Of a DNA stretch of 64,000 bases, positions 1 through 64,000 are shown piece by piece. Position numbers and translations under genes: made by a program. The notes beneath the pieces were generated by a model. The model saw only the letters and a list, made by a program, of their open reading frames with translations. It was not told the origin of the DNA and made no database searches. Every line of letters begins with the position of its first letter. Within the stretch, counting starts at the first letter, position 1. This stretch comes from an uncultured delta proteobacterium (GTDB lineage Bacteria > Desulfobacterota > Binatia > Binatales > Binataceae): contig CAWCDG010000004.1 in NCBI GenBank assembly GCA_963794325.1, positions 1,440,001-1,504,000 of the forward strand. Reading direction: 5' to 3'.

Positions 1-816
1 CGATTGGATCAGGCTGCGCCGAGAATTTTTGTCGTTCAGCTGGGTGGCGCGGCGGGAACGCTGGCGGCGCTCGGCGCGGATGGACCTGCGGTAGCCGAGG
101 AGCTTGCGCGCGAGCTCGCGCTCGGTGTTCCGGACTCGCCGTGGCACGCCCAGCGCGATCGATTTGCGGAGGCTGGTGCGCTGCTCGGGCTGATTTGCGG
201 AAGCTTGTCGAAATTCGCGCTTGACATTTCGCTGATGATGCAGACCGAAGTTGGCGAGGTGTCCGAGCCGCACGAAGCGGGCCGTGGCGGGTCGTCAACG
301 ATGCCGCAGAAGCGTAATCCGATCGCGAGCGAGTACATTCTCGGCGCCACGCGTGCCGTGCATGCTTTGGTGCCGGTGATGCTTGGCTCGATGACCGCGG
401 ATCACGAACGCGCGACTGGGCCGTGGCAGAGCGAGTCGCTTGCGTTACCGCAATGTGTAGCTTTGACCGCGGGCGGGTTGGCGCATGCTCGTTCGATTGC
501 AGAAGGTATGACGGTCGACACCGAGCGCATGCGGCGCAATCTCGAACTGACTGGTGGATTGATCATGGCTGAAGCAATCGCGACTGCGCTGGTGCCGCGG
601 ATCGGTCGTGCTGCGGCCGAGGCCGCGGTTGCGCGCGTCTGCAATCGCGCGATCGCCGAGGGCGCACCACTCGCGGCGATCCTTGGCGAAGATCCTGGGT
701 TGCGGCCGCACCTGAGCGGCGCTGAGATCGAGAGACTTCTGGATCCCGCTCAGTACCTTGGATCGGCAGGCGTCTTCGTCGATAAGGTTGTCGCACGAGT
801 TGCCGCGCTCCGGTAG
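1..816 (+). CDS. Fumarase/aspartase-superfamily lyase, PcaB-like (3-carboxy-cis,cis-muconate cycloisomerase / adenylosuccinate lyase family); 5' end outside window
   Basis: Signature GGSSTMPQKRNP; QLGGAAGTLA, WHAQRD and DHERATGPWQSE motifs typical of PcaB-like lyases. Confidence 0.85.
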   Translation, partial: RLDQAAPRIFVVQLGGAAGTLAALGADGPAVAEELARELALGVPDSPWHAQRDRFAEAGALLGLICGSLSKFALDISLMMQTEVGEVSEPHEAGRGGSSTMPQKRNPIASEYILGATRAVHALVPVMLGSMTADHERATGPWQSESLALPQCVALTAGGLAHARSIAEGMTVDTERMRRNLELTGGLIMAEAIATALVPRIGRAAAEAAVARVCNRAIAEGAPLAAILGEDPGLRPHLSGAEIERLLDPAQYLGSAGVFVDKVVARVAALR

Positions 817-841
817 CGGCTTCTTCAATCAGGAGGCGCCG

Positions 842-1975
842 ATGAAAAACGAGTCACCTCACAACCCTCCGTTTCGCGCCGATCACGTAGGCAGTCTGCT
901 GCGCCCGCTCGAATTGCTGAAGGCTCGCGCCGACCGCGCGGCCGGCAAAGTCTCAGCCGAGGAATTGCGTGCCATTGAGGACTCATCGATTCGCAAGGCG
1001 GTGGCGTTTCAGGAGAGCGTCGGGCTTCAGTCGATCACCGACGGCGAATTTCGCCGCGAGATTTTTTATTCCGACTTTTATTTCCGAGGCCTCGGCGGCG
1101 GCACGGTTGCTTACGATCCGTCGTCGATCGACGAGGTCTATTTCATCGATCGCGAGGGTCATAAATTGCCACTGTTGGTGCCGCGAGTGCAGGCGCGGAT
1201 GCGCTGGCATGATCCGATCCACGTGGACGACTTCAAATTCCTTCGCGCGGCGACAACGCGCACCCCGAAGATTACGATTCCGTCTCCTACCATCATCCAC
1301 TTCCGCGCCGGCCGCGAGAATATCAGCAAGGATGTTTATCCGGAGATCGATCTTTTCTGGGAAGATATCGTCGATGCGTTTCAGCGGGAGTTAAAGGCAC
1401 TTGCCGCCGCTGGCTGCACCTATGTGCAGATAGATGAGACGACGCTGGCATCGCTGAGCGACCGGCGAATTTGGGAGCCATTGCGAAAGCGTGGCGATGA
1501 TGCTCGCATGCTGTTGCTCGATACCTATCCTGCGGTGATGAACCGCGCGTTTGCGGGCCGCCCAGCTGGGTTGCAACTCTCGATGCACATTTGCCGTGGC
1601 AATAATCAGAGTCATTGGAGCGCCGAGGGCGGATACGATCTGGTCGCCGATACGCTGTTCAACAAGATCGAGGTTGATTCTTATTTTCTGGAATACGACA
1701 CGCCGCGTGCCGGAAGTTTCGAACCGCTGCGGCTGGTGCCAAAGAACAAAACCGTGGTGCTCGGGCTGGTCTCGAGTAAATTTCCAGAGCTCGAATCGAA
1801 GGATTCACTCAAGCGCCGAATCGAGGAGGCCTCGAAATTTGTCGGGCTCAACCAACTCTCGATCAGTCCGCAATGCGGATTTGCGAGCACTGCGCCCGGC
1901 AACAAAATTTCCGCAGCGGACCAGCGCGCCAAGCTGGAGTTGGTGGTTGAAGTTGCCAAGGAAGTTTGGGGCTAG
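842..1975 (+). CDS. Cobalamin-independent methionine synthase catalytic-domain family protein (single domain, YxjH-like)
   Basis: PPFRADHVGSLLRP, ITDGEFRR, zinc ligands HICRGN and SPQCGFAS; RBS AGGAGG before ATG 842. Confidence 0.88.
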   Translation: MKNESPHNPPFRADHVGSLLRPLELLKARADRAAGKVSAEELRAIEDSSIRKAVAFQESVGLQSITDGEFRREIFYSDFYFRGLGGGTVAYDPSSIDEVYFIDREGHKLPLLVPRVQARMRWHDPIHVDDFKFLRAATTRTPKITIPSPTIIHFRAGRENISKDVYPEIDLFWEDIVDAFQRELKALAAAGCTYVQIDETTLASLSDRRIWEPLRKRGDDARMLLLDTYPAVMNRAFAGRPAGLQLSMHICRGNNQSHWSAEGGYDLVADTLFNKIEVDSYFLEYDTPRAGSFEPLRLVPKNKTVVLGLVSSKFPELESKDSLKRRIEEASKFVGLNQLSISPQCGFASTAPGNKISAADQRAKLELVVEVAKEVWG

Positions 1976-2158
1976 CCGCAAAGATTTCAGGAAGATGACC
2001 GCCGCCATCGACTCGCTACCGCACCGCCTGGATTAGCTACTCGCTTTCGCAGCCTCCTTCGAAAATGAGTACTGCGCCGTCGGATTTACACTAACTTGAG
2101 CGGATGGTAGCGTCGGCCAAAGGTTTCGTGCTGGGGGGCCGGGATCGAGGGGATTTGC

Positions 2159-5100
2159 GTGGCACAGAACGATGGCGGCTCAGCCGAGCGTCGAAGCCAT
2201 CCAAGGTCGCAGCCAGCAGGCGATGGGCACGCGGGCGTATTCGCGTGCAGCGGCGAGTATTGGACTCTCGGCTATGACAACGCCAGTTTCACGCTGAAGG
2301 ACATCAAGGGACTCGGCTACATTCAACGCCTGCTGAAGCATCCTGGCGAAGAATTCCATGCGCTGGATCTCCTCGGTAGTACCAGTACGAGCGCCGCTTT
2401 CGAAGTGGAGGGAGCGGACCAGACTTCGCTGCTCGGTAGCGCCACTGTCAGCGTCGGGGGACTCGGCGACGCGGGCGAGATGCTCGACGCGAAGGCCAGG
2501 CAGGAATATCACCGCAGACTCGTTGAGCTTCGTGAGGACCTCGAGGACCTGCGCGAGCGCGGAAACGAGACGCGCGCCGCTGAAGTCGAGTCCGAGATTG
2601 ATTTTCTGAATCGCGAGATAGCTCGGGCGGTTGGTCTAGGCGGGCGAGATCGGCGCGCCGGGTCTGCCGCAGAGCGCGCGCGGCTTAATGTCACGCGAGC
2701 TATAAAATCCGCGCTGCAAAAAATTTCCGAGCATCATGGCCAACTCGGCGAACTGTTGGATCGATCGATCAAAACGGGATCGTTCAGTTGCTATCTTGCC
2801 AATCCGCGCACACCGGTAGCCTGGCGATTCTCGCTCGACGAGGGCGTCAAGCCGTCGGTAGGCGTCGAAGTCACGGCGCCGATTTTCTCGCGTCCCGAAA
2901 CCAGTCTCGTTCAATCGCTCGGCGATCGCACCGCATTTGTCGGCAGAGAAACGGAACGCTCGATGCTTCGCCGACTGCTGGAGCGAGTCATTGCCGGCGA
3001 GGGCGCGGTGGCGATGATCGGAGGGGCGCTCGGCGTTGGCAAAACCCGAATTTCAGCAGAGTTCGCGGCTGAGGCTTCGGCGCGAGGATTCGTTACGCTG
3101 GTGGGTAGCTGTTACGATCGCGAGAATTCCCTTCCGTTCAACCCGTTCGTTGAGATTCTCGAGTCGGCGATGGCTCAATCGACAAGCCAGGAAGTCTTCC
3201 GTAACGCGCTCGGGAATGACGCGGGCGAGATGGCTCGATTGATGCCGCAGCTCCGCCGTCTCTTTCCGGACATTCCACCCCCGCTTGAAGTTTCGCCGGA
3301 GCAGTCGCGAAGGATTCTCTTCAACGCGGTCGTAGAGCTGCTCGGCCGAAGCGCCTCGACCGGTCCGATCCTTCTGCTATTCGAAGACCTGCATTGGGCT
3401 GACGAAGGAACGCTGTCGCTGCTGAATCATATTGCGCGCTCGATATCGAGAATTCCGGTGCTGATACTGGGCACCTATCGTGACAATGAGATCGATTCCG
3501 GCGGGCCTTTCGCGCAGACACTCGACGAGTTGCTACGCATTCATATGCTCGACAGGATCAATCTGCGAGGCCTGCCGCAGAGCGCTGTTGCGGAAATGAT
3601 TCGTGCACTCAGTGGGAAAGAGCCGCCAAGAGAGGTCGTGAACCTGATCTACTCGGGCACCGACGGCAATCCATTCTTCGTCGAAGAGCTTTTTCGCCAT
3701 CTCGTCGAGCGCGACAGGCTTATGGATGAGAGTGGTGAGTTTCGACGGGATCTCAATCTGACTGAGATAGACGTCCCGCAAACTTTGCGGCTTGTGATAG
3801 GACGGCGGCTGGCACGACTCACCGATGAAGCGCAAAAGATCCTGGGTCCCGCCGCAGTCATAGGACGATCATTCACCTTCGAGCTCCTGGAAGCCTCGAC
3901 CGATATTGAAGCAGACTCACTGCTGGATTGCGTTGAAGAAGTCGAAAAAGCAGGGCTGATTTACTCGACCCTGGGTTACCCGGAAGCGAACTTTCAGTTC
4001 TCTCATGAGCTGATTCGGAGTGCCGTCCTTAGTGACCTATCCGCTCCGCGTCGTCAACGGATCCATCTTAATGTGGTCAGCGGAATCGAGCGCGTTCACG
4101 CCAATGCTCTCGAGGATCATGCGGGAAATCTGGCGCATCATCTGTGGCAAGCGGGCCGAGCAGCGGATCCCGATAAGACGGTTCACTTTCTGACGCTGGC
4201 CGCACAACAAGCACTTAAGCAGAGCGCCTATGAAGGAGCGCTTCGTTATTTCCAGAATGCGCTGGAGCTGCTCAGAGTGTTGCCGTACTCACAGGAGCGG
4301 GCGGGGCGCGAGCTGGATCTACAACTCGACTACGGGCTCGCGTTGCTCGCCACTAAAGGCTGGTACGCTCCTGAATTGGGAAGCACCTATAGACGCGCTC
4401 ATGAGTTGTGCCAGAGTCTTGGAGGTGATCTTAAGCTCTTCTCAGCACTTTCCGGACTGTGGAGCTACCACTTGGTGCGAGGCGAGCACACGATGGCGCT
4501 CAGTTATACGGATGAAATGGCTCGCCTGGCGCCCACCATAGAAAATGAGGGAATGCTGATTCAGGCCGACTGGGCATCTGGCTGCAGTCGATTTTTCAAG
4601 GGTCAATTTGTAGAAGCGCACGCGCGTCTCGAGCGGGGAGCGGGACTGTACGATCGACACAGGCACCGAGCACTAGCGTCTCAATTCGGGCAAGACCCGT
4701 GCGTGAGTTGTCATTGTTTCGATGCGATGACACTTTGGATGCTTGGCTATCCCGATCAAGCCGAGAGAAAGGCGCAAGAGGCCATCAGGCTTGCACGGGA
4801 TCTGGATTATCCGTTCACACTCACCTGGTGCCTATCAATGATTGGGAAGTACTACTCGATGCGCCGGGACTATGTGGCCGCGGAAACGGTAATAGCTGAA
4901 GGCCTGACACTTACAAAGGAGTATGGATTTTCCTTCTTTACGGAGTCGCTGCTCGCGTATCGCGTGATCGGTGCGGCAGCTCAGGGAAGAATAGATCAGA
5001 TGACTGCCGGCGGCGGCAACCCCGGTGGATTTGCGGCCGCTGGTTATGAGTTGGCGCATACCTGGGCCCGATCGACTATAGCAGAAGCATTGGGTGATCT

Positions 5101-5536
5101 TGGGCAAGTCGACATAGGATTCGCGCTATTGGCCGAGGCCAGGGAGCTGATGGTACGGAATGACGAGCGTTACGTGGAAGCGGAAATACATCGGATTCAC
5201 GGTGAATTGAAGCTGAAACAGGCGGCGCGCGACTCGTCGAACCCGGCCAATGCGTCGAAGTGTGAGTCAGAGGCAGAAGAGAGCTTCCGCAAGGCCATTG
5301 ATATTTCTCGTGCGCGCAGCGCCAAGACATTGGAATTACGCGCGACGACTAGCTTGAGCCGTATGCTCGTAAAGAGCGGTAGACAAGCAGAGGCGCTTTC
5401 TCTCCTTCAACATATATGCGATTGGTTCAGCGAGGGCTTGGATTGGCAGGAGCTTCAGGCCGCCAAATCGATTCTGGCTGATCTTTCAAAATCTGAATCT
5501 GATCAAAAGCGCCCTATTCGATCGCTAGCTCGTTGA
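2159..5536 (+). CDS. AAA-ATPase/TPR signal-transduction protein with an N-terminal putative DNA-binding module
   Basis: FVGRETE, Walker A GALGVGKT, Walker B FEDLHWAD, GNPFFVEE, FSHELIR, C-terminal ELRATTSL...WFSEG helical repeats. Confidence 0.85.
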   Translation: MAQNDGGSAERRSHPRSQPAGDGHAGVFACSGEYWTLGYDNASFTLKDIKGLGYIQRLLKHPGEEFHALDLLGSTSTSAAFEVEGADQTSLLGSATVSVGGLGDAGEMLDAKARQEYHRRLVELREDLEDLRERGNETRAAEVESEIDFLNREIARAVGLGGRDRRAGSAAERARLNVTRAIKSALQKISEHHGQLGELLDRSIKTGSFSCYLANPRTPVAWRFSLDEGVKPSVGVEVTAPIFSRPETSLVQSLGDRTAFVGRETERSMLRRLLERVIAGEGAVAMIGGALGVGKTRISAEFAAEASARGFVTLVGSCYDRENSLPFNPFVEILESAMAQSTSQEVFRNALGNDAGEMARLMPQLRRLFPDIPPPLEVSPEQSRRILFNAVVELLGRSASTGPILLLFEDLHWADEGTLSLLNHIARSISRIPVLILGTYRDNEIDSGGPFAQTLDELLRIHMLDRINLRGLPQSAVAEMIRALSGKEPPREVVNLIYSGTDGNPFFVEELFRHLVERDRLMDESGEFRRDLNLTEIDVPQTLRLVIGRRLARLTDEAQKILGPAAVIGRSFTFELLEASTDIEADSLLDCVEEVEKAGLIYSTLGYPEANFQFSHELIRSAVLSDLSAPRRQRIHLNVVSGIERVHANALEDHAGNLAHHLWQAGRAADPDKTVHFLTLAAQQALKQSAYEGALRYFQNALELLRVLPYSQERAGRELDLQLDYGLALLATKGWYAPELGSTYRRAHELCQSLGGDLKLFSALSGLWSYHLVRGEHTMALSYTDEMARLAPTIENEGMLIQADWASGCSRFFKGQFVEAHARLERGAGLYDRHRHRALASQFGQDPCVSCHCFDAMTLWMLGYPDQAERKAQEAIRLARDLDYPFTLTWCLSMIGKYYSMRRDYVAAETVIAEGLTLTKEYGFSFFTESLLAYRVIGAAAQGRIDQMTAGGGNPGGFAAAGYELAHTWARSTIAEALGDLGQVDIGFALLAEARELMVRNDERYVEAEIHRIHGELKLKQAARDSSNPANASKCESEAEESFRKAIDISRARSAKTLELRATTSLSRMLVKSGRQAEALSLLQHICDWFSEGLDWQELQAAKSILADLSKSESDQKRPIRSLAR

Positions 5537-5546
5537 AGTAGACTCG

Positions 5547-6548
5547 GTGGGTCGATGCTCAACCATCAAGGCGCTCATCATCGGCGCATCCGGGCACCTA
5601 GGCAACGCTATCGTTCGCGAGTGCCTGGACAGGAGCTACAGGATTACTGCGTGCGGCCGCCGGAGTGTTCCTGCGGCCAACCTGTCCGATCTGCCGATCC
5701 GCTACCTATCGGGAGATAGCGTGACGCCGGGACAACTTGACAAATGGATAGCCGGGCACGACCTGGTCGTAGATGCGGCAGCCCCTTACCCCCTTAGCGT
5801 GTTTTCTCCTGTGAGCGAAGCCGGCAAGGATCCGATTGCGCACGCCGAGCGAAGAACACGGCTGCTGCTTGACGCCGTTTGGAGGCATAAGTCGCGGCTG
5901 GTTTACGTCGGTTCGTTCGTTACCCTTGTCAAACCTCGTACGAGTGTTCAGCGTTTCCAGCATGAGATGATGCGGCTCGCGCATCCCTACTTCGAGGTGA
6001 AGGAGCTGATTGAATCGCAAATGCTCGAGGCGAGTCGGCGCGGACTTCCGGTCGTCATCGCGAACCCTACGTACTGCCTCGGGCCGTGGGACTTGCACGA
6101 CCGGCGACTATGCACGATCCCACTACTGCTGCGCGGAGAGATACCTTCTTCCATCACCCAGATGCTGAACGTGATCGATGTTCGCGACGTCGCCGCAGGG
6201 ATCGGCGCTGCTATAGATGCCGAATACTACGGCAAACCGATACAGATGAGCGGTCACGACATCTCTACACAGGAATTGTATTCACTGATTTGCGAACTTG
6301 GCGGTGTGCCGCGACCGAGGATATCCACGGCGGCATCGCTAGCGCTCGCCGGCGCCTACGCCATGGAATTGACGTTGGGCGCGATAGGAGAGACAACCCT
6401 GCTGCCGGCCGGAGGAATGATGATGGCCGCTATGTTTGATTACATGGGAGTCGGCAAAGAGTTGCAGGAACTGGGTATCACTCCGAGGCTCCTCTCTGAA
6501 ACCGTCGTTGATGCTATCAAATGGTATCGTCAGATTGGCTATTGCTGA
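5547..6548 (+). CDS. NAD-dependent epimerase/dehydratase (extended SDR, HpnA/dihydroflavonol-reductase-like)
   Basis: GASGHLG Rossmann motif, YFEVK (YxxxK), NPTYCLGPWD, NVIDVRDVA. Confidence 0.85.
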   Translation: MGRCSTIKALIIGASGHLGNAIVRECLDRSYRITACGRRSVPAANLSDLPIRYLSGDSVTPGQLDKWIAGHDLVVDAAAPYPLSVFSPVSEAGKDPIAHAERRTRLLLDAVWRHKSRLVYVGSFVTLVKPRTSVQRFQHEMMRLAHPYFEVKELIESQMLEASRRGLPVVIANPTYCLGPWDLHDRRLCTIPLLLRGEIPSSITQMLNVIDVRDVAAGIGAAIDAEYYGKPIQMSGHDISTQELYSLICELGGVPRPRISTAASLALAGAYAMELTLGAIGETTLLPAGGMMMAAMFDYMGVGKELQELGITPRLLSETVVDAIKWYRQIGYC

Positions 6549-6564
6549 TGCCGTAAGATTCTCA

Positions 6565-8895
6565 CTAGGGCATCCTCTTCTTTCGTTTCAGTGCAATCAC
6601 TCTTCGCGCGGCTCCTTTTCGGATGCGTCCGATACTGCTATCAAAAGCCGGGACGCGCTGCCAACGGGTCCCTACACGCGAGCACATCTCAAGGCCCGTA
6701 TCGCCAACCATCGCGCCGGATATCCAGAACGGATCGACCGGCTTCAAGGTATACATCGGGTATGGCCCGGTGCTATCGCAGTCTTCAGGTATCAATCCGA
6801 GTGTTTCGACAATCGGGAACGTTGGATAGTCGAAGACCCTGACTGCCAGCGGCGGTAGCGCACCCGTTGCCGGACTTCCCGCGTGGTCTTTGAGTCCTGT
6901 GAATTGGCGAAGGAGCGCTACGAGCGCCTGGTAATTTGCCAGCGCACAGTCTTTTGCATCCATGACTTGCTTTAGTGAGATGCTGTGAAATTCATTGCCG
7001 GTAAGGAAGTGTTCCAGGCCGAGTTGCTTAAGGTATGTTGCGATTGAACCGCGAGATCCCGATCCCGGCGCGGAAAGGATTTCCAGCACCGTCATATCCT
7101 TTGCTTCCTGGCTCTTACCAAGCTCCGGAAAAAGCTGGGTACTCACCGCCAAGAGCGGTTCCGGTTCGCGGTGAGCTGTGGGAGGGACGAGCCAGGCAAT
7201 ATCTGGATTAGATAGGTTCGACTTGAGAGACAATTGCCCGAATACCTCGTACGACGTCACCGTATTCCAGTCAGTACCCGCGAATATGTATAGTGGAATC
7301 AGCGCGGGACTCTTGACGCCAGGAATGCGCTTGTCCCACCATACCACCGGCACCGCAAACGTCAGCTCGCGATCGGAGTACTTAGTGTCTCGATCGCCGG
7401 CCGCAGTCATTTGATCGAAATTGGCACCTATAAGACAAACTACCGCGTGTGTTCCACTCTTGTCTTCGAGCTGTCCGGCCACCTCGAATTTGAAGAAATC
7501 GTTTTCCAGGTACCTATCGAGCATGTCTTGCAAACCACGCTTTTCAGCTTTGAGAGGCATCACTCGAAGTGTTATCTGCGGGAAGTGATAAGGGCCGCTC
7601 ACCTCCTCGCCCGCGCCGCTTCCCAGGTTGAGATAGGCAATCTCTCTTCGCGGCATTTGTTTTGGAGTATCGCCGGTATTCCATTTGGTGGTATTCGTAC
7701 GCCAGCATTGCGAATCCGCCAGCCCATAACCGAGATCCATCTTTAGCCAGAAAGGCATCATAGGGCGCACCGTCGATGCAGGTTTGCCGCCAACGCTGGA
7801 ATGTTCCGACGTCTCTATTCCTAACGTCCGCACGATAGGCTGAACCGCGGTGTCGCGAAGGTTGACGTAGATTCCGCCAGATGGGTCTCCCGAAATTGGA
7901 TCGAACAGAGAGCCACCATCGATGGTTCTTTCGATTTGCATCTTCGATCCGACGATTGCCTGAAAACAGGCAGCCGACGAACTGTGCACACCACGGATTT
8001 GCTTCATGGTGATGACGCTCATGGGAGCAATCAGAGAACCCTGAATCGAGGTCTGCTGCGATTGTACGTCTTCGGGCGGTGCACGAAACGAAGTAGGGGC
8101 CACCGACGTCGATAGTCCGTAAAAGCGCGACAACATCTCCTGCAGTGACTTTATGTCGCGATCGGAATAGCCGATTGGGAAGAAGCCCGCGGTCTCGAAA
8201 ATGCTAATAGCCGCCGTTACTGAACTTGCTATTGCCCGCGGAATAGCGGTGAACAAATCGGTAACGGCGGAGCTGGCCGACATGAAGGGCCTGCGTTGAA
8301 AGATTTGCAGGAACTCCTCGGCGCCTGACTGTTCGCCATAGTTAGTGCCTGAGGTAACGAGGCTGATGCTGGCCAGGCGCCGTGCATTGCCAGCCTCGAA
8401 GATTGCCGGACTAACATCGATCTTGATTCCGGACTTGGACCATCCGTAGATCTTGCGACCACCGGACATAGAGAGTGGGTTGTCCACGAAGATAAATGGA
8501 AACACCATTGCCCAATCGGCGAATACCCAGTTCCTTTTCTCTTTCTTATAGCATCGAATCGGGACGCCAAATGCCAGCTCATGCTGCGAGAACCATCCTA
8601 CGTTCCTCGACGAAACAGCCATCTGCCCGTAGTCGACAACTTGCATCAAGACCCACGGCACGGCGGGCTTGAAGTAGAGAGGCAGCTCTTCGTCCAGGTT
8701 GAGATAGTTGTCACAAAATTCCTGGAGCCGATCCATGCTGGCCTTCAGAGGAAAAATCTGCGTCACTACATCGCTGTATTTCTGTTCGAGATGAGCCGGT
8801 AGAGCTAGAAACTCGCCGAGGGCATGATTGAATTTAGGTAGAGCCGCAGTTCTGCTTATTCGAGGCGGCTGAGTCTTCTTCTTGGCCATGGACAT
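6565..8895 (-). CDS. Hypothetical protein with two tandem acetoacetate-decarboxylase-like domains
   Basis: Internal duplication: FPLKASMDRLQEFCDNYLN vs MPLKAEKRGLQDMLDRYLE; SQHELAFGVPI vs SDRELTFAVPV; ITMKQIR..ACFQAIV vs ISLKQVM..ANYQALV; ADC-like motif GRKIYGWSK. Confidence 0.65.
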   Translation of the reverse strand: MSMAKKKTQPPRISRTAALPKFNHALGEFLALPAHLEQKYSDVVTQIFPLKASMDRLQEFCDNYLNLDEELPLYFKPAVPWVLMQVVDYGQMAVSSRNVGWFSQHELAFGVPIRCYKKEKRNWVFADWAMVFPFIFVDNPLSMSGGRKIYGWSKSGIKIDVSPAIFEAGNARRLASISLVTSGTNYGEQSGAEEFLQIFQRRPFMSASSAVTDLFTAIPRAIASSVTAAISIFETAGFFPIGYSDRDIKSLQEMLSRFYGLSTSVAPTSFRAPPEDVQSQQTSIQGSLIAPMSVITMKQIRGVHSSSAACFQAIVGSKMQIERTIDGGSLFDPISGDPSGGIYVNLRDTAVQPIVRTLGIETSEHSSVGGKPASTVRPMMPFWLKMDLGYGLADSQCWRTNTTKWNTGDTPKQMPRREIAYLNLGSGAGEEVSGPYHFPQITLRVMPLKAEKRGLQDMLDRYLENDFFKFEVAGQLEDKSGTHAVVCLIGANFDQMTAAGDRDTKYSDRELTFAVPVVWWDKRIPGVKSPALIPLYIFAGTDWNTVTSYEVFGQLSLKSNLSNPDIAWLVPPTAHREPEPLLAVSTQLFPELGKSQEAKDMTVLEILSAPGSGSRGSIATYLKQLGLEHFLTGNEFHSISLKQVMDAKDCALANYQALVALLRQFTGLKDHAGSPATGALPPLAVRVFDYPTFPIVETLGLIPEDCDSTGPYPMYTLKPVDPFWISGAMVGDTGLEMCSRVGTRWQRVPAFDSSIGRIRKGAARRVIALKRKKRMP

Positions 8896-8952
8896 TCCCC
8901 CGATTTTGTTGCACCTAAAGTCAGCAAAGCGTTGGTTGTTACCTGGGCCTTA

Positions 8953-9667
8953 CTAGTCCGCAATTCGAATACTCAGTGTTCCTCGAGTCTCGCCGGTCTC
9001 GCGATCTACGATTACGCCAGAGTAGGTACCCGGAGGTTGGCTCTCTGGTATTCGAAGACGCAGCTTAACGCGGCCTGCCACTTCGTCAGGTACCAAACTG
9101 ATATCTCTCAAAACCGGTTTCCGGGAATCAACGGCGCTTAGGCCCAGAGCTACAAGGGATTGAGATTCCGAATTCGGACGGAGTTCGACCGATACCTGGA
9201 CGGGTCGGAGCGAGGCTACTTCTATCGATACAGCCATCATTTCGGCGTCGTTTGCATGAGGTCGAGTTGCCGGGTCGGGTGCGTGGCCGTTTTGTGAGGG
9301 ATAAACTTTGACGAGTGTTGATAGTGTTTCGATCCAGAGCGGAAGCATCTCGGCCTGAAAGCGTAGCATCCGCTCGACAAGTACTTGCAGGTTGTCGCCT
9401 GGCGCGATGAGTTGTATAAGGCTGAGTGCTGAAGCCCTCGGCCGCTCGCCGCCCTTCGGCGATGTGCTTTTCGATCACGCTATACGCGAGTTCGACACCT
9501 TCGGCCAGTGGATTTTCACTCCTCGCGACACGACCTGTGTCGGGTGGGACTGGCTTTGCGGGACCGGATCCGTTGGCAGAATCGGATTTGCTATATAGCT
9601 TCGAGAAATTGCGGACCGGTGTAATCCTCGCCGGATCACCGCGATGGAGTCGTTTGCGATCGTTCAT
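8953..9667 (-). pseudogene. Hypothetical protein split by an apparent frameshift near 9410 (or an assembly error)
   Basis: ORF 9128-9667 has an RBS-like GGGGGAAC and looks coding up to QPYTT; ORF 8953-9369 is open upstream of its ATG (APGDNLQVLVER-MLRFQ) in the adjacent frame; lies between two co-oriented genes. Confidence 0.55.
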
Positions 9668-9682
9668 GTTCCCCCGCAGCGT

Positions 9683-11944
9683 TCAAGGATGGTCGAAAGC
9701 CACTATGTCTTCAAGTGCTGGTGAATGTGAAATTGCGTGCGCAGCGAGCCTGCCAGAAATCACGGCCGCTTCGACGCATCCCGCGTCAAGCCCGCAGGTC
9801 GTCCAATCACCCGCTATAGTCAGGTTGTCGTAGGTGTTATCCAATGGCGAGATGCGGTATTTCTGAGTGCCGGGCAGCGAAAGTACGTAACGTTCGGTCG
9901 GGTTCACATTCGCGGTCCAATGTTGAGAGTCAAAACGAGCGTGACTCCCGCGGGAAGATCGACGACCATGTTTTGTCTCTCCAGGAATCATCAGTAGGTC
10001 CCATCTGAATTTGCCGCGCCGACTTACAGCCTTCGGCCAAAGCTGTGCGATGTCATCGTTGAGATAATGAATCGCATTTTTCTGAACCTCATGGCGTCGC
10101 CGCTTCGGGTAGCTAATAGCTGACATCTCTCCAGGCGTTAACGGATCCTTCAGTGCGCTACAGAAGTAAGCTATAGCTTTCGGACTCACCTTCCAACTTT
10201 CTTCGCGGATCAGGTGACTCATATCTGCCCAGGTTTCGAAAGGCTGCACAAACGCCGACAACGCCAGCGGAGGATCCTGCCATCCTAATTGCTCCATATC
10301 TTCGCGAAGCCAGATCTGAAAGGCCTGTGTGTTTACGGTCTTCAGATGCGTTACCATATCGCGCCAGCGCTGATCTCGTTGAATAAGGTCCTGGCACACA
10401 TACGGAACAGCTCCCAGGCCGACGCCCAGAACGACGAAATCAAAATCGTCGGTCACTCGCAAAGTCTTAGTCGCGGCTTTTGTGCGGTCCCAATGCGACT
10501 CGAAGTCTCGATCATCGCGCTTGAATTTGCTTCCGTCGACCAACTGCGAGTAGTCCGGCTTCGACGGCCAGCAGGGCAGTCCCCCAACATCGATCAATGG
10601 CGAGTATTCCTGGCGGTTCCTGACTTGCGCCTGCACGTCGAACTCGAGTGCTTTGACATAGGGGCGCTCCCCTTCCGCAAGCTCTGCAGGATCGGCCAAT
10701 CTTACTTTTTCCAGGCGATGAAAAAATTTGAAAGTTACTCCGCGTTTTTTCAGTACTTCATACATGGGCGCGAAGACTGTATCCCCCATGCCGGCATGCA
10801 TTTTCCAAAAGATCGCGCCGCGCGAGCTGAACAGCATTCGTAGCGCCCCACGAAGTGCAACTCCAGCCCCGTGTCGCGGACGTTGATAGTCTCCGTCTTC
10901 GTAAGCGAAGACGAGATCGTAGGCGCCGCGGATGATAGGTGACTCGAGTGAACGCTCCGACGCACCATTGATTCGGAGCCACTCGCGAAAGTCGTAGTCG
11001 TTGATAGCGTCGAACCCTCGCGGATCCGAAATCAGGCCGAAGCGAAGAATTCCTCGCATCGATGCCATCGCCAAATCCACAGCCTGCCATAGAATCAACA
11101 GTTCAGGATCGTTCTCAACAATTGCTTCGAGTTGACGTCGAGCACTGGCGGCGATTAGTTCGAGGAGTTGCGCGATCCCGTTGTCCGGATAGATAGAACG
11201 CGGTGCAAAGGCCAGCTCGAGCGTTTCGACAGCTTCAATTAGAGCGGTTGTCGTCGCGATCCAGCCCAGCCCCAGAAGACGTGCTATGCGTTTAGGAGGT
11301 TCGTCTGACGGTTCGGCGGTCTTCGAGTTCGACTTATAGGAGTGTCGCGCCTCGGAAGCGTCGCTTTCTGTTCTAGACGAGCTGCGGCTGCTTCGACTCG
11401 CCTGCGCCGCAAGGAGCAGGGTCCGCAAAATGCTGGCCGTGCGGGCGAGATAAGAGGTGACTGTAAAAGGATCGTTCTCGGTGACGGGATCGCCGGGTAG
11501 GCCGTCGCCCGGCGGGAAGTACGACAAGAAATTCCAATAGGTGCCGTTGTTCGATCGCTGGGTCAGCCCGATAAAAGGGGCTGGGGAGAATGCGTCCCGC
11601 CAATCCGCGATTCTGCATTTGCGCCGATCGCGGTTCAATTCTGTGTAACACTCGCGAATCAGCCGAAATGCATTCTCGTAGGAACCCATCCAAAGATGAA
11701 GGCCGTGTTCTTCGATTCGGTTGGCGGGACCGCGGCCCGAAGCGCCCTTGCCGCCAAGACGCCAGCCGAGTTGATAAATTGTTACCTGGTATTTGCCTTT
11801 GTGCTCTGGACGACTCAGTTCGAAGGCGGCCGAAATCGCGGCGCATCCGCCTCCGATGACGGCGACTTTGATCGGCGTCTCTTTGGGCAATTCATTTGTT
11901 CGCACAATCGGATTTCTCGGCAATTGGGTAGCCGAACGAAACAT
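9683..11944 (-). CDS. FAD/NAD(P)-binding oxidoreductase related to the carotene desaturase (PDS/ZDS/CrtU/HpnE-like) flavoprotein superfamily
   Basis: VAVIGGGCAA dinucleotide fold, RLGGKGASGR, IEEHGLHLWMGSYENAF, C-terminal IAGDWT...GCVEAAVISG. Confidence 0.8.
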   Translation of the reverse strand: MFRSATQLPRNPIVRTNELPKETPIKVAVIGGGCAAISAAFELSRPEHKGKYQVTIYQLGWRLGGKGASGRGPANRIEEHGLHLWMGSYENAFRLIRECYTELNRDRRKCRIADWRDAFSPAPFIGLTQRSNNGTYWNFLSYFPPGDGLPGDPVTENDPFTVTSYLARTASILRTLLLAAQASRSSRSSSRTESDASEARHSYKSNSKTAEPSDEPPKRIARLLGLGWIATTTALIEAVETLELAFAPRSIYPDNGIAQLLELIAASARRQLEAIVENDPELLILWQAVDLAMASMRGILRFGLISDPRGFDAINDYDFREWLRINGASERSLESPIIRGAYDLVFAYEDGDYQRPRHGAGVALRGALRMLFSSRGAIFWKMHAGMGDTVFAPMYEVLKKRGVTFKFFHRLEKVRLADPAELAEGERPYVKALEFDVQAQVRNRQEYSPLIDVGGLPCWPSKPDYSQLVDGSKFKRDDRDFESHWDRTKAATKTLRVTDDFDFVVLGVGLGAVPYVCQDLIQRDQRWRDMVTHLKTVNTQAFQIWLREDMEQLGWQDPPLALSAFVQPFETWADMSHLIREESWKVSPKAIAYFCSALKDPLTPGEMSAISYPKRRRHEVQKNAIHYLNDDIAQLWPKAVSRRGKFRWDLLMIPGETKHGRRSSRGSHARFDSQHWTANVNPTERYVLSLPGTQKYRISPLDNTYDNLTIAGDWTTCGLDAGCVEAAVISGRLAAHAISHSPALEDIVAFDHP

Positions 11945-11969
11945 CCAACATAAGCGCGATTAGGTCAAC

Positions 11970-12072
11970 CGCGGATTCTTACTCGCGAAATCCCAGCCGG
12001 CTCAGCCAGAGACCGAACACCAATCCGGTCGGGCCTGCGCCGACGATGAGAACGTCGGTATCGTGATTTGGG
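11970..12072 (-). pseudogene. Relic N-terminus of an FAD-dependent monooxygenase
   Basis: Translates as HDTDVLIVGAGPTGLVFGLWLSRLGFR, then stop at 11979-11981; VRI continues in a shifted frame; no in-frame start codon. Confidence 0.7.
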
Positions 12073-12088
12073 GCGTGGAGAGAGAGGT

Positions 12089-12117
12089 GTAGTGGCGGAC
12101 GATTGGTCCGCCACTAC
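12089..12117 (-). terminator. Hairpin downstream of the Flp pilin gene
   Basis: Perfect 12-bp stem GTAGTGGCGGAC / GTCCGCCACTAC with a 5-nt loop, followed on the minus strand by a pyrimidine run. Confidence 0.65.
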
Positions 12118-12136
12118 GAGGTTTCAGCTGGGTTGC

Positions 12137-12307
12137 TTACAGCTTCCCGTCAACGCTGCTCAGCAGCGTGGTGATCGTCGTACCCATGGTCTGGTAGCCG
12201 GCGAAAACCACCACCGCGACCGCCGCCATGATCAGCGCATACTCGGCCATTGTCTGACCGCGCTGATACTCGCGCACCTTTACGTACGCCCTCGTGATTG
12301 TGCCCAT
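12137..12307 (-). CDS. flp: Flp family (Tad/type IVb) pilin, 56 aa; absent from the ORF track
   Basis: MGTITRAYVKVREYQRG-QTMAEYALIMAAVAVVVFAGYQTMGTTITTLLSSVDGKL: prepilin G|xxxxEY motif and hydrophobic helix; RBS AAGGAGG. Confidence 0.92.
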   Translation of the reverse strand: MGTITRAYVKVREYQRGQTMAEYALIMAAVAVVVFAGYQTMGTTITTLLSSVDGKL

Positions 12308-12548
12308 TGCCCGTGTCCTCCTTCTTTTGTTGTCCGGCCTGAATTTGCCACCGTCCCTGTGGTAAGCCCAACAGACAGATTAATATACTCTTTGTAGGCT
12401 TGTGTAAAGCGGCGCGCAAACGACAAATTACCAGTAAATAAACGTTGCCGTGATTTTCTTTGCGAGGTGGCTTGAAAGACAAATGGGCGGGACCAGGGAC
12501 GTGCAGCGGGTGAATCAGTCGTGCGAATGACGGAATAGCCGAGATGCG

Positions 12549-13583
12549 ATGACAACTGAAAACGGCTCAGGCATTGTCTCCACAATCTTGCGCGAATACG
12601 GCAGCCTGACGCGTGCCGCGCTGAAGGAGTACCTGCCCGAACGCGAACCGCGCCGCTATCTGTACGACCTCCTCAACGACTACCCGCAACGCGGCGGCAA
12701 GATGATGCGCCCCGGCTTGTGCATTGCTACCGCGCGGATGTTCGGAGCGCCGATCGAGCAGACGATACGCACCGCGGTTGCGATTGAGCTGCTGCACAAC
12801 GCATTGCTGATTCACGACGATATTGAGGACGGCAGCGAGCAGCGCAGGGGCGCTCCCACCCTTCACGTACTTCACGGTGTGCCGCTCGCGCTCAATGCCG
12901 GTGACATGCTCTCGTTGATGGCGTTCCAGCCGCTGCTCGACAATCGGTCCGTCGTCGGCGACGAGCTCTGTCTTCGAATCATCGAAGAAACCCAGCGGAT
13001 GGCGCGTGAGTGTGCCGAAGGACAGTCGATGGAACTCGGCTGGCGCCAGTACAATGCGACCGAAATCGGCGACCGCGAATATCTGGAGATGGTGCTGAAG
13101 AAGACCTGCTGGCTGGCGACGATTTTCCCGATTCGAGTCGGCGCGATAATCGGCAGCCGCGGGACGGCCGACCTCGAAGCGTTTTTGCGATTCGGATTCT
13201 TCCTGGGCGCGGCCTTCCAGATTCAGGATGACCTGCTCAACCTTGTCGGCGACGAGCGCTACGGAAAAGAGCGCGACGGCGACCTCTGGGAAGGAAAACG
13301 GACCTTGATGCTGATTCAAGTCTTCCGCGAATCGACTCCCGACGAGCGAGAGCGCCTTGGCGCGGCGCTGGCTGGCCCGCGGGCAACGCGTTCCCCATCG
13401 GAAGTCAAATGGATGCGTTCGTTGTTCAAAAAATACGACGCATCAGCTTACGCGCGGAGAATTGCTCAAGAGCTGGCGGGAGCCGCGCTTCACGAGTTTT
13501 CTCTGCTATCCGCCGGGCTTCCCGAATCGCGCGACAAAACTTTTCTCGAACAAATGGCGATCTGGGTTATCGAGCGAAACTGA
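12549..13583 (+). CDS. Trans-polyprenyl diphosphate synthase family protein (GGPP synthase-like)
   Basis: GGKMMRP, FARM HDDIED..RRG, GQSMEL, KKT, second motif QIQDDLLN, GDLWEGKRT. Confidence 0.9.
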   Translation: MTTENGSGIVSTILREYGSLTRAALKEYLPEREPRRYLYDLLNDYPQRGGKMMRPGLCIATARMFGAPIEQTIRTAVAIELLHNALLIHDDIEDGSEQRRGAPTLHVLHGVPLALNAGDMLSLMAFQPLLDNRSVVGDELCLRIIEETQRMARECAEGQSMELGWRQYNATEIGDREYLEMVLKKTCWLATIFPIRVGAIIGSRGTADLEAFLRFGFFLGAAFQIQDDLLNLVGDERYGKERDGDLWEGKRTLMLIQVFRESTPDERERLGAALAGPRATRSPSEVKWMRSLFKKYDASAYARRIAQELAGAALHEFSLLSAGLPESRDKTFLEQMAIWVIERN

Positions 13584-13639
13584 CTCGGTTGCGTCGGTTC
13601 GCTGCCGCGGACTATGAGTCAGCAAGGAGATAGTCCGGC

Positions 13640-14980
13640 ATGTCTTCGGAACCTTTCGATCCGCTCGCTTCGTCCGCGCCGCTCATCGTTTACGTAGACT
13701 ACAAGAGTCCGTACGCGTACCTCGCGATCGATCCGACGTGCGCGTTGGAAGACGAACTCGGCATCGAGATTGATTGGCGACCCTTCACCCTCGACATTCC
13801 GAGCTATCTCGGCTCTGCGCGACTCAGCCACGAGGGCAAGGTGGTCGAGAACGAGCGCACGCCGGGCCAATGGACCAAGGTGAAGTACGCGTATCACGAC
13901 GTGAGACGCTACGGGTCTCTGCGCGGAATCGTCATCCGGGGCGCGACCAAGATGTGGGATTCGTCGCTCGCAGGGATCGGAATGCTATGGGCCAAGGATC
14001 AAGGCAGAGCGGTGCGCCGCGCATACTCGGGCCTGGTGTACGAGCGCTTTTGGAAGCGCGAGCTCAACCTCGAAGACGCCGGAGTTATCGAGCGCGTACT
14101 TCACGAGGCTGGCGCACGGACGGCGGGCTTCCATGATTACGCGTCGGGTGAGGGTCGCACGCTCCACGACAGAATCCAGCGCAGTGCATTCGACGCGGGG
14201 ATCTTCGGAGTACCGACGTACGTGGTTGACGGCGAAGTCTTCTTCGGCCGAGAGCATCTTCCGCGAATTCGATGGATGCTCACTGGGCGCTCTGGCGCGC
14301 CACCCGACATTGCCTACCGCGATTTCCCGGCCGAACGCGCGGCGGTGCACGAAAACGTCAAAGGTCAAATCGCGGTCGTGATCGATTTCAAGAGTCCTCA
14401 AGCCTACCTGGCGATTGGGCCAACCTGCGCGCTCGCCGATGAGCTCGAGATGACTATCGACTGGCAACCGCTGATCGTCCCGCCGTCGAAAACGCCGGCA
14501 TCGCCAGCTGCGGGAGATGACCGCGGCGCGCGCCATCGTCGATTCCGTGCGGATTACCTGGAGCGCGATGTTCATCGCTACGCCAATGATCGCGGTCTTG
14601 TGATTGGCGGCCTTCATCGGCGCACGGATTCAACACTCGCCGCGATCGGACTGTTATGGGCCGGACGCCGGGGTCCGTCGCTCGCGCGGGCATACGTCGA
14701 GCGAGTTTTCGAACGCTATTGGCGAGAGACTCTCGACCTCGAAGACGAACGCTCGATACTAGCCGTGCTGACTGAGATTGAGGCGCCGATTTCCGGATTT
14801 GAAGCATTCGTAAAAGGCGATGGCCGCGCTGAGCTCGCGCGAATTCAAACAGAGCTGCGCGACAAGGAAGTCTTCGAGGTGCCAACCTATCTACTGAACG
14901 ACGATACTTTCCTAGGCCGCCAGCACCTGCCACTCATCCGGTCGATCCTTTCGGCCAGCAGTGCGCAATCACAACGCTGA
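13640..14980 (+). CDS. Tandem DsbA-like / 2-hydroxychromene-2-carboxylate isomerase (GST kappa-like) two-domain protein
   Basis: Two homologous halves: DYKSPYAYLA...GIFGVPTY...FFGREHL and DFKSPQAYLA...VFEVPTY...FLGRQHL. Confidence 0.82.
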   Translation: MSSEPFDPLASSAPLIVYVDYKSPYAYLAIDPTCALEDELGIEIDWRPFTLDIPSYLGSARLSHEGKVVENERTPGQWTKVKYAYHDVRRYGSLRGIVIRGATKMWDSSLAGIGMLWAKDQGRAVRRAYSGLVYERFWKRELNLEDAGVIERVLHEAGARTAGFHDYASGEGRTLHDRIQRSAFDAGIFGVPTYVVDGEVFFGREHLPRIRWMLTGRSGAPPDIAYRDFPAERAAVHENVKGQIAVVIDFKSPQAYLAIGPTCALADELEMTIDWQPLIVPPSKTPASPAAGDDRGARHRRFRADYLERDVHRYANDRGLVIGGLHRRTDSTLAAIGLLWAGRRGPSLARAYVERVFERYWRETLDLEDERSILAVLTEIEAPISGFEAFVKGDGRAELARIQTELRDKEVFEVPTYLLNDDTFLGRQHLPLIRSILSASSAQSQR

Positions 14981-15016
14981 AATGCGGAAGCACCCGGAGC
15001 GTCGATGCCCAAGACC

Positions 15017-15065
15017 TGGAGCCACCCGCGGCATTCGAACCGGCGACCTGCCGATTACGAATGAG
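15017..15065 (-). repeat. Degenerate duplicate of the tRNA-Thr(CGT) 3' portion (att-like site)
   Basis: TGGAGCCACCCGCGGCATTCGAACCGGCGACCTGCCGATTACGAATGAG matches 23990-24038 at 45 of 49 positions in direct orientation. Confidence 0.9.
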
Positions 15066-15285
15066 TCCGAAGGCAGGCTGCTATTGATCACCGCGTAACA
15101 AGATTCGCGTGAAATAAGGAGTTTGTTGGAATCGAGATCCGTGGCGTATCCCGGCAAACGCAGACACCGATCACAGAGCCCGACGATAGGTTCTTATCAT
15201 CAAATCACAGAAGGTCGTTCAACTGACGCGGCTTGCTCGCATTCCCGCAGCGGGCGCAAGCGGCGCTACGGCCGGCCGATGATAA

Positions 15286-15918
15286 TCACCTCAATTTCTG
15301 GTCTTTCAGAAAGTTCATTTCTTCCTGCGTGGATTGTCTTCCGAGGGCATCGTTTCGACCTGGGAACCTTCCAAATCGCCGGAATACTTCCAGATGCTGC
15401 TCTGCGTGCTGGAGAATTTCGGTGCAATCGCGATTTTCCGAGACCAGCTCGGACGTGAGCCGCACCGACTCCAATTGATCATTCAGATTTTCGCTATGTT
15501 CGAGCGGAAGGTACAGAAACATTCGCATCATCGGGGACAACGCGCGGTCAAATCCAGCCGAGACAGCGTGGCGGGTCAGTTCGCGCGCCTTTGCGTCAGT
15601 TGCGAACGCTCGGGCGGTGCCGCGGAACATGTTGCGCGGAAATTGATCCAGCAGCAGAACCAGCGCGAGGCAACTTCGCGGATCGTTCTTCCAGTCCTCA
15701 AGCCGTCCGTGCGCGGCATCTTCGTAGCTGGCAAGGAACCGCGTCGTACAAAGCCGGTCGAATTCCGAAGTCGGGAAAAACCAGCGCGATTGAAACATGC
15801 TTTCCCTGGAACCCGGTTCGTCGGCAAACCAAAAGAGCAGAACCTTCTCAGCATCTAACCCAGCATTTTGACTGCCATCCCGAGCTCCACTCACGACGAT
15901 ATACCTCGCTTCAATCAA
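15286..15918 (-). CDS. DUF924 family protein
   Basis: VLLFWF, LALVLLLDQFPRNMFRGT, FLYLPLEHSE, RFGRFPGRN..LGR. Confidence 0.88.
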   Translation of the reverse strand: MIEARYIVVSGARDGSQNAGLDAEKVLLFWFADEPGSRESMFQSRWFFPTSEFDRLCTTRFLASYEDAAHGRLEDWKNDPRSCLALVLLLDQFPRNMFRGTARAFATDAKARELTRHAVSAGFDRALSPMMRMFLYLPLEHSENLNDQLESVRLTSELVSENRDCTEILQHAEQHLEVFRRFGRFPGRNDALGRQSTQEEMNFLKDQKLR

Positions 15919-18900
15919 CTACCCTCGTAACTCTTCCATCAGTGCCTTGGCGTCCTTCAGATCCGCTGTGTCGAAGCCCTCGGAGAACCAGTTGTAAATT
16001 TCTGCGAGCATCGATCGCGCGTTGTCGCGCCCGCCTTGCCTCGCCAGCAGGCGCGCGAGACTGGTCGTTGCGCGCAGTTCCCATGATTTGGCGTGCTGCT
16101 TGCGCGCAATTTCGATCGCGTCGCGGAAAGATTGATCCGCTTGCGAAGTGTTCGAAGCACTCTGAGCCAGCAACAATTCGCCCTTCAGGCGACGGAGCTC
16201 CGCTGCATAGTATTGTTGGCCGGTTCTCTCGATGAACTCGAATGACTCGTCGACGATGCGAAGAGCCTCATCGAAACGGCTCAGCCGTCCCAGGGCAGTG
16301 GCGACAAAGGTGAAATAGCGGTCGCTGATATATTCGGAGCCGGCGGCCTTCAACTCTGACATGTGGAGTCTCATGCGCGCGATGCCGCCATCCAGGTCGC
16401 CGGCCAGCGCATCTGCCCATCCTAAATAAATTTCGCTCAGGACGCGGCCTGTAAAATATCCCGATTCGTTCGCTAGTAGCAGCCTCGCAGCTGCCCTCGA
16501 TTTCATCTGTTCAGGTTCGCGACGGAGCTCGTAAATGTAGGTGGCGAATCCGTGGATGTCCGCAATCATTGTCTTTGGCCCGGAACCCGCGATTTCGGTC
16601 GCGATATTCATTCGCTCGAGTGCGCGGTCCGGGTAACCAAGGAACCACAGGTTCCATCCCGACAAGACGCGGTTGTTTTGCCGAGTCCCCGAACGCCACG
16701 CGAATGCCTGGCCTTCAGTCATTTGCTCGGGGCGCTGCGGTGTCAGACCGGTTGCCGGCTTCGCGTTGGAATCCAGCAGCGCCCACGCTCGATCGAGGCC
16801 AAGGGCTGCTTGCTCGAAGTCGCCCGAAACCATCTTCGCGTATGCCAACCAGTTCGCCGCTTCGGCAACAAGATCGGCTCTCCCGTATTCTTCGGCTCGC
16901 GCAACCAGCTCGGTTCCTATCGCTTCGGCCTGGCGCACATTGGGACGGAGTTGTTGAACGAAAAAGATTCCGAAGAGCGCCGCCCAGGTCTTTTGCCGGT
17001 TGATGCCCGACCGCTGGCAAAGCTCCAGCGCGCGCGCCTGCGACTGCTCGACATCGTGCGAGCTGAAACCTTTGCTATCACCCAGCGGCCCGCTGATTTC
17101 GATCCTGAGGTCCAATTCCAGTTCGGCGCGCCGGTCGTCGTCGGGGAGCTTCTGCAGTTGTTCAAGTCCTTTCTCGAACTGGGCGACCGCTTCGGCATTA
17201 GAGCCCAGGTCGGCGCATTGACGGACCGCGCGCAGACAATATTTCACCGCCTTGGCCGGATTGCCGCTGCGCGCATAATGATGAGCCAGCTTGGCAATGT
17301 AGTCGTCGAGACTGTCGGCATAGGTTGATTCCAACGCCGCGCCGATTCGCTCGTGCAGCAAGCGGCGGCGTTCGTTAAGCACCGAGTGGTAGGCGACGTC
17401 ATGGGTCAGCGCATGCTTGAAGGTGTACTCGAGGTCGCCGACCGAGGGTTGCTCGTAGATGAACTCGGCGAGCTGGAGTTCGGATAGCATCGGTTCCAAC
17501 TCCAGTTCCGGCGGCGCGGCTACTTTGCGGATCAGTGCGAATTTGAACTCGGTACCGATGACCGCGAGCGTCTGAAGCAGATCTTTGTGATCCGGCGCGA
17601 GCCGGTCGATGCGCGCTGCGAGAATAGCCTGCACGGTCGGCGGTATCTTCAGCTCGCCCAGCGACTTGGTGAGTTTTACCGTACCGTTGCGCACCAGCGC
17701 GCCCTCATCGAGCAACACCTGCACAGTCTCTTCCATGAAGAACGGGTTGCCCTCGGTTTTTTCAGTAATGAGTTTCTTAAGCGCTGCTAGTTGCGGGCTG
17801 TCACCGAGCAGCGCCGACAGCATCTCGTCGGCGCTTTCCATTCCGAGTGGGTCGAGCCGCAGCTGCGTGTAGTAAGTCTTGTTGCCCCACTCATGGCGGT
17901 ACTCGGGCCGATAGTTGAACAGCAGCAGGATGCGCGCGGTGCCGATTGAGTCGGCGAGTAGGTTCAGAAATCCCTGCGTCTCGCTGTCGATCCAGTGAAG
18001 GTCCTCGAAAATCACGACCAGCGGCTGGTTGAGGCTTTCGCGCAACAGGATGCGCTTGATCGCATCGAGCGAGCGGCGCTTGCGAGTCTGCGCCTCGACC
18101 TCGGCAGCCTGGTTGTTCTCGTCAGTCAAACCGAGCAGCCCATAGAGATACGGAAGTGCGTCCTCCAGCGAGCGATCGAGCGCGAGTACCCGCCCGGTTA
18201 CTTTCTCGCGTCGCGTGCGTTCGTCATCCTCGGGAGTGATCTTGAAATAGCTCCGCAGCAAATCGATCACAGGCAGAAATGCAGACGCCTTGCCGTGCGA
18301 GACCGAGAACGCCTCCAGCACCATCCAGCCCGATTGCGAGACCGCTTTGAACTCGAAGAACAGGCGCGATTTGCCGACTCCCGCCTCGGCCATCGCCGCG
18401 ACAATCTGCCCGCGTCCAGCCCTGGCCTGATCCGCCGCACGCTTTAGCGATTCCATTTCTGCCTGCCGACCTACGAACTTCGACAAGCCGCGCCCCGCCG
18501 AGCGTTGCAGCCGGGTTCGCAGCGGCCCGAGTCCGATCACCTCGTAAACGTTGACCGGCTCGCTCAAGCCTTTGATTCGGGTCGGTCCAAGCGGCTTGAG
18601 CTGAAAGTACCCTTCGACCATTTTGCGCGTCTGCTCGCTGACCGCGACGGTCCCGGTTCGCGCAAGCGATTGCAGCCGCGAGGCGAGGTTAGTTGTGTGT
18701 CCGATCGGTGTGTACTCAACCTGACCGTCGCCGGTTGCGATCGAGCGGACCACGACTTCGCCGGTGTTTATGCCGACGCGAATCTCGATCGGTGCGCGCC
18801 CTTCGGATTGGAGCCGCGAACCATATCTCAGTAACTCCTCCTGCATCCGCAGCCCGGCATAGAGCGCGCGCTGCGGATGGTCCTCGTGGGCCAGCGGTGC

Positions 18901-19332
18901 GCCGAACATCGCAAAGATGCCGTCGCCGGTCGATTGCACGACGTGGCCATCGTAACGCTGGACCGCAGCGATCATCAGCTTGAGGGCGGGATCGACAATG
19001 GCGCGAGCTTCCTCGGGGTCGAGGTCCTGCTCCAATTCGGTCGAGCCCTTGATATCGGCAAACAACGCGGTGACGGTCTTGCGCTCACCGTCGATAGGCA
19101 GCGGTTCAGCGCTGTTGAGGGTTACGCCAATGATCGGGGGAGTTGAGCTTGACGTTGTCTTCGAAGGCTGCCCGGCTTGCCCGCTCAGAGAAGTCGCACA
19201 TTGCGTGCAGAATTTGGCTTCAGGCGGGTTGTCGAAAGCGCACTTTTGGCATCTGCGCTTGAAGGGAGTTGCACATTGAATGCAAAACTTCGCCCCCTGA
19301 GGATTTTCAGTGGAGCAACTGGCGCAGTGCAT
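15919..19332 (-). CDS. Double zinc-ribbon + class III adenylate/guanylate cyclase + AAA-ATPase + TPR protein
   Basis: CxxC pairs (CASC, CIQC, CQKC, CTQC); ERKTVTALFADIKGST, GDGIFAMFGAP, NLASRLQ; AGVGKS; EDLHWID; start set at MHCASC. Confidence 0.9.
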   Translation of the reverse strand: MHCASCSTENPQGAKFCIQCATPFKRRCQKCAFDNPPEAKFCTQCATSLSGQAGQPSKTTSSSTPPIIGVTLNSAEPLPIDGERKTVTALFADIKGSTELEQDLDPEEARAIVDPALKLMIAAVQRYDGHVVQSTGDGIFAMFGAPLAHEDHPQRALYAGLRMQEELLRYGSRLQSEGRAPIEIRVGINTGEVVVRSIATGDGQVEYTPIGHTTNLASRLQSLARTGTVAVSEQTRKMVEGYFQLKPLGPTRIKGLSEPVNVYEVIGLGPLRTRLQRSAGRGLSKFVGRQAEMESLKRAADQARAGRGQIVAAMAEAGVGKSRLFFEFKAVSQSGWMVLEAFSVSHGKASAFLPVIDLLRSYFKITPEDDERTRREKVTGRVLALDRSLEDALPYLYGLLGLTDENNQAAEVEAQTRKRRSLDAIKRILLRESLNQPLVVIFEDLHWIDSETQGFLNLLADSIGTARILLLFNYRPEYRHEWGNKTYYTQLRLDPLGMESADEMLSALLGDSPQLAALKKLITEKTEGNPFFMEETVQVLLDEGALVRNGTVKLTKSLGELKIPPTVQAILAARIDRLAPDHKDLLQTLAVIGTEFKFALIRKVAAPPELELEPMLSELQLAEFIYEQPSVGDLEYTFKHALTHDVAYHSVLNERRRLLHERIGAALESTYADSLDDYIAKLAHHYARSGNPAKAVKYCLRAVRQCADLGSNAEAVAQFEKGLEQLQKLPDDDRRAELELDLRIEISGPLGDSKGFSSHDVEQSQARALELCQRSGINRQKTWAALFGIFFVQQLRPNVRQAEAIGTELVARAEEYGRADLVAEAANWLAYAKMVSGDFEQAALGLDRAWALLDSNAKPATGLTPQRPEQMTEGQAFAWRSGTRQNNRVLSGWNLWFLGYPDRALERMNIATEIAGSGPKTMIADIHGFATYIYELRREPEQMKSRAAARLLLANESGYFTGRVLSEIYLGWADALAGDLDGGIARMRLHMSELKAAGSEYISDRYFTFVATALGRLSRFDEALRIVDESFEFIERTGQQYYAAELRRLKGELLLAQSASNTSQADQSFRDAIEIARKQHAKSWELRATTSLARLLARQGGRDNARSMLAEIYNWFSEGFDTADLKDAKALMEELRG

Positions 19333-19369
19333 ACTGGGTCGATCAGTTTTGGCGGTTGTTCGATAGCTG

Positions 19370-20071
19370 CTACGGCTTGACGACCTCGCCGCGATGATCC
19401 TTGTACATCCGGTCGCGCCAGGCGAACACCTCGGCAAACGTTGGATCGTCGCCGAGCTTGTCGAGGTAGACGAACCGCAGTTCCGGCGTAAGGACGAAAA
19501 ACTCCTGCGGAGCCGCCTTGAAAAGCATCAACATCGCCGCGGTGGTTATGTCGGCGCGAGTGAATGTATTACCGACCAGGTATTCGCGTCCGCTCAGGGT
19601 ATCCTTAAGACTCGTCAGGATCCTCGTGACCGTGAGCCTGCTCTGCTCTTCCTCGAATGGTGAGTATCCATACTTTTCCGCGAAGTACTTTCCGCTCTTT
19701 TGTGCTTCAGGGTCATCGATGCGGAGCAGGCGTCCGGTGATCATCACGCGGCCATGAGGCCCCAGCGCGTTAAGCGCGACCTCTTCCCATAGCGTCGCCG
19801 TCGCGCGATCTTTCGCGGATTTGGGCAACAGCGCCGGCTCCGGTCGCGTTCCTTCGAGCCAGTCCAAAATCGCGCTCGAATCCGGAATCACCTTACCGTC
19901 GGTGACCAACACCGGCACCATGGTTTGGCCGGTCAATTTTTTAATTTTTTCTTCATCGACTCCCGGTTCGTAGTTTTCCTTCTCGTACGCCAGGCCTTTG
20001 AACTTCAACGCCCAACGGACGCGCTCGGACCAGGGCGACCCGTACATTGTGATTAGCTTCGGCGTGCTCAT
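19370..20071 (-). CDS. Glutathione S-transferase family protein
   Basis: SPWSERVRWAL, VPVL, DSSAIL, YLVGNTFTRADIT; RBS AGGGGA before ATG 20071. Confidence 0.88.
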   Translation of the reverse strand: MSTPKLITMYGSPWSERVRWALKFKGLAYEKENYEPGVDEEKIKKLTGQTMVPVLVTDGKVIPDSSAILDWLEGTRPEPALLPKSAKDRATATLWEEVALNALGPHGRVMITGRLLRIDDPEAQKSGKYFAEKYGYSPFEEEQSRLTVTRILTSLKDTLSGREYLVGNTFTRADITTAAMLMLFKAAPQEFFVLTPELRFVYLDKLGDDPTFAEVFAWRDRMYKDHRGEVVKP

Positions 20072-20254
20072 GAGCAGTCCCCTTTGAGTTTGGTCAGCAA
20101 TGAAACTTTGACTTGCTGTTGGAGAGCATACCGCGTCGTGGACCGTGGCCCTAACAGGCGGAGCGATTTTAGCGCTTCGGAGCGGCTCTTCGGAAGCGCG
20201 GAAGATTGGGAGCATCCGCGAGCGTAGCGCTGCACGCAGATGCTCCCTGGCGAA

Positions 20255-20794
20255 TCACTTCACGTCTACTTCCATGCGCATCCAAGGATGGAGGCAGCAC
20301 TGGAACAGATGTTTTCCCTTTGACAGGCCAGTGATATCGAGATGGCTGCCCTGAAGAATTCGGGTCTTGGCCACCGCGACGCTGCCAAAGCCGCCACTGC
20401 ATTCCGGAATGACGGTCGTCGCGGCGCCGGGGTTAAGCGGCGGCACGAATCCGTTACCGAATGCCTTCACCTCGGTAAAGGTGTGAACCTCACCGCCTTG
20501 GTTGACTACGGAAACGACGGTGCCCTTATTGATCGTTAGCGTATCGGGTTCGTAATCCCAGCCCGGATCGGGGGTTCCAGCCTCCGCCCCTGCAACTAGA
20601 TTGCCCAGCATGGTGCTGAATCCAGACGCAATGTTCTTGCATTCGTCAGCGCCCAGTGCAGCGTTGAACGTGGCCGGATCGCATTCGTCCAATGCCACAA
20701 CCTGGGCGAGCCCGGGCGGCTGCGCACTCGCGTGTCTCGCGCTGGCTAGAATCACGCACCCAGCCAGCAGACTTAGTATCGTTATCTTTTTCAT
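20255..20794 (-). CDS. Secreted cupredoxin-like copper protein (copy 1)
   Basis: Signal peptide; HTFT plus C-x-x-H-x-x-M (CCLHPWM) type-1 copper ligand set; RBS AAGGAGG. Confidence 0.78.
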   Translation of the reverse strand: MKKITILSLLAGCVILASARHASAQPPGLAQVVALDECDPATFNAALGADECKNIASGFSTMLGNLVAGAEAGTPDPGWDYEPDTLTINKGTVVSVVNQGGEVHTFTEVKAFGNGFVPPLNPGAATTVIPECSGGFGSVAVAKTRILQGSHLDITGLSKGKHLFQCCLHPWMRMEVDVK

Positions 20795-20878
20795 TCCTGC
20801 TTCCTCCTTTTGAAGCGAATCATTGGTTATCGGCGCCCATCTTCAGGCATCCTGAGTCGCTAGCCAATGGACCGAGGC

Positions 20879-20915
20879 TGAACTTCTCCTGAACTCTCGC
20901 TGAACTCGCTGACAC
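20879..20915. promoter_or_regulatory. TGAACT direct-repeat array, putative winged-helix operator
   Basis: TGAACT at 20879, 20890, 20901 and TGACAC at 20910; conserved upstream of the second cupredoxin copy. Confidence 0.55.
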
Positions 20916-20968
20916 GTCGCGGCTATGCGCTTGCCCGCGAACGCGAGTAGAATCGGCGACCGGAACCA

Positions 20969-23878
20969 ATGCCCGAAGATCTCGTCCAGTTTGAGGATTT
21001 TGTACTGAACCGCGGCGCCTATGAGCTGCGCCGGGGTGATGTCGTCGTTCCGCTCCAACGGATTCCGCTCGAGCTGCTATGCCTGCTGGTCGAACGCCGC
21101 GGACAGCTGGTTACGCGCGAGGAAATTCTCGAGCGCGTCTGGGGCAAGGGCGTCTTCGTCGATAGCGAGAACAGCATCAACACCGCGGTACGGAAAGTCC
21201 GGCGGGCGTTGAGCGACGATCCCGACGCCCCGCGCTTCGTCGTTACGGTGCCAGCCCGGGGTTATCGATTCGTCGCGGAGCTTCGCGCACCGAAGATAAG
21301 TAGAGCCGATCAATTTCGAGCTCGGCCGCCCAGTACGATGGTGGGACGTGAGCGCGAGCTGTCTTCGTTGCTGAATAGGCTCGACGATGCGGCTGCCCGG
21401 CGGGGGCGCCTGGTCCTGATTTCGGGTGAACCCGGGGTCGGCAAGACACGGATGGCGGACGAGGTTGCGGCCGCGGCTGACGCAAAGCGAATGGCGATAC
21501 TGGTCGGACATTGCTCCGAGCACGACGAAGCCGTCGCGTATCTGCCGTTCGTGGAAATCCTGGAAGACTTTATCGATCGCGAATCAAACCCGGATGTGCT
21601 TCGCGCTGCTCTTGGCGAGCAGGCACCGGAGCTGGCGCGCTTGATCCCAAAACTCAAGAACATCCTGCCCGAGCTTCCGCCGCCGCTCGATTTGCCGCCG
21701 ACTCAGGCGCGGCGCCATTTGTTCAATTGCTTTTTCGACTTCGTTGCCCGAATCGCTTCACAACGACCGACGTTGATGATCCTCGAAGACCTTCACTGGG
21801 CCGACGATTCGACGCTGTCGCTGCTCGACCATCTGACGCAGCGGCTGGCCGATCTGCCTCTGATTATCATCGGAACCTATCGCGACGCCGAGGTCAATGT
21901 CACTCACGAGCTGGCAAAGACGCTGGAAGATCTACTCCGGGGGCGGTTTGCAACTCGCATCAGGCTCAAAGGCCTGCCACGCGATGCAGTGGCGGCGATG
22001 CTGAACAGTCTGAGCGGAAAATCGCCGCCCGCCTCCGTGGTTGGCGAGATTTTCGCCGAGACTGAAGGCAATCCTTTCTTCGTCGAGGAACTGTTCCGCC
22101 ATCTCGAGGAGGAGAATCGGCTGTACGATTCGGCGGGACGGTTTCGCTCCACGCTCGAGATTGGAGAACTGGACGCGCCGCCAACTGTGCGGCTGGTCGT
22201 CGGGCGGCGGCTGGCGCGGCTCAGCGACCTGACACAGAAGATGCTCGCGACGGCGGCGGTGATCGGACGCTTATTCAGTTTCGAAATTCTTCATGCTTCG
22301 ATCGAAGCCGATGCGGATTCGACGCTGAAGCGCGTCGAGGAAGCCGAAAAGGCCGGCCTGGTTTTCTCCTTCGCCGACAGTCCAAAGGCGCGGTTTGAGT
22401 TCTCCCACGAGCTTATTCGCCAATCCGTCCTCGCCGGCTTGTCGGCGGCGCGACGCCAGCGGCTGCATCTCGAGGTGGCCGAAGGGATCGAGCGAACCTG
22501 TGCCGCTGGGTCGGGATCCACATTTGCCGGCAGCCTCGACGACCACATCACTGAACTGGCGCATCACTACGCGCATAGCGCCAACACCTCGCAGGCGGTG
22601 AAATATCTCCATCTGGCGGGCGAGCTGGCGGCGGCGTGCGGCGCGATGGTCGAGGCGGAGCGTCACTACATGACCGCGCTCAAGCTGCTTGACGAATTGC
22701 CCGAAACGCCGGAACGGGATCGGCGCGAACTTGCCTTGCAGAGCCTGCTCGGTTCGGCCGTTGCAGCCGTTAAGGGAATTGGCGCGCATGAAAGAGAGCG
22801 CAGCCTCTTGCGGGCTCGCGATCTGTCACAACGCCTCGGAGAGCAGTCTCACGTGTTCCCAGTGCTCTGGCAGCTCTTCCATTTCCATGCACAGCGCGGT
22901 GAACTGCGAACCGCTCGGAAATACGCTGAACAAGCATTGGCAGTGGCCGAGAGTCAGTGCGACGTGGTGATGCTCGCGGGTGCCCGAACCGCCCTCGGCG
23001 TCTGTCTCTTTTACATCGGCGACTTTGCTGCCTGCCGAATGCAGTTCGAGCTCGCGCTCGCACAGGACATACCTTTGCAGAAACGCTGGTATCTCGACGA
23101 ACGCGGGTTCGACACGCTGGCAGGAGCGCTAAGCGCGCTCGCTGAGGGAATTCTGGGTTATCCGGACCGATGCTGCGTGGGACTTGGCGACGTTGTGAAG
23201 CGCGCGCGGACGCAGTCGAGCCTCCCTGACCTGGCGTTCGCGTTGGTAACTTGTGGCCGGGGGCATCTTCTGGCCGGTAGTCCAAGCAGCGCCCAATCTT
23301 TGGCGGAAGAAGCGATCACGCTGTCCGAGAGCCACGGGCTCGTCGAACGCGCTGCATTGGGTAAATATGTTCGAGGGGTCGCTCTCACCAGGCAAGGAGA
23401 GCTCAAGGAGGGTATCGCCTGCATTCTCCAGGGACTCTCGGACTATAGCGCGACCGGTGGCAGGCTCGGTCAGTCAGAGTTCTACAGCGCGCTTGCCGCA
23501 GCTTTCGGCAAGGCAGGTCGAACCCAAGAGGGTTTGGAAGCGGTGGACCTCGGACTGGCGATGGGCCGCGATGGTGGCGAGAGTTACTATCGAGGCGAAC
23601 TCTATCGCATAAGAGGCGAACTGATTCAGCTCGATGATCCGGCCCATCCTGACGAGGTCGAGCGATTGTTTCGCACGGCGATCGATGATGCGTCCAGCCG
23701 GCAAGCCCGTTCATTTGAACTGCGCGCCACGACCAGCCTCGCGCGATTGCTCGCCAAGCAAGGTCATCGCGACAAAGCGCGCACGATGCTTGCCGAAATT
23801 TACAACTGGGTCACCGAGGGCTTCGATACCCCCGATCTGAAGGATGCCAAGACCCTGCTCGACGAGCTTAGCGAATAG
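20969..23878 (+). CDS. OmpR/CadC-type winged-helix + AAA-ATPase + TPR transcriptional regulator
   Basis: LLVERRGQLVTREEILERVW...INTAVRKVRRAL...TVPARGYRF; GEPGVGKT; EDLHWAD; ELRATTSLARLL. Confidence 0.9.
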   Translation: MPEDLVQFEDFVLNRGAYELRRGDVVVPLQRIPLELLCLLVERRGQLVTREEILERVWGKGVFVDSENSINTAVRKVRRALSDDPDAPRFVVTVPARGYRFVAELRAPKISRADQFRARPPSTMVGRERELSSLLNRLDDAAARRGRLVLISGEPGVGKTRMADEVAAAADAKRMAILVGHCSEHDEAVAYLPFVEILEDFIDRESNPDVLRAALGEQAPELARLIPKLKNILPELPPPLDLPPTQARRHLFNCFFDFVARIASQRPTLMILEDLHWADDSTLSLLDHLTQRLADLPLIIIGTYRDAEVNVTHELAKTLEDLLRGRFATRIRLKGLPRDAVAAMLNSLSGKSPPASVVGEIFAETEGNPFFVEELFRHLEEENRLYDSAGRFRSTLEIGELDAPPTVRLVVGRRLARLSDLTQKMLATAAVIGRLFSFEILHASIEADADSTLKRVEEAEKAGLVFSFADSPKARFEFSHELIRQSVLAGLSAARRQRLHLEVAEGIERTCAAGSGSTFAGSLDDHITELAHHYAHSANTSQAVKYLHLAGELAAACGAMVEAERHYMTALKLLDELPETPERDRRELALQSLLGSAVAAVKGIGAHERERSLLRARDLSQRLGEQSHVFPVLWQLFHFHAQRGELRTARKYAEQALAVAESQCDVVMLAGARTALGVCLFYIGDFAACRMQFELALAQDIPLQKRWYLDERGFDTLAGALSALAEGILGYPDRCCVGLGDVVKRARTQSSLPDLAFALVTCGRGHLLAGSPSSAQSLAEEAITLSESHGLVERAALGKYVRGVALTRQGELKEGIACILQGLSDYSATGGRLGQSEFYSALAAAFGKAGRTQEGLEAVDLGLAMGRDGGESYYRGELYRIRGELIQLDDPAHPDEVERLFRTAIDDASSRQARSFELRATTSLARLLAKQGHRDKARTMLAEIYNWVTEGFDTPDLKDAKTLLDELSE

Positions 23879-23989
23879 TGCCCTAGCTGCGCTGCGACGT
23901 AAACGAAATCGCGGCAACGCGCCAGGAGCGTGGAAACGTAACTGTGCCTCGCATCGTAAAGGGAAAACCTGTTGAGTCTGTTTGATTTC

Positions 23990-24065
23990 TGGAGCCACCC
24001 GCCGGATTCGAACCGGCGACCTGCTGATTACGAATCAGCTGCTCTACCAACTGAGCTAGGGTGGC
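23990..24065 (-). tRNA. tRNA-Thr(CGT)
   Basis: 76 nt GCCACCCTAGCTCAGTTGGTAGAGCAGCTGATTCGTAATCAGCAGGTCGCCGGTTCGAATCCGGCGGGTGGCTCCA; cloverleaf, anticodon loop TTCGTAA, T-loop TTCGAAT, encoded CCA. Confidence 0.97.
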
Positions 24066-25144
24066 TCTCCATCGGAAAACTTCATCGACGGGATTAGCAG
24101 ACTAGCGAAGCGGGCGCTGCCGAGAAAGACTCTCGTCGAGACTGGGTCGTTTCGCCGGCCGTCGATTCTGAACATGTGCGCGACACTCGCTAGCTCGAGT
24201 CGCACTGCGGGGATCACTTCTTCTGCGAAGCGCTGAACTTCGTCCGGATAGAACGGCCGCGGCAGCGTGAAGATGAAGTGCGTCACTCCCACCTTCATGT
24301 AGCGGTCGATCGTCTCGAGGCATTCCTCGCGAGAGCCGATCATCATCTGGCGACGCGCCTGTTCTGCCGTCGCGCCCGAGATTGCGATGGTACGGCTGAG
24401 CGCAGCCTGTTCGCGGTCTGCGGACGCCCGGTAAGTGAGCCCCATCATGATCGTTTTCTCGATCTGATCGGTGTCGCGGCCCACTGTATCGCCATGGCGC
24501 TCGATCACCTTCAACAAATCGGCATATCGCTCCGCGCTCGCATTCGGGACGTTCCACATGTCAGCGTGTTTCGCGACGATCTTCAGCAGCACTTTCTGGC
24601 CCTGGCCTCCGATCATTATCGGTGGATGCGGCTTCTGGAGCGGCTTGGGGTTACAGACCGCGTCGGTCACATTGTAATGACGGCCGTGCAGCGTCATTTT
24701 TTCCTGCTCGAACATCCCCTTGATGATCTGCAGTGATTCGTCGAGCGCCTGCAGTCGTCCTGGGATCGTCTTGAAGTCGATCCCGAAACTGCGATGCTCC
24801 AGCTCGAACCATCCGGCGCCGAGACCCAGGTTCAGCCGGCCGTCGCTGACGTGATCGAGCGTCGCGGCCATCTTCGCCGTGACGCACGGATTGCGATAGG
24901 TGTTGCCGTTCACCATCGCGCCGATGCGCGCGCGTTTGGTCTGCTGGCTGAGCGCGGTGAGCGTGGTCCATCCTTCGAGGCACGGGCCGGCCGGGTCTGG
25001 AACGAAGATTGGATAGAAATGATCGAAGGTCCAGAGCGAGTCGAAGCCCCAATTGTCGGCGTTGCGCCACAGGTCTTTCAGCTCGTTCCATCCGACGAGT
25101 TGCTGGCCGGTTTGAAGTCCGAATCGAATTGGATGCTTGGGCAT
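24056..25144 (-). CDS. LLM-class (probably F420-dependent) oxidoreductase; true stop probably near 24190
   Basis: GFDSLWTFDHFYP, LEGWTTL, YRNP..AKMAATLDHVSDGRL, PPIMIGG; family-like sequence ends at RFAEEVIPAVR and the ORF tail overlaps the tRNA. Confidence 0.88.
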   Translation of the reverse strand: MPKHPIRFGLQTGQQLVGWNELKDLWRNADNWGFDSLWTFDHFYPIFVPDPAGPCLEGWTTLTALSQQTKRARIGAMVNGNTYRNPCVTAKMAATLDHVSDGRLNLGLGAGWFELEHRSFGIDFKTIPGRLQALDESLQIIKGMFEQEKMTLHGRHYNVTDAVCNPKPLQKPHPPIMIGGQGQKVLLKIVAKHADMWNVPNASAERYADLLKVIERHGDTVGRDTDQIEKTIMMGLTYRASADREQAALSRTIAISGATAEQARRQMMIGSREECLETIDRYMKVGVTHFIFTLPRPFYPDEVQRFAEEVIPAVRLELASVAHMFRIDGRRNDPVSTRVFLGSARFASLLIPSMKFSDGEPP

Positions 25145-25162
25145 GGCGAGTCTCCTTGACGA

Positions 25163-26443
25163 TTACGGTGCGAAACGAGCGCAGGTCCAGTCGGTCAGGA
25201 CTTTCATCAGGCGCGGACGTGGATCGCCGAGATGCGCCTTGATGCCGCCGGCGCGCATGAAGTGATCCGCGCCTTCGATGAAGGCGAGAGTCTTGTCGCT
25301 CGCGCCCGACGCTTCGAATTCGCCGTGCACATCGGAAATGAAAATGTCCTGGTCGCCGTTCGCGCCTACCACCAAAGTCGGCACGCTGACCTTGGGGAGA
25401 TTCGACGCCATCTTGGCGAACGATGAGAGGCCGGACCAGGTCGATAGCCACGCGTCCGGGGTTACGATGCGGCCGAGGCCGAACGGCGTGTAGTTCGCGA
25501 AATCGGGCCGCACTGAGATAATCGATCCGACCGCGCGTTCCGACGGATCGATCGACAGATCGAGATAGTTGAGGTTCGCCTGGGTGCGGTAAACGATCAT
25601 GTACGCCGGCCCCATCGCGCGGCGCGCAGCATAGTTGCGATGGTCGGCGCTAGATGCGGCGAAGTCGGGCGCGCGCATCGCAGCGCGGCCGTGGATCGCC
25701 TCGGTAATATGACGCCGCGCGATCGCGTCGATCCGCGCACATCGCGCGACTTGCGCGGCGCGGTATCGCGGGACGAAATCCTTGAGGTAGCGGCTCTCGG
25801 CGGGCGGCGTCTTGAAGCCGTTGCGCTCGTCGTACATATCCAGCACGGGATCGCTCGCGAGCGGATCGGATTCATCGACCACCGCGGCATCGAGGCACGA
25901 CATCAGCACCATCCCCTGTCCCGGATGTGCGGCAAGCGCGATATAGCCATCGGCAGCCGGGAGATCGAACTTGTTCAGATCCGGTGGACCGCCGCCGGGC
26001 GGTGCTGTCACGCGACTTCCGGCGGGCGTGCGCGCTTGCGAGTCATAGTAAGCGAACAGCGAGCCACCGCCGGAATTTCCGAGCATCACGATTTTCTCGA
26101 AGCCTTCCTCCTCGCGCAGGAATCGAATTCCCGCCGCGAGATCGAGCAGGAGATTTTCATGGAGCATCATCGCGTCGTTGTTCAGATAGCGCGTGTTGAA
26201 ACCGAACGCCGCGAAGCCTGCCTCGACCCAGAACGGAATCGAATAGTGTGTGCTGAAGTCGGCGCGCGGATGCGCCATGAACACGACGGTGCGCGGCTTG
26301 CCCGTGGCCGGCATATAGAGGATGCCGCGCGACTTGCCGAAGTCGGCAGCATAGAGCTGCACGGGTCGTTGGCGAATCGACGGGTCGATATCGCCGAAAT
26401 CGATCGGATAGCGGGCTTGGTAATCGGCTGGCGCTTTGGGCAT
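25163..26443 (-). CDS. Alpha/beta-fold hydrolase
   Basis: Nucleophile elbow GNSGGG, GDQD acid region, EGADH catalytic His. Confidence 0.8.
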   Translation of the reverse strand: MPKAPADYQARYPIDFGDIDPSIRQRPVQLYAADFGKSRGILYMPATGKPRTVVFMAHPRADFSTHYSIPFWVEAGFAAFGFNTRYLNNDAMMLHENLLLDLAAGIRFLREEEGFEKIVMLGNSGGGSLFAYYDSQARTPAGSRVTAPPGGGPPDLNKFDLPAADGYIALAAHPGQGMVLMSCLDAAVVDESDPLASDPVLDMYDERNGFKTPPAESRYLKDFVPRYRAAQVARCARIDAIARRHITEAIHGRAAMRAPDFAASSADHRNYAARRAMGPAYMIVYRTQANLNYLDLSIDPSERAVGSIISVRPDFANYTPFGLGRIVTPDAWLSTWSGLSSFAKMASNLPKVSVPTLVVGANGDQDIFISDVHGEFEASGASDKTLAFIEGADHFMRAGGIKAHLGDPRPRLMKVLTDWTCARFAP

Positions 26444-26859
26444 ATGTGGATCTCGCGCACTTATGCACGAACGTCAAGAATCACGCTCAAACTCTCGTAA
26501 TGTTCCGCGGCGTACCGTTTCTGTTGATAGAAATCAGCGCGAATGACTTCGCGTTTGTGATCTTTTCTACGTTTCAATTCGCCAATCCACGCTACAACAG
26601 GAATTCTTGTGTTTGATGATTTTTCTTTCACTCCTACAAAACGTCAGAAAATTTGACTTAGTCCGGATCGGGGGTGAGTGTTGGCTGCGAAGCGAATGAT
26701 CGTTGCCGAGCATCGGCGAACGCTGACGTGAGCCGCGTCAGTAACTGACACTCAACGATCGTTCGCGACAGTACGCAGTGGTTTCGAAGATCGGTTGGCG
26801 CGACGAATCGCGCTGCCGATGCCGAAGTAAATGCTTGCCTTGGTTTTTGGGAGGGGATC

Positions 26860-29800
26860 ATGAGATTTCAATTCGCATCGCTGGCCAATGGGTTCCGGCA
26901 CCGCGCAGTCGTCTTCGCCGCAGTGCTGGTCATAGTTCCATCACTGTTGATGAGCGCATCGTTCTCGCAGGACGGCCCCGGAGCCGTAAAAGTAGCGAAG
27001 CATATACCGAGCGACGCCACCGCGCTTGCCCGGATCATGAGCGCCCAACGCGCGTCAGGAGGTCCGATTCCTCCCGATGCCTATCAGAACGCAATGAAGG
27101 AGTGGGCCGCGATTTCGACCGGATCGCCGGTGACGACTCTCTCATCGACGAAATCGAAGGCGCTGGCGAGCAGCGTCACTGGACTGGTCTGGAAGCCGAT
27201 CGGACCCAGTGGAATCACAGCAGGGACATCGACCTGGAATGGGCGCATCGACTCGATTGCGATCAATCCCAACAACCCGAACGTGATTTACATTGGTGCG
27301 ACTGACGGCGGCATTTGGAAAACGATCGACGCCGGCGTCAACTGGACACCGTTGACCGACCACCAGCCGATGCTCGCGATCGGCGAGCCGGGCGCGATCG
27401 CAATCGATCCGAACAACACCAATACTCTTTACGTTGGTACCTCTTCTTTCCTGAAGGTCACCGGCGCTCAGGGGACGCAACTCAACACGACGATAGGCGT
27501 TCTGAAGTCCACCGATGGCGGCGCAAGCTGGATCATCCTCGGCTCCGGATTTCCGGCCGGAAATAACGGTAACGCGAATCAATTCGTAAACCAGAGCATC
27601 TTTGGGATCGCGGTGGATCCCGCCGACAGCAACGACCTCTACCTTGCCGCGAGCACCGGCCTGTTTTTCTCGACCGATGCGGGACAGAACTGGACGCTCG
27701 GAACCGGCGGTGGCGGCGGCCAGGCCGACTCGTTGGGCTTCGATGCGTCCTCGCCGGTGGGCAATCGCACGCTCTTCGCCGGAATCAACGGCGTCGGCAT
27801 CAAGCGATCGATCGACGGCGGAAATAACTGGATCCAGGTGCTCAACAGCACGACGCCTGCCGTCGCGGCGCAGTTGACGGCTCACAGCACGATTAGCAGC
27901 AACGCGACGATCGGTAAGGTTGCGATTTCACTTGCTCCTTCAGTCGGCAACGCGGCCGGAGTGCAGGTGATCTACGCAACGATCGAGGGCCGGAACGGAG
28001 ACTTCGTACCCACCCCTTACACCGGCATCCTGGGAATTTTCGAGAGCCAGGATCAGGGAGTGACCTGGACCTTCCAGAGCGCCCCGGTCGCCCTCCAGTG
28101 CCAATGCTTCTACACCAACACGATCGCTGTTGATCCGGGATCGCCGGGCGACGGCGTCAACGACATCGTTTATTGGGGCGGCACTGACACTTTCAGGTCC
28201 GCCAACTCGGGGGTGAATTTCACCGACGTGACTCACGGTATCCACGCTGACAGTCATTCGTGGGGATTCGCGCCGGGCACGCCGACAATCGTTTACGCCG
28301 GCAACGACGGTGGCATCTGGAGGACCAAAGACTCGGGCGCGACCTGGACGGGGACCGGCGCCGGACCCGCAACGATCAACGCGGGCGGTCTGCAGACGGG
28401 CCTGCTCTATCACATGGATATCAAGCGCAACGCGACCGCCGATGTCACACTCGGCGCGTTCCAGGACAACGGCGACAACAAATGGACCGGCGCTCCCGGA
28501 TGGCTCAACACCCTGGGCGGTGATGGTCTCAACGTGATCTTCGACCAGCAAATGGTGGCAGACGCGTATGCGATCAACAACGGAGGGCCGAATATATCGA
28601 CTGATAGCGGCAGCACCTGGGCCGATATCACCAATAATATCCCGCACGCTGATCAACAGGTGCAGATTTTCCAGAATGCGATCAGCGTCGATCCCAACAA
28701 CGCCGGCTTCCTGTATTTCAGCGGCGCGGCGAATCCGCAAAACCCGGGTCCGGCCACCGTTCCCGGCCAGTTGTTCCAGAGCAAAAACTTTGGAGCTTCG
28801 TGGACAGCGATAACCACCTTCTCGGCGGTTACGAATGTCGGTCCTTCTGCGGTCGCGCCTGCTAATTCCAACAACCTGGCGGTCATCGACGGCAATACGC
28901 TCTACATCACGCCCAACGCATTGGCAGCGACACCTAGCTTCACGCAGATTCCGGGCACGCCTTCTCGAGGGATAACTCGGATGGCGTTCGATCCGAACGA
29001 TCCGACGGTTCTGTATTTCGTGACGTCGGGGTTTTCCGGATTCCCCGGCGGCCACGTATTCAAGGTCAAGTTTTCCGTCGTCGCCGGTCCGATGGTTCTG
29101 CCCGGCTCGGTTGTCGACGTGTCACCTCCGATCGACGTTCCGTTCGACGGACTCGCGCTTGACGGCGGCACCACCCCAACCACCATCTACGCCGGCAGCG
29201 ACCTCGGCGTATTGCGCTCGGTTGACGGCGGCGTGACCTGGACGACGCTCGACGCGCTGCACTTCCCCAACGCGATAGTCTCCGACCTGCAGATCAACCC
29301 AACCGCCGGAGTGCTACGCGCCTCCACCTATGGACGCGGCGTTTTTGAATTTGCCCCCGCCACCGGACCGGTGATCGCGGTCAATCCTGAGAACAACCTG
29401 GAGTTCGGACCGACTTGCGCGGGAAGTACGGTCTCGTTGAACCTCGAGGTCTTCAACGTCGGCACCACCAACCTGATAATCAACAGTGTGATTCGGCTCG
29501 CGGGTTCCACCGACTTCACTGTGGCGCCGAATCCGATGACCCCGCTCACGATTAGTCCCGACGCTCATGTTGATTTCACGATTCAGTTCAAGCCGACGAT
29601 CCTGGGACCGCAATCGGCGACGATCGCAATCAACAGCAACGATCCGGGATCGCCCCAGACTGTTCTGACTGCGACCGGCAGCGAAGGCAGCGGGACAGTC
29701 ACACTAACCGGCAGCGGCGCTTTCGGCAGTACCATATGTGCCGGCCCCAATCGGCCCACTCAAACCATCAAGGTGGACAACGTCGGTACGTGCGATCTGC

Positions 29801-30720
29801 ACCTGATTAATGCGTTCCCGACGTGTGCGGATTTCACGCTCGTCAATCCGCCCTCCTTCCCGGTGCCCATCAGCCCCGACTCGGGCATCGACCTGACGGT
29901 GCAGTTCACTCCGACTTCTGCCGGACTCAAGGCATGCACGCTGGAGGTAGTGACAGACGATCCGATCAATCCGTTCGAATTCCTGCCTCTCACCGCGACA
30001 ACGCCGACGGGACCCACGGAGCTGACCTTCCCCACCAGTCTCACGTTCCCGCCTACTGTAATCCAGTCGAGGGCGGCGTGTTCCGCGACGCTGGGCGTTC
30101 CGGTCGTCAATTCCGGTTCGTGCCCGGTCACGATCGACTCGGTGACGCTGAATAATCTATCGGCTACGCCGCCCGATTATACGCTGACCGGACTTCCGGG
30201 CCTGCCGCTGAATCTGGGAGCGGGCCAACAGCTTGGGGCTGGCGACCTTGACGTGGTCTTCGCACCGTTTACGTTGGCTCGCACGAGTACCGGCACAGTT
30301 GACGTGGAATTCGAGAACGATCCGATTACTCACACCTTGACCACGGTCTCGGTGCCGTTCTGCGGCGAGGCAACTCATCGCGGCATACGCGTGCTGGTAA
30401 CGCGGGGCGGAGTGCCGGTGTCGAAGGTGAAAAGGATCTTTCTGCAGACCGCTGATGGGCCTGAGCAGCCCGGCGGAAGATTCCAACTGCCGAGAACGAT
30501 CAAGAACGCGTCGTTGCAGACAGTAACCGGTACGCCGCCGTGCCCGTCGTTCCAATTCCACGGCGAATTTGGCGGCGAGAGCAATCCCTTCCAACTAAAG
30601 GATGGGACGTACCGGATCGTGGTTCAGATTAAGGAGGGCAACAAGCTCAAAACGAGAATCGTCCGCGTCAATATCGACGACTGTACGTTCACCCAGAATG
30701 TCGTAGTAGCGTTCCCATGA
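26860..30720 (+). CDS. Large secreted BNR/Asp-box beta-propeller protein (GH74/Vps10-like) with C-terminal Ig-like (ASH/choice-of-anchor D-like) repeats
   Basis: N-terminal signal; about ten S/T-x-D-x-G-x-x-W boxes; RASTYGRG; three repeats of the N-x-G-x-x-x-L/V-x-I type with F-x-P-T. Confidence 0.8.
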   Translation: MRFQFASLANGFRHRAVVFAAVLVIVPSLLMSASFSQDGPGAVKVAKHIPSDATALARIMSAQRASGGPIPPDAYQNAMKEWAAISTGSPVTTLSSTKSKALASSVTGLVWKPIGPSGITAGTSTWNGRIDSIAINPNNPNVIYIGATDGGIWKTIDAGVNWTPLTDHQPMLAIGEPGAIAIDPNNTNTLYVGTSSFLKVTGAQGTQLNTTIGVLKSTDGGASWIILGSGFPAGNNGNANQFVNQSIFGIAVDPADSNDLYLAASTGLFFSTDAGQNWTLGTGGGGGQADSLGFDASSPVGNRTLFAGINGVGIKRSIDGGNNWIQVLNSTTPAVAAQLTAHSTISSNATIGKVAISLAPSVGNAAGVQVIYATIEGRNGDFVPTPYTGILGIFESQDQGVTWTFQSAPVALQCQCFYTNTIAVDPGSPGDGVNDIVYWGGTDTFRSANSGVNFTDVTHGIHADSHSWGFAPGTPTIVYAGNDGGIWRTKDSGATWTGTGAGPATINAGGLQTGLLYHMDIKRNATADVTLGAFQDNGDNKWTGAPGWLNTLGGDGLNVIFDQQMVADAYAINNGGPNISTDSGSTWADITNNIPHADQQVQIFQNAISVDPNNAGFLYFSGAANPQNPGPATVPGQLFQSKNFGASWTAITTFSAVTNVGPSAVAPANSNNLAVIDGNTLYITPNALAATPSFTQIPGTPSRGITRMAFDPNDPTVLYFVTSGFSGFPGGHVFKVKFSVVAGPMVLPGSVVDVSPPIDVPFDGLALDGGTTPTTIYAGSDLGVLRSVDGGVTWTTLDALHFPNAIVSDLQINPTAGVLRASTYGRGVFEFAPATGPVIAVNPENNLEFGPTCAGSTVSLNLEVFNVGTTNLIINSVIRLAGSTDFTVAPNPMTPLTISPDAHVDFTIQFKPTILGPQSATIAINSNDPGSPQTVLTATGSEGSGTVTLTGSGAFGSTICAGPNRPTQTIKVDNVGTCDLHLINAFPTCADFTLVNPPSFPVPISPDSGIDLTVQFTPTSAGLKACTLEVVTDDPINPFEFLPLTATTPTGPTELTFPTSLTFPPTVIQSRAACSATLGVPVVNSGSCPVTIDSVTLNNLSATPPDYTLTGLPGLPLNLGAGQQLGAGDLDVVFAPFTLARTSTGTVDVEFENDPITHTLTTVSVPFCGEATHRGIRVLVTRGGVPVSKVKRIFLQTADGPEQPGGRFQLPRTIKNASLQTVTGTPPCPSFQFHGEFGGESNPFQLKDGTYRIVVQIKEGNKLKTRIVRVNIDDCTFTQNVVVAFP

Positions 30721-30734
30721 TCGTGTAGATGACG

Positions 30735-30766
30735 GGGCGGTCGCGAGAATCATCTCGCGACCGCCC
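30735..30766 (+). terminator. Intrinsic terminator-like hairpin
   Basis: 14-bp perfect stem GGGCGGTCGCGAGA / TCTCGCGACCGCCC, followed by TTCATTCATCTT. Confidence 0.7.
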
Positions 30767-30872
30767 TTCATTCATCTTCCCGCGCCCAACACCGCCGCCT
30801 TCACGCCGCGCATAGGGCTTACTCCTGCGCCGCGCGGTCGTGTAGAATCCCGTAGATCGAAGGTGGCGCAAT

Positions 30873-31916
30873 TTGAAGACTGGCATCATCGGCGCGCGCG
30901 GCGCCGGCAAATCAACTGTATTTCACGCTCTGACAGGACTCGCGCCGATTCCCGGCACCGCCGAGGGCCGCAATCGCGCGCGTCCGGGACAAATCAAGGT
31001 CGCCGATCCGCGGCTCGATTTGCTTGAAGAGGCGTACGGGTCGAAGAAAAAGATTCCGGTCGAGCTCACGATCCTCGACTTCGCGCCTAATCCGAAAGAG
31101 CAGAAAGAGGGCGCGGCGCTCGATCCGAGCCTGCTGCCGTTGGTGCGCGACATGGACGCGCTGCTGATCGTGATTCCGCAGTTCGGCGGAATGGAAAAAG
31201 ATTTGGTCGCGACGCTCGAGAGTATCGAAGGCGAGCTGGTGTTCGCCGACTTCGATCAGGCCGAGCGCCGGCTCGAGCGCCTCAAGAAAGAAAAGGGCAG
31301 CGACTTCGAGCGTGCGGCGCTCGAGAAAGTGATCGCATGGCTCGGCGAAGGCAAGCCGCTGAGACTGCTCGAATTGACGGCGCAGGAGATGCAAGCATTC
31401 TCGAGCTTTGGATTTCTCTCACGCAAGCCCGCGCTGGTCACCGTCAACTGCGAGATGGAACGAGCGTCCGCCGACGTCACCGAGGCGGAGCACGCGGCGG
31501 TGCGCGCGCATGGGCTCGAGGTCTTCAGGCTCTCGGCCGCATTCGAGTCCGAGTTGTGGGAACTCGACGAGAGCGGCCAGAAGGAAATGCTCAAGGACGC
31601 GGGCCTCGACGCGCCTGCGCGCGATCGATTGATCGGTGCGCTCTACAACCATCTCGGGCTGATCACTTTCTACACGGCCGGCGAGCCGGAAGCGCATGCA
31701 TGGTCGCTGCGCCGCGGCGAGTCGGCGCTCGACGCTGCCGGCGTGATTCACACCGACATCGCGCGCGGGTTCATCCGTGCCGAAGTCGTCAGCTACGACG
31801 ATTTTGCTGTCCACAAATCTGACGTGAAGGTCAAAGAGGCCGGCAAGCTCAGACTCGAAGGACGCGACTACGTGATGCGCGACGGCGATATGATCCACAT
31901 CCGGTTTAAGGTGTGA
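30873..31916 (+). CDS. YchF-like P-loop NTPase (DUF933/TGS C-terminus), divergent
   Basis: GARGAGKST; LITFYTAG, IHTDIARGFIRAEV, GKLRLEGRDYVMRDGDMIHIRF. Confidence 0.85.
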   Translation: MKTGIIGARGAGKSTVFHALTGLAPIPGTAEGRNRARPGQIKVADPRLDLLEEAYGSKKKIPVELTILDFAPNPKEQKEGAALDPSLLPLVRDMDALLIVIPQFGGMEKDLVATLESIEGELVFADFDQAERRLERLKKEKGSDFERAALEKVIAWLGEGKPLRLLELTAQEMQAFSSFGFLSRKPALVTVNCEMERASADVTEAEHAAVRAHGLEVFRLSAAFESELWELDESGQKEMLKDAGLDAPARDRLIGALYNHLGLITFYTAGEPEAHAWSLRRGESALDAAGVIHTDIARGFIRAEVVSYDDFAVHKSDVKVKEAGKLRLEGRDYVMRDGDMIHIRFKV

Positions 31917-31939
31917 TCGGCTACGCGCGAAGAAAAGAC

Positions 31940-32040
31940 GCCTGCGCGGCGTGCGGCAGGGGTGACCCCTGCAGCTCACAGTATTAAGAAAAGAAATCGC
32001 AAAATCGCGCGGACGCGCTTTTGCTCTGAGGGTCGGGGGA
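31940..32040 (+). repeat. Palindromic repeat family A, copy 1
   Basis: Core GCAGGGGTGACCCCTGC at 31956-31972, then AGTATTAAGAAA. Confidence 0.85.
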
Positions 32041-32089
32041 GACGTTGACAGGGCGGGTTCTCCTCCACCACAATCGTCGCGATTCAACC

Positions 32090-33227
32090 ATGGCTCTTTC
32101 CGGTTTCAAGATCATCGACGCGGACGGCCACGTCACCGAGCCTGCTTCGCTCTACTCGCGCCATATCGATCCGAAATTCCGCACTGCCGCAGACGCTATA
32201 CTGTCGCGGATCGGACCCGGCAACCTCGGAATCGTTCCCGCGATGTATCCGAAGTGGCGAACGGCGGAGCGTCCGCTCGGCGAGACGAACGAAGTGTCTT
32301 GGCCTTGGCAAATTGCCGTCGGGCCGCAACCATCCAATGGCCTCGCCTGCGGGCGGCTTCGATCCCGCCGAGCGTATCCACGACATGGACAAGGAGGGCA
32401 TCGACGTTGCTGTATGCTTCGCGACGGTCGCGACCTCAGTATGCGCCGCGACTGACCCTGCGATGGAAGCCGCGCTCGCGCGTGCCTACAACCGATGGGT
32501 CGGCGAGTACTGTGGCGCGTTCCCTTCGCGAATCAAGGCGGTCGGCATTGTTCCGCAGCGCGAGATGCACCGATGCGCCGAGGAGGTCGAGTATCTCGCG
32601 CGCGAGCCGTGGGCAGTCGGCATCATGACCTTCGGCAATCTCGATGGGATGCTACCGGACCATCCTTATTTCGATCTGCTGTATAGAGCCGCGCAGGAGG
32701 CCGACTTGCCGATCTGTTTTCATGGCGGCACGGATCGGCCGCCGTTCGCGCCTGGCCGCGAGGATGTCGGCAACAACATGTTCATGATGCATCTGACGGG
32801 CCACGTCTGGCATCAGATGCGGGTGATGGCGGCGGCGGTCGGCGGCGGACTATTCGAGCGATACCCGAAGCTCAGGATGGGATTTTTCGAAGGCGGAATC
32901 TCGTGGGTGCCGTGGTGGGCCGAGCGGATGGACGCGCACTACAAACACTTCGCGCGTCACACGCCGCATCTGACGCGCAAGCCGTCCGAGCACATGCGCG
33001 GCGATCGATGCTTCTTCACGTTCGATCCCGACGAAGCGATGCTGCCTGAGGCGATGCGCTTGCTTGGTGCGTCACGCCTGATGTGGGCGTCGGACTATCC
33101 GCATTTCGACGCCGAGTTCCCCGACGCTGCCGAAATCGTCGTGAACAACCCGCGGTTGTCGAACGATGAAAAGCGCGCAATCCTCGCCGACAACGCCCTC
33201 CGCTTTTTCACGCGCATCGCCACATAA
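32090..33227 (+). CDS. Amidohydrolase_2 family protein with an apparent +1 frameshift near 32299
   Basis: IIDADGHVTE in the first frame; DMDKEGID, AYNRW, ICFHGG, FEGG and WASDYPHFD in the second frame; removing one T of TCTT joins them. Confidence 0.85.
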
Positions 33228-33271
33228 GCCAACTTTCCAGACTCATTGAAGTAGTCGCGCCTTTGCCCTCG

Positions 33272-33430
33272 CCTCCCCCGTTCGTGGGGGGAGGCCGACG
33301 CGCGTCTTCGCGCGGCGGGTGGGGACCTTAGCTTCTGAATTTTTCCATTGCCAGAGAGGATGGCGCCGCACCAGACAATCGCGCGCCAATTGTCCCCCAC
33401 CCTAACCCTCCCCCACGAACGGGGGAGGGA
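33272..33430. repeat. Inverted pair of CCTCCCCC-n-GGGGGAGG hairpins (family B)
   Basis: CCTCCCCCGTTCGTGGGGGGAGG (33272) and CCCTCCCCCACGAACGGGGGAGGG (33406) are near reverse complements. Confidence 0.8.
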
Positions 33431-33431
33431 A

Positions 33432-33528
33432 TCAGAAAAAGCGCGTCTGCGCGAATTTGCGATTTCTTTTTCTTAATGTTGGGTGCAGAGCCTGTCCTGA
33501 GCCTTGCCGAAGGAGGTCACCCCCCGCG
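33432..33528 (-). repeat. Repeat family A, copy 2, with a 23-nt insert
   Basis: Reverse complement of the copy 1 layout; insert at 33491-33513. Confidence 0.8.
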
Positions 33529-33607
33529 ACGGTGTCGATGCCGCCCGCCGCGCAGGCGTCTGGAATTTGCGTTAATGCGATCGGGAGCGGCTTTGAATAT
33601 GGCGGGG

Positions 33608-33709
33608 AAAAAGTGCCGGCGCAGAGCGACTCGTTGGACCTGCGAGGCGCATCCGCGCCGGCGACGGACACGGGACCTTTTGTCACGATCGCGGCAAGCC
33701 CGCGATACG
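33608..33709 (-). ncRNA. Candidate small RNA
   Basis: TTTACT-17-TATAGT promoter (33716-33744), 5' hairpin ATCGCGG/CCGCGAT, 3' long GC stem followed by TTTTT. Confidence 0.45.
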
Positions 33710-33796
33710 GCGGCGACTATATTCCGCAACTCATAATAAGTAAAACGGTCGCGATGAGCACACTGTGGACAAACGGGGAATCAAAGGAAACACAGA

Positions 33797-33833
33797 CGCG
33801 GAGCGCCACGGCTATCAGCCGTATCGCTCCGCG
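33797..33833 (-). terminator. Terminator-like hairpin after the DUF1329 gene
   Basis: CGCGGAGCG..ACGGCT / AGCCGT..CGCTCCGCG stem with a T-rich tail on the minus strand. Confidence 0.55.
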
Positions 33834-33872
33834 CCGCTTCACTAATCAATCAGACAGGTGATGCGGACGCGC

Positions 33873-35171
33873 TCAAGGAGCCGCCGCCACCATCGATTTC
33901 ACTGTGCAGAAATCCTTGTCGATGGCGCCCATGTTGATGTACCAGCATTCGCGCTCGGGCGTGTGCTGGCCGGGCAGATAACACATCGTCGAGAAATTTC
34001 CCTGCGTGTCGATCGACGCCGCACCGACTACGAACTCGCGTTTGAACGGATAGATCGCAACGCGCGCATCGGGCACCGGGCGGTCGCGAAAAGCCAGCCA
34101 GTAGATGTGCGTGCGCCACAGATGACCCTTCTGGTCGTAGGTGTCCACGTACGGCTCGAAACACAATTCGCTGTCGATATAGACGTTGGTCGATTTATCG
34201 AGCGCACCGCTTGCCTCGGAGAGATCGCGCCGCGGAGTCGCCTCGACGATGTACAGATGGCGCATCTCCCAAGCCTCGGGGCATGCGGTCGCACCGCCGT
34301 CGTAGGGGCAGGTATCTTCGGGCGAATGCTCGGCGTGCACGCTCCCAAGCATCTCCCTCTCACCCAGGAATCGGTAGTTGTACTGCTCGGTCTTGGGGTT
34401 GAAGCCTGCATAGTGGTCAGGATCGTAGCTCTGCGCGCCGGTCGCGGTGGAGAGAATCGCCTCGCTCAGACGGCGTACGCGACGGGTGCCGGGGGTCCAA
34501 TCCCAGCTGTCGTCGCCGCGCTTCGGATCAGCGTAGCGATAGCGGATGAGTCCGGTTCCGCGCGCCTCTTGCGGAGCGAGCACCGGGTACAAAGCAAATA
34601 CCCATAAGCGCCCCGACTGTTTGAAGTCGGGATCTACCGGCAGCGGTTCGACTTCGGTTCGTCCGAACAGGTTGTAACCGGCGTAGTGACCGATCTCGAT
34701 GTCATCGATAATTTTCTGGTCCTGACCCGGACGAACGTACTCGCTCTGACAATCATAAAAGCGCAGATCGTAGTCGTCCGTGCTGATCGGGCGGAACACA
34801 TTGTTCCACATGATCTTGGTCGCAACATAAGGATCGTTCGGATCGATCAGCGGAAACGCCTGGCCGGCGACGTAGCCGACCATGCTGCGATGATCGTTGG
34901 TGAGCCGAACCTGTTGCGAATACTTTTCCGTCGCGTCCCGGTATGGCGGCGGCCAATCGACCCGCTCGGGCGCGATTATCTCCATCCGCATCCCATGTTG
35001 GACCGCGTAGTACACGCCGGGCGAAACCAGATCTTTGACCAGTGCCGCGTTGCTGGGCGCAATTACGTCGCCGGCCTTCACGACTGCATTAGCTGAAGCT
35101 GCGACAAGACATAAGCAAATCGTCAGCGTCCCCACGCCGAGCATCGTCTTCCCCAAAACATGCTTGACCAT
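33873..35171 (-). CDS. DUF1329-like exported protein (paralog 1)
   Basis: Signal peptide; YVAGQAFPLID, KIMWN, PGTRRVRRL, YDQKGHLWR; RBS GGAGGTG. Confidence 0.8.
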   Translation of the reverse strand: MVKHVLGKTMLGVGTLTICLCLVAASANAVVKAGDVIAPSNAALVKDLVSPGVYYAVQHGMRMEIIAPERVDWPPPYRDATEKYSQQVRLTNDHRSMVGYVAGQAFPLIDPNDPYVATKIMWNNVFRPISTDDYDLRFYDCQSEYVRPGQDQKIIDDIEIGHYAGYNLFGRTEVEPLPVDPDFKQSGRLWVFALYPVLAPQEARGTGLIRYRYADPKRGDDSWDWTPGTRRVRRLSEAILSTATGAQSYDPDHYAGFNPKTEQYNYRFLGEREMLGSVHAEHSPEDTCPYDGGATACPEAWEMRHLYIVEATPRRDLSEASGALDKSTNVYIDSELCFEPYVDTYDQKGHLWRTHIYWLAFRDRPVPDARVAIYPFKREFVVGAASIDTQGNFSTMCYLPGQHTPERECWYINMGAIDKDFCTVKSMVAAAP

Positions 35172-35293
35172 CAGGCATCACCTCCCTCCGTGATTAGAGT
35201 CAATTCTGGGTCTCGAAATTTTACGGAGTCAAGTATCTACCACCTAATATCATCAAAATGTGCATTAATTCTACTAATTGGCTGATACTGGGG

Positions 35294-35338
35294 AAAAAAG
35301 AAGCGGGGCGATGTGGCCTGTTTGCCGCATCGCCCCGC
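35294..35338 (-). terminator. Intrinsic terminator between the DUF1329 paralogs
   Basis: 15-bp stem GCGGGGCGATGTGGC / GCCGCATCGCCCCGC (one mismatch on the minus strand) followed by TTCTTTTTT. Confidence 0.8.
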
Positions 35339-35383
35339 CGAGGTTACCGGGAGCTAAGCTCCTGATTTATCTAACGAATCAGC

Positions 35384-36688
35384 TTACGGAGCTGCTTTCA
35401 CCATCGACTGGGTGGTGAAGAAATCCTTGTCCACCGCGCCCATGTTGATGTACCAGCATTCGCGCTCCGGCGTATTCTGTCCCGGCAGATAGCACATTGT
35501 CGCAAAACCCGACTGCACGTCATAGCGGGCCGAACCCACGATGAACTCGCGCTTGAAGGGATAGATTGCGACCTTTGCGTCCGGCACCGGGCGATCGCGA
35601 TACGCTGCCCAGAAGATATTGGTGCGCCACAGTGCGCCCTTCTGGTCGTATCCGTCGACGTACGGCTCGAACCATACTTCTGAGTCCATGTACACGACGG
35701 TGTCTTTGTCGAGCACATTGCCGGCCTCGCCGATGTCGCGGTTAGGCGTCGCCTCGACCACGTACATGTGACGCATCTCCCAATCCTCGGGGCATGCTGA
35801 CGCGCCGCCGTCGGTCGGGCAGGTCACTTCGGGCGAATGCTTCGCATGAACCACCGCGAGCATCTCTTTCTCACCCAGGAACTTGTAGTTGTATTCTTCG
35901 GTCTTTGGATTGAAGCCCGAGTAGTGATCGGGATCGAAGCTCTGGGCACCGGTCGCGGTGCTGTTGAGCGATTCGTTCAGGCGGCGCACGCGGCGGCTGC
36001 CCGGGTTCCACGACCAGGTGTCGTCACCCTGCTTGGGCGCTGCGTAGCGAAAACGAATCAGGCCCTGGCCGCGCGCTTCCTGCGGCGCGAGCAGGGGATA
36101 CAGGCCGAACAGCCACAGACGCCCGGTCTTCTTGAAATCGGGATCGACCGGCAGCGGCTCTACTTCCGTGCGGCCAACCAGATCGTAGCCGGCGTAGTGG
36201 CCGACCTGGATGTCGTTGACGATTCTCTGCTCATGGCCCGGATTGACGTACTCGATCTGGCAATCAAAGAAACGCAGATCGTAGTCGTCGGTGCTGATCG
36301 GGCGGAACACGTTGTTCCACATAATCTTGTTGCCGACTTGCGGGTCGTTGGTGTCGATGAGCGGGAAGGGCTGGCCCGCGACGTAGCCGATAAGCGATCG
36401 ATGGTCGTTGGTCAGGCGCACCTGCGAGGAGTATTTCTCGGTCGCGTCCTTGTACGGTGGCGGCCAATCGATGCGCTCAGACGGCACGATATCCATCTGC
36501 ATTCCGTGCGTCACCATGTAGTAGACGCCGGGCGACACCAGGTCTTTGACCTGCGTCGCGTTTTGGGGAGTGATGACGTCCCCGGGCTTAACTCCGGCCC
36601 GGGCGGTGGCGGCGAATAAACCGAGGCTCATTACGAGCGCGCCGACACCCGCTACTTTCCATGCGATGCGGGTAAAACGGGAAAACAT
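35384..36688 (-). CDS. DUF1329-like exported protein (paralog 2)
   Basis: Colinear with paralog 1; RBS AGGAGG before MFSRF. Confidence 0.8.
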   Translation of the reverse strand: MFSRFTRIAWKVAGVGALVMSLGLFAATARAGVKPGDVITPQNATQVKDLVSPGVYYMVTHGMQMDIVPSERIDWPPPYKDATEKYSSQVRLTNDHRSLIGYVAGQPFPLIDTNDPQVGNKIMWNNVFRPISTDDYDLRFFDCQIEYVNPGHEQRIVNDIQVGHYAGYDLVGRTEVEPLPVDPDFKKTGRLWLFGLYPLLAPQEARGQGLIRFRYAAPKQGDDTWSWNPGSRRVRRLNESLNSTATGAQSFDPDHYSGFNPKTEEYNYKFLGEKEMLAVVHAKHSPEVTCPTDGGASACPEDWEMRHMYVVEATPNRDIGEAGNVLDKDTVVYMDSEVWFEPYVDGYDQKGALWRTNIFWAAYRDRPVPDAKVAIYPFKREFIVGSARYDVQSGFATMCYLPGQNTPERECWYINMGAVDKDFFTTQSMVKAAP

Positions 36689-36923
36689 TCTTTGGGAAAC
36701 CTCCTGGGCGGCTGCGAAAAGGCAGGCCATGACATAGTGATGAACAAGCACAGCATCACATCGGTTCCCGGGAGACAATAAGAAGAGATTACTTTGTCTT
36801 CATGACGAGTCAGTAAACATAAGTAATGGTTATGCAAGGCACAACTTTGAATAATGAGCTAAATGGTTGATTTTACGGACTAAATGTCGGAAGAAAGGCG
36901 GGGGTGAAACCAGCCGGACTAAG

Positions 36924-39077
36924 CTATTCGTAGCGCAGGGCGTCGATCGGGTGGAGCAGACTCGCCTTGCGCGCCGGATAGTAGCCGAAGAACACTCCCA
37001 CTGCTGCTGAAAAGATAAAACCACCGATTACCGCAACCGGTGAGACCAGCGTCGGCCATTCGGCCAACGCGGAAATCAGCTTCGATACGAGGATCCCCAG
37101 TACGATTCCCGCGAACCCGCCGGTCACCGACAGCAGCATCGCCTCGACCAGGAACTGCAGCATGATATGGATGCGGCGTGCGCCGATCGCCATACGGATT
37201 CCGATTTCGCGCGTGCGCTCGGTCACCGACACCAGCATGATGTTCATGATTCCGATGCCACCGACCAGCAACGAAATCGACGCGACTGACAAAAGCAGCA
37301 TCGTCATCACTTGCGTCGCGCTTTCGGAGGCCGCCGCTATTTCGCTGAGATTGCGGACGGTGAAATCGTCATCCTGTTTCGCCTGTATGTGATGGCGCTC
37401 ATGCAGGGTGCGCGTGATTTGCGCCAACGCGTTGTCGACCTGGTCTGAGCTGGTCGCCTTGACGAACATGGCGTTGACGACGCCGGTTATCTTCGGCGCG
37501 CCGCCGAATGCGCTCGAGGCTTCGGTGCTCGAGGAGTAAACCGAGTTGGTGGTCGGCACTGACGCGTAAGGATTGGTCGCGTTGGCGGTCGCCACTGCCG
37601 CGGGCGCGGCTTGCGCGATGGGCGCCGAGACGCCGAGCACTTTGCGCTCAGCGGTGTTGAACGGGACGATTACCACGTCGTCCTGATCCTGGCCGTAGCT
37701 CGATTGTCCCTTGACGGCGAGCACGCCGATTACTTTCATCGGGAAGTTCTTGACGCGGATGGTCGAGCCGATCGGATTCTGGCCTTCGCCGAAAAGATTG
37801 TTCACCACTGTCTGTCCGAGCAGGCATACCGCGGCGCCCGCTTTTTCTTCGGAGTCGGTGAAGATGCGTCCGAGCGACAGCGGCCAATCGCGGATCGCAA
37901 AATAGTTCGAGGTGGTACCCTGGATATTCGTGCTCCAGTTGCGATTGCCCGAGACCACCTGCGCGAGCTGCCGATCCATATACGTCACCAGCGCGACTGG
38001 GCCGCCGCCGCGCGCTATAGCCTGCGCGTCGCCTACAGTCAGCGTCGAACTGCTGCCCAGCCCGCCGCGCGTGCCGTTGGCGGTGGTCGCACCCGGCACC
38101 ACAATCAGCAGGTTGGTGCCAAGGCTGTTGATTTGCGCCTCGACCGACGACTTCGCGCCGTCGCCGACCGCGACCATCGTGATCACCGCCGCGACGCCGA
38201 TAAAAATCCCGAGCATCGTGAGCGCCGCGCGCAGCTTGTTGCGCCTGATCGCGCGCGCCGCGGCGACCACCGCCATGCTCGTAAAGGTCCACGCGTCGTC
38301 CACGGCTGACGCCGCCTGCTGCCGCGATGCTCCGGTCGCCGCCGCGATCGCATCCGCGGCTTTGACAGCAGCTTGTTCGCGCTCGGCGGCGCCGTCCTTG
38401 CGCGTATCGGAAATGATCACACCGTCGCGAAAGGTGACGACCCGGTCCGCGTAGGCGGCCACTTCGGGATCGTGCGTCACGACGATCACCGTGATGCCCT
38501 GCTGGCGATTGAGGTTGGTGAGCACGTCCATTATCTCGGCCGAGTTGGTCGAATCGAGATTTCCGGTCGGCTCGTCGGCCAGCAATATCGAGGGCCGATT
38601 CACCAGCGCTCGCGCAATCGCGACGCGCTGCTGCTGTCCGCCGGAGAGCTGATTCGGATGGCTGTTCTCGCGGCCGGCCAGCCCGACCAGCTTCACCAGG
38701 TCGGCCGCGCGGCTCTCGCCGTCGGCGGTCCACGCCGAGTAGAACAGCGGCAGCTCGACGTTCTCGAGGGTCGAGGTTCGTGACAGCAGATTGAAGTTTT
38801 GAAAAACGAATCCGATTCGCTGGCTGCGGATCATCGCCAGCTCCGACTCGTTCAGTCGCGCGACGTCCTCGCCTTCCAGGATGTAACGGCCGCTGGTGGG
38901 CCGGTCCAGGCATCCGAGCATGTTCATCAGCGTCGATTTTCCCGAGCCCGACGCGCCCATCACCGCGATGAACTCGCCGCGCTCGATAGTCAGATCGACG
39001 CCGCGCAGTGCATGAACTTCGACCTCGCCCAGCACGTAGGTCTTGGTCATGCCAACGATTTGAATAACGGTATTCAT
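36924..39077 (-). CDS. macB: MacB-type ABC transporter, fused ATPase-permease
   Basis: GASGSGKST, LSGGQQQRVA, LADEPTGNLD; LTMLGIFIGV, GGIGIMNIMLVSVTERTREIGIR. Confidence 0.9.
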   Translation of the reverse strand: MNTVIQIVGMTKTYVLGEVEVHALRGVDLTIERGEFIAVMGASGSGKSTLMNMLGCLDRPTSGRYILEGEDVARLNESELAMIRSQRIGFVFQNFNLLSRTSTLENVELPLFYSAWTADGESRAADLVKLVGLAGRENSHPNQLSGGQQQRVAIARALVNRPSILLADEPTGNLDSTNSAEIMDVLTNLNRQQGITVIVVTHDPEVAAYADRVVTFRDGVIISDTRKDGAAEREQAAVKAADAIAAATGASRQQAASAVDDAWTFTSMAVVAAARAIRRNKLRAALTMLGIFIGVAAVITMVAVGDGAKSSVEAQINSLGTNLLIVVPGATTANGTRGGLGSSSTLTVGDAQAIARGGGPVALVTYMDRQLAQVVSGNRNWSTNIQGTTSNYFAIRDWPLSLGRIFTDSEEKAGAAVCLLGQTVVNNLFGEGQNPIGSTIRVKNFPMKVIGVLAVKGQSSYGQDQDDVVIVPFNTAERKVLGVSAPIAQAAPAAVATANATNPYASVPTTNSVYSSSTEASSAFGGAPKITGVVNAMFVKATSSDQVDNALAQITRTLHERHHIQAKQDDDFTVRNLSEIAAASESATQVMTMLLLSVASISLLVGGIGIMNIMLVSVTERTREIGIRMAIGARRIHIMLQFLVEAMLLSVTGGFAGIVLGILVSKLISALAEWPTLVSPVAVIGGFIFSAAVGVFFGYYPARKASLLHPIDALRYE

Positions 39078-39098
39078 TCCGATCGGCGCCCGCGGATG

Positions 39099-40313
39099 CT
39101 AGTGCGGCAGATGCGGCATCCCGCCGCCGCCCGTGCCGCTGTGCGAGCCGCTCGAAGAATGCGCCGCTGGGTTGCGCACTTCGTCGGTCACCACGCGATC
39201 GCCGGCCTGCACGTCCCCTTCGGCGACTTCGACCCAGGTTCCGTCGCTGAGGCCGGTGGTGATCGTGACCGGCGTGACCTTGCGACTCGCAAGAACCCAG
39301 ACCCGGGTCTGGCGGCCCGGCGTACCGTCAACCGCGGCGGAATCCGCGGGCGGCTGCCCGGCTGGGGCAAAACGCAACGCGTCGATCGGCACCCGCACGA
39401 CGTTGCCCTTCGACGCGGTGACGATGTTCACATTGGCAGTCATGCCGGGCTTCAGCAGCAGCTCCGGATTCTCGACGCTCACGACGACGTCGTAGGTCAC
39501 GACGTTCTGCACGGTGATCGGCGCCTGGCGAACCTGCGTCACCGAGCCCTCGAAATCGCGATCCGGAAACGCGTCGACGCGAAACGTTGCTTTCTGGCCG
39601 GCCTTGACGTAGCCGATATCCGACTCGCTGACGTTCGAATCAACCTGCATCTTGGTCAGGTCCTGCGCGATCAGAAACAGCGTCGGAGTCTGAAAGCTCG
39701 CAGCCACGGTTTGGCCGACGTCGACGTTGCGCGAGACGACGGTGCCGTCAACCGGCGAGACGATATTGGTGTAGTTCAGATTGACTTCGGCGGCCGCGAC
39801 GTTGGCGGTCTGCTGCTGAATATTGGCTTGATCGAGCTTGACCTGCGCGACGTCCATCTGCCACGCGCTGTATGCGGAATCGACCACGTCCTTGGACACG
39901 GCGTCGGCCTTGAAGAGCTCGAGGTTGCGCTGGTAGGTCACCTTCTTATAGTTGAGGTCGGCGGTGTCCTTGCCGAGTTGCGCTTTCGAGTTGGCCAGCG
40001 TCGCATGGGCGATATCGACGGTGACCTGGTACGGGCGCGGGTCGATTTTCGCAATCGATTGGCCCTTCTTCACCGGCGCGTTGTAGTCCGCATAGATCGC
40101 AGTGATCGGTCCCGAGACGTAAGTGCCGACCTGCACCGTGATGACCGGATTCACTGTTCCAGTCGCCGTGACCGAACGGACTATCGGCCCCTCAGTAACC
40201 TTGGCGGTAACGATTTTCGGCGCGGTGGTGCTGTCGGTAAGAAAATACCAGCTCGCTGCGATCGCGACGAAGCCAATCGCGAGCATCCAGGCGCTATTCT
40301 TCGAGAGTTTCAT
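39099..40313 (-). CDS. MacA-like periplasmic adaptor subunit
   Basis: VTATGTVNP, VGTYVSG, SPVDGTVVSRNVDVGQTVAAS, LKPGMTA; directly upstream of macB. Confidence 0.9.
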   Translation of the reverse strand: MKLSKNSAWMLAIGFVAIAASWYFLTDSTTAPKIVTAKVTEGPIVRSVTATGTVNPVITVQVGTYVSGPITAIYADYNAPVKKGQSIAKIDPRPYQVTVDIAHATLANSKAQLGKDTADLNYKKVTYQRNLELFKADAVSKDVVDSAYSAWQMDVAQVKLDQANIQQQTANVAAAEVNLNYTNIVSPVDGTVVSRNVDVGQTVAASFQTPTLFLIAQDLTKMQVDSNVSESDIGYVKAGQKATFRVDAFPDRDFEGSVTQVRQAPITVQNVVTYDVVVSVENPELLLKPGMTANVNIVTASKGNVVRVPIDALRFAPAGQPPADSAAVDGTPGRQTRVWVLASRKVTPVTITTGLSDGTWVEVAEGDVQAGDRVVTDEVRNPAAHSSSGSHSGTGGGGMPHLPH

Positions 40314-40421
40314 GGACGGTGCTCAATTATCATCCGGTCATTCATCGGTTTCCAGTAACCACCACCTGATAGACGTACCTCTGCCGTCGGGGTTTCGCGG
40401 CAGGAAGGGGGGAGAATTCCT

Positions 40422-41708
40422 TTACAATCGCGGAAGGATTGGGGGCCGGCGGGAGTCGGGCTTGGTCAGCAGCATCTGCACGTCGCCGATGTAGCGCTCG
40501 CGGAAGCCGGCCTCGCTGTAGCGGAGGTAGAACTCCCACATCCGGATGAATTCCTCGGGATAGCCGAGCGCGCGCACGCGATCGATGTTGTTGAACATCC
40601 GCAGGCGCCAGTGCTTGAGGGTCTCGGCGTAGTTCGGCGTGAGGTCTTCGAGATGGAACAGCCGCAGATCGCTCGAGCGCGTTAGCGAATCGCACAGCGC
40701 CGTGACCGACGGCAGAAAGCTGCCCGGGAAAATGTATTTCTTGATGAAATCGACGCGCTTGATTGCGGCCTCGTACTCGCGGTCCGTGATCGTGATCGCC
40801 TGCAGCAGCATCATGCCGTCGGGCTTCAGCAGTTCGCCGCATTTGCGGAAATATGAATCCAGAAACTGATGCCCGACCGCTTCGATCATCTCGATCGAGA
40901 CCGCCTTGTCGAACTGGCCGGTCAGGTCGCGGTAGTCTTTGAACAGCACCGTGATGCGCTCCGAGAGCCCCTCGGCGGCGATTCGTTTGACGGCGTGGTC
41001 GTGCTGCGCACGCGAGATCGTGGTGGTCGTCACGCGGCATCCGTAGTTTTTCGCCGCATGAATCGCGAACCCGCCCCATCCCGTGCCGATCTCGACGAGA
41101 TGATCGTGCGCACGCAGATCGAGCTTGCGGCAGATGCGATCGACCTTGGCCGTCGCGGCGTCCTCGAGGGTGGCGTCGGGGCGCTCGAAGATCGCGCACG
41201 AGTACATCATCAGATCGCGATCGAGAATCAGCTCGAAGAAATCGTTGCCGAGATCGTAGTGTGCCGCGATGTTGCGCTCGCTGCCGGTCCTGGTGTTGCG
41301 ATTGAGGTAGTGAATGAAGCGGCGGACCGGGTTGGCCAGGCGTGCGAGGCCGCTGTCGAGTCCTTCGGTCACGGCGCGGTTGCGAATCATGATTTGGACG
41401 AGTGCGGTTAAATCGTCGGTCGTCCACGAGCCGGCCATGTACGCCTCGCCGGCGCCCATGCTGCCCGCCGCTGCGAGGTCGGAATAAAAGCGGCGGTCGT
41501 GGACGTGGATGGTCGCGCGCAAGTGGGTGTCGGACAAATCCTGGCCAAACGGGATCCGCTCGCCGCCGTCTTCGACCACCAGCCTGCCGCTTTTGATTCC
41601 CGCCAGACGGCTTAGAACAGCGCCGCGCGCGAAACGATCGAGGAATGCCGGGCGCCGCGCGCGGGCCGCATCGACGCCGGACGCGACAATGGAATCAGAC
41701 TTGGGCAT
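40422..41708 (-). CDS. Cyclopropane-fatty-acyl-phospholipid synthase family SAM methyltransferase
   Basis: NIAAHYDLGNDFF, MMYSCA, EIGTGWG, SIEMIEAVG, YIFPG; start uncertain (41708 or 41777). Confidence 0.9.
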   Translation of the reverse strand: MPKSDSIVASGVDAARARRPAFLDRFARGAVLSRLAGIKSGRLVVEDGGERIPFGQDLSDTHLRATIHVHDRRFYSDLAAAGSMGAGEAYMAGSWTTDDLTALVQIMIRNRAVTEGLDSGLARLANPVRRFIHYLNRNTRTGSERNIAAHYDLGNDFFELILDRDLMMYSCAIFERPDATLEDAATAKVDRICRKLDLRAHDHLVEIGTGWGGFAIHAAKNYGCRVTTTTISRAQHDHAVKRIAAEGLSERITVLFKDYRDLTGQFDKAVSIEMIEAVGHQFLDSYFRKCGELLKPDGMMLLQAITITDREYEAAIKRVDFIKKYIFPGSFLPSVTALCDSLTRSSDLRLFHLEDLTPNYAETLKHWRLRMFNNIDRVRALGYPEEFIRMWEFYLRYSEAGFRERYIGDVQMLLTKPDSRRPPILPRL

Positions 41709-41817
41709 CGAGAGAGTCCACCATGTGACCCGTCCCCGATGGGACAGCACCGCATCGAATACACGTGGTCGCATCATGGTGCAAGTGCGGAAGGAGGGGA
41801 GTGGGAGAAGAACTAAT

Positions 41818-41941
41818 TAAATGTGAAACCCTTCGCGGGTTTCACGCTTCCGCGGCAGGGGTGACCTCCTTCGGCAAGGCTCAGGACAGGCTCTGCACCC
41901 AGTATTAAGAAAAGATGCGGGACTTCGTCCCTGTTAGAACT
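41818..41941 (+). repeat. Repeat family A, copy 3, with a 23-nt insert
   Basis: GTGAAACCC-n-GGGTTTCAC hairpin, core interrupted by CCTTCGGCAAGGCTCAGGACAGG (41868-41890), tail AAAGATGCGGGACTTCGTCCCTGTTAGAAC. Confidence 0.85.
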
Positions 41942-41961
41942 TTTTGGGGCGGAGGGATTCT

Positions 41962-42182
41962 ACCTCCCCTTGTCCGAGGGGAGGTCGGCGCGCGCCGAAG
42001 GAGTGCGACGGGAGGGGTGCAGCGCCAAGCCCTCGCAACAATGCCCGTTGTGCTGCTGTCGAGCGGCGAACTGGTTTCTCAGCTTCGAGGTTAAACGAGT
42101 CGAAGTTGGTGGGGTGTCGCACGTTGCACCACACCCGCGCTCACCTTCGGCTCGCGCGACCTCTCCTCGGACAAGGAGAGGT
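41962..42182. repeat. Inverted pair of family B hairpins
   Basis: ACCTCCCCTTGTCCGAGGGGAGGT and ACCTCTCCTCGGACAAGGAGAGGT are near reverse complements. Confidence 0.8.
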
Positions 42183-42201
42183 TAGGATCGGTCGGAACGA
42201 A

Positions 42202-43293
42202 CTAGGGCGTGGGCGTGGGCTCCGGTTCGGTGACTCCTGCGCTATGCGGTGCCAGGTCCGGGAGCGACGGGATTATTCGGCGGCTGGCTTCGATGCTCTC
42301 TCGCGCGTATGCGATTGCAGGGGTGGCCGAAATCGCGCGGGGCTTTGCCGCAACCAGGTCTTCCTCGAGTAGTTCGGGCGGGACCTGGCGGAGGTCCCAT
42401 ATTATCCCGCAGGCCTCGAGCAGTTTGAGGGTGTAATACGTGATGTCGATTTCCCACCAGAAAAATCCGTTGCGCGCGGCTGCCGGGTAGTGATGGTGAT
42501 TGTTGTGCCATCCTTCGCCGAGCGTGACCATCGCGAGTGTGAAACTGTTGCGGCTGTCGTCGTTGGTCTCATAGCGGCGGCGGCCGAAGACGTGCGCGAG
42601 CGAGTTGATCGTGAAGGTACCGTGCGCGAGGACGACGGTCGAAATGAAAAATCCCCAGATAAGCATCTGCGCGCCGGTCGTGTGCAGGCCTGGTGCGTGA
42701 CGCTGGAGGAACGAACCCAGCCCGAACATCGCGAAGCCGAGAATCGTCGGGACCAGAATGTCGAAGCGATCGAGAAAAATCAGCTCGGGAAACTTCGCGA
42801 GATCGCGGACCACGCGCAGCTCCGAGCGAAAGTTGGCCTCGGACGTGATCCATCCGATGTGACTCCAGATGAAACCCTGCTGACCCGGCGAATGAACATC
42901 GGTCGGCTCGTCGGAACGTTGATGATGCAGCCGATGATGCGACGCCCACCATAGCGCGCCGCGCTGCACCGCAGTCGCGCCGATCGCGGCGAAGATGAAT
43001 TGGCCGATGCGCGAAGTCTTGAACGAGCGATGAGAAAAATAGCGATGGTAGAATCCGGTGATCGCAAACATTCGGATGAAATACATCGCGATGGCGACAC
43101 CGACTGCGATCGGACTCCATCCGACCCAGATCACGCCGAGGCACATTAGATGAACGACGACGAACGGGATGCATCGAAACCAATCGGTCTTCTGCGGTGC
43201 GTCGGGATCGGGAGGGCCGCCGGCCGAAGTATCAAACCATCGCGCGATCGCAATTAGAAACCTGCGGGATTTTCCCGCCGTCGCTGACGTCAT
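42202..43293 (-). CDS. Acyl-CoA (delta-9-like) fatty acid desaturase
   Basis: His boxes HRYFSH, HRLHH, HNNHH; GEGWHNNHH; WWEIDITY. Confidence 0.92.
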   Translation of the reverse strand: MTSATAGKSRRFLIAIARWFDTSAGGPPDPDAPQKTDWFRCIPFVVVHLMCLGVIWVGWSPIAVGVAIAMYFIRMFAITGFYHRYFSHRSFKTSRIGQFIFAAIGATAVQRGALWWASHHRLHHQRSDEPTDVHSPGQQGFIWSHIGWITSEANFRSELRVVRDLAKFPELIFLDRFDILVPTILGFAMFGLGSFLQRHAPGLHTTGAQMLIWGFFISTVVLAHGTFTINSLAHVFGRRRYETNDDSRNSFTLAMVTLGEGWHNNHHHYPAAARNGFFWWEIDITYYTLKLLEACGIIWDLRQVPPELLEEDLVAAKPRAISATPAIAYARESIEASRRIIPSLPDLAPHSAGVTEPEPTPTP

Positions 43294-43386
43294 TCTATCT
43301 CCCCACCCATGCGCGGTAAGCCCAGCCGCATGGCGTAGTCATAATGCCCAGATTTGCGTTTGTATGTTAACAGGCACCAGAACGCG

Positions 43387-44259
43387 TCACTTGGCGGGCG
43401 TAAGCATCTCGATCTCGTCGAACCGCGCGTAGTCGACGCTTCGGCTGCCGTCGGGGTGGAGCACCAGCACGTCCGCAAAGCGTGCGCCCCAGACGATCTC
43501 GTCAAGTTCGTAGGTATGTCGGGCGTGGACAGTCTGTGAGAACGTCTCGTCGAGTCCAATGATAGACACGATGATCTCGGCTGCGCAATTGGCGAGAGAT
43601 TCGTGGGTCTGGCCGAACAGCGGCGTGCCCTCGACGATCTGATGGACCGCGGTCCACGACAACGCGAACATCGCGCTGCGGCCGCGCGTCATCGGAAGAT
43701 CGTACAGGCGCCGAATCGTGTCGCCTTCGGCGGTGACTTCCTGGCGCGCGAGCACGACGTGAATATCGGCCTCGACGATCCGGTTCGCGCGCAAGTTGGC
43801 GGCACGGATCATCAGGCTGTTAACGCCGTCGCGCGGACTGATCACCACGCAGCGGGTGAATCTCACTCGGGCGGTCGGCCGCGAGAACTTCGAGAAAACC
43901 AGTCCGGTCATGAGCGCGAGCGCGAGCAGTCCGGTGAGCGCCTCGACTGAGACCAGGATGTTCGAGAAGATCGTGACCGGCTCCATCTTGCCGTATCCGA
44001 TCGTCGCCATGGTCTGGACGCTGAAAAAAAACATGTCGGCGAACGAGCCGGAACGCGCGTTCTCGATTCCCTGATCGAGGTAATAGCCGAGGGCAAAGAG
44101 CAGGTTGGCGATGGTGAAGGCGGCGGCGATCAAACCAATCAGCGCGGGCCACGAAGACGTCACGAGGAAGTGATAGAGATCCTCGAAGACGCTGGTGGGT
44201 GCGCCGCGAATCACGCGGTCGCCCTTGAGGCTGCCAATCTGCACTGTTCGCTTCGCCAT
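43387..44259 (-). CDS. Inward-rectifier potassium channel (KirBac-like)
   Basis: DLYH..SW, FFFSVQTMATIGYG selectivity filter, FSRPTAR, GLDETFSQTVHAR. Confidence 0.92.
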   Translation of the reverse strand: MAKRTVQIGSLKGDRVIRGAPTSVFEDLYHFLVTSSWPALIGLIAAAFTIANLLFALGYYLDQGIENARSGSFADMFFFSVQTMATIGYGKMEPVTIFSNILVSVEALTGLLALALMTGLVFSKFSRPTARVRFTRCVVISPRDGVNSLMIRAANLRANRIVEADIHVVLARQEVTAEGDTIRRLYDLPMTRGRSAMFALSWTAVHQIVEGTPLFGQTHESLANCAAEIIVSIIGLDETFSQTVHARHTYELDEIVWGARFADVLVLHPDGSRSVDYARFDEIEMLTPAK

Positions 44260-44470
44260 CGCGGTGGAATATAGCGGAGCACGCGTCGCGCAGTCAGCAG
44301 GGGGAAGCCTGCGATTCGCGGCGGCGGGTCGCGAAGTGCTACCTTGCGTGCGGAAGATGGCGGGACCTGGTTTCAGTGGGGCGGGCCGCCGCGCCCGCCA
44401 TCTCTCCTCGAGGTTGCGGTCACGCGCTGCGATACTCTGTAGTGCGGCAGGCGTCTGCGGTAGAAGTAAA

Positions 44471-45851
44471 ATGAGTCACTCATCGGTAGGCGTGGGCGCG
44501 GACGCCCGCGCGTCGACGGCGGGCACGGCGGCCCGCCCCACTATAAAAGTCAGGCTTCAGATAATTTTGTTCTTGTTCTCGCTGGCGGTGTTCCTGGCGG
44601 CGCCAGTCGTCGAGGTTTCCGATTCCCGATACACGGCTCTCCTGAGCGAGAGCTTGTTGCACCATCGGACGCCCAACCTGGACGAGCACTACAGGGTGCC
44701 GGTGCCGTGGATCACTGGAGACACTGCTGATCCTAAAGACGCGAACGAATACCAACTGGTCAAGGCGCGCGGCCACGTGACGTATTTCTTCGGGCACGGC
44801 AGCTCGATGCTGTCGATGCCGCTGGTAGCGGCGATGAACGCGGTCGGGATCTCGGCGGCGACGCAGGACGGACGCTTGAACCTGGCCGGTGAGATTCGAA
44901 TCCAGCGCGTGATCGCATCAGTCCTGATGGCGGCGCTGACCTGCGTTTTTTTCGCGATGGCGCAGATGATGCTGCCGCTGACCTGGAGTGCGGTGGTCGC
45001 GCTCGGCGCGTCGCTGGGATCGCAGATCTTGAGCACTGCGAGCTCGCGGCCTGTGGGCGCATACCTGGGAGATCTTCCTGGTCGGGTTGATAGCGCATTC
45101 GATACTCAGCAGCGAGCATCGCGCCGCGCGACTCCGACCCGTGTGGCTGGCGACCCTGGTGGCATGGACCTACTACGTGCGGCCGACGGGAGCGATACCG
45201 ATAGTGCTCGTCAGCATTTACGTATTTTGGGTTCATCGCGAGGACTTGGTCGTGTCCGGCTGCGTACTCGCAGGATGGTTGGCGGCGTTTGTCGGATACT
45301 CGTGGACGATATTCGGCACGATCATTCCACCTTACTACTCAGCCTCGCGGCTGAAATTGTATGACCTGATAGTGCCGCTGGCCGGCAACCTGATTAGTCC
45401 ATCGCGAGGACTGCTGGTATATGTGCCGACCACGATCTTCGCGGTGTACCTGGCAGTGCGCTATCGCAAGGGTCTGGCGTACAAGCCGCTCGCAGTTCTG
45501 GCATTCGCCGAGATCATCGCGCTCGAGATCGTAATGTGCACTAACAAGGACTGGACGGGGGGATTTTGTTACGGGCCGCGATTTTTCACCGATGCAATCC
45601 CTTGGTTCGTGCTGCTTGCGATTCTCGGCCTGGATGCGATGCGCCGCGCGCCCGGCAGGTTGGGTCATCGGAGGGAAATTGTGGCGGCGATTTTCCTGCT
45701 GCTGGTGAGCGTCGCGATGAACGCGCGTGGTGCCTGGTCTTATGAAGCCCTCGATTGGAGTCTAGGCCCCTTCCATGCGCGTTCCCCCAGCATCTTCGAC
45801 TGGCGCTATCCGCAATTCATGGCGGGACTGATCGAGCCGCCGAAGAACTGA
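44471..45851 (+). CDS. Polytopic membrane protein (possible GT-C-fold glycosyltransferase) with an apparent frameshift near 45044
   Basis: Two hydrophobic ORFs join as ASRGLWAHTWE if one base is removed; SDS, VRPT, SPSRGLL and WTGGFCYGPRF motifs. Confidence 0.65.
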
Positions 45852-45860
45852 CCTCGGCGG

Positions 45861-46805
45861 TTACCGCGCGAAGGCTACCCTCAATGCGTCGGCGGCCTGG
45901 CGCTGGCCTTCTTTGCCTTTGTCGAGACCGTCGGCGAAGCTGACGAAGCCGTGGGTGACGCCTTCATAGCGGGTGCAGGTGGTTTTGACGCCGGCGGCTA
46001 TCAGGCGCTCGGCGAATCGCTCGCCCTCGTCGCGCAGCGGATCGTGGCTGGCGGTCAGCACGAGCGCGGGCGGCAGGTTCTTCAGATCCTTTGCGCGAAA
46101 CGGGCATGCGTAAGGATTATTTTTTTCAGCGCTCGTATCGCAATAATTTTTCCAGAACCATTCCATGTCGGCGCGTGACAGGACGTAACCGTCGGCGGCG
46201 AATTCCTTTTGCGAAGGAGTGTCGAGCGCGCAATCGGTGACCGGATACATGAGCAACTGAAAGTTGATACCGGGACCGCCTCGATCGCGCGCCATCATCG
46301 AGACTACCGCCGCCAGGTTTCCACCGGCACTGTCGCCGCCGACTGCGAGGCGCGAGCCGTCCGCGCCGAGCGAGGCCGCATTTTCGGCAACCCACTTGGT
46401 CGCGGCGTAGCAATCTTCGGCGCCGGCCGGAAAAACGTGCTCCGGCGCGAGCCGGTAGTCGACCGACACGATGACGCATCCCGCCTGATTCGCAAGCGCG
46501 CGGCATACCCGGTCGTGGCTTTCGAGATCGCCGAGCACCCATCCGCCGCCGTGGAAATAAACCAGCACGCCCATCGGCGGATTTCCCTCGGGCGTATAAA
46601 CTCGCGCGGCGATATTACCGTCGGCACCCGTGATGTGCCGATCCTCGACGCGATAGATGGCAGGCGGCGGAATCGGATTCGCTTCGAGCAGCGCGCGCAT
46701 CTTGGCCCGCGCCTGCTCGGCGGTCTCCGCGCGCAGGAACATCGGGCCCGCGGCATTGAACACATCGAGCATTATCTTCATCTGGGGATCGAGGTCTTTA
46801 GGCAT
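45861..46805 (-). CDS. HSL-family esterase/lipase
   Basis: HGGGW, DYRLAPEH, GDSAGGNL, DPLRDEG, HGF. Confidence 0.93.
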   Translation of the reverse strand: MPKDLDPQMKIMLDVFNAAGPMFLRAETAEQARAKMRALLEANPIPPPAIYRVEDRHITGADGNIAARVYTPEGNPPMGVLVYFHGGGWVLGDLESHDRVCRALANQAGCVIVSVDYRLAPEHVFPAGAEDCYAATKWVAENAASLGADGSRLAVGGDSAGGNLAAVVSMMARDRGGPGINFQLLMYPVTDCALDTPSQKEFAADGYVLSRADMEWFWKNYCDTSAEKNNPYACPFRAKDLKNLPPALVLTASHDPLRDEGERFAERLIAAGVKTTCTRYEGVTHGFVSFADGLDKGKEGQRQAADALRVAFAR

Positions 46806-46863
46806 GCGAGATCATTAGGTGAGGAGAGTCGAAGAGGCAAGCGGTAACGCGGCGCGGGAATCG

Positions 46864-47125
46864 AATGCGAGGCTGCGCGCCCCGCGCCCGCGGCAGGGGT
46901 GACCCCTGCACCCAGTATTCGGAAACGAAAGATGCGGGACTTCGTCCCTGTTAGAACTATTTCGGGAAGAACGATCGAGGTGCATCTGCGCCGCTGGACA
47001 CGAGCACGCTTCGCGTCCTCGCGCCCAAAACCTCCTAACAGGGCGTCAGCCCGCATCTTTTTCTTTCTTAATACTGGGTGCAGGGGTCACCCCTGCCGCG
47101 GGTGCGGGGCGCGCAGCCCCGCATT
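46864..47125. repeat. Inverted doublet of repeat family A (copies 4 and 5), REPIN/MITE-like
   Basis: Imperfect arms of about 90 bp (46864-46954 and 47035-47125), each with GCAGGGGTGACCCCTGCACCCAGTATT. Confidence 0.88.
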
Positions 47126-47872
47126 TCAATTCTCGAATTTGTGGAAGTCGGCGCGCCAGTGGGCGCGGAACCAGGGATCGCCGTCGCGCGAGCCGAATAC
47201 GTCGGCGCTCACCAGCATGTCATTGCCGGCGATACGACAGTCGAGATTGGTGATCTCGTCAACCGCAAAGGTCGGCGAGAAACCATCCATACGCGTTTTG
47301 TACTCGTTGAAGTCCAACCGCGAGCGCATCGTGGCGTAGCCGCGCCCGTCGGTCGAGATTGGCACGACCTGGCCGCGCGGATTGATAATCTTGTCGCTCG
47401 GCTCGACGCCGGTTTCTGTGAACGTGAGCTTGAACGGTTGATTGCCAACGCGCTGGTAGCAGAGACGATAAGTCTTTGGCGTCCAGAAACCGATTTTATG
47501 TGCGCCCGGCTCGCTCCTGATCCAATCGAGCTGACTAACCTCTCCCTGCCAGCATCCGCGGAACACTGCGGGCAGGGCCGGCGCTGCCTGCGCCGTCATC
47601 GGCGCGACGTTCACCGGCGGCGGTGGCGGTGCCGCGGGTTGAGGTTGCGCCGGCGCGGGCTTGTTCCAATTCGGCAGCAGTTGAATCGTGTTGCCGCCAT
47701 CACCGTTCGACGGCGCCAACCTGATTAGCGGCGGCTGACTCGGTGGAATATACGGTTGATTCTGATTCGAAGGTGCCGGAACCTCCATCGTGCTTTGCGC
47801 GCGAACGGATCGCGTAGCAATCGAAGCCAGTCCGCATAGAAGGGTGCACAATATAAGGATACGGGTTCGCAT
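47126..47872 (-). CDS. Hypothetical exported protein with a Pro-rich linker
   Basis: Signal peptide ending VRA; Pro/Gln-rich stretch, then a Cys-containing domain; alternative start 47890. Confidence 0.7.
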   Translation of the reverse strand: MRTRILILCTLLCGLASIATRSVRAQSTMEVPAPSNQNQPYIPPSQPPLIRLAPSNGDGGNTIQLLPNWNKPAPAQPQPAAPPPPPVNVAPMTAQAAPALPAVFRGCWQGEVSQLDWIRSEPGAHKIGFWTPKTYRLCYQRVGNQPFKLTFTETGVEPSDKIINPRGQVVPISTDGRGYATMRSRLDFNEYKTRMDGFSPTFAVDEITNLDCRIAGNDMLVSADVFGSRDGDPWFRAHWRADFHKFEN

Positions 47873-48042
47873 CGAGCGGCTCAGTTCCATTCTATTATAT
47901 ACGAAGCATATTCAGTGCCGCTTCATTCGGCAGATCGATGCGTAGATTGACCCCGTCGCGACGGCTACGATCAGAAAAAGATCCAACGGAGCGCGGCAAT
48001 ATTGCTCAAAAAATCCGCGCGCGACAACGGAGCGCGGCCTGA

Positions 48043-48750
48043 ATGCTTGAAAAGAATCAAACCATAGATTTCGAAGCGGCGTGGGCTGTCAGCCAAGCGC
48101 CCGCGACCGGACGGCGCGCCCAGGCGCATCGATTGGCCAACGCGATGCGGCGGGTTATCGACCATCTGGTGCAAGTTGCGGCGCCAGAAGAAGATCTGTC
48201 GGCTGCGGCCGACGCCCTCGAGCGCTACGCGAAACGGTTGTCGAAGTATCCGATTTCGCGCAGTTACGAGGGGTTTGCCGAAAGCGCCAACGCCGGCGAT
48301 CCGCATGCGTTTTTCGATCACAGCCCGCTGATTGGAATCTCGAATCCGCTCGCGCCGCCGATTCGGCTCGCGGTGATCGGCGACAAGGTCGAAGGGCGCG
48401 GTACGTTCGGCGTCGCGTATGAAGGCCCGCCGGGACATGTGCACGGCGGGTTTCTCGCCGCCGCGTTCGACGAAGTGCTCGGGATGGCGCAGTCGCTGAC
48501 CGGCAATCCCGGGATGACCGGGACGCTGACGATTCGCTACCGGCGCCCGACCCCGCTGCTGACCGAGCTGGTCTTCGAGGCATACGTCGATCGCGTCGAG
48601 GGCCGGAAGATCTTCACGCACGGAACATTGTCGGCCAACGGCGTGTTGACGGCGGAAGCCGAGGGACTGTTCATCGCAGTCGGGCAGGAGCGTTTCGCCG
48701 CGATGGCCGCGATGGTGACGGAGCGCGCGAACCCGCCGCCAAAAAAATAA
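48043..48750 (+). CDS. PaaI-family thioesterase (hotdog fold)
   Basis: NPLAPP, YEGPPGHVHGGFLAAAFDEVLG, LTIRYRRPTPL. Confidence 0.88.
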   Translation: MLEKNQTIDFEAAWAVSQAPATGRRAQAHRLANAMRRVIDHLVQVAAPEEDLSAAADALERYAKRLSKYPISRSYEGFAESANAGDPHAFFDHSPLIGISNPLAPPIRLAVIGDKVEGRGTFGVAYEGPPGHVHGGFLAAAFDEVLGMAQSLTGNPGMTGTLTIRYRRPTPLLTELVFEAYVDRVEGRKIFTHGTLSANGVLTAEAEGLFIAVGQERFAAMAAMVTERANPPPKK

Positions 48751-48777
48751 GACCTTCTGCGCGGCAATACACTTTAT

Positions 48778-48884
48778 TTAATGTGAAACCCGCGGTGGGT
48801 TTCACGTTTTTCACGTTCCTTCGGCAGGGGTGACCCCTGCACCCGGTGTAGTCGCGAAACGTTGAGGACAACCTTTCGCTCTGA
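48778..48884 (+). repeat. Repeat family A, copy 6
   Basis: GTGAAACCC-n-GGGTTTCAC hairpin, core at 48824-48840, tail GTTGAGGACAACCTTTCGCTCT. Confidence 0.85.
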
Positions 48885-49243
48885 TGGTCAGCTGTCTGCC
48901 TAAAAACCGTCCTGTTACAGTGTAAGTTATCAGGCCTTCGATTCGGGTAGTTCTTACGCGCGAAATCTGACGTGTTATCAGGCTTATTCCCGGACCACCC
49001 GGCGAGTCTGAACATTCTTCCAATCGATAGGGTTCCAGATTCGCGGTGGTCCGATTCGAAACCCGCTGAATCCAAGTACTTTTCATTTTCATTGTGGCAG
49101 CGCTCTTGCTGCATCACAGTCGCGCTTTCCACTTTGGCGATCGGTAGAGATCGCTAATCCTGCTGAGTGAACGCGTCGGCGATATCAGAGGCCCATTTTA
49201 TCGCCGTGATTTCATTTATTGGGTCAAAATGTGAGGTAACGAT

Positions 49244-49690
49244 ATGACTCTAACCCGCAAAGTATTGGCTGCAGGAGCCGTCGCGGCCTTCGTCGCGTTC
49301 CCGATTTCCGGGGCCTTCGCTCAGAGCTCGGGCTCGATGAACGACAGCGGATCAGCGGCCTCGGCGCCGCCATCGGAGGGCGCTCCCGCGGCTGAGAATG
49401 CTCAGCCGGCTCCGGCTGCTGCCCAGGTAGATGATGCGACCCTGCAGAAGGCGGCCAAGGCCTACGTGAAGGTCAAACAGATTGTGCATCAAACGAAGCA
49501 GGCGGAGTCGGCCAGCAATGGTGCTACACCTGATCAGTCGGCTGCGCAGTCAGAGAAAATTGCGGCGGTGAAGAATGAAGGCCTGGATCCTCAGCAGTAC
49601 GATCAGGTCATCCAGATGGTTCAGAACGATCCCGGGCTTCAGCAGAAATTCGCGAACTACGTGAATCAGAACGGCGGCGACACCGACTAA
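49244..49690 (+). CDS. DUF4168-like exported protein
   Basis: Signal peptide AFA; LQKAAKAY, AVKNEGLDPQQYDQV..VQNDPGL; RBS GAGG. Confidence 0.75.
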   Translation: MTLTRKVLAAGAVAAFVAFPISGAFAQSSGSMNDSGSAASAPPSEGAPAAENAQPAPAAAQVDDATLQKAAKAYVKVKQIVHQTKQAESASNGATPDQSAAQSEKIAAVKNEGLDPQQYDQVIQMVQNDPGLQQKFANYVNQNGGDTD

Positions 49691-49774
49691 AGTCGGAGCG
49701 CCGACCGCCCTCGCAGACGACCTCTCCCGCAGGATCCTGCGGGAGAGGTCGAAGGCGGAACTATAAGAATAATC

Positions 49775-49860
49775 GCCTGCGCGGCGAGCGGCAGGGGTGA
49801 CCCCTGCACCCAGTGTGAATCGCGAAATGTTGAGGACAACCTTTCGCTCTCAGGGTCGAG
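49775..49860 (+). repeat. Repeat family A, copy 7
   Basis: 5' flank shared with copy 1 (GCCTGCGCGGCGNGCGGCAGGGG); tail shared with copy 6. Confidence 0.85.
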
Positions 49861-49947
49861 GTGAGGAGGGCGAACATAAAGCTGTGATGTTCGGCTTTCA
49901 TCCATCAGGGTGCGCAGCGGATGATCAACTAACCCTTCGCACGCGAA

Positions 49948-50096
49948 GAGACCTTTGCATAACTGGTCGCCGCCTCTTCCCCTCTCCCATCGGGAGAGGA
50001 TTAAGCTGAGGGACCTTATACAGCGCGCTTTTTTGAGCGCGATTCAAGATTCTGTTGCTCCTCTAATTCTATCGACCGAGGTTACGCGAAGGTCTC
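49948..50096. mobile_element. Putative 149-bp MITE
   Basis: Imperfect terminal inverted repeats GAGACCTTTGCATAAC / GTTACGCGAAGGTCTC, AA on both flanks; contains a family B hairpin. Confidence 0.55.
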
Positions 50097-50124
50097 AAGG
50101 GAAAGGAGAACCGGATCTTTCTCA

Positions 50125-51750
50125 TTAGTCAGGACGCACCAGTCCGGATAGACCGGCGAACAGGAGGGGCGTGATCGTCCAGCCGGCCAAAATGTGTAGC
50201 CATAGGTAGTATCTTAACAGGCGGCTGGGGAGGGAGCTGGCGTCGGGGGACTGGTCGGTGCGGGTTACTCGGCCGGATACGACGTGGCGCGGGTTGGGGC
50301 GCCAGTATTTGTCCTGGTGCAATTCGACTACCGGCAGGAAATTTTCCAGGGAATAGATCAGCGGATGGAAGACCGGATAATGCGGCGGCGCTTCTCCGGT
50401 CGCGACGAACTCGCGATAGGCGGCCTCCTCGGTCGGCGTGATGACGCGCATCCGATAGCCCCATCCGAATAGAATCGTGCCGAGGCCGACGAAACCGCCA
50501 ATCCACCAGAGCGCGCGCAACGGCACGTAGCCGAAGCCGATCGTCGATTGCATCACCAGGCTCCACGCCCGCCGCGCGAGGCTCTCATGGCCGAGGCGGC
50601 GCTGCGCGATTTCCTTGGCGATACGCACCTGGATCGCGCCGTCGTCGCGGCCCATCTCGCTTAAGACTTTTGCCAGTTGGCGATATGGCTGCGGATGGTA
50701 TTCCGCCGGTTGCAACCCGAGCCATCGCAAGCGCGAGTCGCCGTCGCTGGGACCGCCGGCGATGTCGTTGTACACGAAACCGTTGACGATCAGATTGCCG
50801 GGTGCAGGCCAGCTCTCCTCGTCATCCCAAATTGCGCCGGCGTGCGCGTCCTCGAGGTCGAGCACGGTCTTGGGTGTATGCTTCACCTCAACCCAATAGA
50901 ACGTGCCGTCGATAGTCGCGCGCTCGGCATCGAGTTGTCCGTCGCCCTTGAACTCGACGCCGTGAAAGCTGAGGTCGTGGCCGATCTTTGCCAGCCGCGC
51001 GTACACTATGCCGTCGGTGGTGAAGCCGTCGTGAAACAGCACGTCGCCGCCGACGTTGGTTTCGATCAGGTCAACGGCGTCGTAGCCGGGATTGGAGATT
51101 CGGGCGCCGGACAAGTCCAGGGTCCCGTCGATTCGCGCGCGCATGAAGCTAACGGGCCCGAACTCGCCCATCAAAAACGACGCGTCGCCGTGGATGTTCG
51201 CGAGGTTGCCGAAGATCGCGCCGGTGCGCGAGCGCCGCACGGTTATGTCCTGCAGATGGGCGGATAGCAGGTTGATTCCGTCGGGGAGGTAGCATCGGAT
51301 GAGCGTCAGTGGCTTGTCGACGGTGGCGTAGGAGAGATCGAGATTGCCGGCAATTCGCGCGCCCGCCAGAGCCAGTCCGCTGGGATGAACGAATCGCGAC
51401 GCATTGGGATCGCTGAGCAGCCAAACGACCACTTCGGCGCGGACGGTGCGATCGATTCCCCAAGTCTCGCCGTGCGCGGTATCGTTGGTGGCGTTATCGG
51501 TATCGTCGCTGGGGCCGAACCACGGCACGTCGCGCAACGGCGCCGCATGCAGAAGTTTTCGTTCTGCCGCGCTAATCGAAGCGCCGAATTTCTGCTGCGC
51601 CATCGCATTCAGCGCGACTTCCGAACTATTTCCACTTGAATCGGCCACGCCGGCCGCGGCCGCGAAGGACGCCGATGCTGTGACGGTCAGTAATGCGATC
51701 ACGATCGCCGCTGCGGATACTTTTCGACTTATGAATATCAGTGGACGCAA
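50125..51750 (-). CDS. Membrane-anchored protein with beta-helix-like repeats (often labelled membrane-associated oxidoreductase)
   Basis: GARIAGNLDL / ARIDGTLDL repeats; PQPYRQLAKVL, GFGYVPLRAL, YSLENFLPVVEL; start uncertain. Confidence 0.7.
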   Translation of the reverse strand: MRPLIFISRKVSAAAIVIALLTVTASASFAAAAGVADSSGNSSEVALNAMAQQKFGASISAAERKLLHAAPLRDVPWFGPSDDTDNATNDTAHGETWGIDRTVRAEVVVWLLSDPNASRFVHPSGLALAGARIAGNLDLSYATVDKPLTLIRCYLPDGINLLSAHLQDITVRRSRTGAIFGNLANIHGDASFLMGEFGPVSFMRARIDGTLDLSGARISNPGYDAVDLIETNVGGDVLFHDGFTTDGIVYARLAKIGHDLSFHGVEFKGDGQLDAERATIDGTFYWVEVKHTPKTVLDLEDAHAGAIWDDEESWPAPGNLIVNGFVYNDIAGGPSDGDSRLRWLGLQPAEYHPQPYRQLAKVLSEMGRDDGAIQVRIAKEIAQRRLGHESLARRAWSLVMQSTIGFGYVPLRALWWIGGFVGLGTILFGWGYRMRVITPTEEAAYREFVATGEAPPHYPVFHPLIYSLENFLPVVELHQDKYWRPNPRHVVSGRVTRTDQSPDASSLPSRLLRYYLWLHILAGWTITPLLFAGLSGLVRPD

Positions 51751-51876
51751 AGCTTTGATGCCGCGCAAGCGCGGTCGGTCGCATCGGGGAATATCAGCGG
51801 CGAGCCGAAGCATGCAAGCAAAGGAGCGCTGCGCGATTTCAAAACCGGAACCGGCTCCGCTATGGCGAAGCTGTCC

Positions 51877-51921
51877 GAGATCCTTCCTGCCGCTCGCGTT
51901 GCTCGCTCTGTCAGGATGACA
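51877..51921. repeat. GAGATCCTTC...TCAGGATGACA REP-like element (family C)
   Basis: Reverse complement TGTCATCCTGA...GAAGGATCTC resembles a widespread intergenic repeat type; shares the CCTTC..TCAGGA frame with the 23-nt inserts. Confidence 0.55.
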
Positions 51922-51930
51922 AACAAAGCG

Positions 51931-51963
51931 AAAAAAAGCCGCGCCGGGATTAACCGGCGCGGC
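51931..51963 (-). terminator. Intrinsic terminator
   Basis: 10-bp stem GCCGCGCCGG / CCGGCGCGGC followed by T7 on the minus strand. Confidence 0.85.
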
Positions 51964-51988
51964 CTTCGATTGTGATTGATCGGATTGT

Positions 51989-52657
51989 TTAACCCCTGCG
52001 TTTGCGATGGTGAAGGGGCGTAGGCTTCGGCGGTATCGGGGCACCAATTATCGCGTTATCGATGTCGAAGCAGAACAGCCCTTCGAACGGCCCGGAGTGG
52101 TCCTCATCGCCTATCCAGATCGACATGGGATTCTGCGTGATCGAGGACAGGTCGAGCCCGGTCGCCTCGACGTTCATGGTCCAGGCACCGCAACCCTCGC
52201 CTACGGGAGGCGTCAAGATCCGGACGATTCGCGCAGATACGGTTTCCGGCCCATTAAGCCCGAAGAACGTTCCGTAGTTGGACCCGTTGACGGTATGAGA
52301 AACGAATGGCTCGATATCGTAGTCGAACGGGAAGATCGGGAGAAGAGGGGTATACACGCAAGTTCCGGGAAGGTCGCAGGGGCAACTCTGCTGGGCGAGG
52401 GCGACTTCGACGCCCGACGCGATCGGATCATCCTTGCCATCGTCGCAATCATAGTCGGGATAGTCACCGTTGTTGGTGAAGGTGATATTGAAATTCGTGA
52501 AGTCAGCGTTACCTCCAACATGGACAATCTGCACTCGCTCGGGCCCCAGAGTAATTTCCCCGTTTGGAGCCGGTTGTGCCGATGCCGCGCGCGGCAACAG
52601 ACATAGGGCCACTGCACCCAAAGAACCGATTATCAGACCTTGCAAAGAGAATTTCAT
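51989..52657 (-). CDS. Hypothetical exported Cys-containing protein
   Basis: Signal peptide ending ASA; GGGAGGG upstream of ATG; followed by a terminator. Confidence 0.72.
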   Translation of the reverse strand: MKFSLQGLIIGSLGAVALCLLPRAASAQPAPNGEITLGPERVQIVHVGGNADFTNFNITFTNNGDYPDYDCDDGKDDPIASGVEVALAQQSCPCDLPGTCVYTPLLPIFPFDYDIEPFVSHTVNGSNYGTFFGLNGPETVSARIVRILTPPVGEGCGAWTMNVEATGLDLSSITQNPMSIWIGDEDHSGPFEGLFCFDIDNAIIGAPIPPKPTPLHHRKRRG

Positions 52658-52921
52658 CGTCGACCCTCCCGGTTTGGGCTTGCCCTGCCCCTGATTGCGT
52701 ACGAGATACGGAGCCCCCGCCCCATTCGAGAGCCTCATATACCACGTTGCGTCGTCAAAGGGTAATTGCTCGACTCACATGCCGCTTTGTGAAGTTTGAA
52801 CGATCCTTGTCCATTTCGCAGACAATCCTGCGCACAACCTGTTCGTACGCGGGATGTTGAAACGCTCGAAATCGAAGACGACAATCATCCGAGTTTTTCA
52901 ACCTCCTGCCAGGAGCGTTCC

Positions 52922-53365
52922 GTGGAAGATTCACAGAGAGAGAGGCTGGCTGCGTTGCTGGCTGAGGTTCAGGTTGCGATTCTGGTAACGCAAGGTGAGC
53001 AGTGGCCGACGGCGACGATGCAGGCGTTCGCCGAGACGCCGGAGTTCGATTTGTTGTTCATCATGAACGACGCGACCGAGAAGTTTCAGAATCTGATCAA
53101 GCATCCGTACGTGACGGTGTTCCTCGATGCGCGAGATAAGGGGAAGGTCGAGACGTTCGAGATCTCGCGGGCGCTGATCCAGGGGATAGCCAGCGAAATC
53201 GCGCGCGACGGCGCCGAGTGGGAGTCGATGAAGGAGGTGTTCCTGAAGAAGAGTCCCTTCGAAGCGCCGTTCTTCAAGTATCCGACGCTACGCATGCTGC
53301 GCGTGCGCCCATCGCGGCTGTCGTACGCCGGTGCGGACCGAGTCACGTTCAAAGCGGAGTTCTGA
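52922..53365 (+). CDS. Pyridoxamine 5'-phosphate oxidase-like split-barrel protein
   Basis: VAILVT, KFQNLIKHPYVTVFLD, IQGIA; RBS AGGAG before GTG. Confidence 0.72.
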   Translation: MEDSQRERLAALLAEVQVAILVTQGEQWPTATMQAFAETPEFDLLFIMNDATEKFQNLIKHPYVTVFLDARDKGKVETFEISRALIQGIASEIARDGAEWESMKEVFLKKSPFEAPFFKYPTLRMLRVRPSRLSYAGADRVTFKAEF

Positions 53366-53425
53366 GGAGAGACTGGTGCGACGACAGCGCGTCGCCGCAC
53401 CTTTATCTGTTGGTCGCCTTGCGGG

Positions 53426-53977
53426 CTACTTCACGTCAACTTCCATGCGCATCCAGGGATGGATGCAGCACTGGAATAGATGCTTGCCCTTCGACAGGCC
53501 AGCGATATTGAGCGTGCTGCCTTGCAGGATCCGGGTCCTGGCCACTGCGACGTTGCCAAAGCCGCCACTGCATTCAGGAATAACGCTGGTAGCGCTGCCG
53601 GGGTTGAGCGGCGGCAGGAATCCGTTACCGAAGGCTTTCACCTCCGTAAAGGTGTGGGGCTCGCCGCCTTGGTCGACCACGGAAACGACGGTCCCCTCCT
53701 TGATCGCGAGTGTGTCCGGTTCGAAGTCCCAACCAGGATCGGGCATTCCAGCCTCCGCCCCTGCAAGTAGATTGGCCAGCATGGTGCTATATCCAAGCGT
53801 GATGTTCTTGCAAAAGTCAGGGCCCAGTGCAGCATTGAACGTGGTCGGATCGCATTCGTCCAATGCCACAACTTGGGCGATGTCTGCCGAGTTTCCATTT
53901 CCTTGCGCCCTCACGCGAGGCGCGCCGGCCAGGATCACCCACCCAGCCAGAAGAATCAGCGTTGCTGCCTTTTTCAT
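53426..53977 (-). CDS. Secreted cupredoxin-like copper protein (copy 2)
   Basis: HTFT and CCIHPWM; mature region nearly identical to 20255-20794. Confidence 0.78.
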   Translation of the reverse strand: MKKAATLILLAGWVILAGAPRVRAQGNGNSADIAQVVALDECDPTTFNAALGPDFCKNITLGYSTMLANLLAGAEAGMPDPGWDFEPDTLAIKEGTVVSVVDQGGEPHTFTEVKAFGNGFLPPLNPGSATSVIPECSGGFGNVAVARTRILQGSTLNIAGLSKGKHLFQCCIHPWMRMEVDVK

Positions 53978-54062
53978 TACTCGTTCCTCCTTTTGAAGCG
54001 AACCATTCGTTTATCGCCGCCCGTGTTCAGGCAGCCTGAGTCGCTAGCCAATGGACCGAGGC

Positions 54063-54115
54063 TGAACTTCTCTTGAACTCTGTCTGAACTCGTTGAACTG
54101 AGTCGTTCCTGACAC
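54063..54115. promoter_or_regulatory. TGAACT direct-repeat array, putative operator
   Basis: TGAACT at 54063, 54074, 54085, 54094; TGACAC at 54110. Confidence 0.55.
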
Positions 54116-54198
54116 TGAGGCGTGACGGATCAGGGCACGACGTGCCGTTATCGGGCACGAATCAGGGGGCGGCGCGAATTGGCGCGCGAGAGAGGAAT

Positions 54199-56076
54199 CT
54201 ACAACTGCCAGGAGACTGGATGCGTGGGGTCGGGATCGTAGGCGCAAAAGTTACCGGTCTTGATGGAAGCGGCGAGATAGCGGCCCAGCGAAGCGTCGCC
54301 GGTGCGGATCCTGATGATCGCTGCCTTGATCGCCTTAGTCACCATCAGCCGCGCCCGCTCGCTGTGAGAAGCGGCCTTCCGGACTCGTCCGCCCAACCCT
54401 ACCGCGGCGCCAATCTGATCGCGAAGCGCCTCCAGCTCGGAGCGGAGGTGCGATGCCCGCGATGCGTCGTTGAGCTCCGCAGCTTCCGCCAGTTCCGCGC
54501 GCAGCTCGCCGATGCGGGCGCGGTATTGCCCGCAGGCCTTGGCATCGAGCAACGCGCCGGCGTCGCCGAGGTTTGCGGCGGTGCCGACCCCATCTATCGA
54601 TGCGCGTCGTTTACCGTTTGGTGTCGCAGCGGCGGCAAGTTCGTAGGCCAGAACCTGACGGCCGGGATTCGCCAACAGGTAGGCGATGTAGTGAAAGCCC
54701 TTAGCGTGCTTGAGGCGGATCACCTTGCCTCGCGATGAAACCGTCCAATATTCGCCTTCTCGCCGGAATACCGCTCGGGTCGAGGCGGTAACTTGCTGAG
54801 ATCCGTTCCTTGCTCCCCCTGCACTATTGCCGCCGTTGGCGCGGACGAGGTCGCCTTCCACACCGTCAATCCAACTCTGGTCCGCACCGTGTCCGCGATA
54901 GATCTCGATTGCCTTGTCGAGCTTTTCGATCGCCGCCCGACGATTGGCGCCTGCCAGCAGCGCGTGGCCCCAACTCTGGAATGTCCGCGCCTCCTGCCAC
55001 ACCATCCCATGGCGTCGAAAGGTTTCGGCTGCCTTAACGAATTGTGCTTCGGACTCGCTCCACGATCCTCGTGACGCAGCGACCACTGCTTCAGCCCGCG
55101 CGACCAGCCCGGCCAGCCCTTCCTCGCCGGAAGCGAGAATCTCGCGGCATCTTTCGAGTTCCGCGATAGCGTCGTCCGCACTTGCCGATTCGTCGCCGGC
55201 CATATCGCCGGAGACGGCGTCGGCCAGAGTTTGTTCGGGCCGTGGGCTATGAGGCTCCCCGGTTATGAATTCCTCGGTCTGGTCGAGAAGGAAGTCCAGC
55301 AGGTCCCGATCCAGAGCTTGAAGCGCGTGGTCGTCGCCAGGCAGCTCGACATATTTGGCTCCCGGGATATTACTGGCCAGGTACCGTCCGTTTTCGACCC
55401 GAACAGTCGCATCGCCCACGCGATGCAAGATAAGGGTCGGGACCCGTATCGACGGCAGAAGATCGCCGACGTCTATCTCATAGTTCGCCCGCATCAAGGC
55501 GAGGATCGCGCTCGGACTGGCAACGGCTCGCTCGAGCCGGCCCATCATCTGGAGATACGCTCTATCTTGCGCGCGGCTCGGCGCATTGACGCCGACCAGG
55601 ATGCCTTCACCCCAATGGTCTTCGAGCATCTTAAGGAATTTTTCATAGTCCTCGCGACTGATGGGCTTCGGGGGCGACTTTATCGACGCATAGGTACCGT
55701 ACAGGACAAGGCTCGAGACGCGCTCGGGATACATAGCGGCGAACTTGAGACACATCTGGCCGCCTTCCGACCAGCCATAAACCGTCGCGCGCTTCGACCC
55801 GACCGCATCCATCACCGCCTGCATGTCGCTGACGCGCTCTTCCAGTGTCTGGCTGGCGTCCCGATCCGAGAGTCCCTGGCCACGCTTGTCGAAGATGATT
55901 ACCCGCGCGAAGGAGGCCAGTCGTCTCAGCATGTACCCGTAAGCAGGCATCTCCCAGAAGAGCTCGACGTGCGAGACGGTGCCCGGCACAAGTATGATGT
56001 CGCGCGGGCCGTCGCCGAAGACGCGGTACGCGAGGTGAACGTCGCCGTTTTTGGCGTACCTGGTTTCAGCTTCCAT
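54199..56076 (-). CDS. Alpha/beta hydrolase fused to a short TPR and a C-terminal putative DNA-binding module
   Basis: TRYAKNGDVHLAY, DKRGQGLSD, GWSEGG, LPGDDH; C-terminus homologous to the N-terminus of 2159-5536. Confidence 0.82.
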   Translation of the reverse strand: MEAETRYAKNGDVHLAYRVFGDGPRDIILVPGTVSHVELFWEMPAYGYMLRRLASFARVIIFDKRGQGLSDRDASQTLEERVSDMQAVMDAVGSKRATVYGWSEGGQMCLKFAAMYPERVSSLVLYGTYASIKSPPKPISREDYEKFLKMLEDHWGEGILVGVNAPSRAQDRAYLQMMGRLERAVASPSAILALMRANYEIDVGDLLPSIRVPTLILHRVGDATVRVENGRYLASNIPGAKYVELPGDDHALQALDRDLLDFLLDQTEEFITGEPHSPRPEQTLADAVSGDMAGDESASADDAIAELERCREILASGEEGLAGLVARAEAVVAASRGSWSESEAQFVKAAETFRRHGMVWQEARTFQSWGHALLAGANRRAAIEKLDKAIEIYRGHGADQSWIDGVEGDLVRANGGNSAGGARNGSQQVTASTRAVFRREGEYWTVSSRGKVIRLKHAKGFHYIAYLLANPGRQVLAYELAAAATPNGKRRASIDGVGTAANLGDAGALLDAKACGQYRARIGELRAELAEAAELNDASRASHLRSELEALRDQIGAAVGLGGRVRKAASHSERARLMVTKAIKAAIIRIRTGDASLGRYLAASIKTGNFCAYDPDPTHPVSWQL

Positions 56077-56201
56077 GAGAACCGAGCCTCCGCCAGGCAT
56101 CAGCCAATCCGGCTATGCTGTTTTCGAAACCTCATCGCGCGGGATTATATCAAGGCGCATCCTAGTAACAACTTGCGCGACAGGACCGGCACAGCGCCTC
56201 G

Positions 56202-57731
56202 TCAGAGCGTACCGAGAAAAGCTACCAGGTCCGATTTCTCCTGATCTGTGAAGCCGATTCCGAAGCGCTGATCATAGAAATTCACGACGTCGCCCAGCGT
56301 AACGGCTGAACCGTTGTGGAAGTACGGCGCGCGCGACGCCAATGCGTGCAGGATCGGTCCCTTTACTTTCCCAACATCCGTGCAGACTCCACTGATAAGA
56401 GCCTTGCCGAGATCGGTCACCTCGAATTTCTGCCCGATGAGCGGACCCGCGGTGCATTTCACCTCGAACATGGGCAATCCGGAAACGTCGAGCGCCGGCG
56501 GGGACGCGTCCGCAATTCCGATATTGATAGCCAGCTTCTTCGAATGGTTCCCGACGTTGGGCGAGTCGTGGCAGGTGCCGCAGGTCCCGACGATCGTGTT
56601 CGCGCCCAGCGGATCACTCGCGAACAAGTTGAGGCCGTTTACCCCGCTAATCGTGATGGGCTTGCTGTTGAACACGATCTCGCCGCGTGCGACAGCCGCA
56701 CGGGGGTCATTGAGGCCTGCCGCCGGGGCGTTCTCCCATGGAAGGTAGAGGGTGAAAATTTCCGAGGTGAATCCCGGCGACAGCGCGTCGTTGATCCCGA
56801 TATAAAATTCCTGCTGCGACAGCGCCGCCGGCCCGCCAGTAGCCTGACGTGCATGCAGGTTGCCCGCCTCGTTGTCGAACTCCTGCGCGTCGAAGATAGC
56901 GCTTTCAAAGTTCACGATCTGTGCGATCTCGGGGCCGGTCGGAGGGTTGACCGCCTGCGCGTGGCCGAGCGTCGCGTCGATCGACTGGCTCTCCAGCGAC
57001 GGCTCTCTGCCGTCCCACATGATCGATAGCGGCGCGCAGGTGGTCTGATTCGGCGGGCATTCGGTCAAGAAGCGCAGGTTGGCCGACGGCAGCGGACGCC
57101 GATAGACGGAGATCACCGGCGAGCTGGAAAGCAAATCTGTGCACCCGTAAGGATCGCTAATCACAGAGACTTCATAGTCTCTGGGCACTGCTGGATTGGA
57201 CCCCAGCTGAGTCGCAGGCAATGGCAGGAAGATCCGGATCAGACCCTTGGCAAGCAACAGCTTGTAGGCCTCGCGCTTCGCTGCGAGCGTGCTGACGTCG
57301 TCGCTCGGACAGGTCGCGCCGTCGACCAGTCGGAAGATCGGATCGGTGCCATTGCTCTGGTCGAAGCGATCCTGAATCGAAGCCGTGCTGACTCCCCATC
57401 CGCTGCGCGGCTCGTGGCAAGTCGCGCACGCGCGACCGTTGGTGCCCAAACTCTGAAAGAAAGGATTGGTGGCAGTGTGGGTAGGAGCAGCGAGATTGTA
57501 AGTCTCGACGACGCCGTCTGGATCCGGGTTTTGGAGAATATGCTCTATCACCGGCGGAAAGACTCCGGTGGAGGAGCTCGCGGGCCCGGTATCGTGAACC
57601 TTTAGTGCCAGACCGTGAACCACGGCGGCCCAATGCGGAATCGCTTGATGGTCAGATTGGGTGGCCGCGTTCCCCGACACGGCCAGGAAGAGAATCATCG
57701 CGATACAGCCAACGGTTCGGTTCAGACGCAT
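56202..57731 (-). CDS. Exported di-heme cytochrome c, bCcP/MauG superfamily
   Basis: Signal peptide; CATCH and CGTCH heme motifs; MWDGR, ARGEIVF, RAPYFHNGS, DLVAFL. Confidence 0.85.
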   Translation of the reverse strand: MRLNRTVGCIAMILFLAVSGNAATQSDHQAIPHWAAVVHGLALKVHDTGPASSSTGVFPPVIEHILQNPDPDGVVETYNLAAPTHTATNPFFQSLGTNGRACATCHEPRSGWGVSTASIQDRFDQSNGTDPIFRLVDGATCPSDDVSTLAAKREAYKLLLAKGLIRIFLPLPATQLGSNPAVPRDYEVSVISDPYGCTDLLSSSPVISVYRRPLPSANLRFLTECPPNQTTCAPLSIMWDGREPSLESQSIDATLGHAQAVNPPTGPEIAQIVNFESAIFDAQEFDNEAGNLHARQATGGPAALSQQEFYIGINDALSPGFTSEIFTLYLPWENAPAAGLNDPRAAVARGEIVFNSKPITISGVNGLNLFASDPLGANTIVGTCGTCHDSPNVGNHSKKLAINIGIADASPPALDVSGLPMFEVKCTAGPLIGQKFEVTDLGKALISGVCTDVGKVKGPILHALASRAPYFHNGSAVTLGDVVNFYDQRFGIGFTDQEKSDLVAFLGTL

Positions 57732-57895
57732 ACGCCAAACCTCCCTAATAATGGCCTAATCATTCAGAATGGAACTTGCTGTAGCAGAATGCGTCTCATA
57801 GGGCTACACGTGCATGGAGTCCGATCGCGGGCTGGCGATCGCGTGCAATAAGTGGAATTCTGAGAAGGTCGAGAAACTATTCGGGGGGCAATCCT

Positions 57896-58150
57896 ATGAC
57901 GGAGAGAAAATTGTTCGGGGTGGTTGTTCGGGCGTTCGGCCTTTGGTCCATCGTTCTCGGTGTCTCTGCGATCCATGGAGTCATACAGATCTTCGGCGTT
58001 CGAACCGTAAGTAACTATGATTGGCAACCCGCAGTAGCTTTTGCGGCCTTCTATATGGTTGCGGGTATTGGGCTATTGCGTAAATCAGAACCGATCGTGG
58101 AATTCGCGTACGCTTCGCGCGACTCAAAATCGACCGACAACTCAATTTAG
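57896..58150 (+). CDS. Small membrane protein with two TM helices
   Basis: Two hydrophobic segments; GGGGG upstream of ATG. Confidence 0.65.
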   Translation: MTERKLFGVVVRAFGLWSIVLGVSAIHGVIQIFGVRTVSNYDWQPAVAFAAFYMVAGIGLLRKSEPIVEFAYASRDSKSTDNSI

Positions 58151-58218
58151 CGCGCTGCCTATAAGAATTGCGGGTTTCAACCGCGTGCTATAAGAAGAGC
58201 TATGCCGAGGATCTATAA

Positions 58219-59109
58219 GTGACGACTCTCGCCGATAAAATCGCGCCGTATGCGGCTCAGTTCCGGCGTGACGGGTTCGTCATGGTGCCCGATTTGCTCA
58301 GTCTGGACGAACTCGAGCGGTACGGCGCGGCGGTCGATGAAGCGGTGGCGCGGCGCAAGCGCTTCGACAATCGCAAGCTCGGCGAGAAGACGCCATACGA
58401 GCAGTCGTTCATCCAGTGCATCAACCTGTGGGAGGACGCGCCCGCGGTTCGACCGCTCACGTTTCATCCGATTGTATGCGAGGCGGCGGCGCGCCTGATC
58501 GGCGTCGAGCGGCTGCGGCTATGGCACGATCAGGCGCTGTACAAGGAAGCTGGCGGGCGGCTGACCGATCCGCATCAGGATCAACCGTACTGGCCGATGG
58601 TCGAGACCGACACGATCACGGCGTGGATTCCGTTCGACGGATCGTCGCACACCACCGGATGCATGGGCTATGTGCCGGGATCGCACGCGGTAGGCCTGCG
58701 GGAGTTCGTGAACATCTTCAAGCCCGAGGACGCGCTCGAAATTCTGAAGATGCCGCAGATCAAGGACACGCCACCGGTGTGGGTCGAGGTGCCGCGCGGC
58801 GGAGTCGCGTTCCATCACGGCCTGACGGTGCATATGGCGAAGCCGAATCTCGGATCGCGGACGCGTCGCGTGCATACGATGATTTTTTTTCGCGACGGAT
58901 CGACCCGCAAGAATAATTTCCCGCATGATTCCGTCGAGCGCTATCACGTCGAGATCGGCGCGCCGATCGACAGCCCGGTGACTCCGATTGCGTGGCCGCG
59001 CGCGGCAGGAGACCTGCCCGAACCGCCTGACGCGCCAATCTCGGCGATATTCGCAAAGGCGGTCGAGCTCGGTTCGTTTCCCGACAAAACCGGCCGCGCC
59101 GACCGCTAG
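58219..59109 (+). CDS. Phytanoyl-CoA dioxygenase (PhyH) family Fe(II)/2OG enzyme
   Basis: FRRDGFV, HQDQPYW (HxD), GCMGYVPGSH, distal H in LTVHMA..N...RR. Confidence 0.9.
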   Translation: MTTLADKIAPYAAQFRRDGFVMVPDLLSLDELERYGAAVDEAVARRKRFDNRKLGEKTPYEQSFIQCINLWEDAPAVRPLTFHPIVCEAAARLIGVERLRLWHDQALYKEAGGRLTDPHQDQPYWPMVETDTITAWIPFDGSSHTTGCMGYVPGSHAVGLREFVNIFKPEDALEILKMPQIKDTPPVWVEVPRGGVAFHHGLTVHMAKPNLGSRTRRVHTMIFFRDGSTRKNNFPHDSVERYHVEIGAPIDSPVTPIAWPRAAGDLPEPPDAPISAIFAKAVELGSFPDKTGRADR

Positions 59110-59141
59110 CTATCAGCAGTCGCACGCGGCCAGCAAGGCGC

Positions 59142-60350
59142 CTACATCAATCCGGGCGGCAAGCCGTAAGGTCCCATGCCTCCGCCGCCACCGCTGTGAG
59201 ATTTCTTGGTGGTGACGTCGAACTTGCCGAAGATTCCCTCGCTCTCCATGTGCGGGCCCGCGGTGAAATACAGCGAAGTAATTGCCGCATTGTTCGAGCC
59301 GTTGCCGAAGACCAGCGCCCACAGTCCGTCCACATTCAACGGCTTGCCTTTGTTGTTTTTGGGCTGGCCGACCTGAGTGCCTACGCCGGTGGCTGCATTG
59401 ATGGTATACGCGTTGATGTTTCCGTCGCCGAAGTTTCCGATCCAGAAGTCGCCGCCCAGCGGACCGAAGGTCGACGGCGTCAGCACCATCCCCCACGGCG
59501 CGTTGAGGTTGCCGCCGGTCGCGAAACGAGCCTCGAATACGCCGTCGGTGCTGAAGATATCGATATAACCGGCGCCCACCTGATGCACCGGGTCGTGTTT
59601 GGCAGCGTCCTGCAGCGCGTAGCTGACCCACAAATTGCTGGTGCCGAACAGTGTGATTCCGAAGGGCGCATAGCCGGCCAGCGGGTTCGGGTCGGTGAAG
59701 GACCCGCTTAGCGAGGTTACCGGGTTGTAGGAGCTATCGAAGACGTCGACGTTACCCGATCGGAAATTGGTCGCGTAAAGAAACTGACGTCCGTTCAGCG
59801 TGGCGACGGCGAGGCCTTTGTAAACCGCGCCGTTGCCGGAAGAGGGCACCGAAGAGTTATCCACGTGGAGCACGGCTCCGGTGCCATCGGACTGTTGCCA
59901 TCCTGAAATCGTGCCATCCTCGGTGGCAAATATAAAAAGGTCGCCGCCAAAATCTCCCGAGACACCGTTGAATACGATCCCATCCGGCGTTGCTTGCGCG
60001 TTGCTGCCGTTAGGCGGTGGAATCGTCACGACGAAAGGCACCTTCTTGTTGCCGACCTGGACCGTAAAAGGCTTTCCGTTGCCGTCGTAGAGAGTAGATA
60101 CTCCCGCGTTGTTGTCCGAAATCCAGAACGGCGTCGGACCCTGCACCAAGCCCCAGGCATTGAGCAGATTCTTGTCGCGGATCTTGCCCTTCAAAGGCTT
60201 CCCCGACGTGACGAGGTTGCTTTGCGAGTAAGATGCCGTCTTGGTCTTGGTGTTGTTGTCCGGCGTCGACGGCATCTGGGCGAATGCGCTCGCGGTCGCG
60301 GCGAGCATGATAACGCACGCGCTCAACGCTGTTAGTGATTTGCGGTTCAT
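59142..60350 (-). CDS. TIGR03118-like exported beta-propeller protein
   Basis: YSQSNLV, LLNAWGL, FIFATEDGTISGW, AVYKGLA, LNAPWG, GNFGDG, GLWALVFG, LYFTAGP. Confidence 0.85.
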   Translation of the reverse strand: MNRKSLTALSACVIMLAATASAFAQMPSTPDNNTKTKTASYSQSNLVTSGKPLKGKIRDKNLLNAWGLVQGPTPFWISDNNAGVSTLYDGNGKPFTVQVGNKKVPFVVTIPPPNGSNAQATPDGIVFNGVSGDFGGDLFIFATEDGTISGWQQSDGTGAVLHVDNSSVPSSGNGAVYKGLAVATLNGRQFLYATNFRSGNVDVFDSSYNPVTSLSGSFTDPNPLAGYAPFGITLFGTSNLWVSYALQDAAKHDPVHQVGAGYIDIFSTDGVFEARFATGGNLNAPWGMVLTPSTFGPLGGDFWIGNFGDGNINAYTINAATGVGTQVGQPKNNKGKPLNVDGLWALVFGNGSNNAAITSLYFTAGPHMESEGIFGKFDVTTKKSHSGGGGGMGPYGLPPGLM

Positions 60351-60589
60351 CGTTTCCTCCATATGAAAAGCCAGCGAGACAAATTGTCTGGCTTACGGGT
60401 CTAAACCGGCGATGAACTCCGATGGTTCCCGCACGCGCGCGGGAAATTGGGCAGGGCTTGAAAAATTCTTTATTGACTCTCGCGAGCCACTAACCGAACG
60501 TCACTCGTCGGCGGGAGGGACCTGTCTTCCCGCGTGACAACGGAGCGCGTCTTAAACACTGCGCCGCCGTCGCCACGGCTGCTGACTGG

Positions 60590-61021
60590 CTATTTACAGT
60601 TCACGCTCTTGATTACGTTGGCGCCGCCGAGGAAACGCTCGTTGTGATTGAGCACGACGTCGCATCGGCTGACGCTCTCTGGCAATCGCCGTGAGATCTG
60701 CGCAGTTGTGTTCGCATAGTTGCACTGAATCCAGTAGCCGCGATCGCTCTTCTGCAATTGCCAGACCTGGATAATATTGTCGCCGCTGGTCTTCTCGCTG
60801 TCGGGCACCAGCGACGCCTGCTGCGCCGGCGGTCCGTCGAAAATAGTGACGCCCGCAACCGCTGTCTCGTAGCCGGAGTATGAAACCGCCCAATCGGGCG
60901 CGGGTGCGGACGCTCTCTGTTCGACTGCCACAGTTGCCGGGCAAGCGGACTCGGCCTGCGCGAAATACGCGGGCGCAATCGCGCACGCGAACACGATCAA
61001 AATAAATGTCTGTCGCTTCAT
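60590..61021 (-). CDS. Small exported Cys-containing protein (STY0301-like)
   Basis: Signal peptide; CP, FDGPP..QASLVPD, YWIQCNY; RBS AGGAGG. Confidence 0.7.
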   Translation of the reverse strand: MKRQTFILIVFACAIAPAYFAQAESACPATVAVEQRASAPAPDWAVSYSGYETAVAGVTIFDGPPAQQASLVPDSEKTSGDNIIQVWQLQKSDRGYWIQCNYANTTAQISRRLPESVSRCDVVLNHNERFLGGANVIKSVNCK

Positions 61022-61509
61022 CTCGTTCCTCCTCACAACCGGTGCGAGTCTAGAATGCTTCGCGGGGAAAAACGAGCGCGGGGCGGAGTCGCGATTCATT
61101 TCGCGCTTCCGCCCCGCGTATCGGCGATATGCTTCGGCGGCGTTGCTGCCGCGGGCGTGGGTCGATCGGGTTACCGCTCGACGCTCGGTCTTTTGGAATA
61201 TGGTCTCGCGGGCCGCGCGATTATCACAACCGCGATAGCCAGTCCTGCCAACAATGATAAAACTTCCATCTTACTAACTCACTTGCGCGTGCGGACCCTT
61301 TCGATCGATTTCCAACAGCGCGCGATTTTAAGGTCGATTGTCCTTTTTCACCGGCTCATCGAACCGCACTTGCCAGCCGCCGTGCGTTCGTGCCGCGACG
61401 CGCGCATCTGTCTGTGAAGTGACTGAGGAACGCTGCGGGAAGCCGATACGAAGTCGATGTGAATCGTTTCGAACCGGTTTCTTCCCGTGCGTGGTATGCG
61501 ACGCGTTGC

Positions 61510-61683
61510 TTACAGGCTCACGAACGAGAGAACGATGTACGCCAGGGTCAGGAATGCGAACGCGACACCGGGCAATTCGCTGAGCAAACTGTTCTGCGCG
61601 ATACGGTCCGCGGCGACAGTCTCGGTCTGCTCCTTCACCTGCTGAAAGCCTGCGAGGGTTTGATTAATCGTGGTAGCAGCCAT
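61510..61683 (-). CDS. Small hypothetical protein (57 aa) with a C-terminal TM helix
   Basis: RBS GGGAGGT before ATG; MAATTINQ...GVAFAFLTLAYIVLSFVSL. Confidence 0.65.
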   Translation of the reverse strand: MAATTINQTLAGFQQVKEQTETVAADRIAQNSLLSELPGVAFAFLTLAYIVLSFVSL

Positions 61684-61920
61684 TTTCGTTACCTCCCGTT
61701 CCAGATCGTTGACAGGGGTAGAGCAAGGCCGATGCCAATGACCGAATGCTTTGTTTTGTTCAACTATTTTCGATAGGCGCAGTCTGCTCGTTTGCGTTTC
61801 GCAAAAGATCGGCCTTTTGTCGCGAAAACTCCGCGATTTGCGCAGAGTCACTCGAAGCAGCCGAGCGACTGCATGCAGCAGATTCATGCCGTCGCGCTCG
61901 AGCGGATTGTTGCGCGTGCG

Positions 61921-63411
61921 TTACGGACGTCGCGGCATCTCGATGGCTCCCACGGCATACGCGACGGCCGCCGACGAGGTCAGCAAGTCGGCGCGGCTCT
62001 GGACGATCGTGTAGCGCGCGTTGGCGAGATCGCGATCGGCGGTCAGCAACTCGACGATGGTGCTGAGGCCCTGGCGGTAGGTGTCGAGGTTGGCGTCGTA
62101 GCTCTCCTGTGATGCGGCCAGCAGAGCCTTGGCATAGGTGTAGCGGCTGAGCGCGGTCTGGAACTCATAGTATGCGCGCCACACCGAGCTGATCGCGTCG
62201 ACCTCGAGCGAACGGAGCTGCGCGCTGGCAGCGTCGCGATCGGCCTCGGCCTGGCGGACGTCGTTGAGGCGTTTGAAACCGGTGAAGATGTCCCAGTTTA
62301 TCGACAGCAACGCGGCGTATTGCGGCTGGTTGTCGGTGACGGTGTGCGTGCCGTCAATCCGGTAGTTCCAGGACTGCTCGCCGTAGCTGCCCATCACGCC
62401 GATGATGGGATAGAAAGCGTCCTTCCTTTGTTCGACTAAGGCGCGGCGCGCATCGAGAGTCGCGACCTGCGCTGCGAGATCGGGACGGCTGCGCACCGCG
62501 GTTTCGATCAATTGATCAACCTCGCTGCCCAAGCCGGCGGGAATCGGGATGCTGTCGAGGGTCGGCACGTCGAGCGCGGTGTTGGCGGCGACGCCCAACG
62601 CGACGGCCATGCTCGCCTGCGCTTCGCGCACCAGCAGGCGCGCGCTCGCGAGATCGTACTGCGACTGCGCGACGCGCTGGCGCGAGAGCAGCAACTCGGG
62701 CTGAGTTGCTAATCCGAGATCGACACGCCGGCTGACCGCCTCGTCATCGGTCTTCGCGAGTTCGACGTTCTGTTCCGCGGCCTGCACGGCGGCCTTCGCG
62801 GCGCCGATCGAATAGAACGAGCGCTGCGTCGCGAAGACGACGTCCTGCAACTTGCGATTGAACGAGAAGTTCGCGGCAGCCAACTGGTCGCGCGCGGCGG
62901 CGGCTCCGGCGCTGCGGCGGCCGAAGTCGATCAGCGTGTAAGTGAACTCTAGCGTCGGGGTTATCTGCCATTGCTTGAGCACCGCATTCTGGCCGGGCAA
63001 CTCGTACAGTTCGCGCTCGTAGCCACCTGGAACTTTCGCGTCCACGACCGGATAGAACGGCGCGCGCGAGGCTCCGTACGACGCAGCCGCGGCGCGAGCT
63101 TGCTCCCACGTCTGGCGGGTGTCGGGATTGTTGCTCAGCGCGATGTCGATCAGCGCGGACAGGTCGTACTGATTCCCGGCCGCGGTGGCGTGCGGCTCAG
63201 GCAGCGTGCTCGCCGGCCGCGCCTGCATCGGTATCGCATATTCGCTCGACTTGGGAATCCACGCGCGATCGGATTCCGCCGGCGCGAATTTGTCGGGATA
63301 CACTTCGGGCTGCTCGGCAAAGTAGGAGCAACCGCCCGCGCACACCGCGAGGCCGAGTGTCGCTACGATAACCTGCCGTCGCGCGCGACTTATTTCGAAA
63401 TTCTTCTTCAT
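61921..63411 (-). CDS. TolC-family outer-membrane efflux lipoprotein
   Basis: Lipobox-like AGGC; ALSNNPDT, LIDFGRR, WDIFTGF, YRQGLSTIVELL; start uncertain. Confidence 0.88.
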   Translation of the reverse strand: MKKNFEISRARRQVIVATLGLAVCAGGCSYFAEQPEVYPDKFAPAESDRAWIPKSSEYAIPMQARPASTLPEPHATAAGNQYDLSALIDIALSNNPDTRQTWEQARAAAASYGASRAPFYPVVDAKVPGGYERELYELPGQNAVLKQWQITPTLEFTYTLIDFGRRSAGAAAARDQLAAANFSFNRKLQDVVFATQRSFYSIGAAKAAVQAAEQNVELAKTDDEAVSRRVDLGLATQPELLLSRQRVAQSQYDLASARLLVREAQASMAVALGVAANTALDVPTLDSIPIPAGLGSEVDQLIETAVRSRPDLAAQVATLDARRALVEQRKDAFYPIIGVMGSYGEQSWNYRIDGTHTVTDNQPQYAALLSINWDIFTGFKRLNDVRQAEADRDAASAQLRSLEVDAISSVWRAYYEFQTALSRYTYAKALLAASQESYDANLDTYRQGLSTIVELLTADRDLANARYTIVQSRADLLTSSAAVAYAVGAIEMPRRP

Positions 63412-63504
63412 ATAGAATTCCCCACTGCTGCCGTTGAATCCGCTCCGCGCCATTGAATCCTGCAACGTGCTTTTGCACAATCCGGCGCGTACAATCTTCG
63501 ACGC

Positions 63505-63780
63505 ATGCAATCCAGCTCAACGCCCGGAATCAGACTCTCGCTACCACTAGCCGCCGCAGTCTCGATCGCCGGATGCGATCCCGTCGTCAATATCGCGGGC
63601 GCCAATTTCCCGAGTTGGCTGTTCTGCGCAATCTGCGGCGCGATCCTGATGATCGCGATTCGCCCGATCTTTGTGGTCACTCGCGTCGAGGCCTACCTGT
63701 GGCCGCTGCCGGTCGTGTATCTCAGCCTCGCGATCCTCATGGGATGCATCGTGTGGCTTGTCTTCTTCAATAGAATCTGA
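63505..63780 (+). CDS. YtcA-family membrane lipoprotein
   Basis: IAGCDPVVNIAGANFPSWL motif and two TM helices; stop overlaps the next start. Confidence 0.8.
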   Translation: MQSSSTPGIRLSLPLAAAVSIAGCDPVVNIAGANFPSWLFCAICGAILMIAIRPIFVVTRVEAYLWPLPVVYLSLAILMGCIVWLVFFNRI

Positions 63781-64000
63781 TGAACACCGCGACCAGGATC
63801 GAGACCGAATCATCGATGCCACTGCGCTTCGCCGGCCGCGTGCTGAGCGCCGCGATCATAATCGCCACCATCGTCGTCGGGCTCTACGTCGCACGCCTCT
63901 ACTACCTGTATCCGCGCACCGACGACGCTTACGTTCGCGCCAACTCGGTCGGAATCGCGCCTCACGTGAGCGGGCCGATTACCGAACTGCCGATCGTCGA
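63780..64000 (+). CDS. HlyD/MdtN-family membrane fusion protein, truncated by the window end
   Basis: TM helix then PRTDDAYVRAN..IAPHVSGPI. Confidence 0.85.
   Translation, partial: MNTATRIETESSMPLRFAGRVLSAAIIIATIVVGLYVARLYYLYPRTDDAYVRANSVGIAPHVSGPITELPIV

Follow-up and report, generated by a model that had tools for sequence, protein, structure and literature searches.

The six genes between positions 2159 and 13583 of the stretch of DNA analyzed here, the 64,000-nucleotide window, form a conserved unit and are not chance neighbors. This gene set is a widely conserved, undescribed enzyme module, for which literature searches found no description and no product, in keeping with its first-pass annotation as a candidate undescribed system. 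Its probable role is to assemble and modify a small isoprenoid lipid, and proteins that make bacterial second-messenger signals are almost always encoded next to it. All six genes claimed in the first-pass annotation are present where it placed them.

2159..5536, + strand: AAA_16 (STAND-like) ATPase with TPR repeats, 1125 aa (Pfam AAA_16)
5547..6548, + strand: extended SDR, HpnA-like, 333 aa (Pfam Epimerase; GxxGxxG and YxxxK motifs)
6565..8895, - strand: protein of two predicted tandem ADC-fold barrels, 776 aa (AlphaFold model and fold searches)
8953..9667, - strand: small partner protein, ~237 aa with an extra base discounted (no family matched)
9683..11944, - strand: FAD flavoprotein of the amine-oxidase/PDS fold, 753 aa (Pfam Amino_oxidase and NAD_binding_8)
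11945..12548, no strand: intergenic region, 604 nt, from which the flavoprotein operon and the relocated synthase gene diverge
12549..13583, + strand: trans-polyprenyl diphosphate synthase, 344 aa (PF00348)

Conserved linkage and the polyprenyl synthase

Flavoprotein, small protein and polyprenyl synthase follow one another on one strand, usually with the ADC-like gene next, in 18 of 19 genome loci, which are collinear, and in 40 of the 42 metagenome loci that were informative. The small protein adjoins the flavoprotein in 43 of 46 loci, and the synthase is present in all 42 informative metagenome loci and directly downstream in 40 of them. An ADC-like gene was found in 26 of 32 loci, and two further loci contain a single-domain ADC-like ORF by Pfam, one scoring above the gathering score (30.1 bits) and the other below it (21.2 bits). 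Of 18 wide metagenome loci, 17 encode an NAD(P) reductase and 17 an AAA16-TPR protein. The first-pass annotation had allowed that homologs might be unlinked across genomes; their linkage is conserved.

The GC content of cassette-bearing loci ranges from 52 to 74%, and the cassette is encoded by 11 of 61 genomes of the host's family and by neither of the two other genomes of the same genus. The interpretation that we favor, with little better than even confidence, is that of an accessory, horizontally scattered metabolic module with a core of PDS-like flavoprotein and lysine-dependent ADC-fold enzyme, in which the cassette tailors an isoprenoid. The patchy distribution, together with a single flavoprotein family member fused to an MpaB/Lcp (rubber-oxygenase-type) domain, would also fit a catabolic or detoxifying module degrading an external isoprenoid or lipid aldehyde. 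That role appears very unlikely, as a polyprenyl diphosphate synthase is a biosynthetic enzyme, its gene is better conserved than any other in the cassette (62-75% identity, compared with 29-39% for the ADC protein), and no uptake or beta-oxidation genes are conserved near the cassette.

The synthase scores 187.9 bits against PF00348, and 205.7 and 177.2 bits against IdsA and GGPP_syn, both below cut-off. Its first motif is LLIHDDIED and its second is DDLLN, which replaces DDxxD; the DDxxN form is present in all 62 cassette orthologs. It is probably a short-chain (C20-type) enzyme, and the genome carries two further IDS genes. The first-pass description of the synthase as divergent from a three-gene unit is true of this genome but is peculiar to it: 18 of 19 genome loci have the synthase within the operon, whereas here it has been moved out. 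In the intergenic region (11945..12548), an Rfam search gave no match, no sigma-70-like site was found, and the one terminator-like hairpin is at the level of shuffled sequence, with no excess.

As first annotated, the cluster does not match a standard carotenoid or hopanoid operon, and a Pfam search of 32 further ORFs in the window detected no SQS/PSY-family synthase or terpene cyclase. The genome has only two PF00494 genes, both on another contig, and its true hpnCDE genes are located elsewhere. The module resembles hopanoid hpnCDE/hpnA sets in combining a polyprenyl synthase with an HpnE-like flavoprotein and an HpnA-like SDR. It differs from them in that HpnC and HpnD (SQS_PSY family) are encoded outside the cluster, that the HpnE-like and HpnA-like scores fall far below cut-offs, and that about half of the loci have an unrelated reductase in place of the SDR. 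No phosphatase, head-to-head synthase or cyclase that would convert a prenyl diphosphate to a typical PDS-type substrate is present in the module, which counts against our favored interpretation.

The flavoprotein and its small partner protein

The motifs named in the first-pass annotation were recovered from the flavoprotein translation, EEHGLHLWMGSYENAF at about residue 78 and IAGDWT at about residue 711. The predicted model (pLDDT 85) has rice PDS (5mog) as its best fold match (E 8e-17, TMt 0.76), with an E-value five orders of magnitude better than those of the matches that follow, to tryptophan 2-monooxygenase, LSD1, L-amino-acid oxidases and nicotine oxidoreductase. The N-terminal motif region is matched best by HpnE, ZDS and PDS models. 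The flavoprotein shares with PDS, ZDS and HpnE the FAD-binding amine-oxidase fold, the N-terminal EHGLH..G.Y and C-terminal GDW motifs, and linkage to a polyprenyl synthase. It nevertheless exceeds them in length by ~280 residues, has a helical insert of ~140 residues (at about 162-301), lacks a phytoene/squalene synthase partner, and it needs, or is at least modeled to bind, the small partner protein. Its family comprises 2079 clusters at 50% identity (E<=1e-30).

Assignment of the flavoprotein to HpnE, PDS or ZDS was rejected, as the scores for the three equivalog models (59.6, 30.8 and 28.8 bits) are far short of their cut-offs (283, 622 and 569 bits). It is likewise not the HpnE of this genome: the true HpnE (398.5 bits) is encoded beside hpnC/D on another contig.

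The 138-aa ORF (8953-9369, - strand) first annotated as a small hypothetical protein is the 3' part of a longer gene, 9667..8953 (- strand), which a single additional base near 9406-9408 splits into two frames. Relatives encode a single 239-aa ORF that matches both frames, and the extra base at 9406/9408 is missing from short-read contigs of all four public runs compared. The small protein matches no Pfam family. It begins with a conserved R/P-rich peptide, continues with two helices and ends in a beta-rich domain. A model of its complex with the flavoprotein scored 0.72, compared with 0.00 for the best of three controls; of 157 solved complexes, 116 score as high, as do 2 of 215 mismatched pairs, counts that are approximate because our own alignments were used. 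The model runs share at least 18% of contacts, with a small-protein pLDDT of at least 49, but one run of three scored just 0.33 and the small protein's own fold is uncertain. The modeled interface is confined to small-protein residues 4-22, including the invariant R9, P17 and R19. The model supports docking of the conserved N-terminus on the flavoprotein.

Such an interface, and the presence of LSD1 among the fold matches, would also fit a role of the small protein as the substrate, its N-terminal peptide entering the flavoprotein in the manner of a histone tail in LSD1, with the module, for example, prenylating and oxidizing it. ComQ-type peptide prenyltransferases are members of the polyprenyl synthase family. 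We regard this scenario as extremely improbable, since the synthase still has all of its synthase motifs and matches PF00348 at 188 bits, a protease and an exporter are absent, and the small protein is found in none of the four genomes with the fused form of the flavoprotein.

The ADC-fold protein, fused forms and a putative pathway

The tandem ADC fold first proposed for the 776-aa protein is backed by the AlphaFold model (pLDDT 78) and fold searches. The Foldseek top matches are ADC, MppR and Sbi00515 (probability 1.0), residues ~421-745 give ADC-fold Z values of 17-20 (VIA-align), and several of the best matches are entries titled as Schiff-base or pyruvate complexes. The N-terminal domain contains GGRKIYGWSK with K154, and K154, E106 and R147 are invariant among 18 sequences; the lysine motif is present in 95 of 98 family members. 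The Pfam ADC score of 17.2 is below the gathering score. K154 falls at column 109 of the profile, a position shared with the motif lysine of the fused proteins and derived by hand from profile match ranges and motif positions. By these profile positions, K154 is the putative equivalent of the lysine that is catalytic in ADC. By sequence and model, the protein is a tandem ADC fold in which a lysine motif of the ADC type is retained.

The 776-aa protein shares the beta-cone ADC fold with true ADC, MppR and the aldolase-dehydratases Sbi00515 and Swit_4259, and the conserved G-R-x-x-aromatic-G-x-x-K with invariant lysine with the ADC-like superfamily. Unlike members of that superfamily, it has two domains per chain (three in other lineages), with the lysine motif on the first only, and its partners by linkage or fusion are a flavoprotein and a prenyl synthase, a pairing not found in searches of the ADC-family literature. 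We presume a likeness to enzymes that tailor carotenoid end groups, such as the desaturase CrtD with the CrtC hydratase and CrtF methyltransferase, where a CrtI/PDS-type flavoprotein is paired with a beta-barrel enzyme. The barrel partner here differs from an AttH/CrtC-type hydratase in having an ADC fold with a putative Schiff-base lysine, AttH giving a Z of only 4.0. The aldehyde-forming oxidases CrtP/CrtNb are a precedent for CrtI/PDS-type flavoproteins making isoprenoid aldehydes. None of the CrtD, CrtC, CrtF and CrtP/CrtNb families was detected here.

Fusion of the flavoprotein, which the first-pass annotation proposed to look for, is found with ADC-like domains in many lineages and with the synthase subtype in one cluster representative. 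Among long flavoprotein-family representatives, a Pfam ADC domain is present in 11 of 35 and a polyprenyl_synt domain in one, and the GRExxGxxK motif occurs in 25 of 48 representatives of at least 900 aa compared with 0 of 93 unfused ones. A single family member is fused to a methyltransferase. In Burkholderiales-type genomes, the fused ADC-flavoprotein genes have no synthase beside them and adjoin 7TMR-DISM-GGDEF cyclase genes. Since the fused protein occurs without a nearby synthase or small protein, a dedicated synthase need not be the source of its substrate, which may not be the isoprenoid made by the cassette synthase.

This absence of the synthase, the oxidases that follow PDS among the fold matches, and the keto-acid substrates of the ADC part's nearest structural relatives would fit a non-isoprenoid chemistry, in which the flavoprotein is an amine or amino-acid oxidase yielding an imine or keto acid for ADC-fold processing, and the synthase either does no more than add a prenyl group or is a passenger. 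MppR, which acts in enduracididine synthesis, would be the model for the ADC-fold step. We consider this unlikely, given the clear lead of PDS, the fit of the N-terminal motif region, the constant presence of the synthase in informative cassette loci and the flavoprotein-synthase fusion.

For the favored isoprenoid-tailoring module we infer a substrate, step order and product as follows. The dedicated short-chain polyprenyl diphosphate synthase, probably C20, would provide the isoprenoid chain. The flavoprotein, held by the N-terminal peptide of the small protein, would oxidize or desaturate the chain or a derivative. The conserved lysine of the ADC-fold enzyme could then act by Schiff-base chemistry on a carbonyl, either the one so produced or that of a co-substrate, with decarboxylation and pyruvate-type aldol condensation as precedents. 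The NAD(P) reductase would complete the product, and the adjacent AAA16-TPR signaling protein may sense or control the process.

The reductase and neighboring signaling proteins

The SDR matches Pfam Epimerase (44.6 bits), and its best NCBIfam match, HpnA (134.9 bits), is below the cut-off of 367.65. All but one of the 19 genome loci have the SDR; among the 18 wide metagenome loci, nine have the SDR and eight a saccharopine-dehydrogenase-like reductase instead. The AAA16-TPR protein matches Pfam AAA_16 (84.9 bits) and NCBIfam TOMM_kin_cyc (309.6 bits, cut-off 705.75), and its N-terminal ~250 aa have no Pfam match. Its orthologs are 76-85% identical and keep their position in loci L001-L014. 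A zinc ribbon and class III cyclase domain were found in four of the five metagenome AAA16-TPR regulators scanned, with only a 3' trace at L042.

It is possible, although doubtful, that the module itself makes a signal: the flavoprotein-ADC pair, for which the synthase would be the supplier in the cassette form, would produce a small lipid-like ligand, and a neighboring sensor, either the TPR region of the AAA16 cyclases or the 7TM part of the 7TMR-DISM-GGDEF proteins, would set cAMP/cGMP or c-di-GMP. The near-constant AAA16-TPR neighbor and its cyclase domains are consistent with this, as is the SDR gene, which starts 10 nt downstream of the AAA16-TPR gene on the same strand (10-18 nt when relatives are included). 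A 7TMR-DISM-GGDEF cyclase gene is directly adjacent to the fused ADC-flavoprotein gene in six of eight loci, with variable outer genes, and a seventh locus has an adjoining kinase-AAA16-GAF-PAS-histidine-kinase gene. However, adjacency fits both ligand production and ordinary enzyme regulation, and large AAA16-TPR proteins are abundant in these genomes, with three within 24 kb here. All eight fused loci belong to a single bacterial order, with close relatives among them, and so represent fewer than eight independent cases. The recurrent tie to second-messenger signaling proteins had been overlooked in the first-pass annotation.

Gene content and family assignments at the locus

ORF listing combined with family scans confirmed all six genes that the first-pass annotation had placed at this locus, and these are real genes with the following positions.

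2159-5536, forward strand: AAA_16-TPR protein
5547-6548, forward strand: extended SDR
6565-8895, reverse strand: 776-aa protein with a weak ADC match
8953-9369, reverse strand: 138-aa ORF
9683-11944, reverse strand: 753-aa flavoprotein
12549-13583, forward strand: polyprenyl synthase

The flavoprotein translation contains the motifs quoted for it earlier, and, as had been claimed, neither a squalene/phytoene synthase nor a terpene cyclase turned up in a Pfam search of 32 further window ORFs; the two PF00494 (SQS_PSY family) genes of this genome lie outside the window, at C2:67619-69251. Assignment of the flavoprotein to the PDS/ZDS/HpnE type holds for its motifs and its PDS-like fold but not at the level of the individual enzymes. 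It scores 59.6 bits with HpnE (TIGR03467, equivalog cut-off 283.05), a match confined to the first 75 residues and the C-terminal tail, 28.8 bits with phytoene desaturase (TIGR02731, cut-off 569.4) and 30.8 bits with zeta-carotene desaturase (TIGR02732, cut-off 622.15), and we rejected all three identities. Membership of the flavin amine-oxidase family is clear (PF01593, 41.7 bits, cut-off 19.8; PF13450, 34.2 bits, cut-off 21.9). Similarly, the SDR described as HpnA-like is an extended SDR by the Pfam Epimerase family (44.6 bits) but its 134.9 bits with HpnA (TIGR03466) fall below the cut-off of 367.65. The true HpnE of the genome (398.5 bits) is encoded at G000:C2:69339-70667, within an hpnC-hpnD-hpnE row on another contig, and because the true genes sit elsewhere in the genome, the cluster cannot be taken for the hpnE and hpnA of the hopanoid pathway. 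The HpnE neighborhood includes the SQS_PSY genes hpnC and hpnD, whereas the flavoprotein of the module is without them in the window.

The polyprenyl synthase (PF00348, 187.9 bits, cut-off 27) retains the first DDxxD motif as DDIED, and its second motif is DDxxN rather than DDxxD in 62 of 62 cassette orthologs. It falls short of the cut-offs for IdsA (NF040698, 205.7 against 468 bits) and GGPP synthase (NF041003, 177.2 against 500). The DDxxN form of the second motif is shared with eukaryote-type GGPP synthases, and by that analogy our guess is that the cassette enzyme may form a C20 product. The genome encodes three polyprenyl synthases including the cassette enzyme, and since two others are available, we rejected a housekeeping FPP/GGPP synthase role for it. 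A second polyprenyl synthase gene is present in two consecutive frames at G000:C2:62473-63169 (PF00348 positions 3-122 and 115-226), 4.5 kb from hpnC/D/E, and looks like another single-base error of the same assembly.

The protein encoded at 2159-5536 was rejected as a TOMM kinase/cyclase fusion (TIGR03903, 309.6 bits against a cut-off of 705.75); the match is limited to the AAA16-TPR part, and domain scans found no kinase or cyclase domain in the protein. Three large AAA_16-TPR paralogs lie within 24 kb (2159-5536, 15919-19437 and 20969-23878), and their N-terminal outputs all differ: an unknown domain of approximately 250 aa, a zinc ribbon with a class III cyclase, and an OmpR-type Trans_reg_C DNA-binding domain. 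In PADLOC-DB, which covers anti-phage defense, no family matched the flavoprotein, ADC protein, small protein, synthase or SDR, and the matches obtained, a weak BrxD-like P-loop match and cyclase-domain matches, were all on regulators. Rfam at gathering thresholds gave no match across positions 1-20000 of the window, and scanning the flavoprotein/synthase divergent intergenic region for promoters and terminators gave no signal above shuffled sequences. Further envelope and lipid genes are found at 33873-43293 and 61921-63510, encoding two DUF1329/LolA-like proteins, a MacB-HlyD efflux pair, a CMAS-type cyclopropane/methyl-branch synthase, a fatty-acid desaturase and, further on, an outer-membrane efflux protein; no tie between these genes and the module was seen.

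Linkage of the module across genomes and metagenomes

The annotation had called for a gene-neighborhood search and had named the absence of conserved linkage as grounds for refutation. We found instead that the genes are linked across wide divergence, in 18 of 19 genome loci and 40 of 42 informative metagenome loci. The genome loci were obtained from species-representative genomes with the 776-aa ADC protein, the rarest of the set, as anchor. The order flavoprotein, small protein, synthase, ADC protein on one strand is present in all except L019, a locus truncated 1150 nt upstream of the match. Gaps between the four collinear genes are 12-17 nt in one such locus, L002, where the SDR and AAA16-TPR genes converge toward the four-gene operon. 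Collinearity persists down to 29% identity of the ADC protein, in a MAG labeled Rubrivivax sp., and the synthase is the best conserved gene of the set in the genome loci. With the flavoprotein as a second anchor, metagenome contigs yielded 80 loci. Identity in the best aligned segment is 46-91%, or 50-83% where the match is full-length, and the GC content is 52-74%.

Genes accompanying the flavoprotein in metagenome loci. Counts are restricted to loci with enough downstream DNA, and for the reductase and regulator to loci with wide coverage on either side.
Small protein next to the flavoprotein: 43 of 46
Synthase present: 42 of 42
Synthase directly downstream on the same strand: 40 of 42
ADC protein of the multi-domain type: 26 of 32
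ADC-like gene with a single domain, lying upstream in its place: at least 2 of the 6 loci without the multi-domain protein (one above and one below the Pfam gathering score)
NAD(P) reductase: 17 of 18
AAA16-TPR protein: 17 of 18

In the widely covered loci the reductase is the SDR in nine and a saccharopine-dehydrogenase-like protein in eight, and the two never occur together, so the latter looks like a non-orthologous replacement of the function of the SDR. The divergent orientation of the synthase reported for the window is correct there but does not extend to relatives, where the synthase lies inside the operon. In the window it has moved upstream and become inverted, yet it is still adjacent to the operon. 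One short-read contig spans the junction of the small gene and the ADC gene with no synthase between them, so its absence from that position is real. A gene for a 446-aa DsbA-domain protein follows the relocated synthase after 57 nt (window 11945-14980) and is not near the cluster in relatives.

The names carried by close homologs assign the organism of the window to Candidatus Binatus. The ADC protein was detected in two of 201 sampled genomes of the phylum to which the window's organism belongs, in 11 of 61 genomes of its family (seven of 30 genera) and in neither of the two other genomes of its genus. The module is an accessory and patchily distributed trait. Some loci carry additional features. 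In L015 (3620-5833) and L016 (3621-5799) a second, divergently oriented tandem ADC copy with approximately 37% identity is found upstream of the flavoprotein, and another genome, G246, has two tandem ADC copies, one with an in-frame TGA. In one sub-lineage (L077, L078, L083, L085 and L094) a pentapeptide-repeat protein and a Ser/Thr kinase-TPR protein are encoded upstream of the flavoprotein. In L013 and L014, both long-read MAGs, tblastn recovered the flavoprotein, ADC and SDR genes in fragments, a pattern compatible with indel errors rather than with decay.

Small protein, flavoprotein and ADC-fold protein

The small hypothetical gene of the first-pass annotation is present, but the 138-aa ORF is only part of a longer gene: the first approximately 89 codons of an overlapping ORF (from 9667 downward) together with the 138-aa ORF correspond to a single 239-aa ORF in every relative. 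One base at 9406/9408 (window 9400-9410) is absent from the short-read contigs of all four public runs that cover the site, the four runs being from one study, and so the split is most likely an assembly error. A programmed or otherwise real frameshift was rejected on the same short-read contigs, which lack the extra base. The small protein matched no Pfam family, and a protein atlas gave only unnamed clusters. Alignment of the small proteins revealed a conserved N-terminal R-x-x-R-x-x-P-x-R-x-x-P-x-R peptide followed by two helices and, beyond a variable linker, a beta-rich domain at the C-terminus. Complex prediction for the small protein and the flavoprotein gave a score of 0.72, against 0.00 for the best of three controls; by rough counts made with our own alignments supplied, 116 of 157 solved complexes and two of 215 mismatched pairs reach this mark. 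Across runs, contact agreement was at least 18% and partner pLDDT at least 49, with one run scoring 0.33. The confident part of the predicted interface comprises residues 4-22 and 24 of the small protein and residues around 291-299, 484-490, 685-704 and 723-739 of the flavoprotein. The modeling supports binding of the small protein to the flavoprotein.

Structure prediction for the flavoprotein, also suggested by the annotation, gave an AlphaFold model (pLDDT 85) whose best fold match is rice phytoene desaturase (E 8e-17, TMt 0.76), with other amine oxidases next at approximately 1e-11 and a probability of 1.0 for PDS and amine oxidases alike. An insertion of about 140 residues (162-301) folds as a helical bundle. 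A profile search against PDB sequences returned weak N-terminal matches only (PDS, 1.1e-05). The family is large, with 2079 clusters at 50% identity (E<=1e-30), and the only names its members bear are "NAD(P)-binding protein", "FAD-dependent oxidoreductase" and "acetoacetate decarboxylase". Among its best 150 representatives, 48 have at least 900 aa, and 35 of these long proteins were scanned for the fusions with ADC or with the synthase subtype that the annotation had asked about. A Pfam ADC domain is present at either end in 11 and a polyprenyl synthase of the same subtype as the cassette synthase in one; flavoprotein and ADC domains are thus repeatedly fused. Further fusions involve DUF5995 (two), a methyltransferase (one) and an MpaB/Lcp domain (one), and five proteins are double flavoproteins. 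The linker of a flavoprotein-synthase fusion, P0280, has no similarity to the small protein, and P0280 is therefore not a triple fusion.

The tandem ADC fold proposed for the 776-aa protein was borne out by its model. The Pfam match (PF06314, 17.2 bits, E 0.0039, residues 71-154) is below the gathering score of 29.8, which some orthologs and fusions do exceed, and a profile search of PDB sequences produced no relevant match. The AlphaFold model (pLDDT 78) consists of two beta-barrel halves. Foldseek matched it to the ADC beta-cone fold with probability 1.0 and TMt 0.52-0.62, and VIA-align over residues approximately 421-745 gave Z 17-19.8 and rmsd 3.4-4.0 for 229-246 aligned residues. The fold relatives are acetoacetate decarboxylases, MppR, and the aldolase-dehydratases Sbi00515 and Swit_4259. 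The most conserved stretch of the family, GGRKIYGWSK, is in the N-terminal half, and K154, R147 and E106 are invariant across 18 diverse sequences. Of 98 relatives of the 776-aa protein, 95 retain the lysine motif; among the flavoprotein representatives it occurs in 25 of the 48 long ones against 0 of 93 unfused ones. By Pfam coordinates, K154 and the lysines of the fusions share one column of the ADC profile, which may be that of the Schiff-base lysine of ADC. In ADC this lysine stands in a G-R-E-x-x-G-x-P-K context. The PDB titles of the nearest structures refer to Schiff-base and pyruvate complexes, in agreement with such a role for this column.

Fused forms, sensor neighbors and a possible product

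The flavoprotein was found in 10 of 121 sampled genomes of the order that includes the Rubrivivax-labeled MAG. One locus of this order, L110, has the full cassette plus a cyclase-AAA16-TPR gene. In eight others the flavoprotein gene is of fusion length, about 1035-1072 aa, and the four of these that were tested (L106-L109) encode fused ADC-flavoproteins and lack a nearby synthase; none of the four fused-type genomes searched was found to encode the small protein. A gene for a 7TMR-DISM-GGDEF diguanylate cyclase is directly beside the fusion-length gene in six of the eight loci, with differing outer genes, these eight genomes being kin and the independent cases accordingly fewer than eight. At the seventh locus a kinase-AAA16-GAF-PAS-histidine-kinase gene adjoins, and at the eighth no sensor was recognized.

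We propose that in the cassette form the synthase would supply a C20-type chain, that the PDS-like flavoprotein would oxidize this chain or a derivative, that the ADC-fold enzyme would carry out lysine-based carbonyl chemistry, that the reductase would complete the product, and that the adjacent sensor proteins would control or read the output. The existence of the fused, synthase-less form means that the substrate of the flavoprotein-ADC pair need not come from a dedicated synthase, and this is the chief ground for treating the proposal with care. A more far-reaching and, in our estimate, rather improbable extension is that the flavoprotein-ADC pair makes a small signaling lipid new to science that is read by the adjacent sensors, either AAA16-TPR nucleotide cyclases or 7TMR-DISM diguanylate cyclases. 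The cassette-form product would then be an isoprenoid-derived carbonyl, made from the C20-type chain of the synthase with flavin oxidation as the first step and lysine-enamine C-C chemistry as the next, and the whole would constitute a new kind of bacterial lipid-hormone-to-second-messenger circuit. If the scheme proposed above for the cassette form is right, bacterial isoprenoid metabolism would gain a new branch that bypasses squalene and phytoene, multi-domain ADC-fold proteins would have their first role, and ligands could be identified for the AAA16-TPR cyclases and for the 7TMR-DISM GGDEF proteins, both of them large orphan classes of sensor.

A literature search, with subscription journals outside its coverage, found no publication describing the gene set. 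In the passages covered, the Binatota genome paper names standard crt and bch genes only, and the terms acetoacetate decarboxylase, polyprenyl, squalene and hopanoid do not occur there (PMC8262859). Fused proteins, under generic names throughout, are encoded in cultured Chitinivorax, Duganella, Pseudoduganella, Massilia, Janthinobacterium and Rugamonas, so that ordinary genetics is possible with the fused form, though Candidatus Binatus, the organism of the window, is uncultured.
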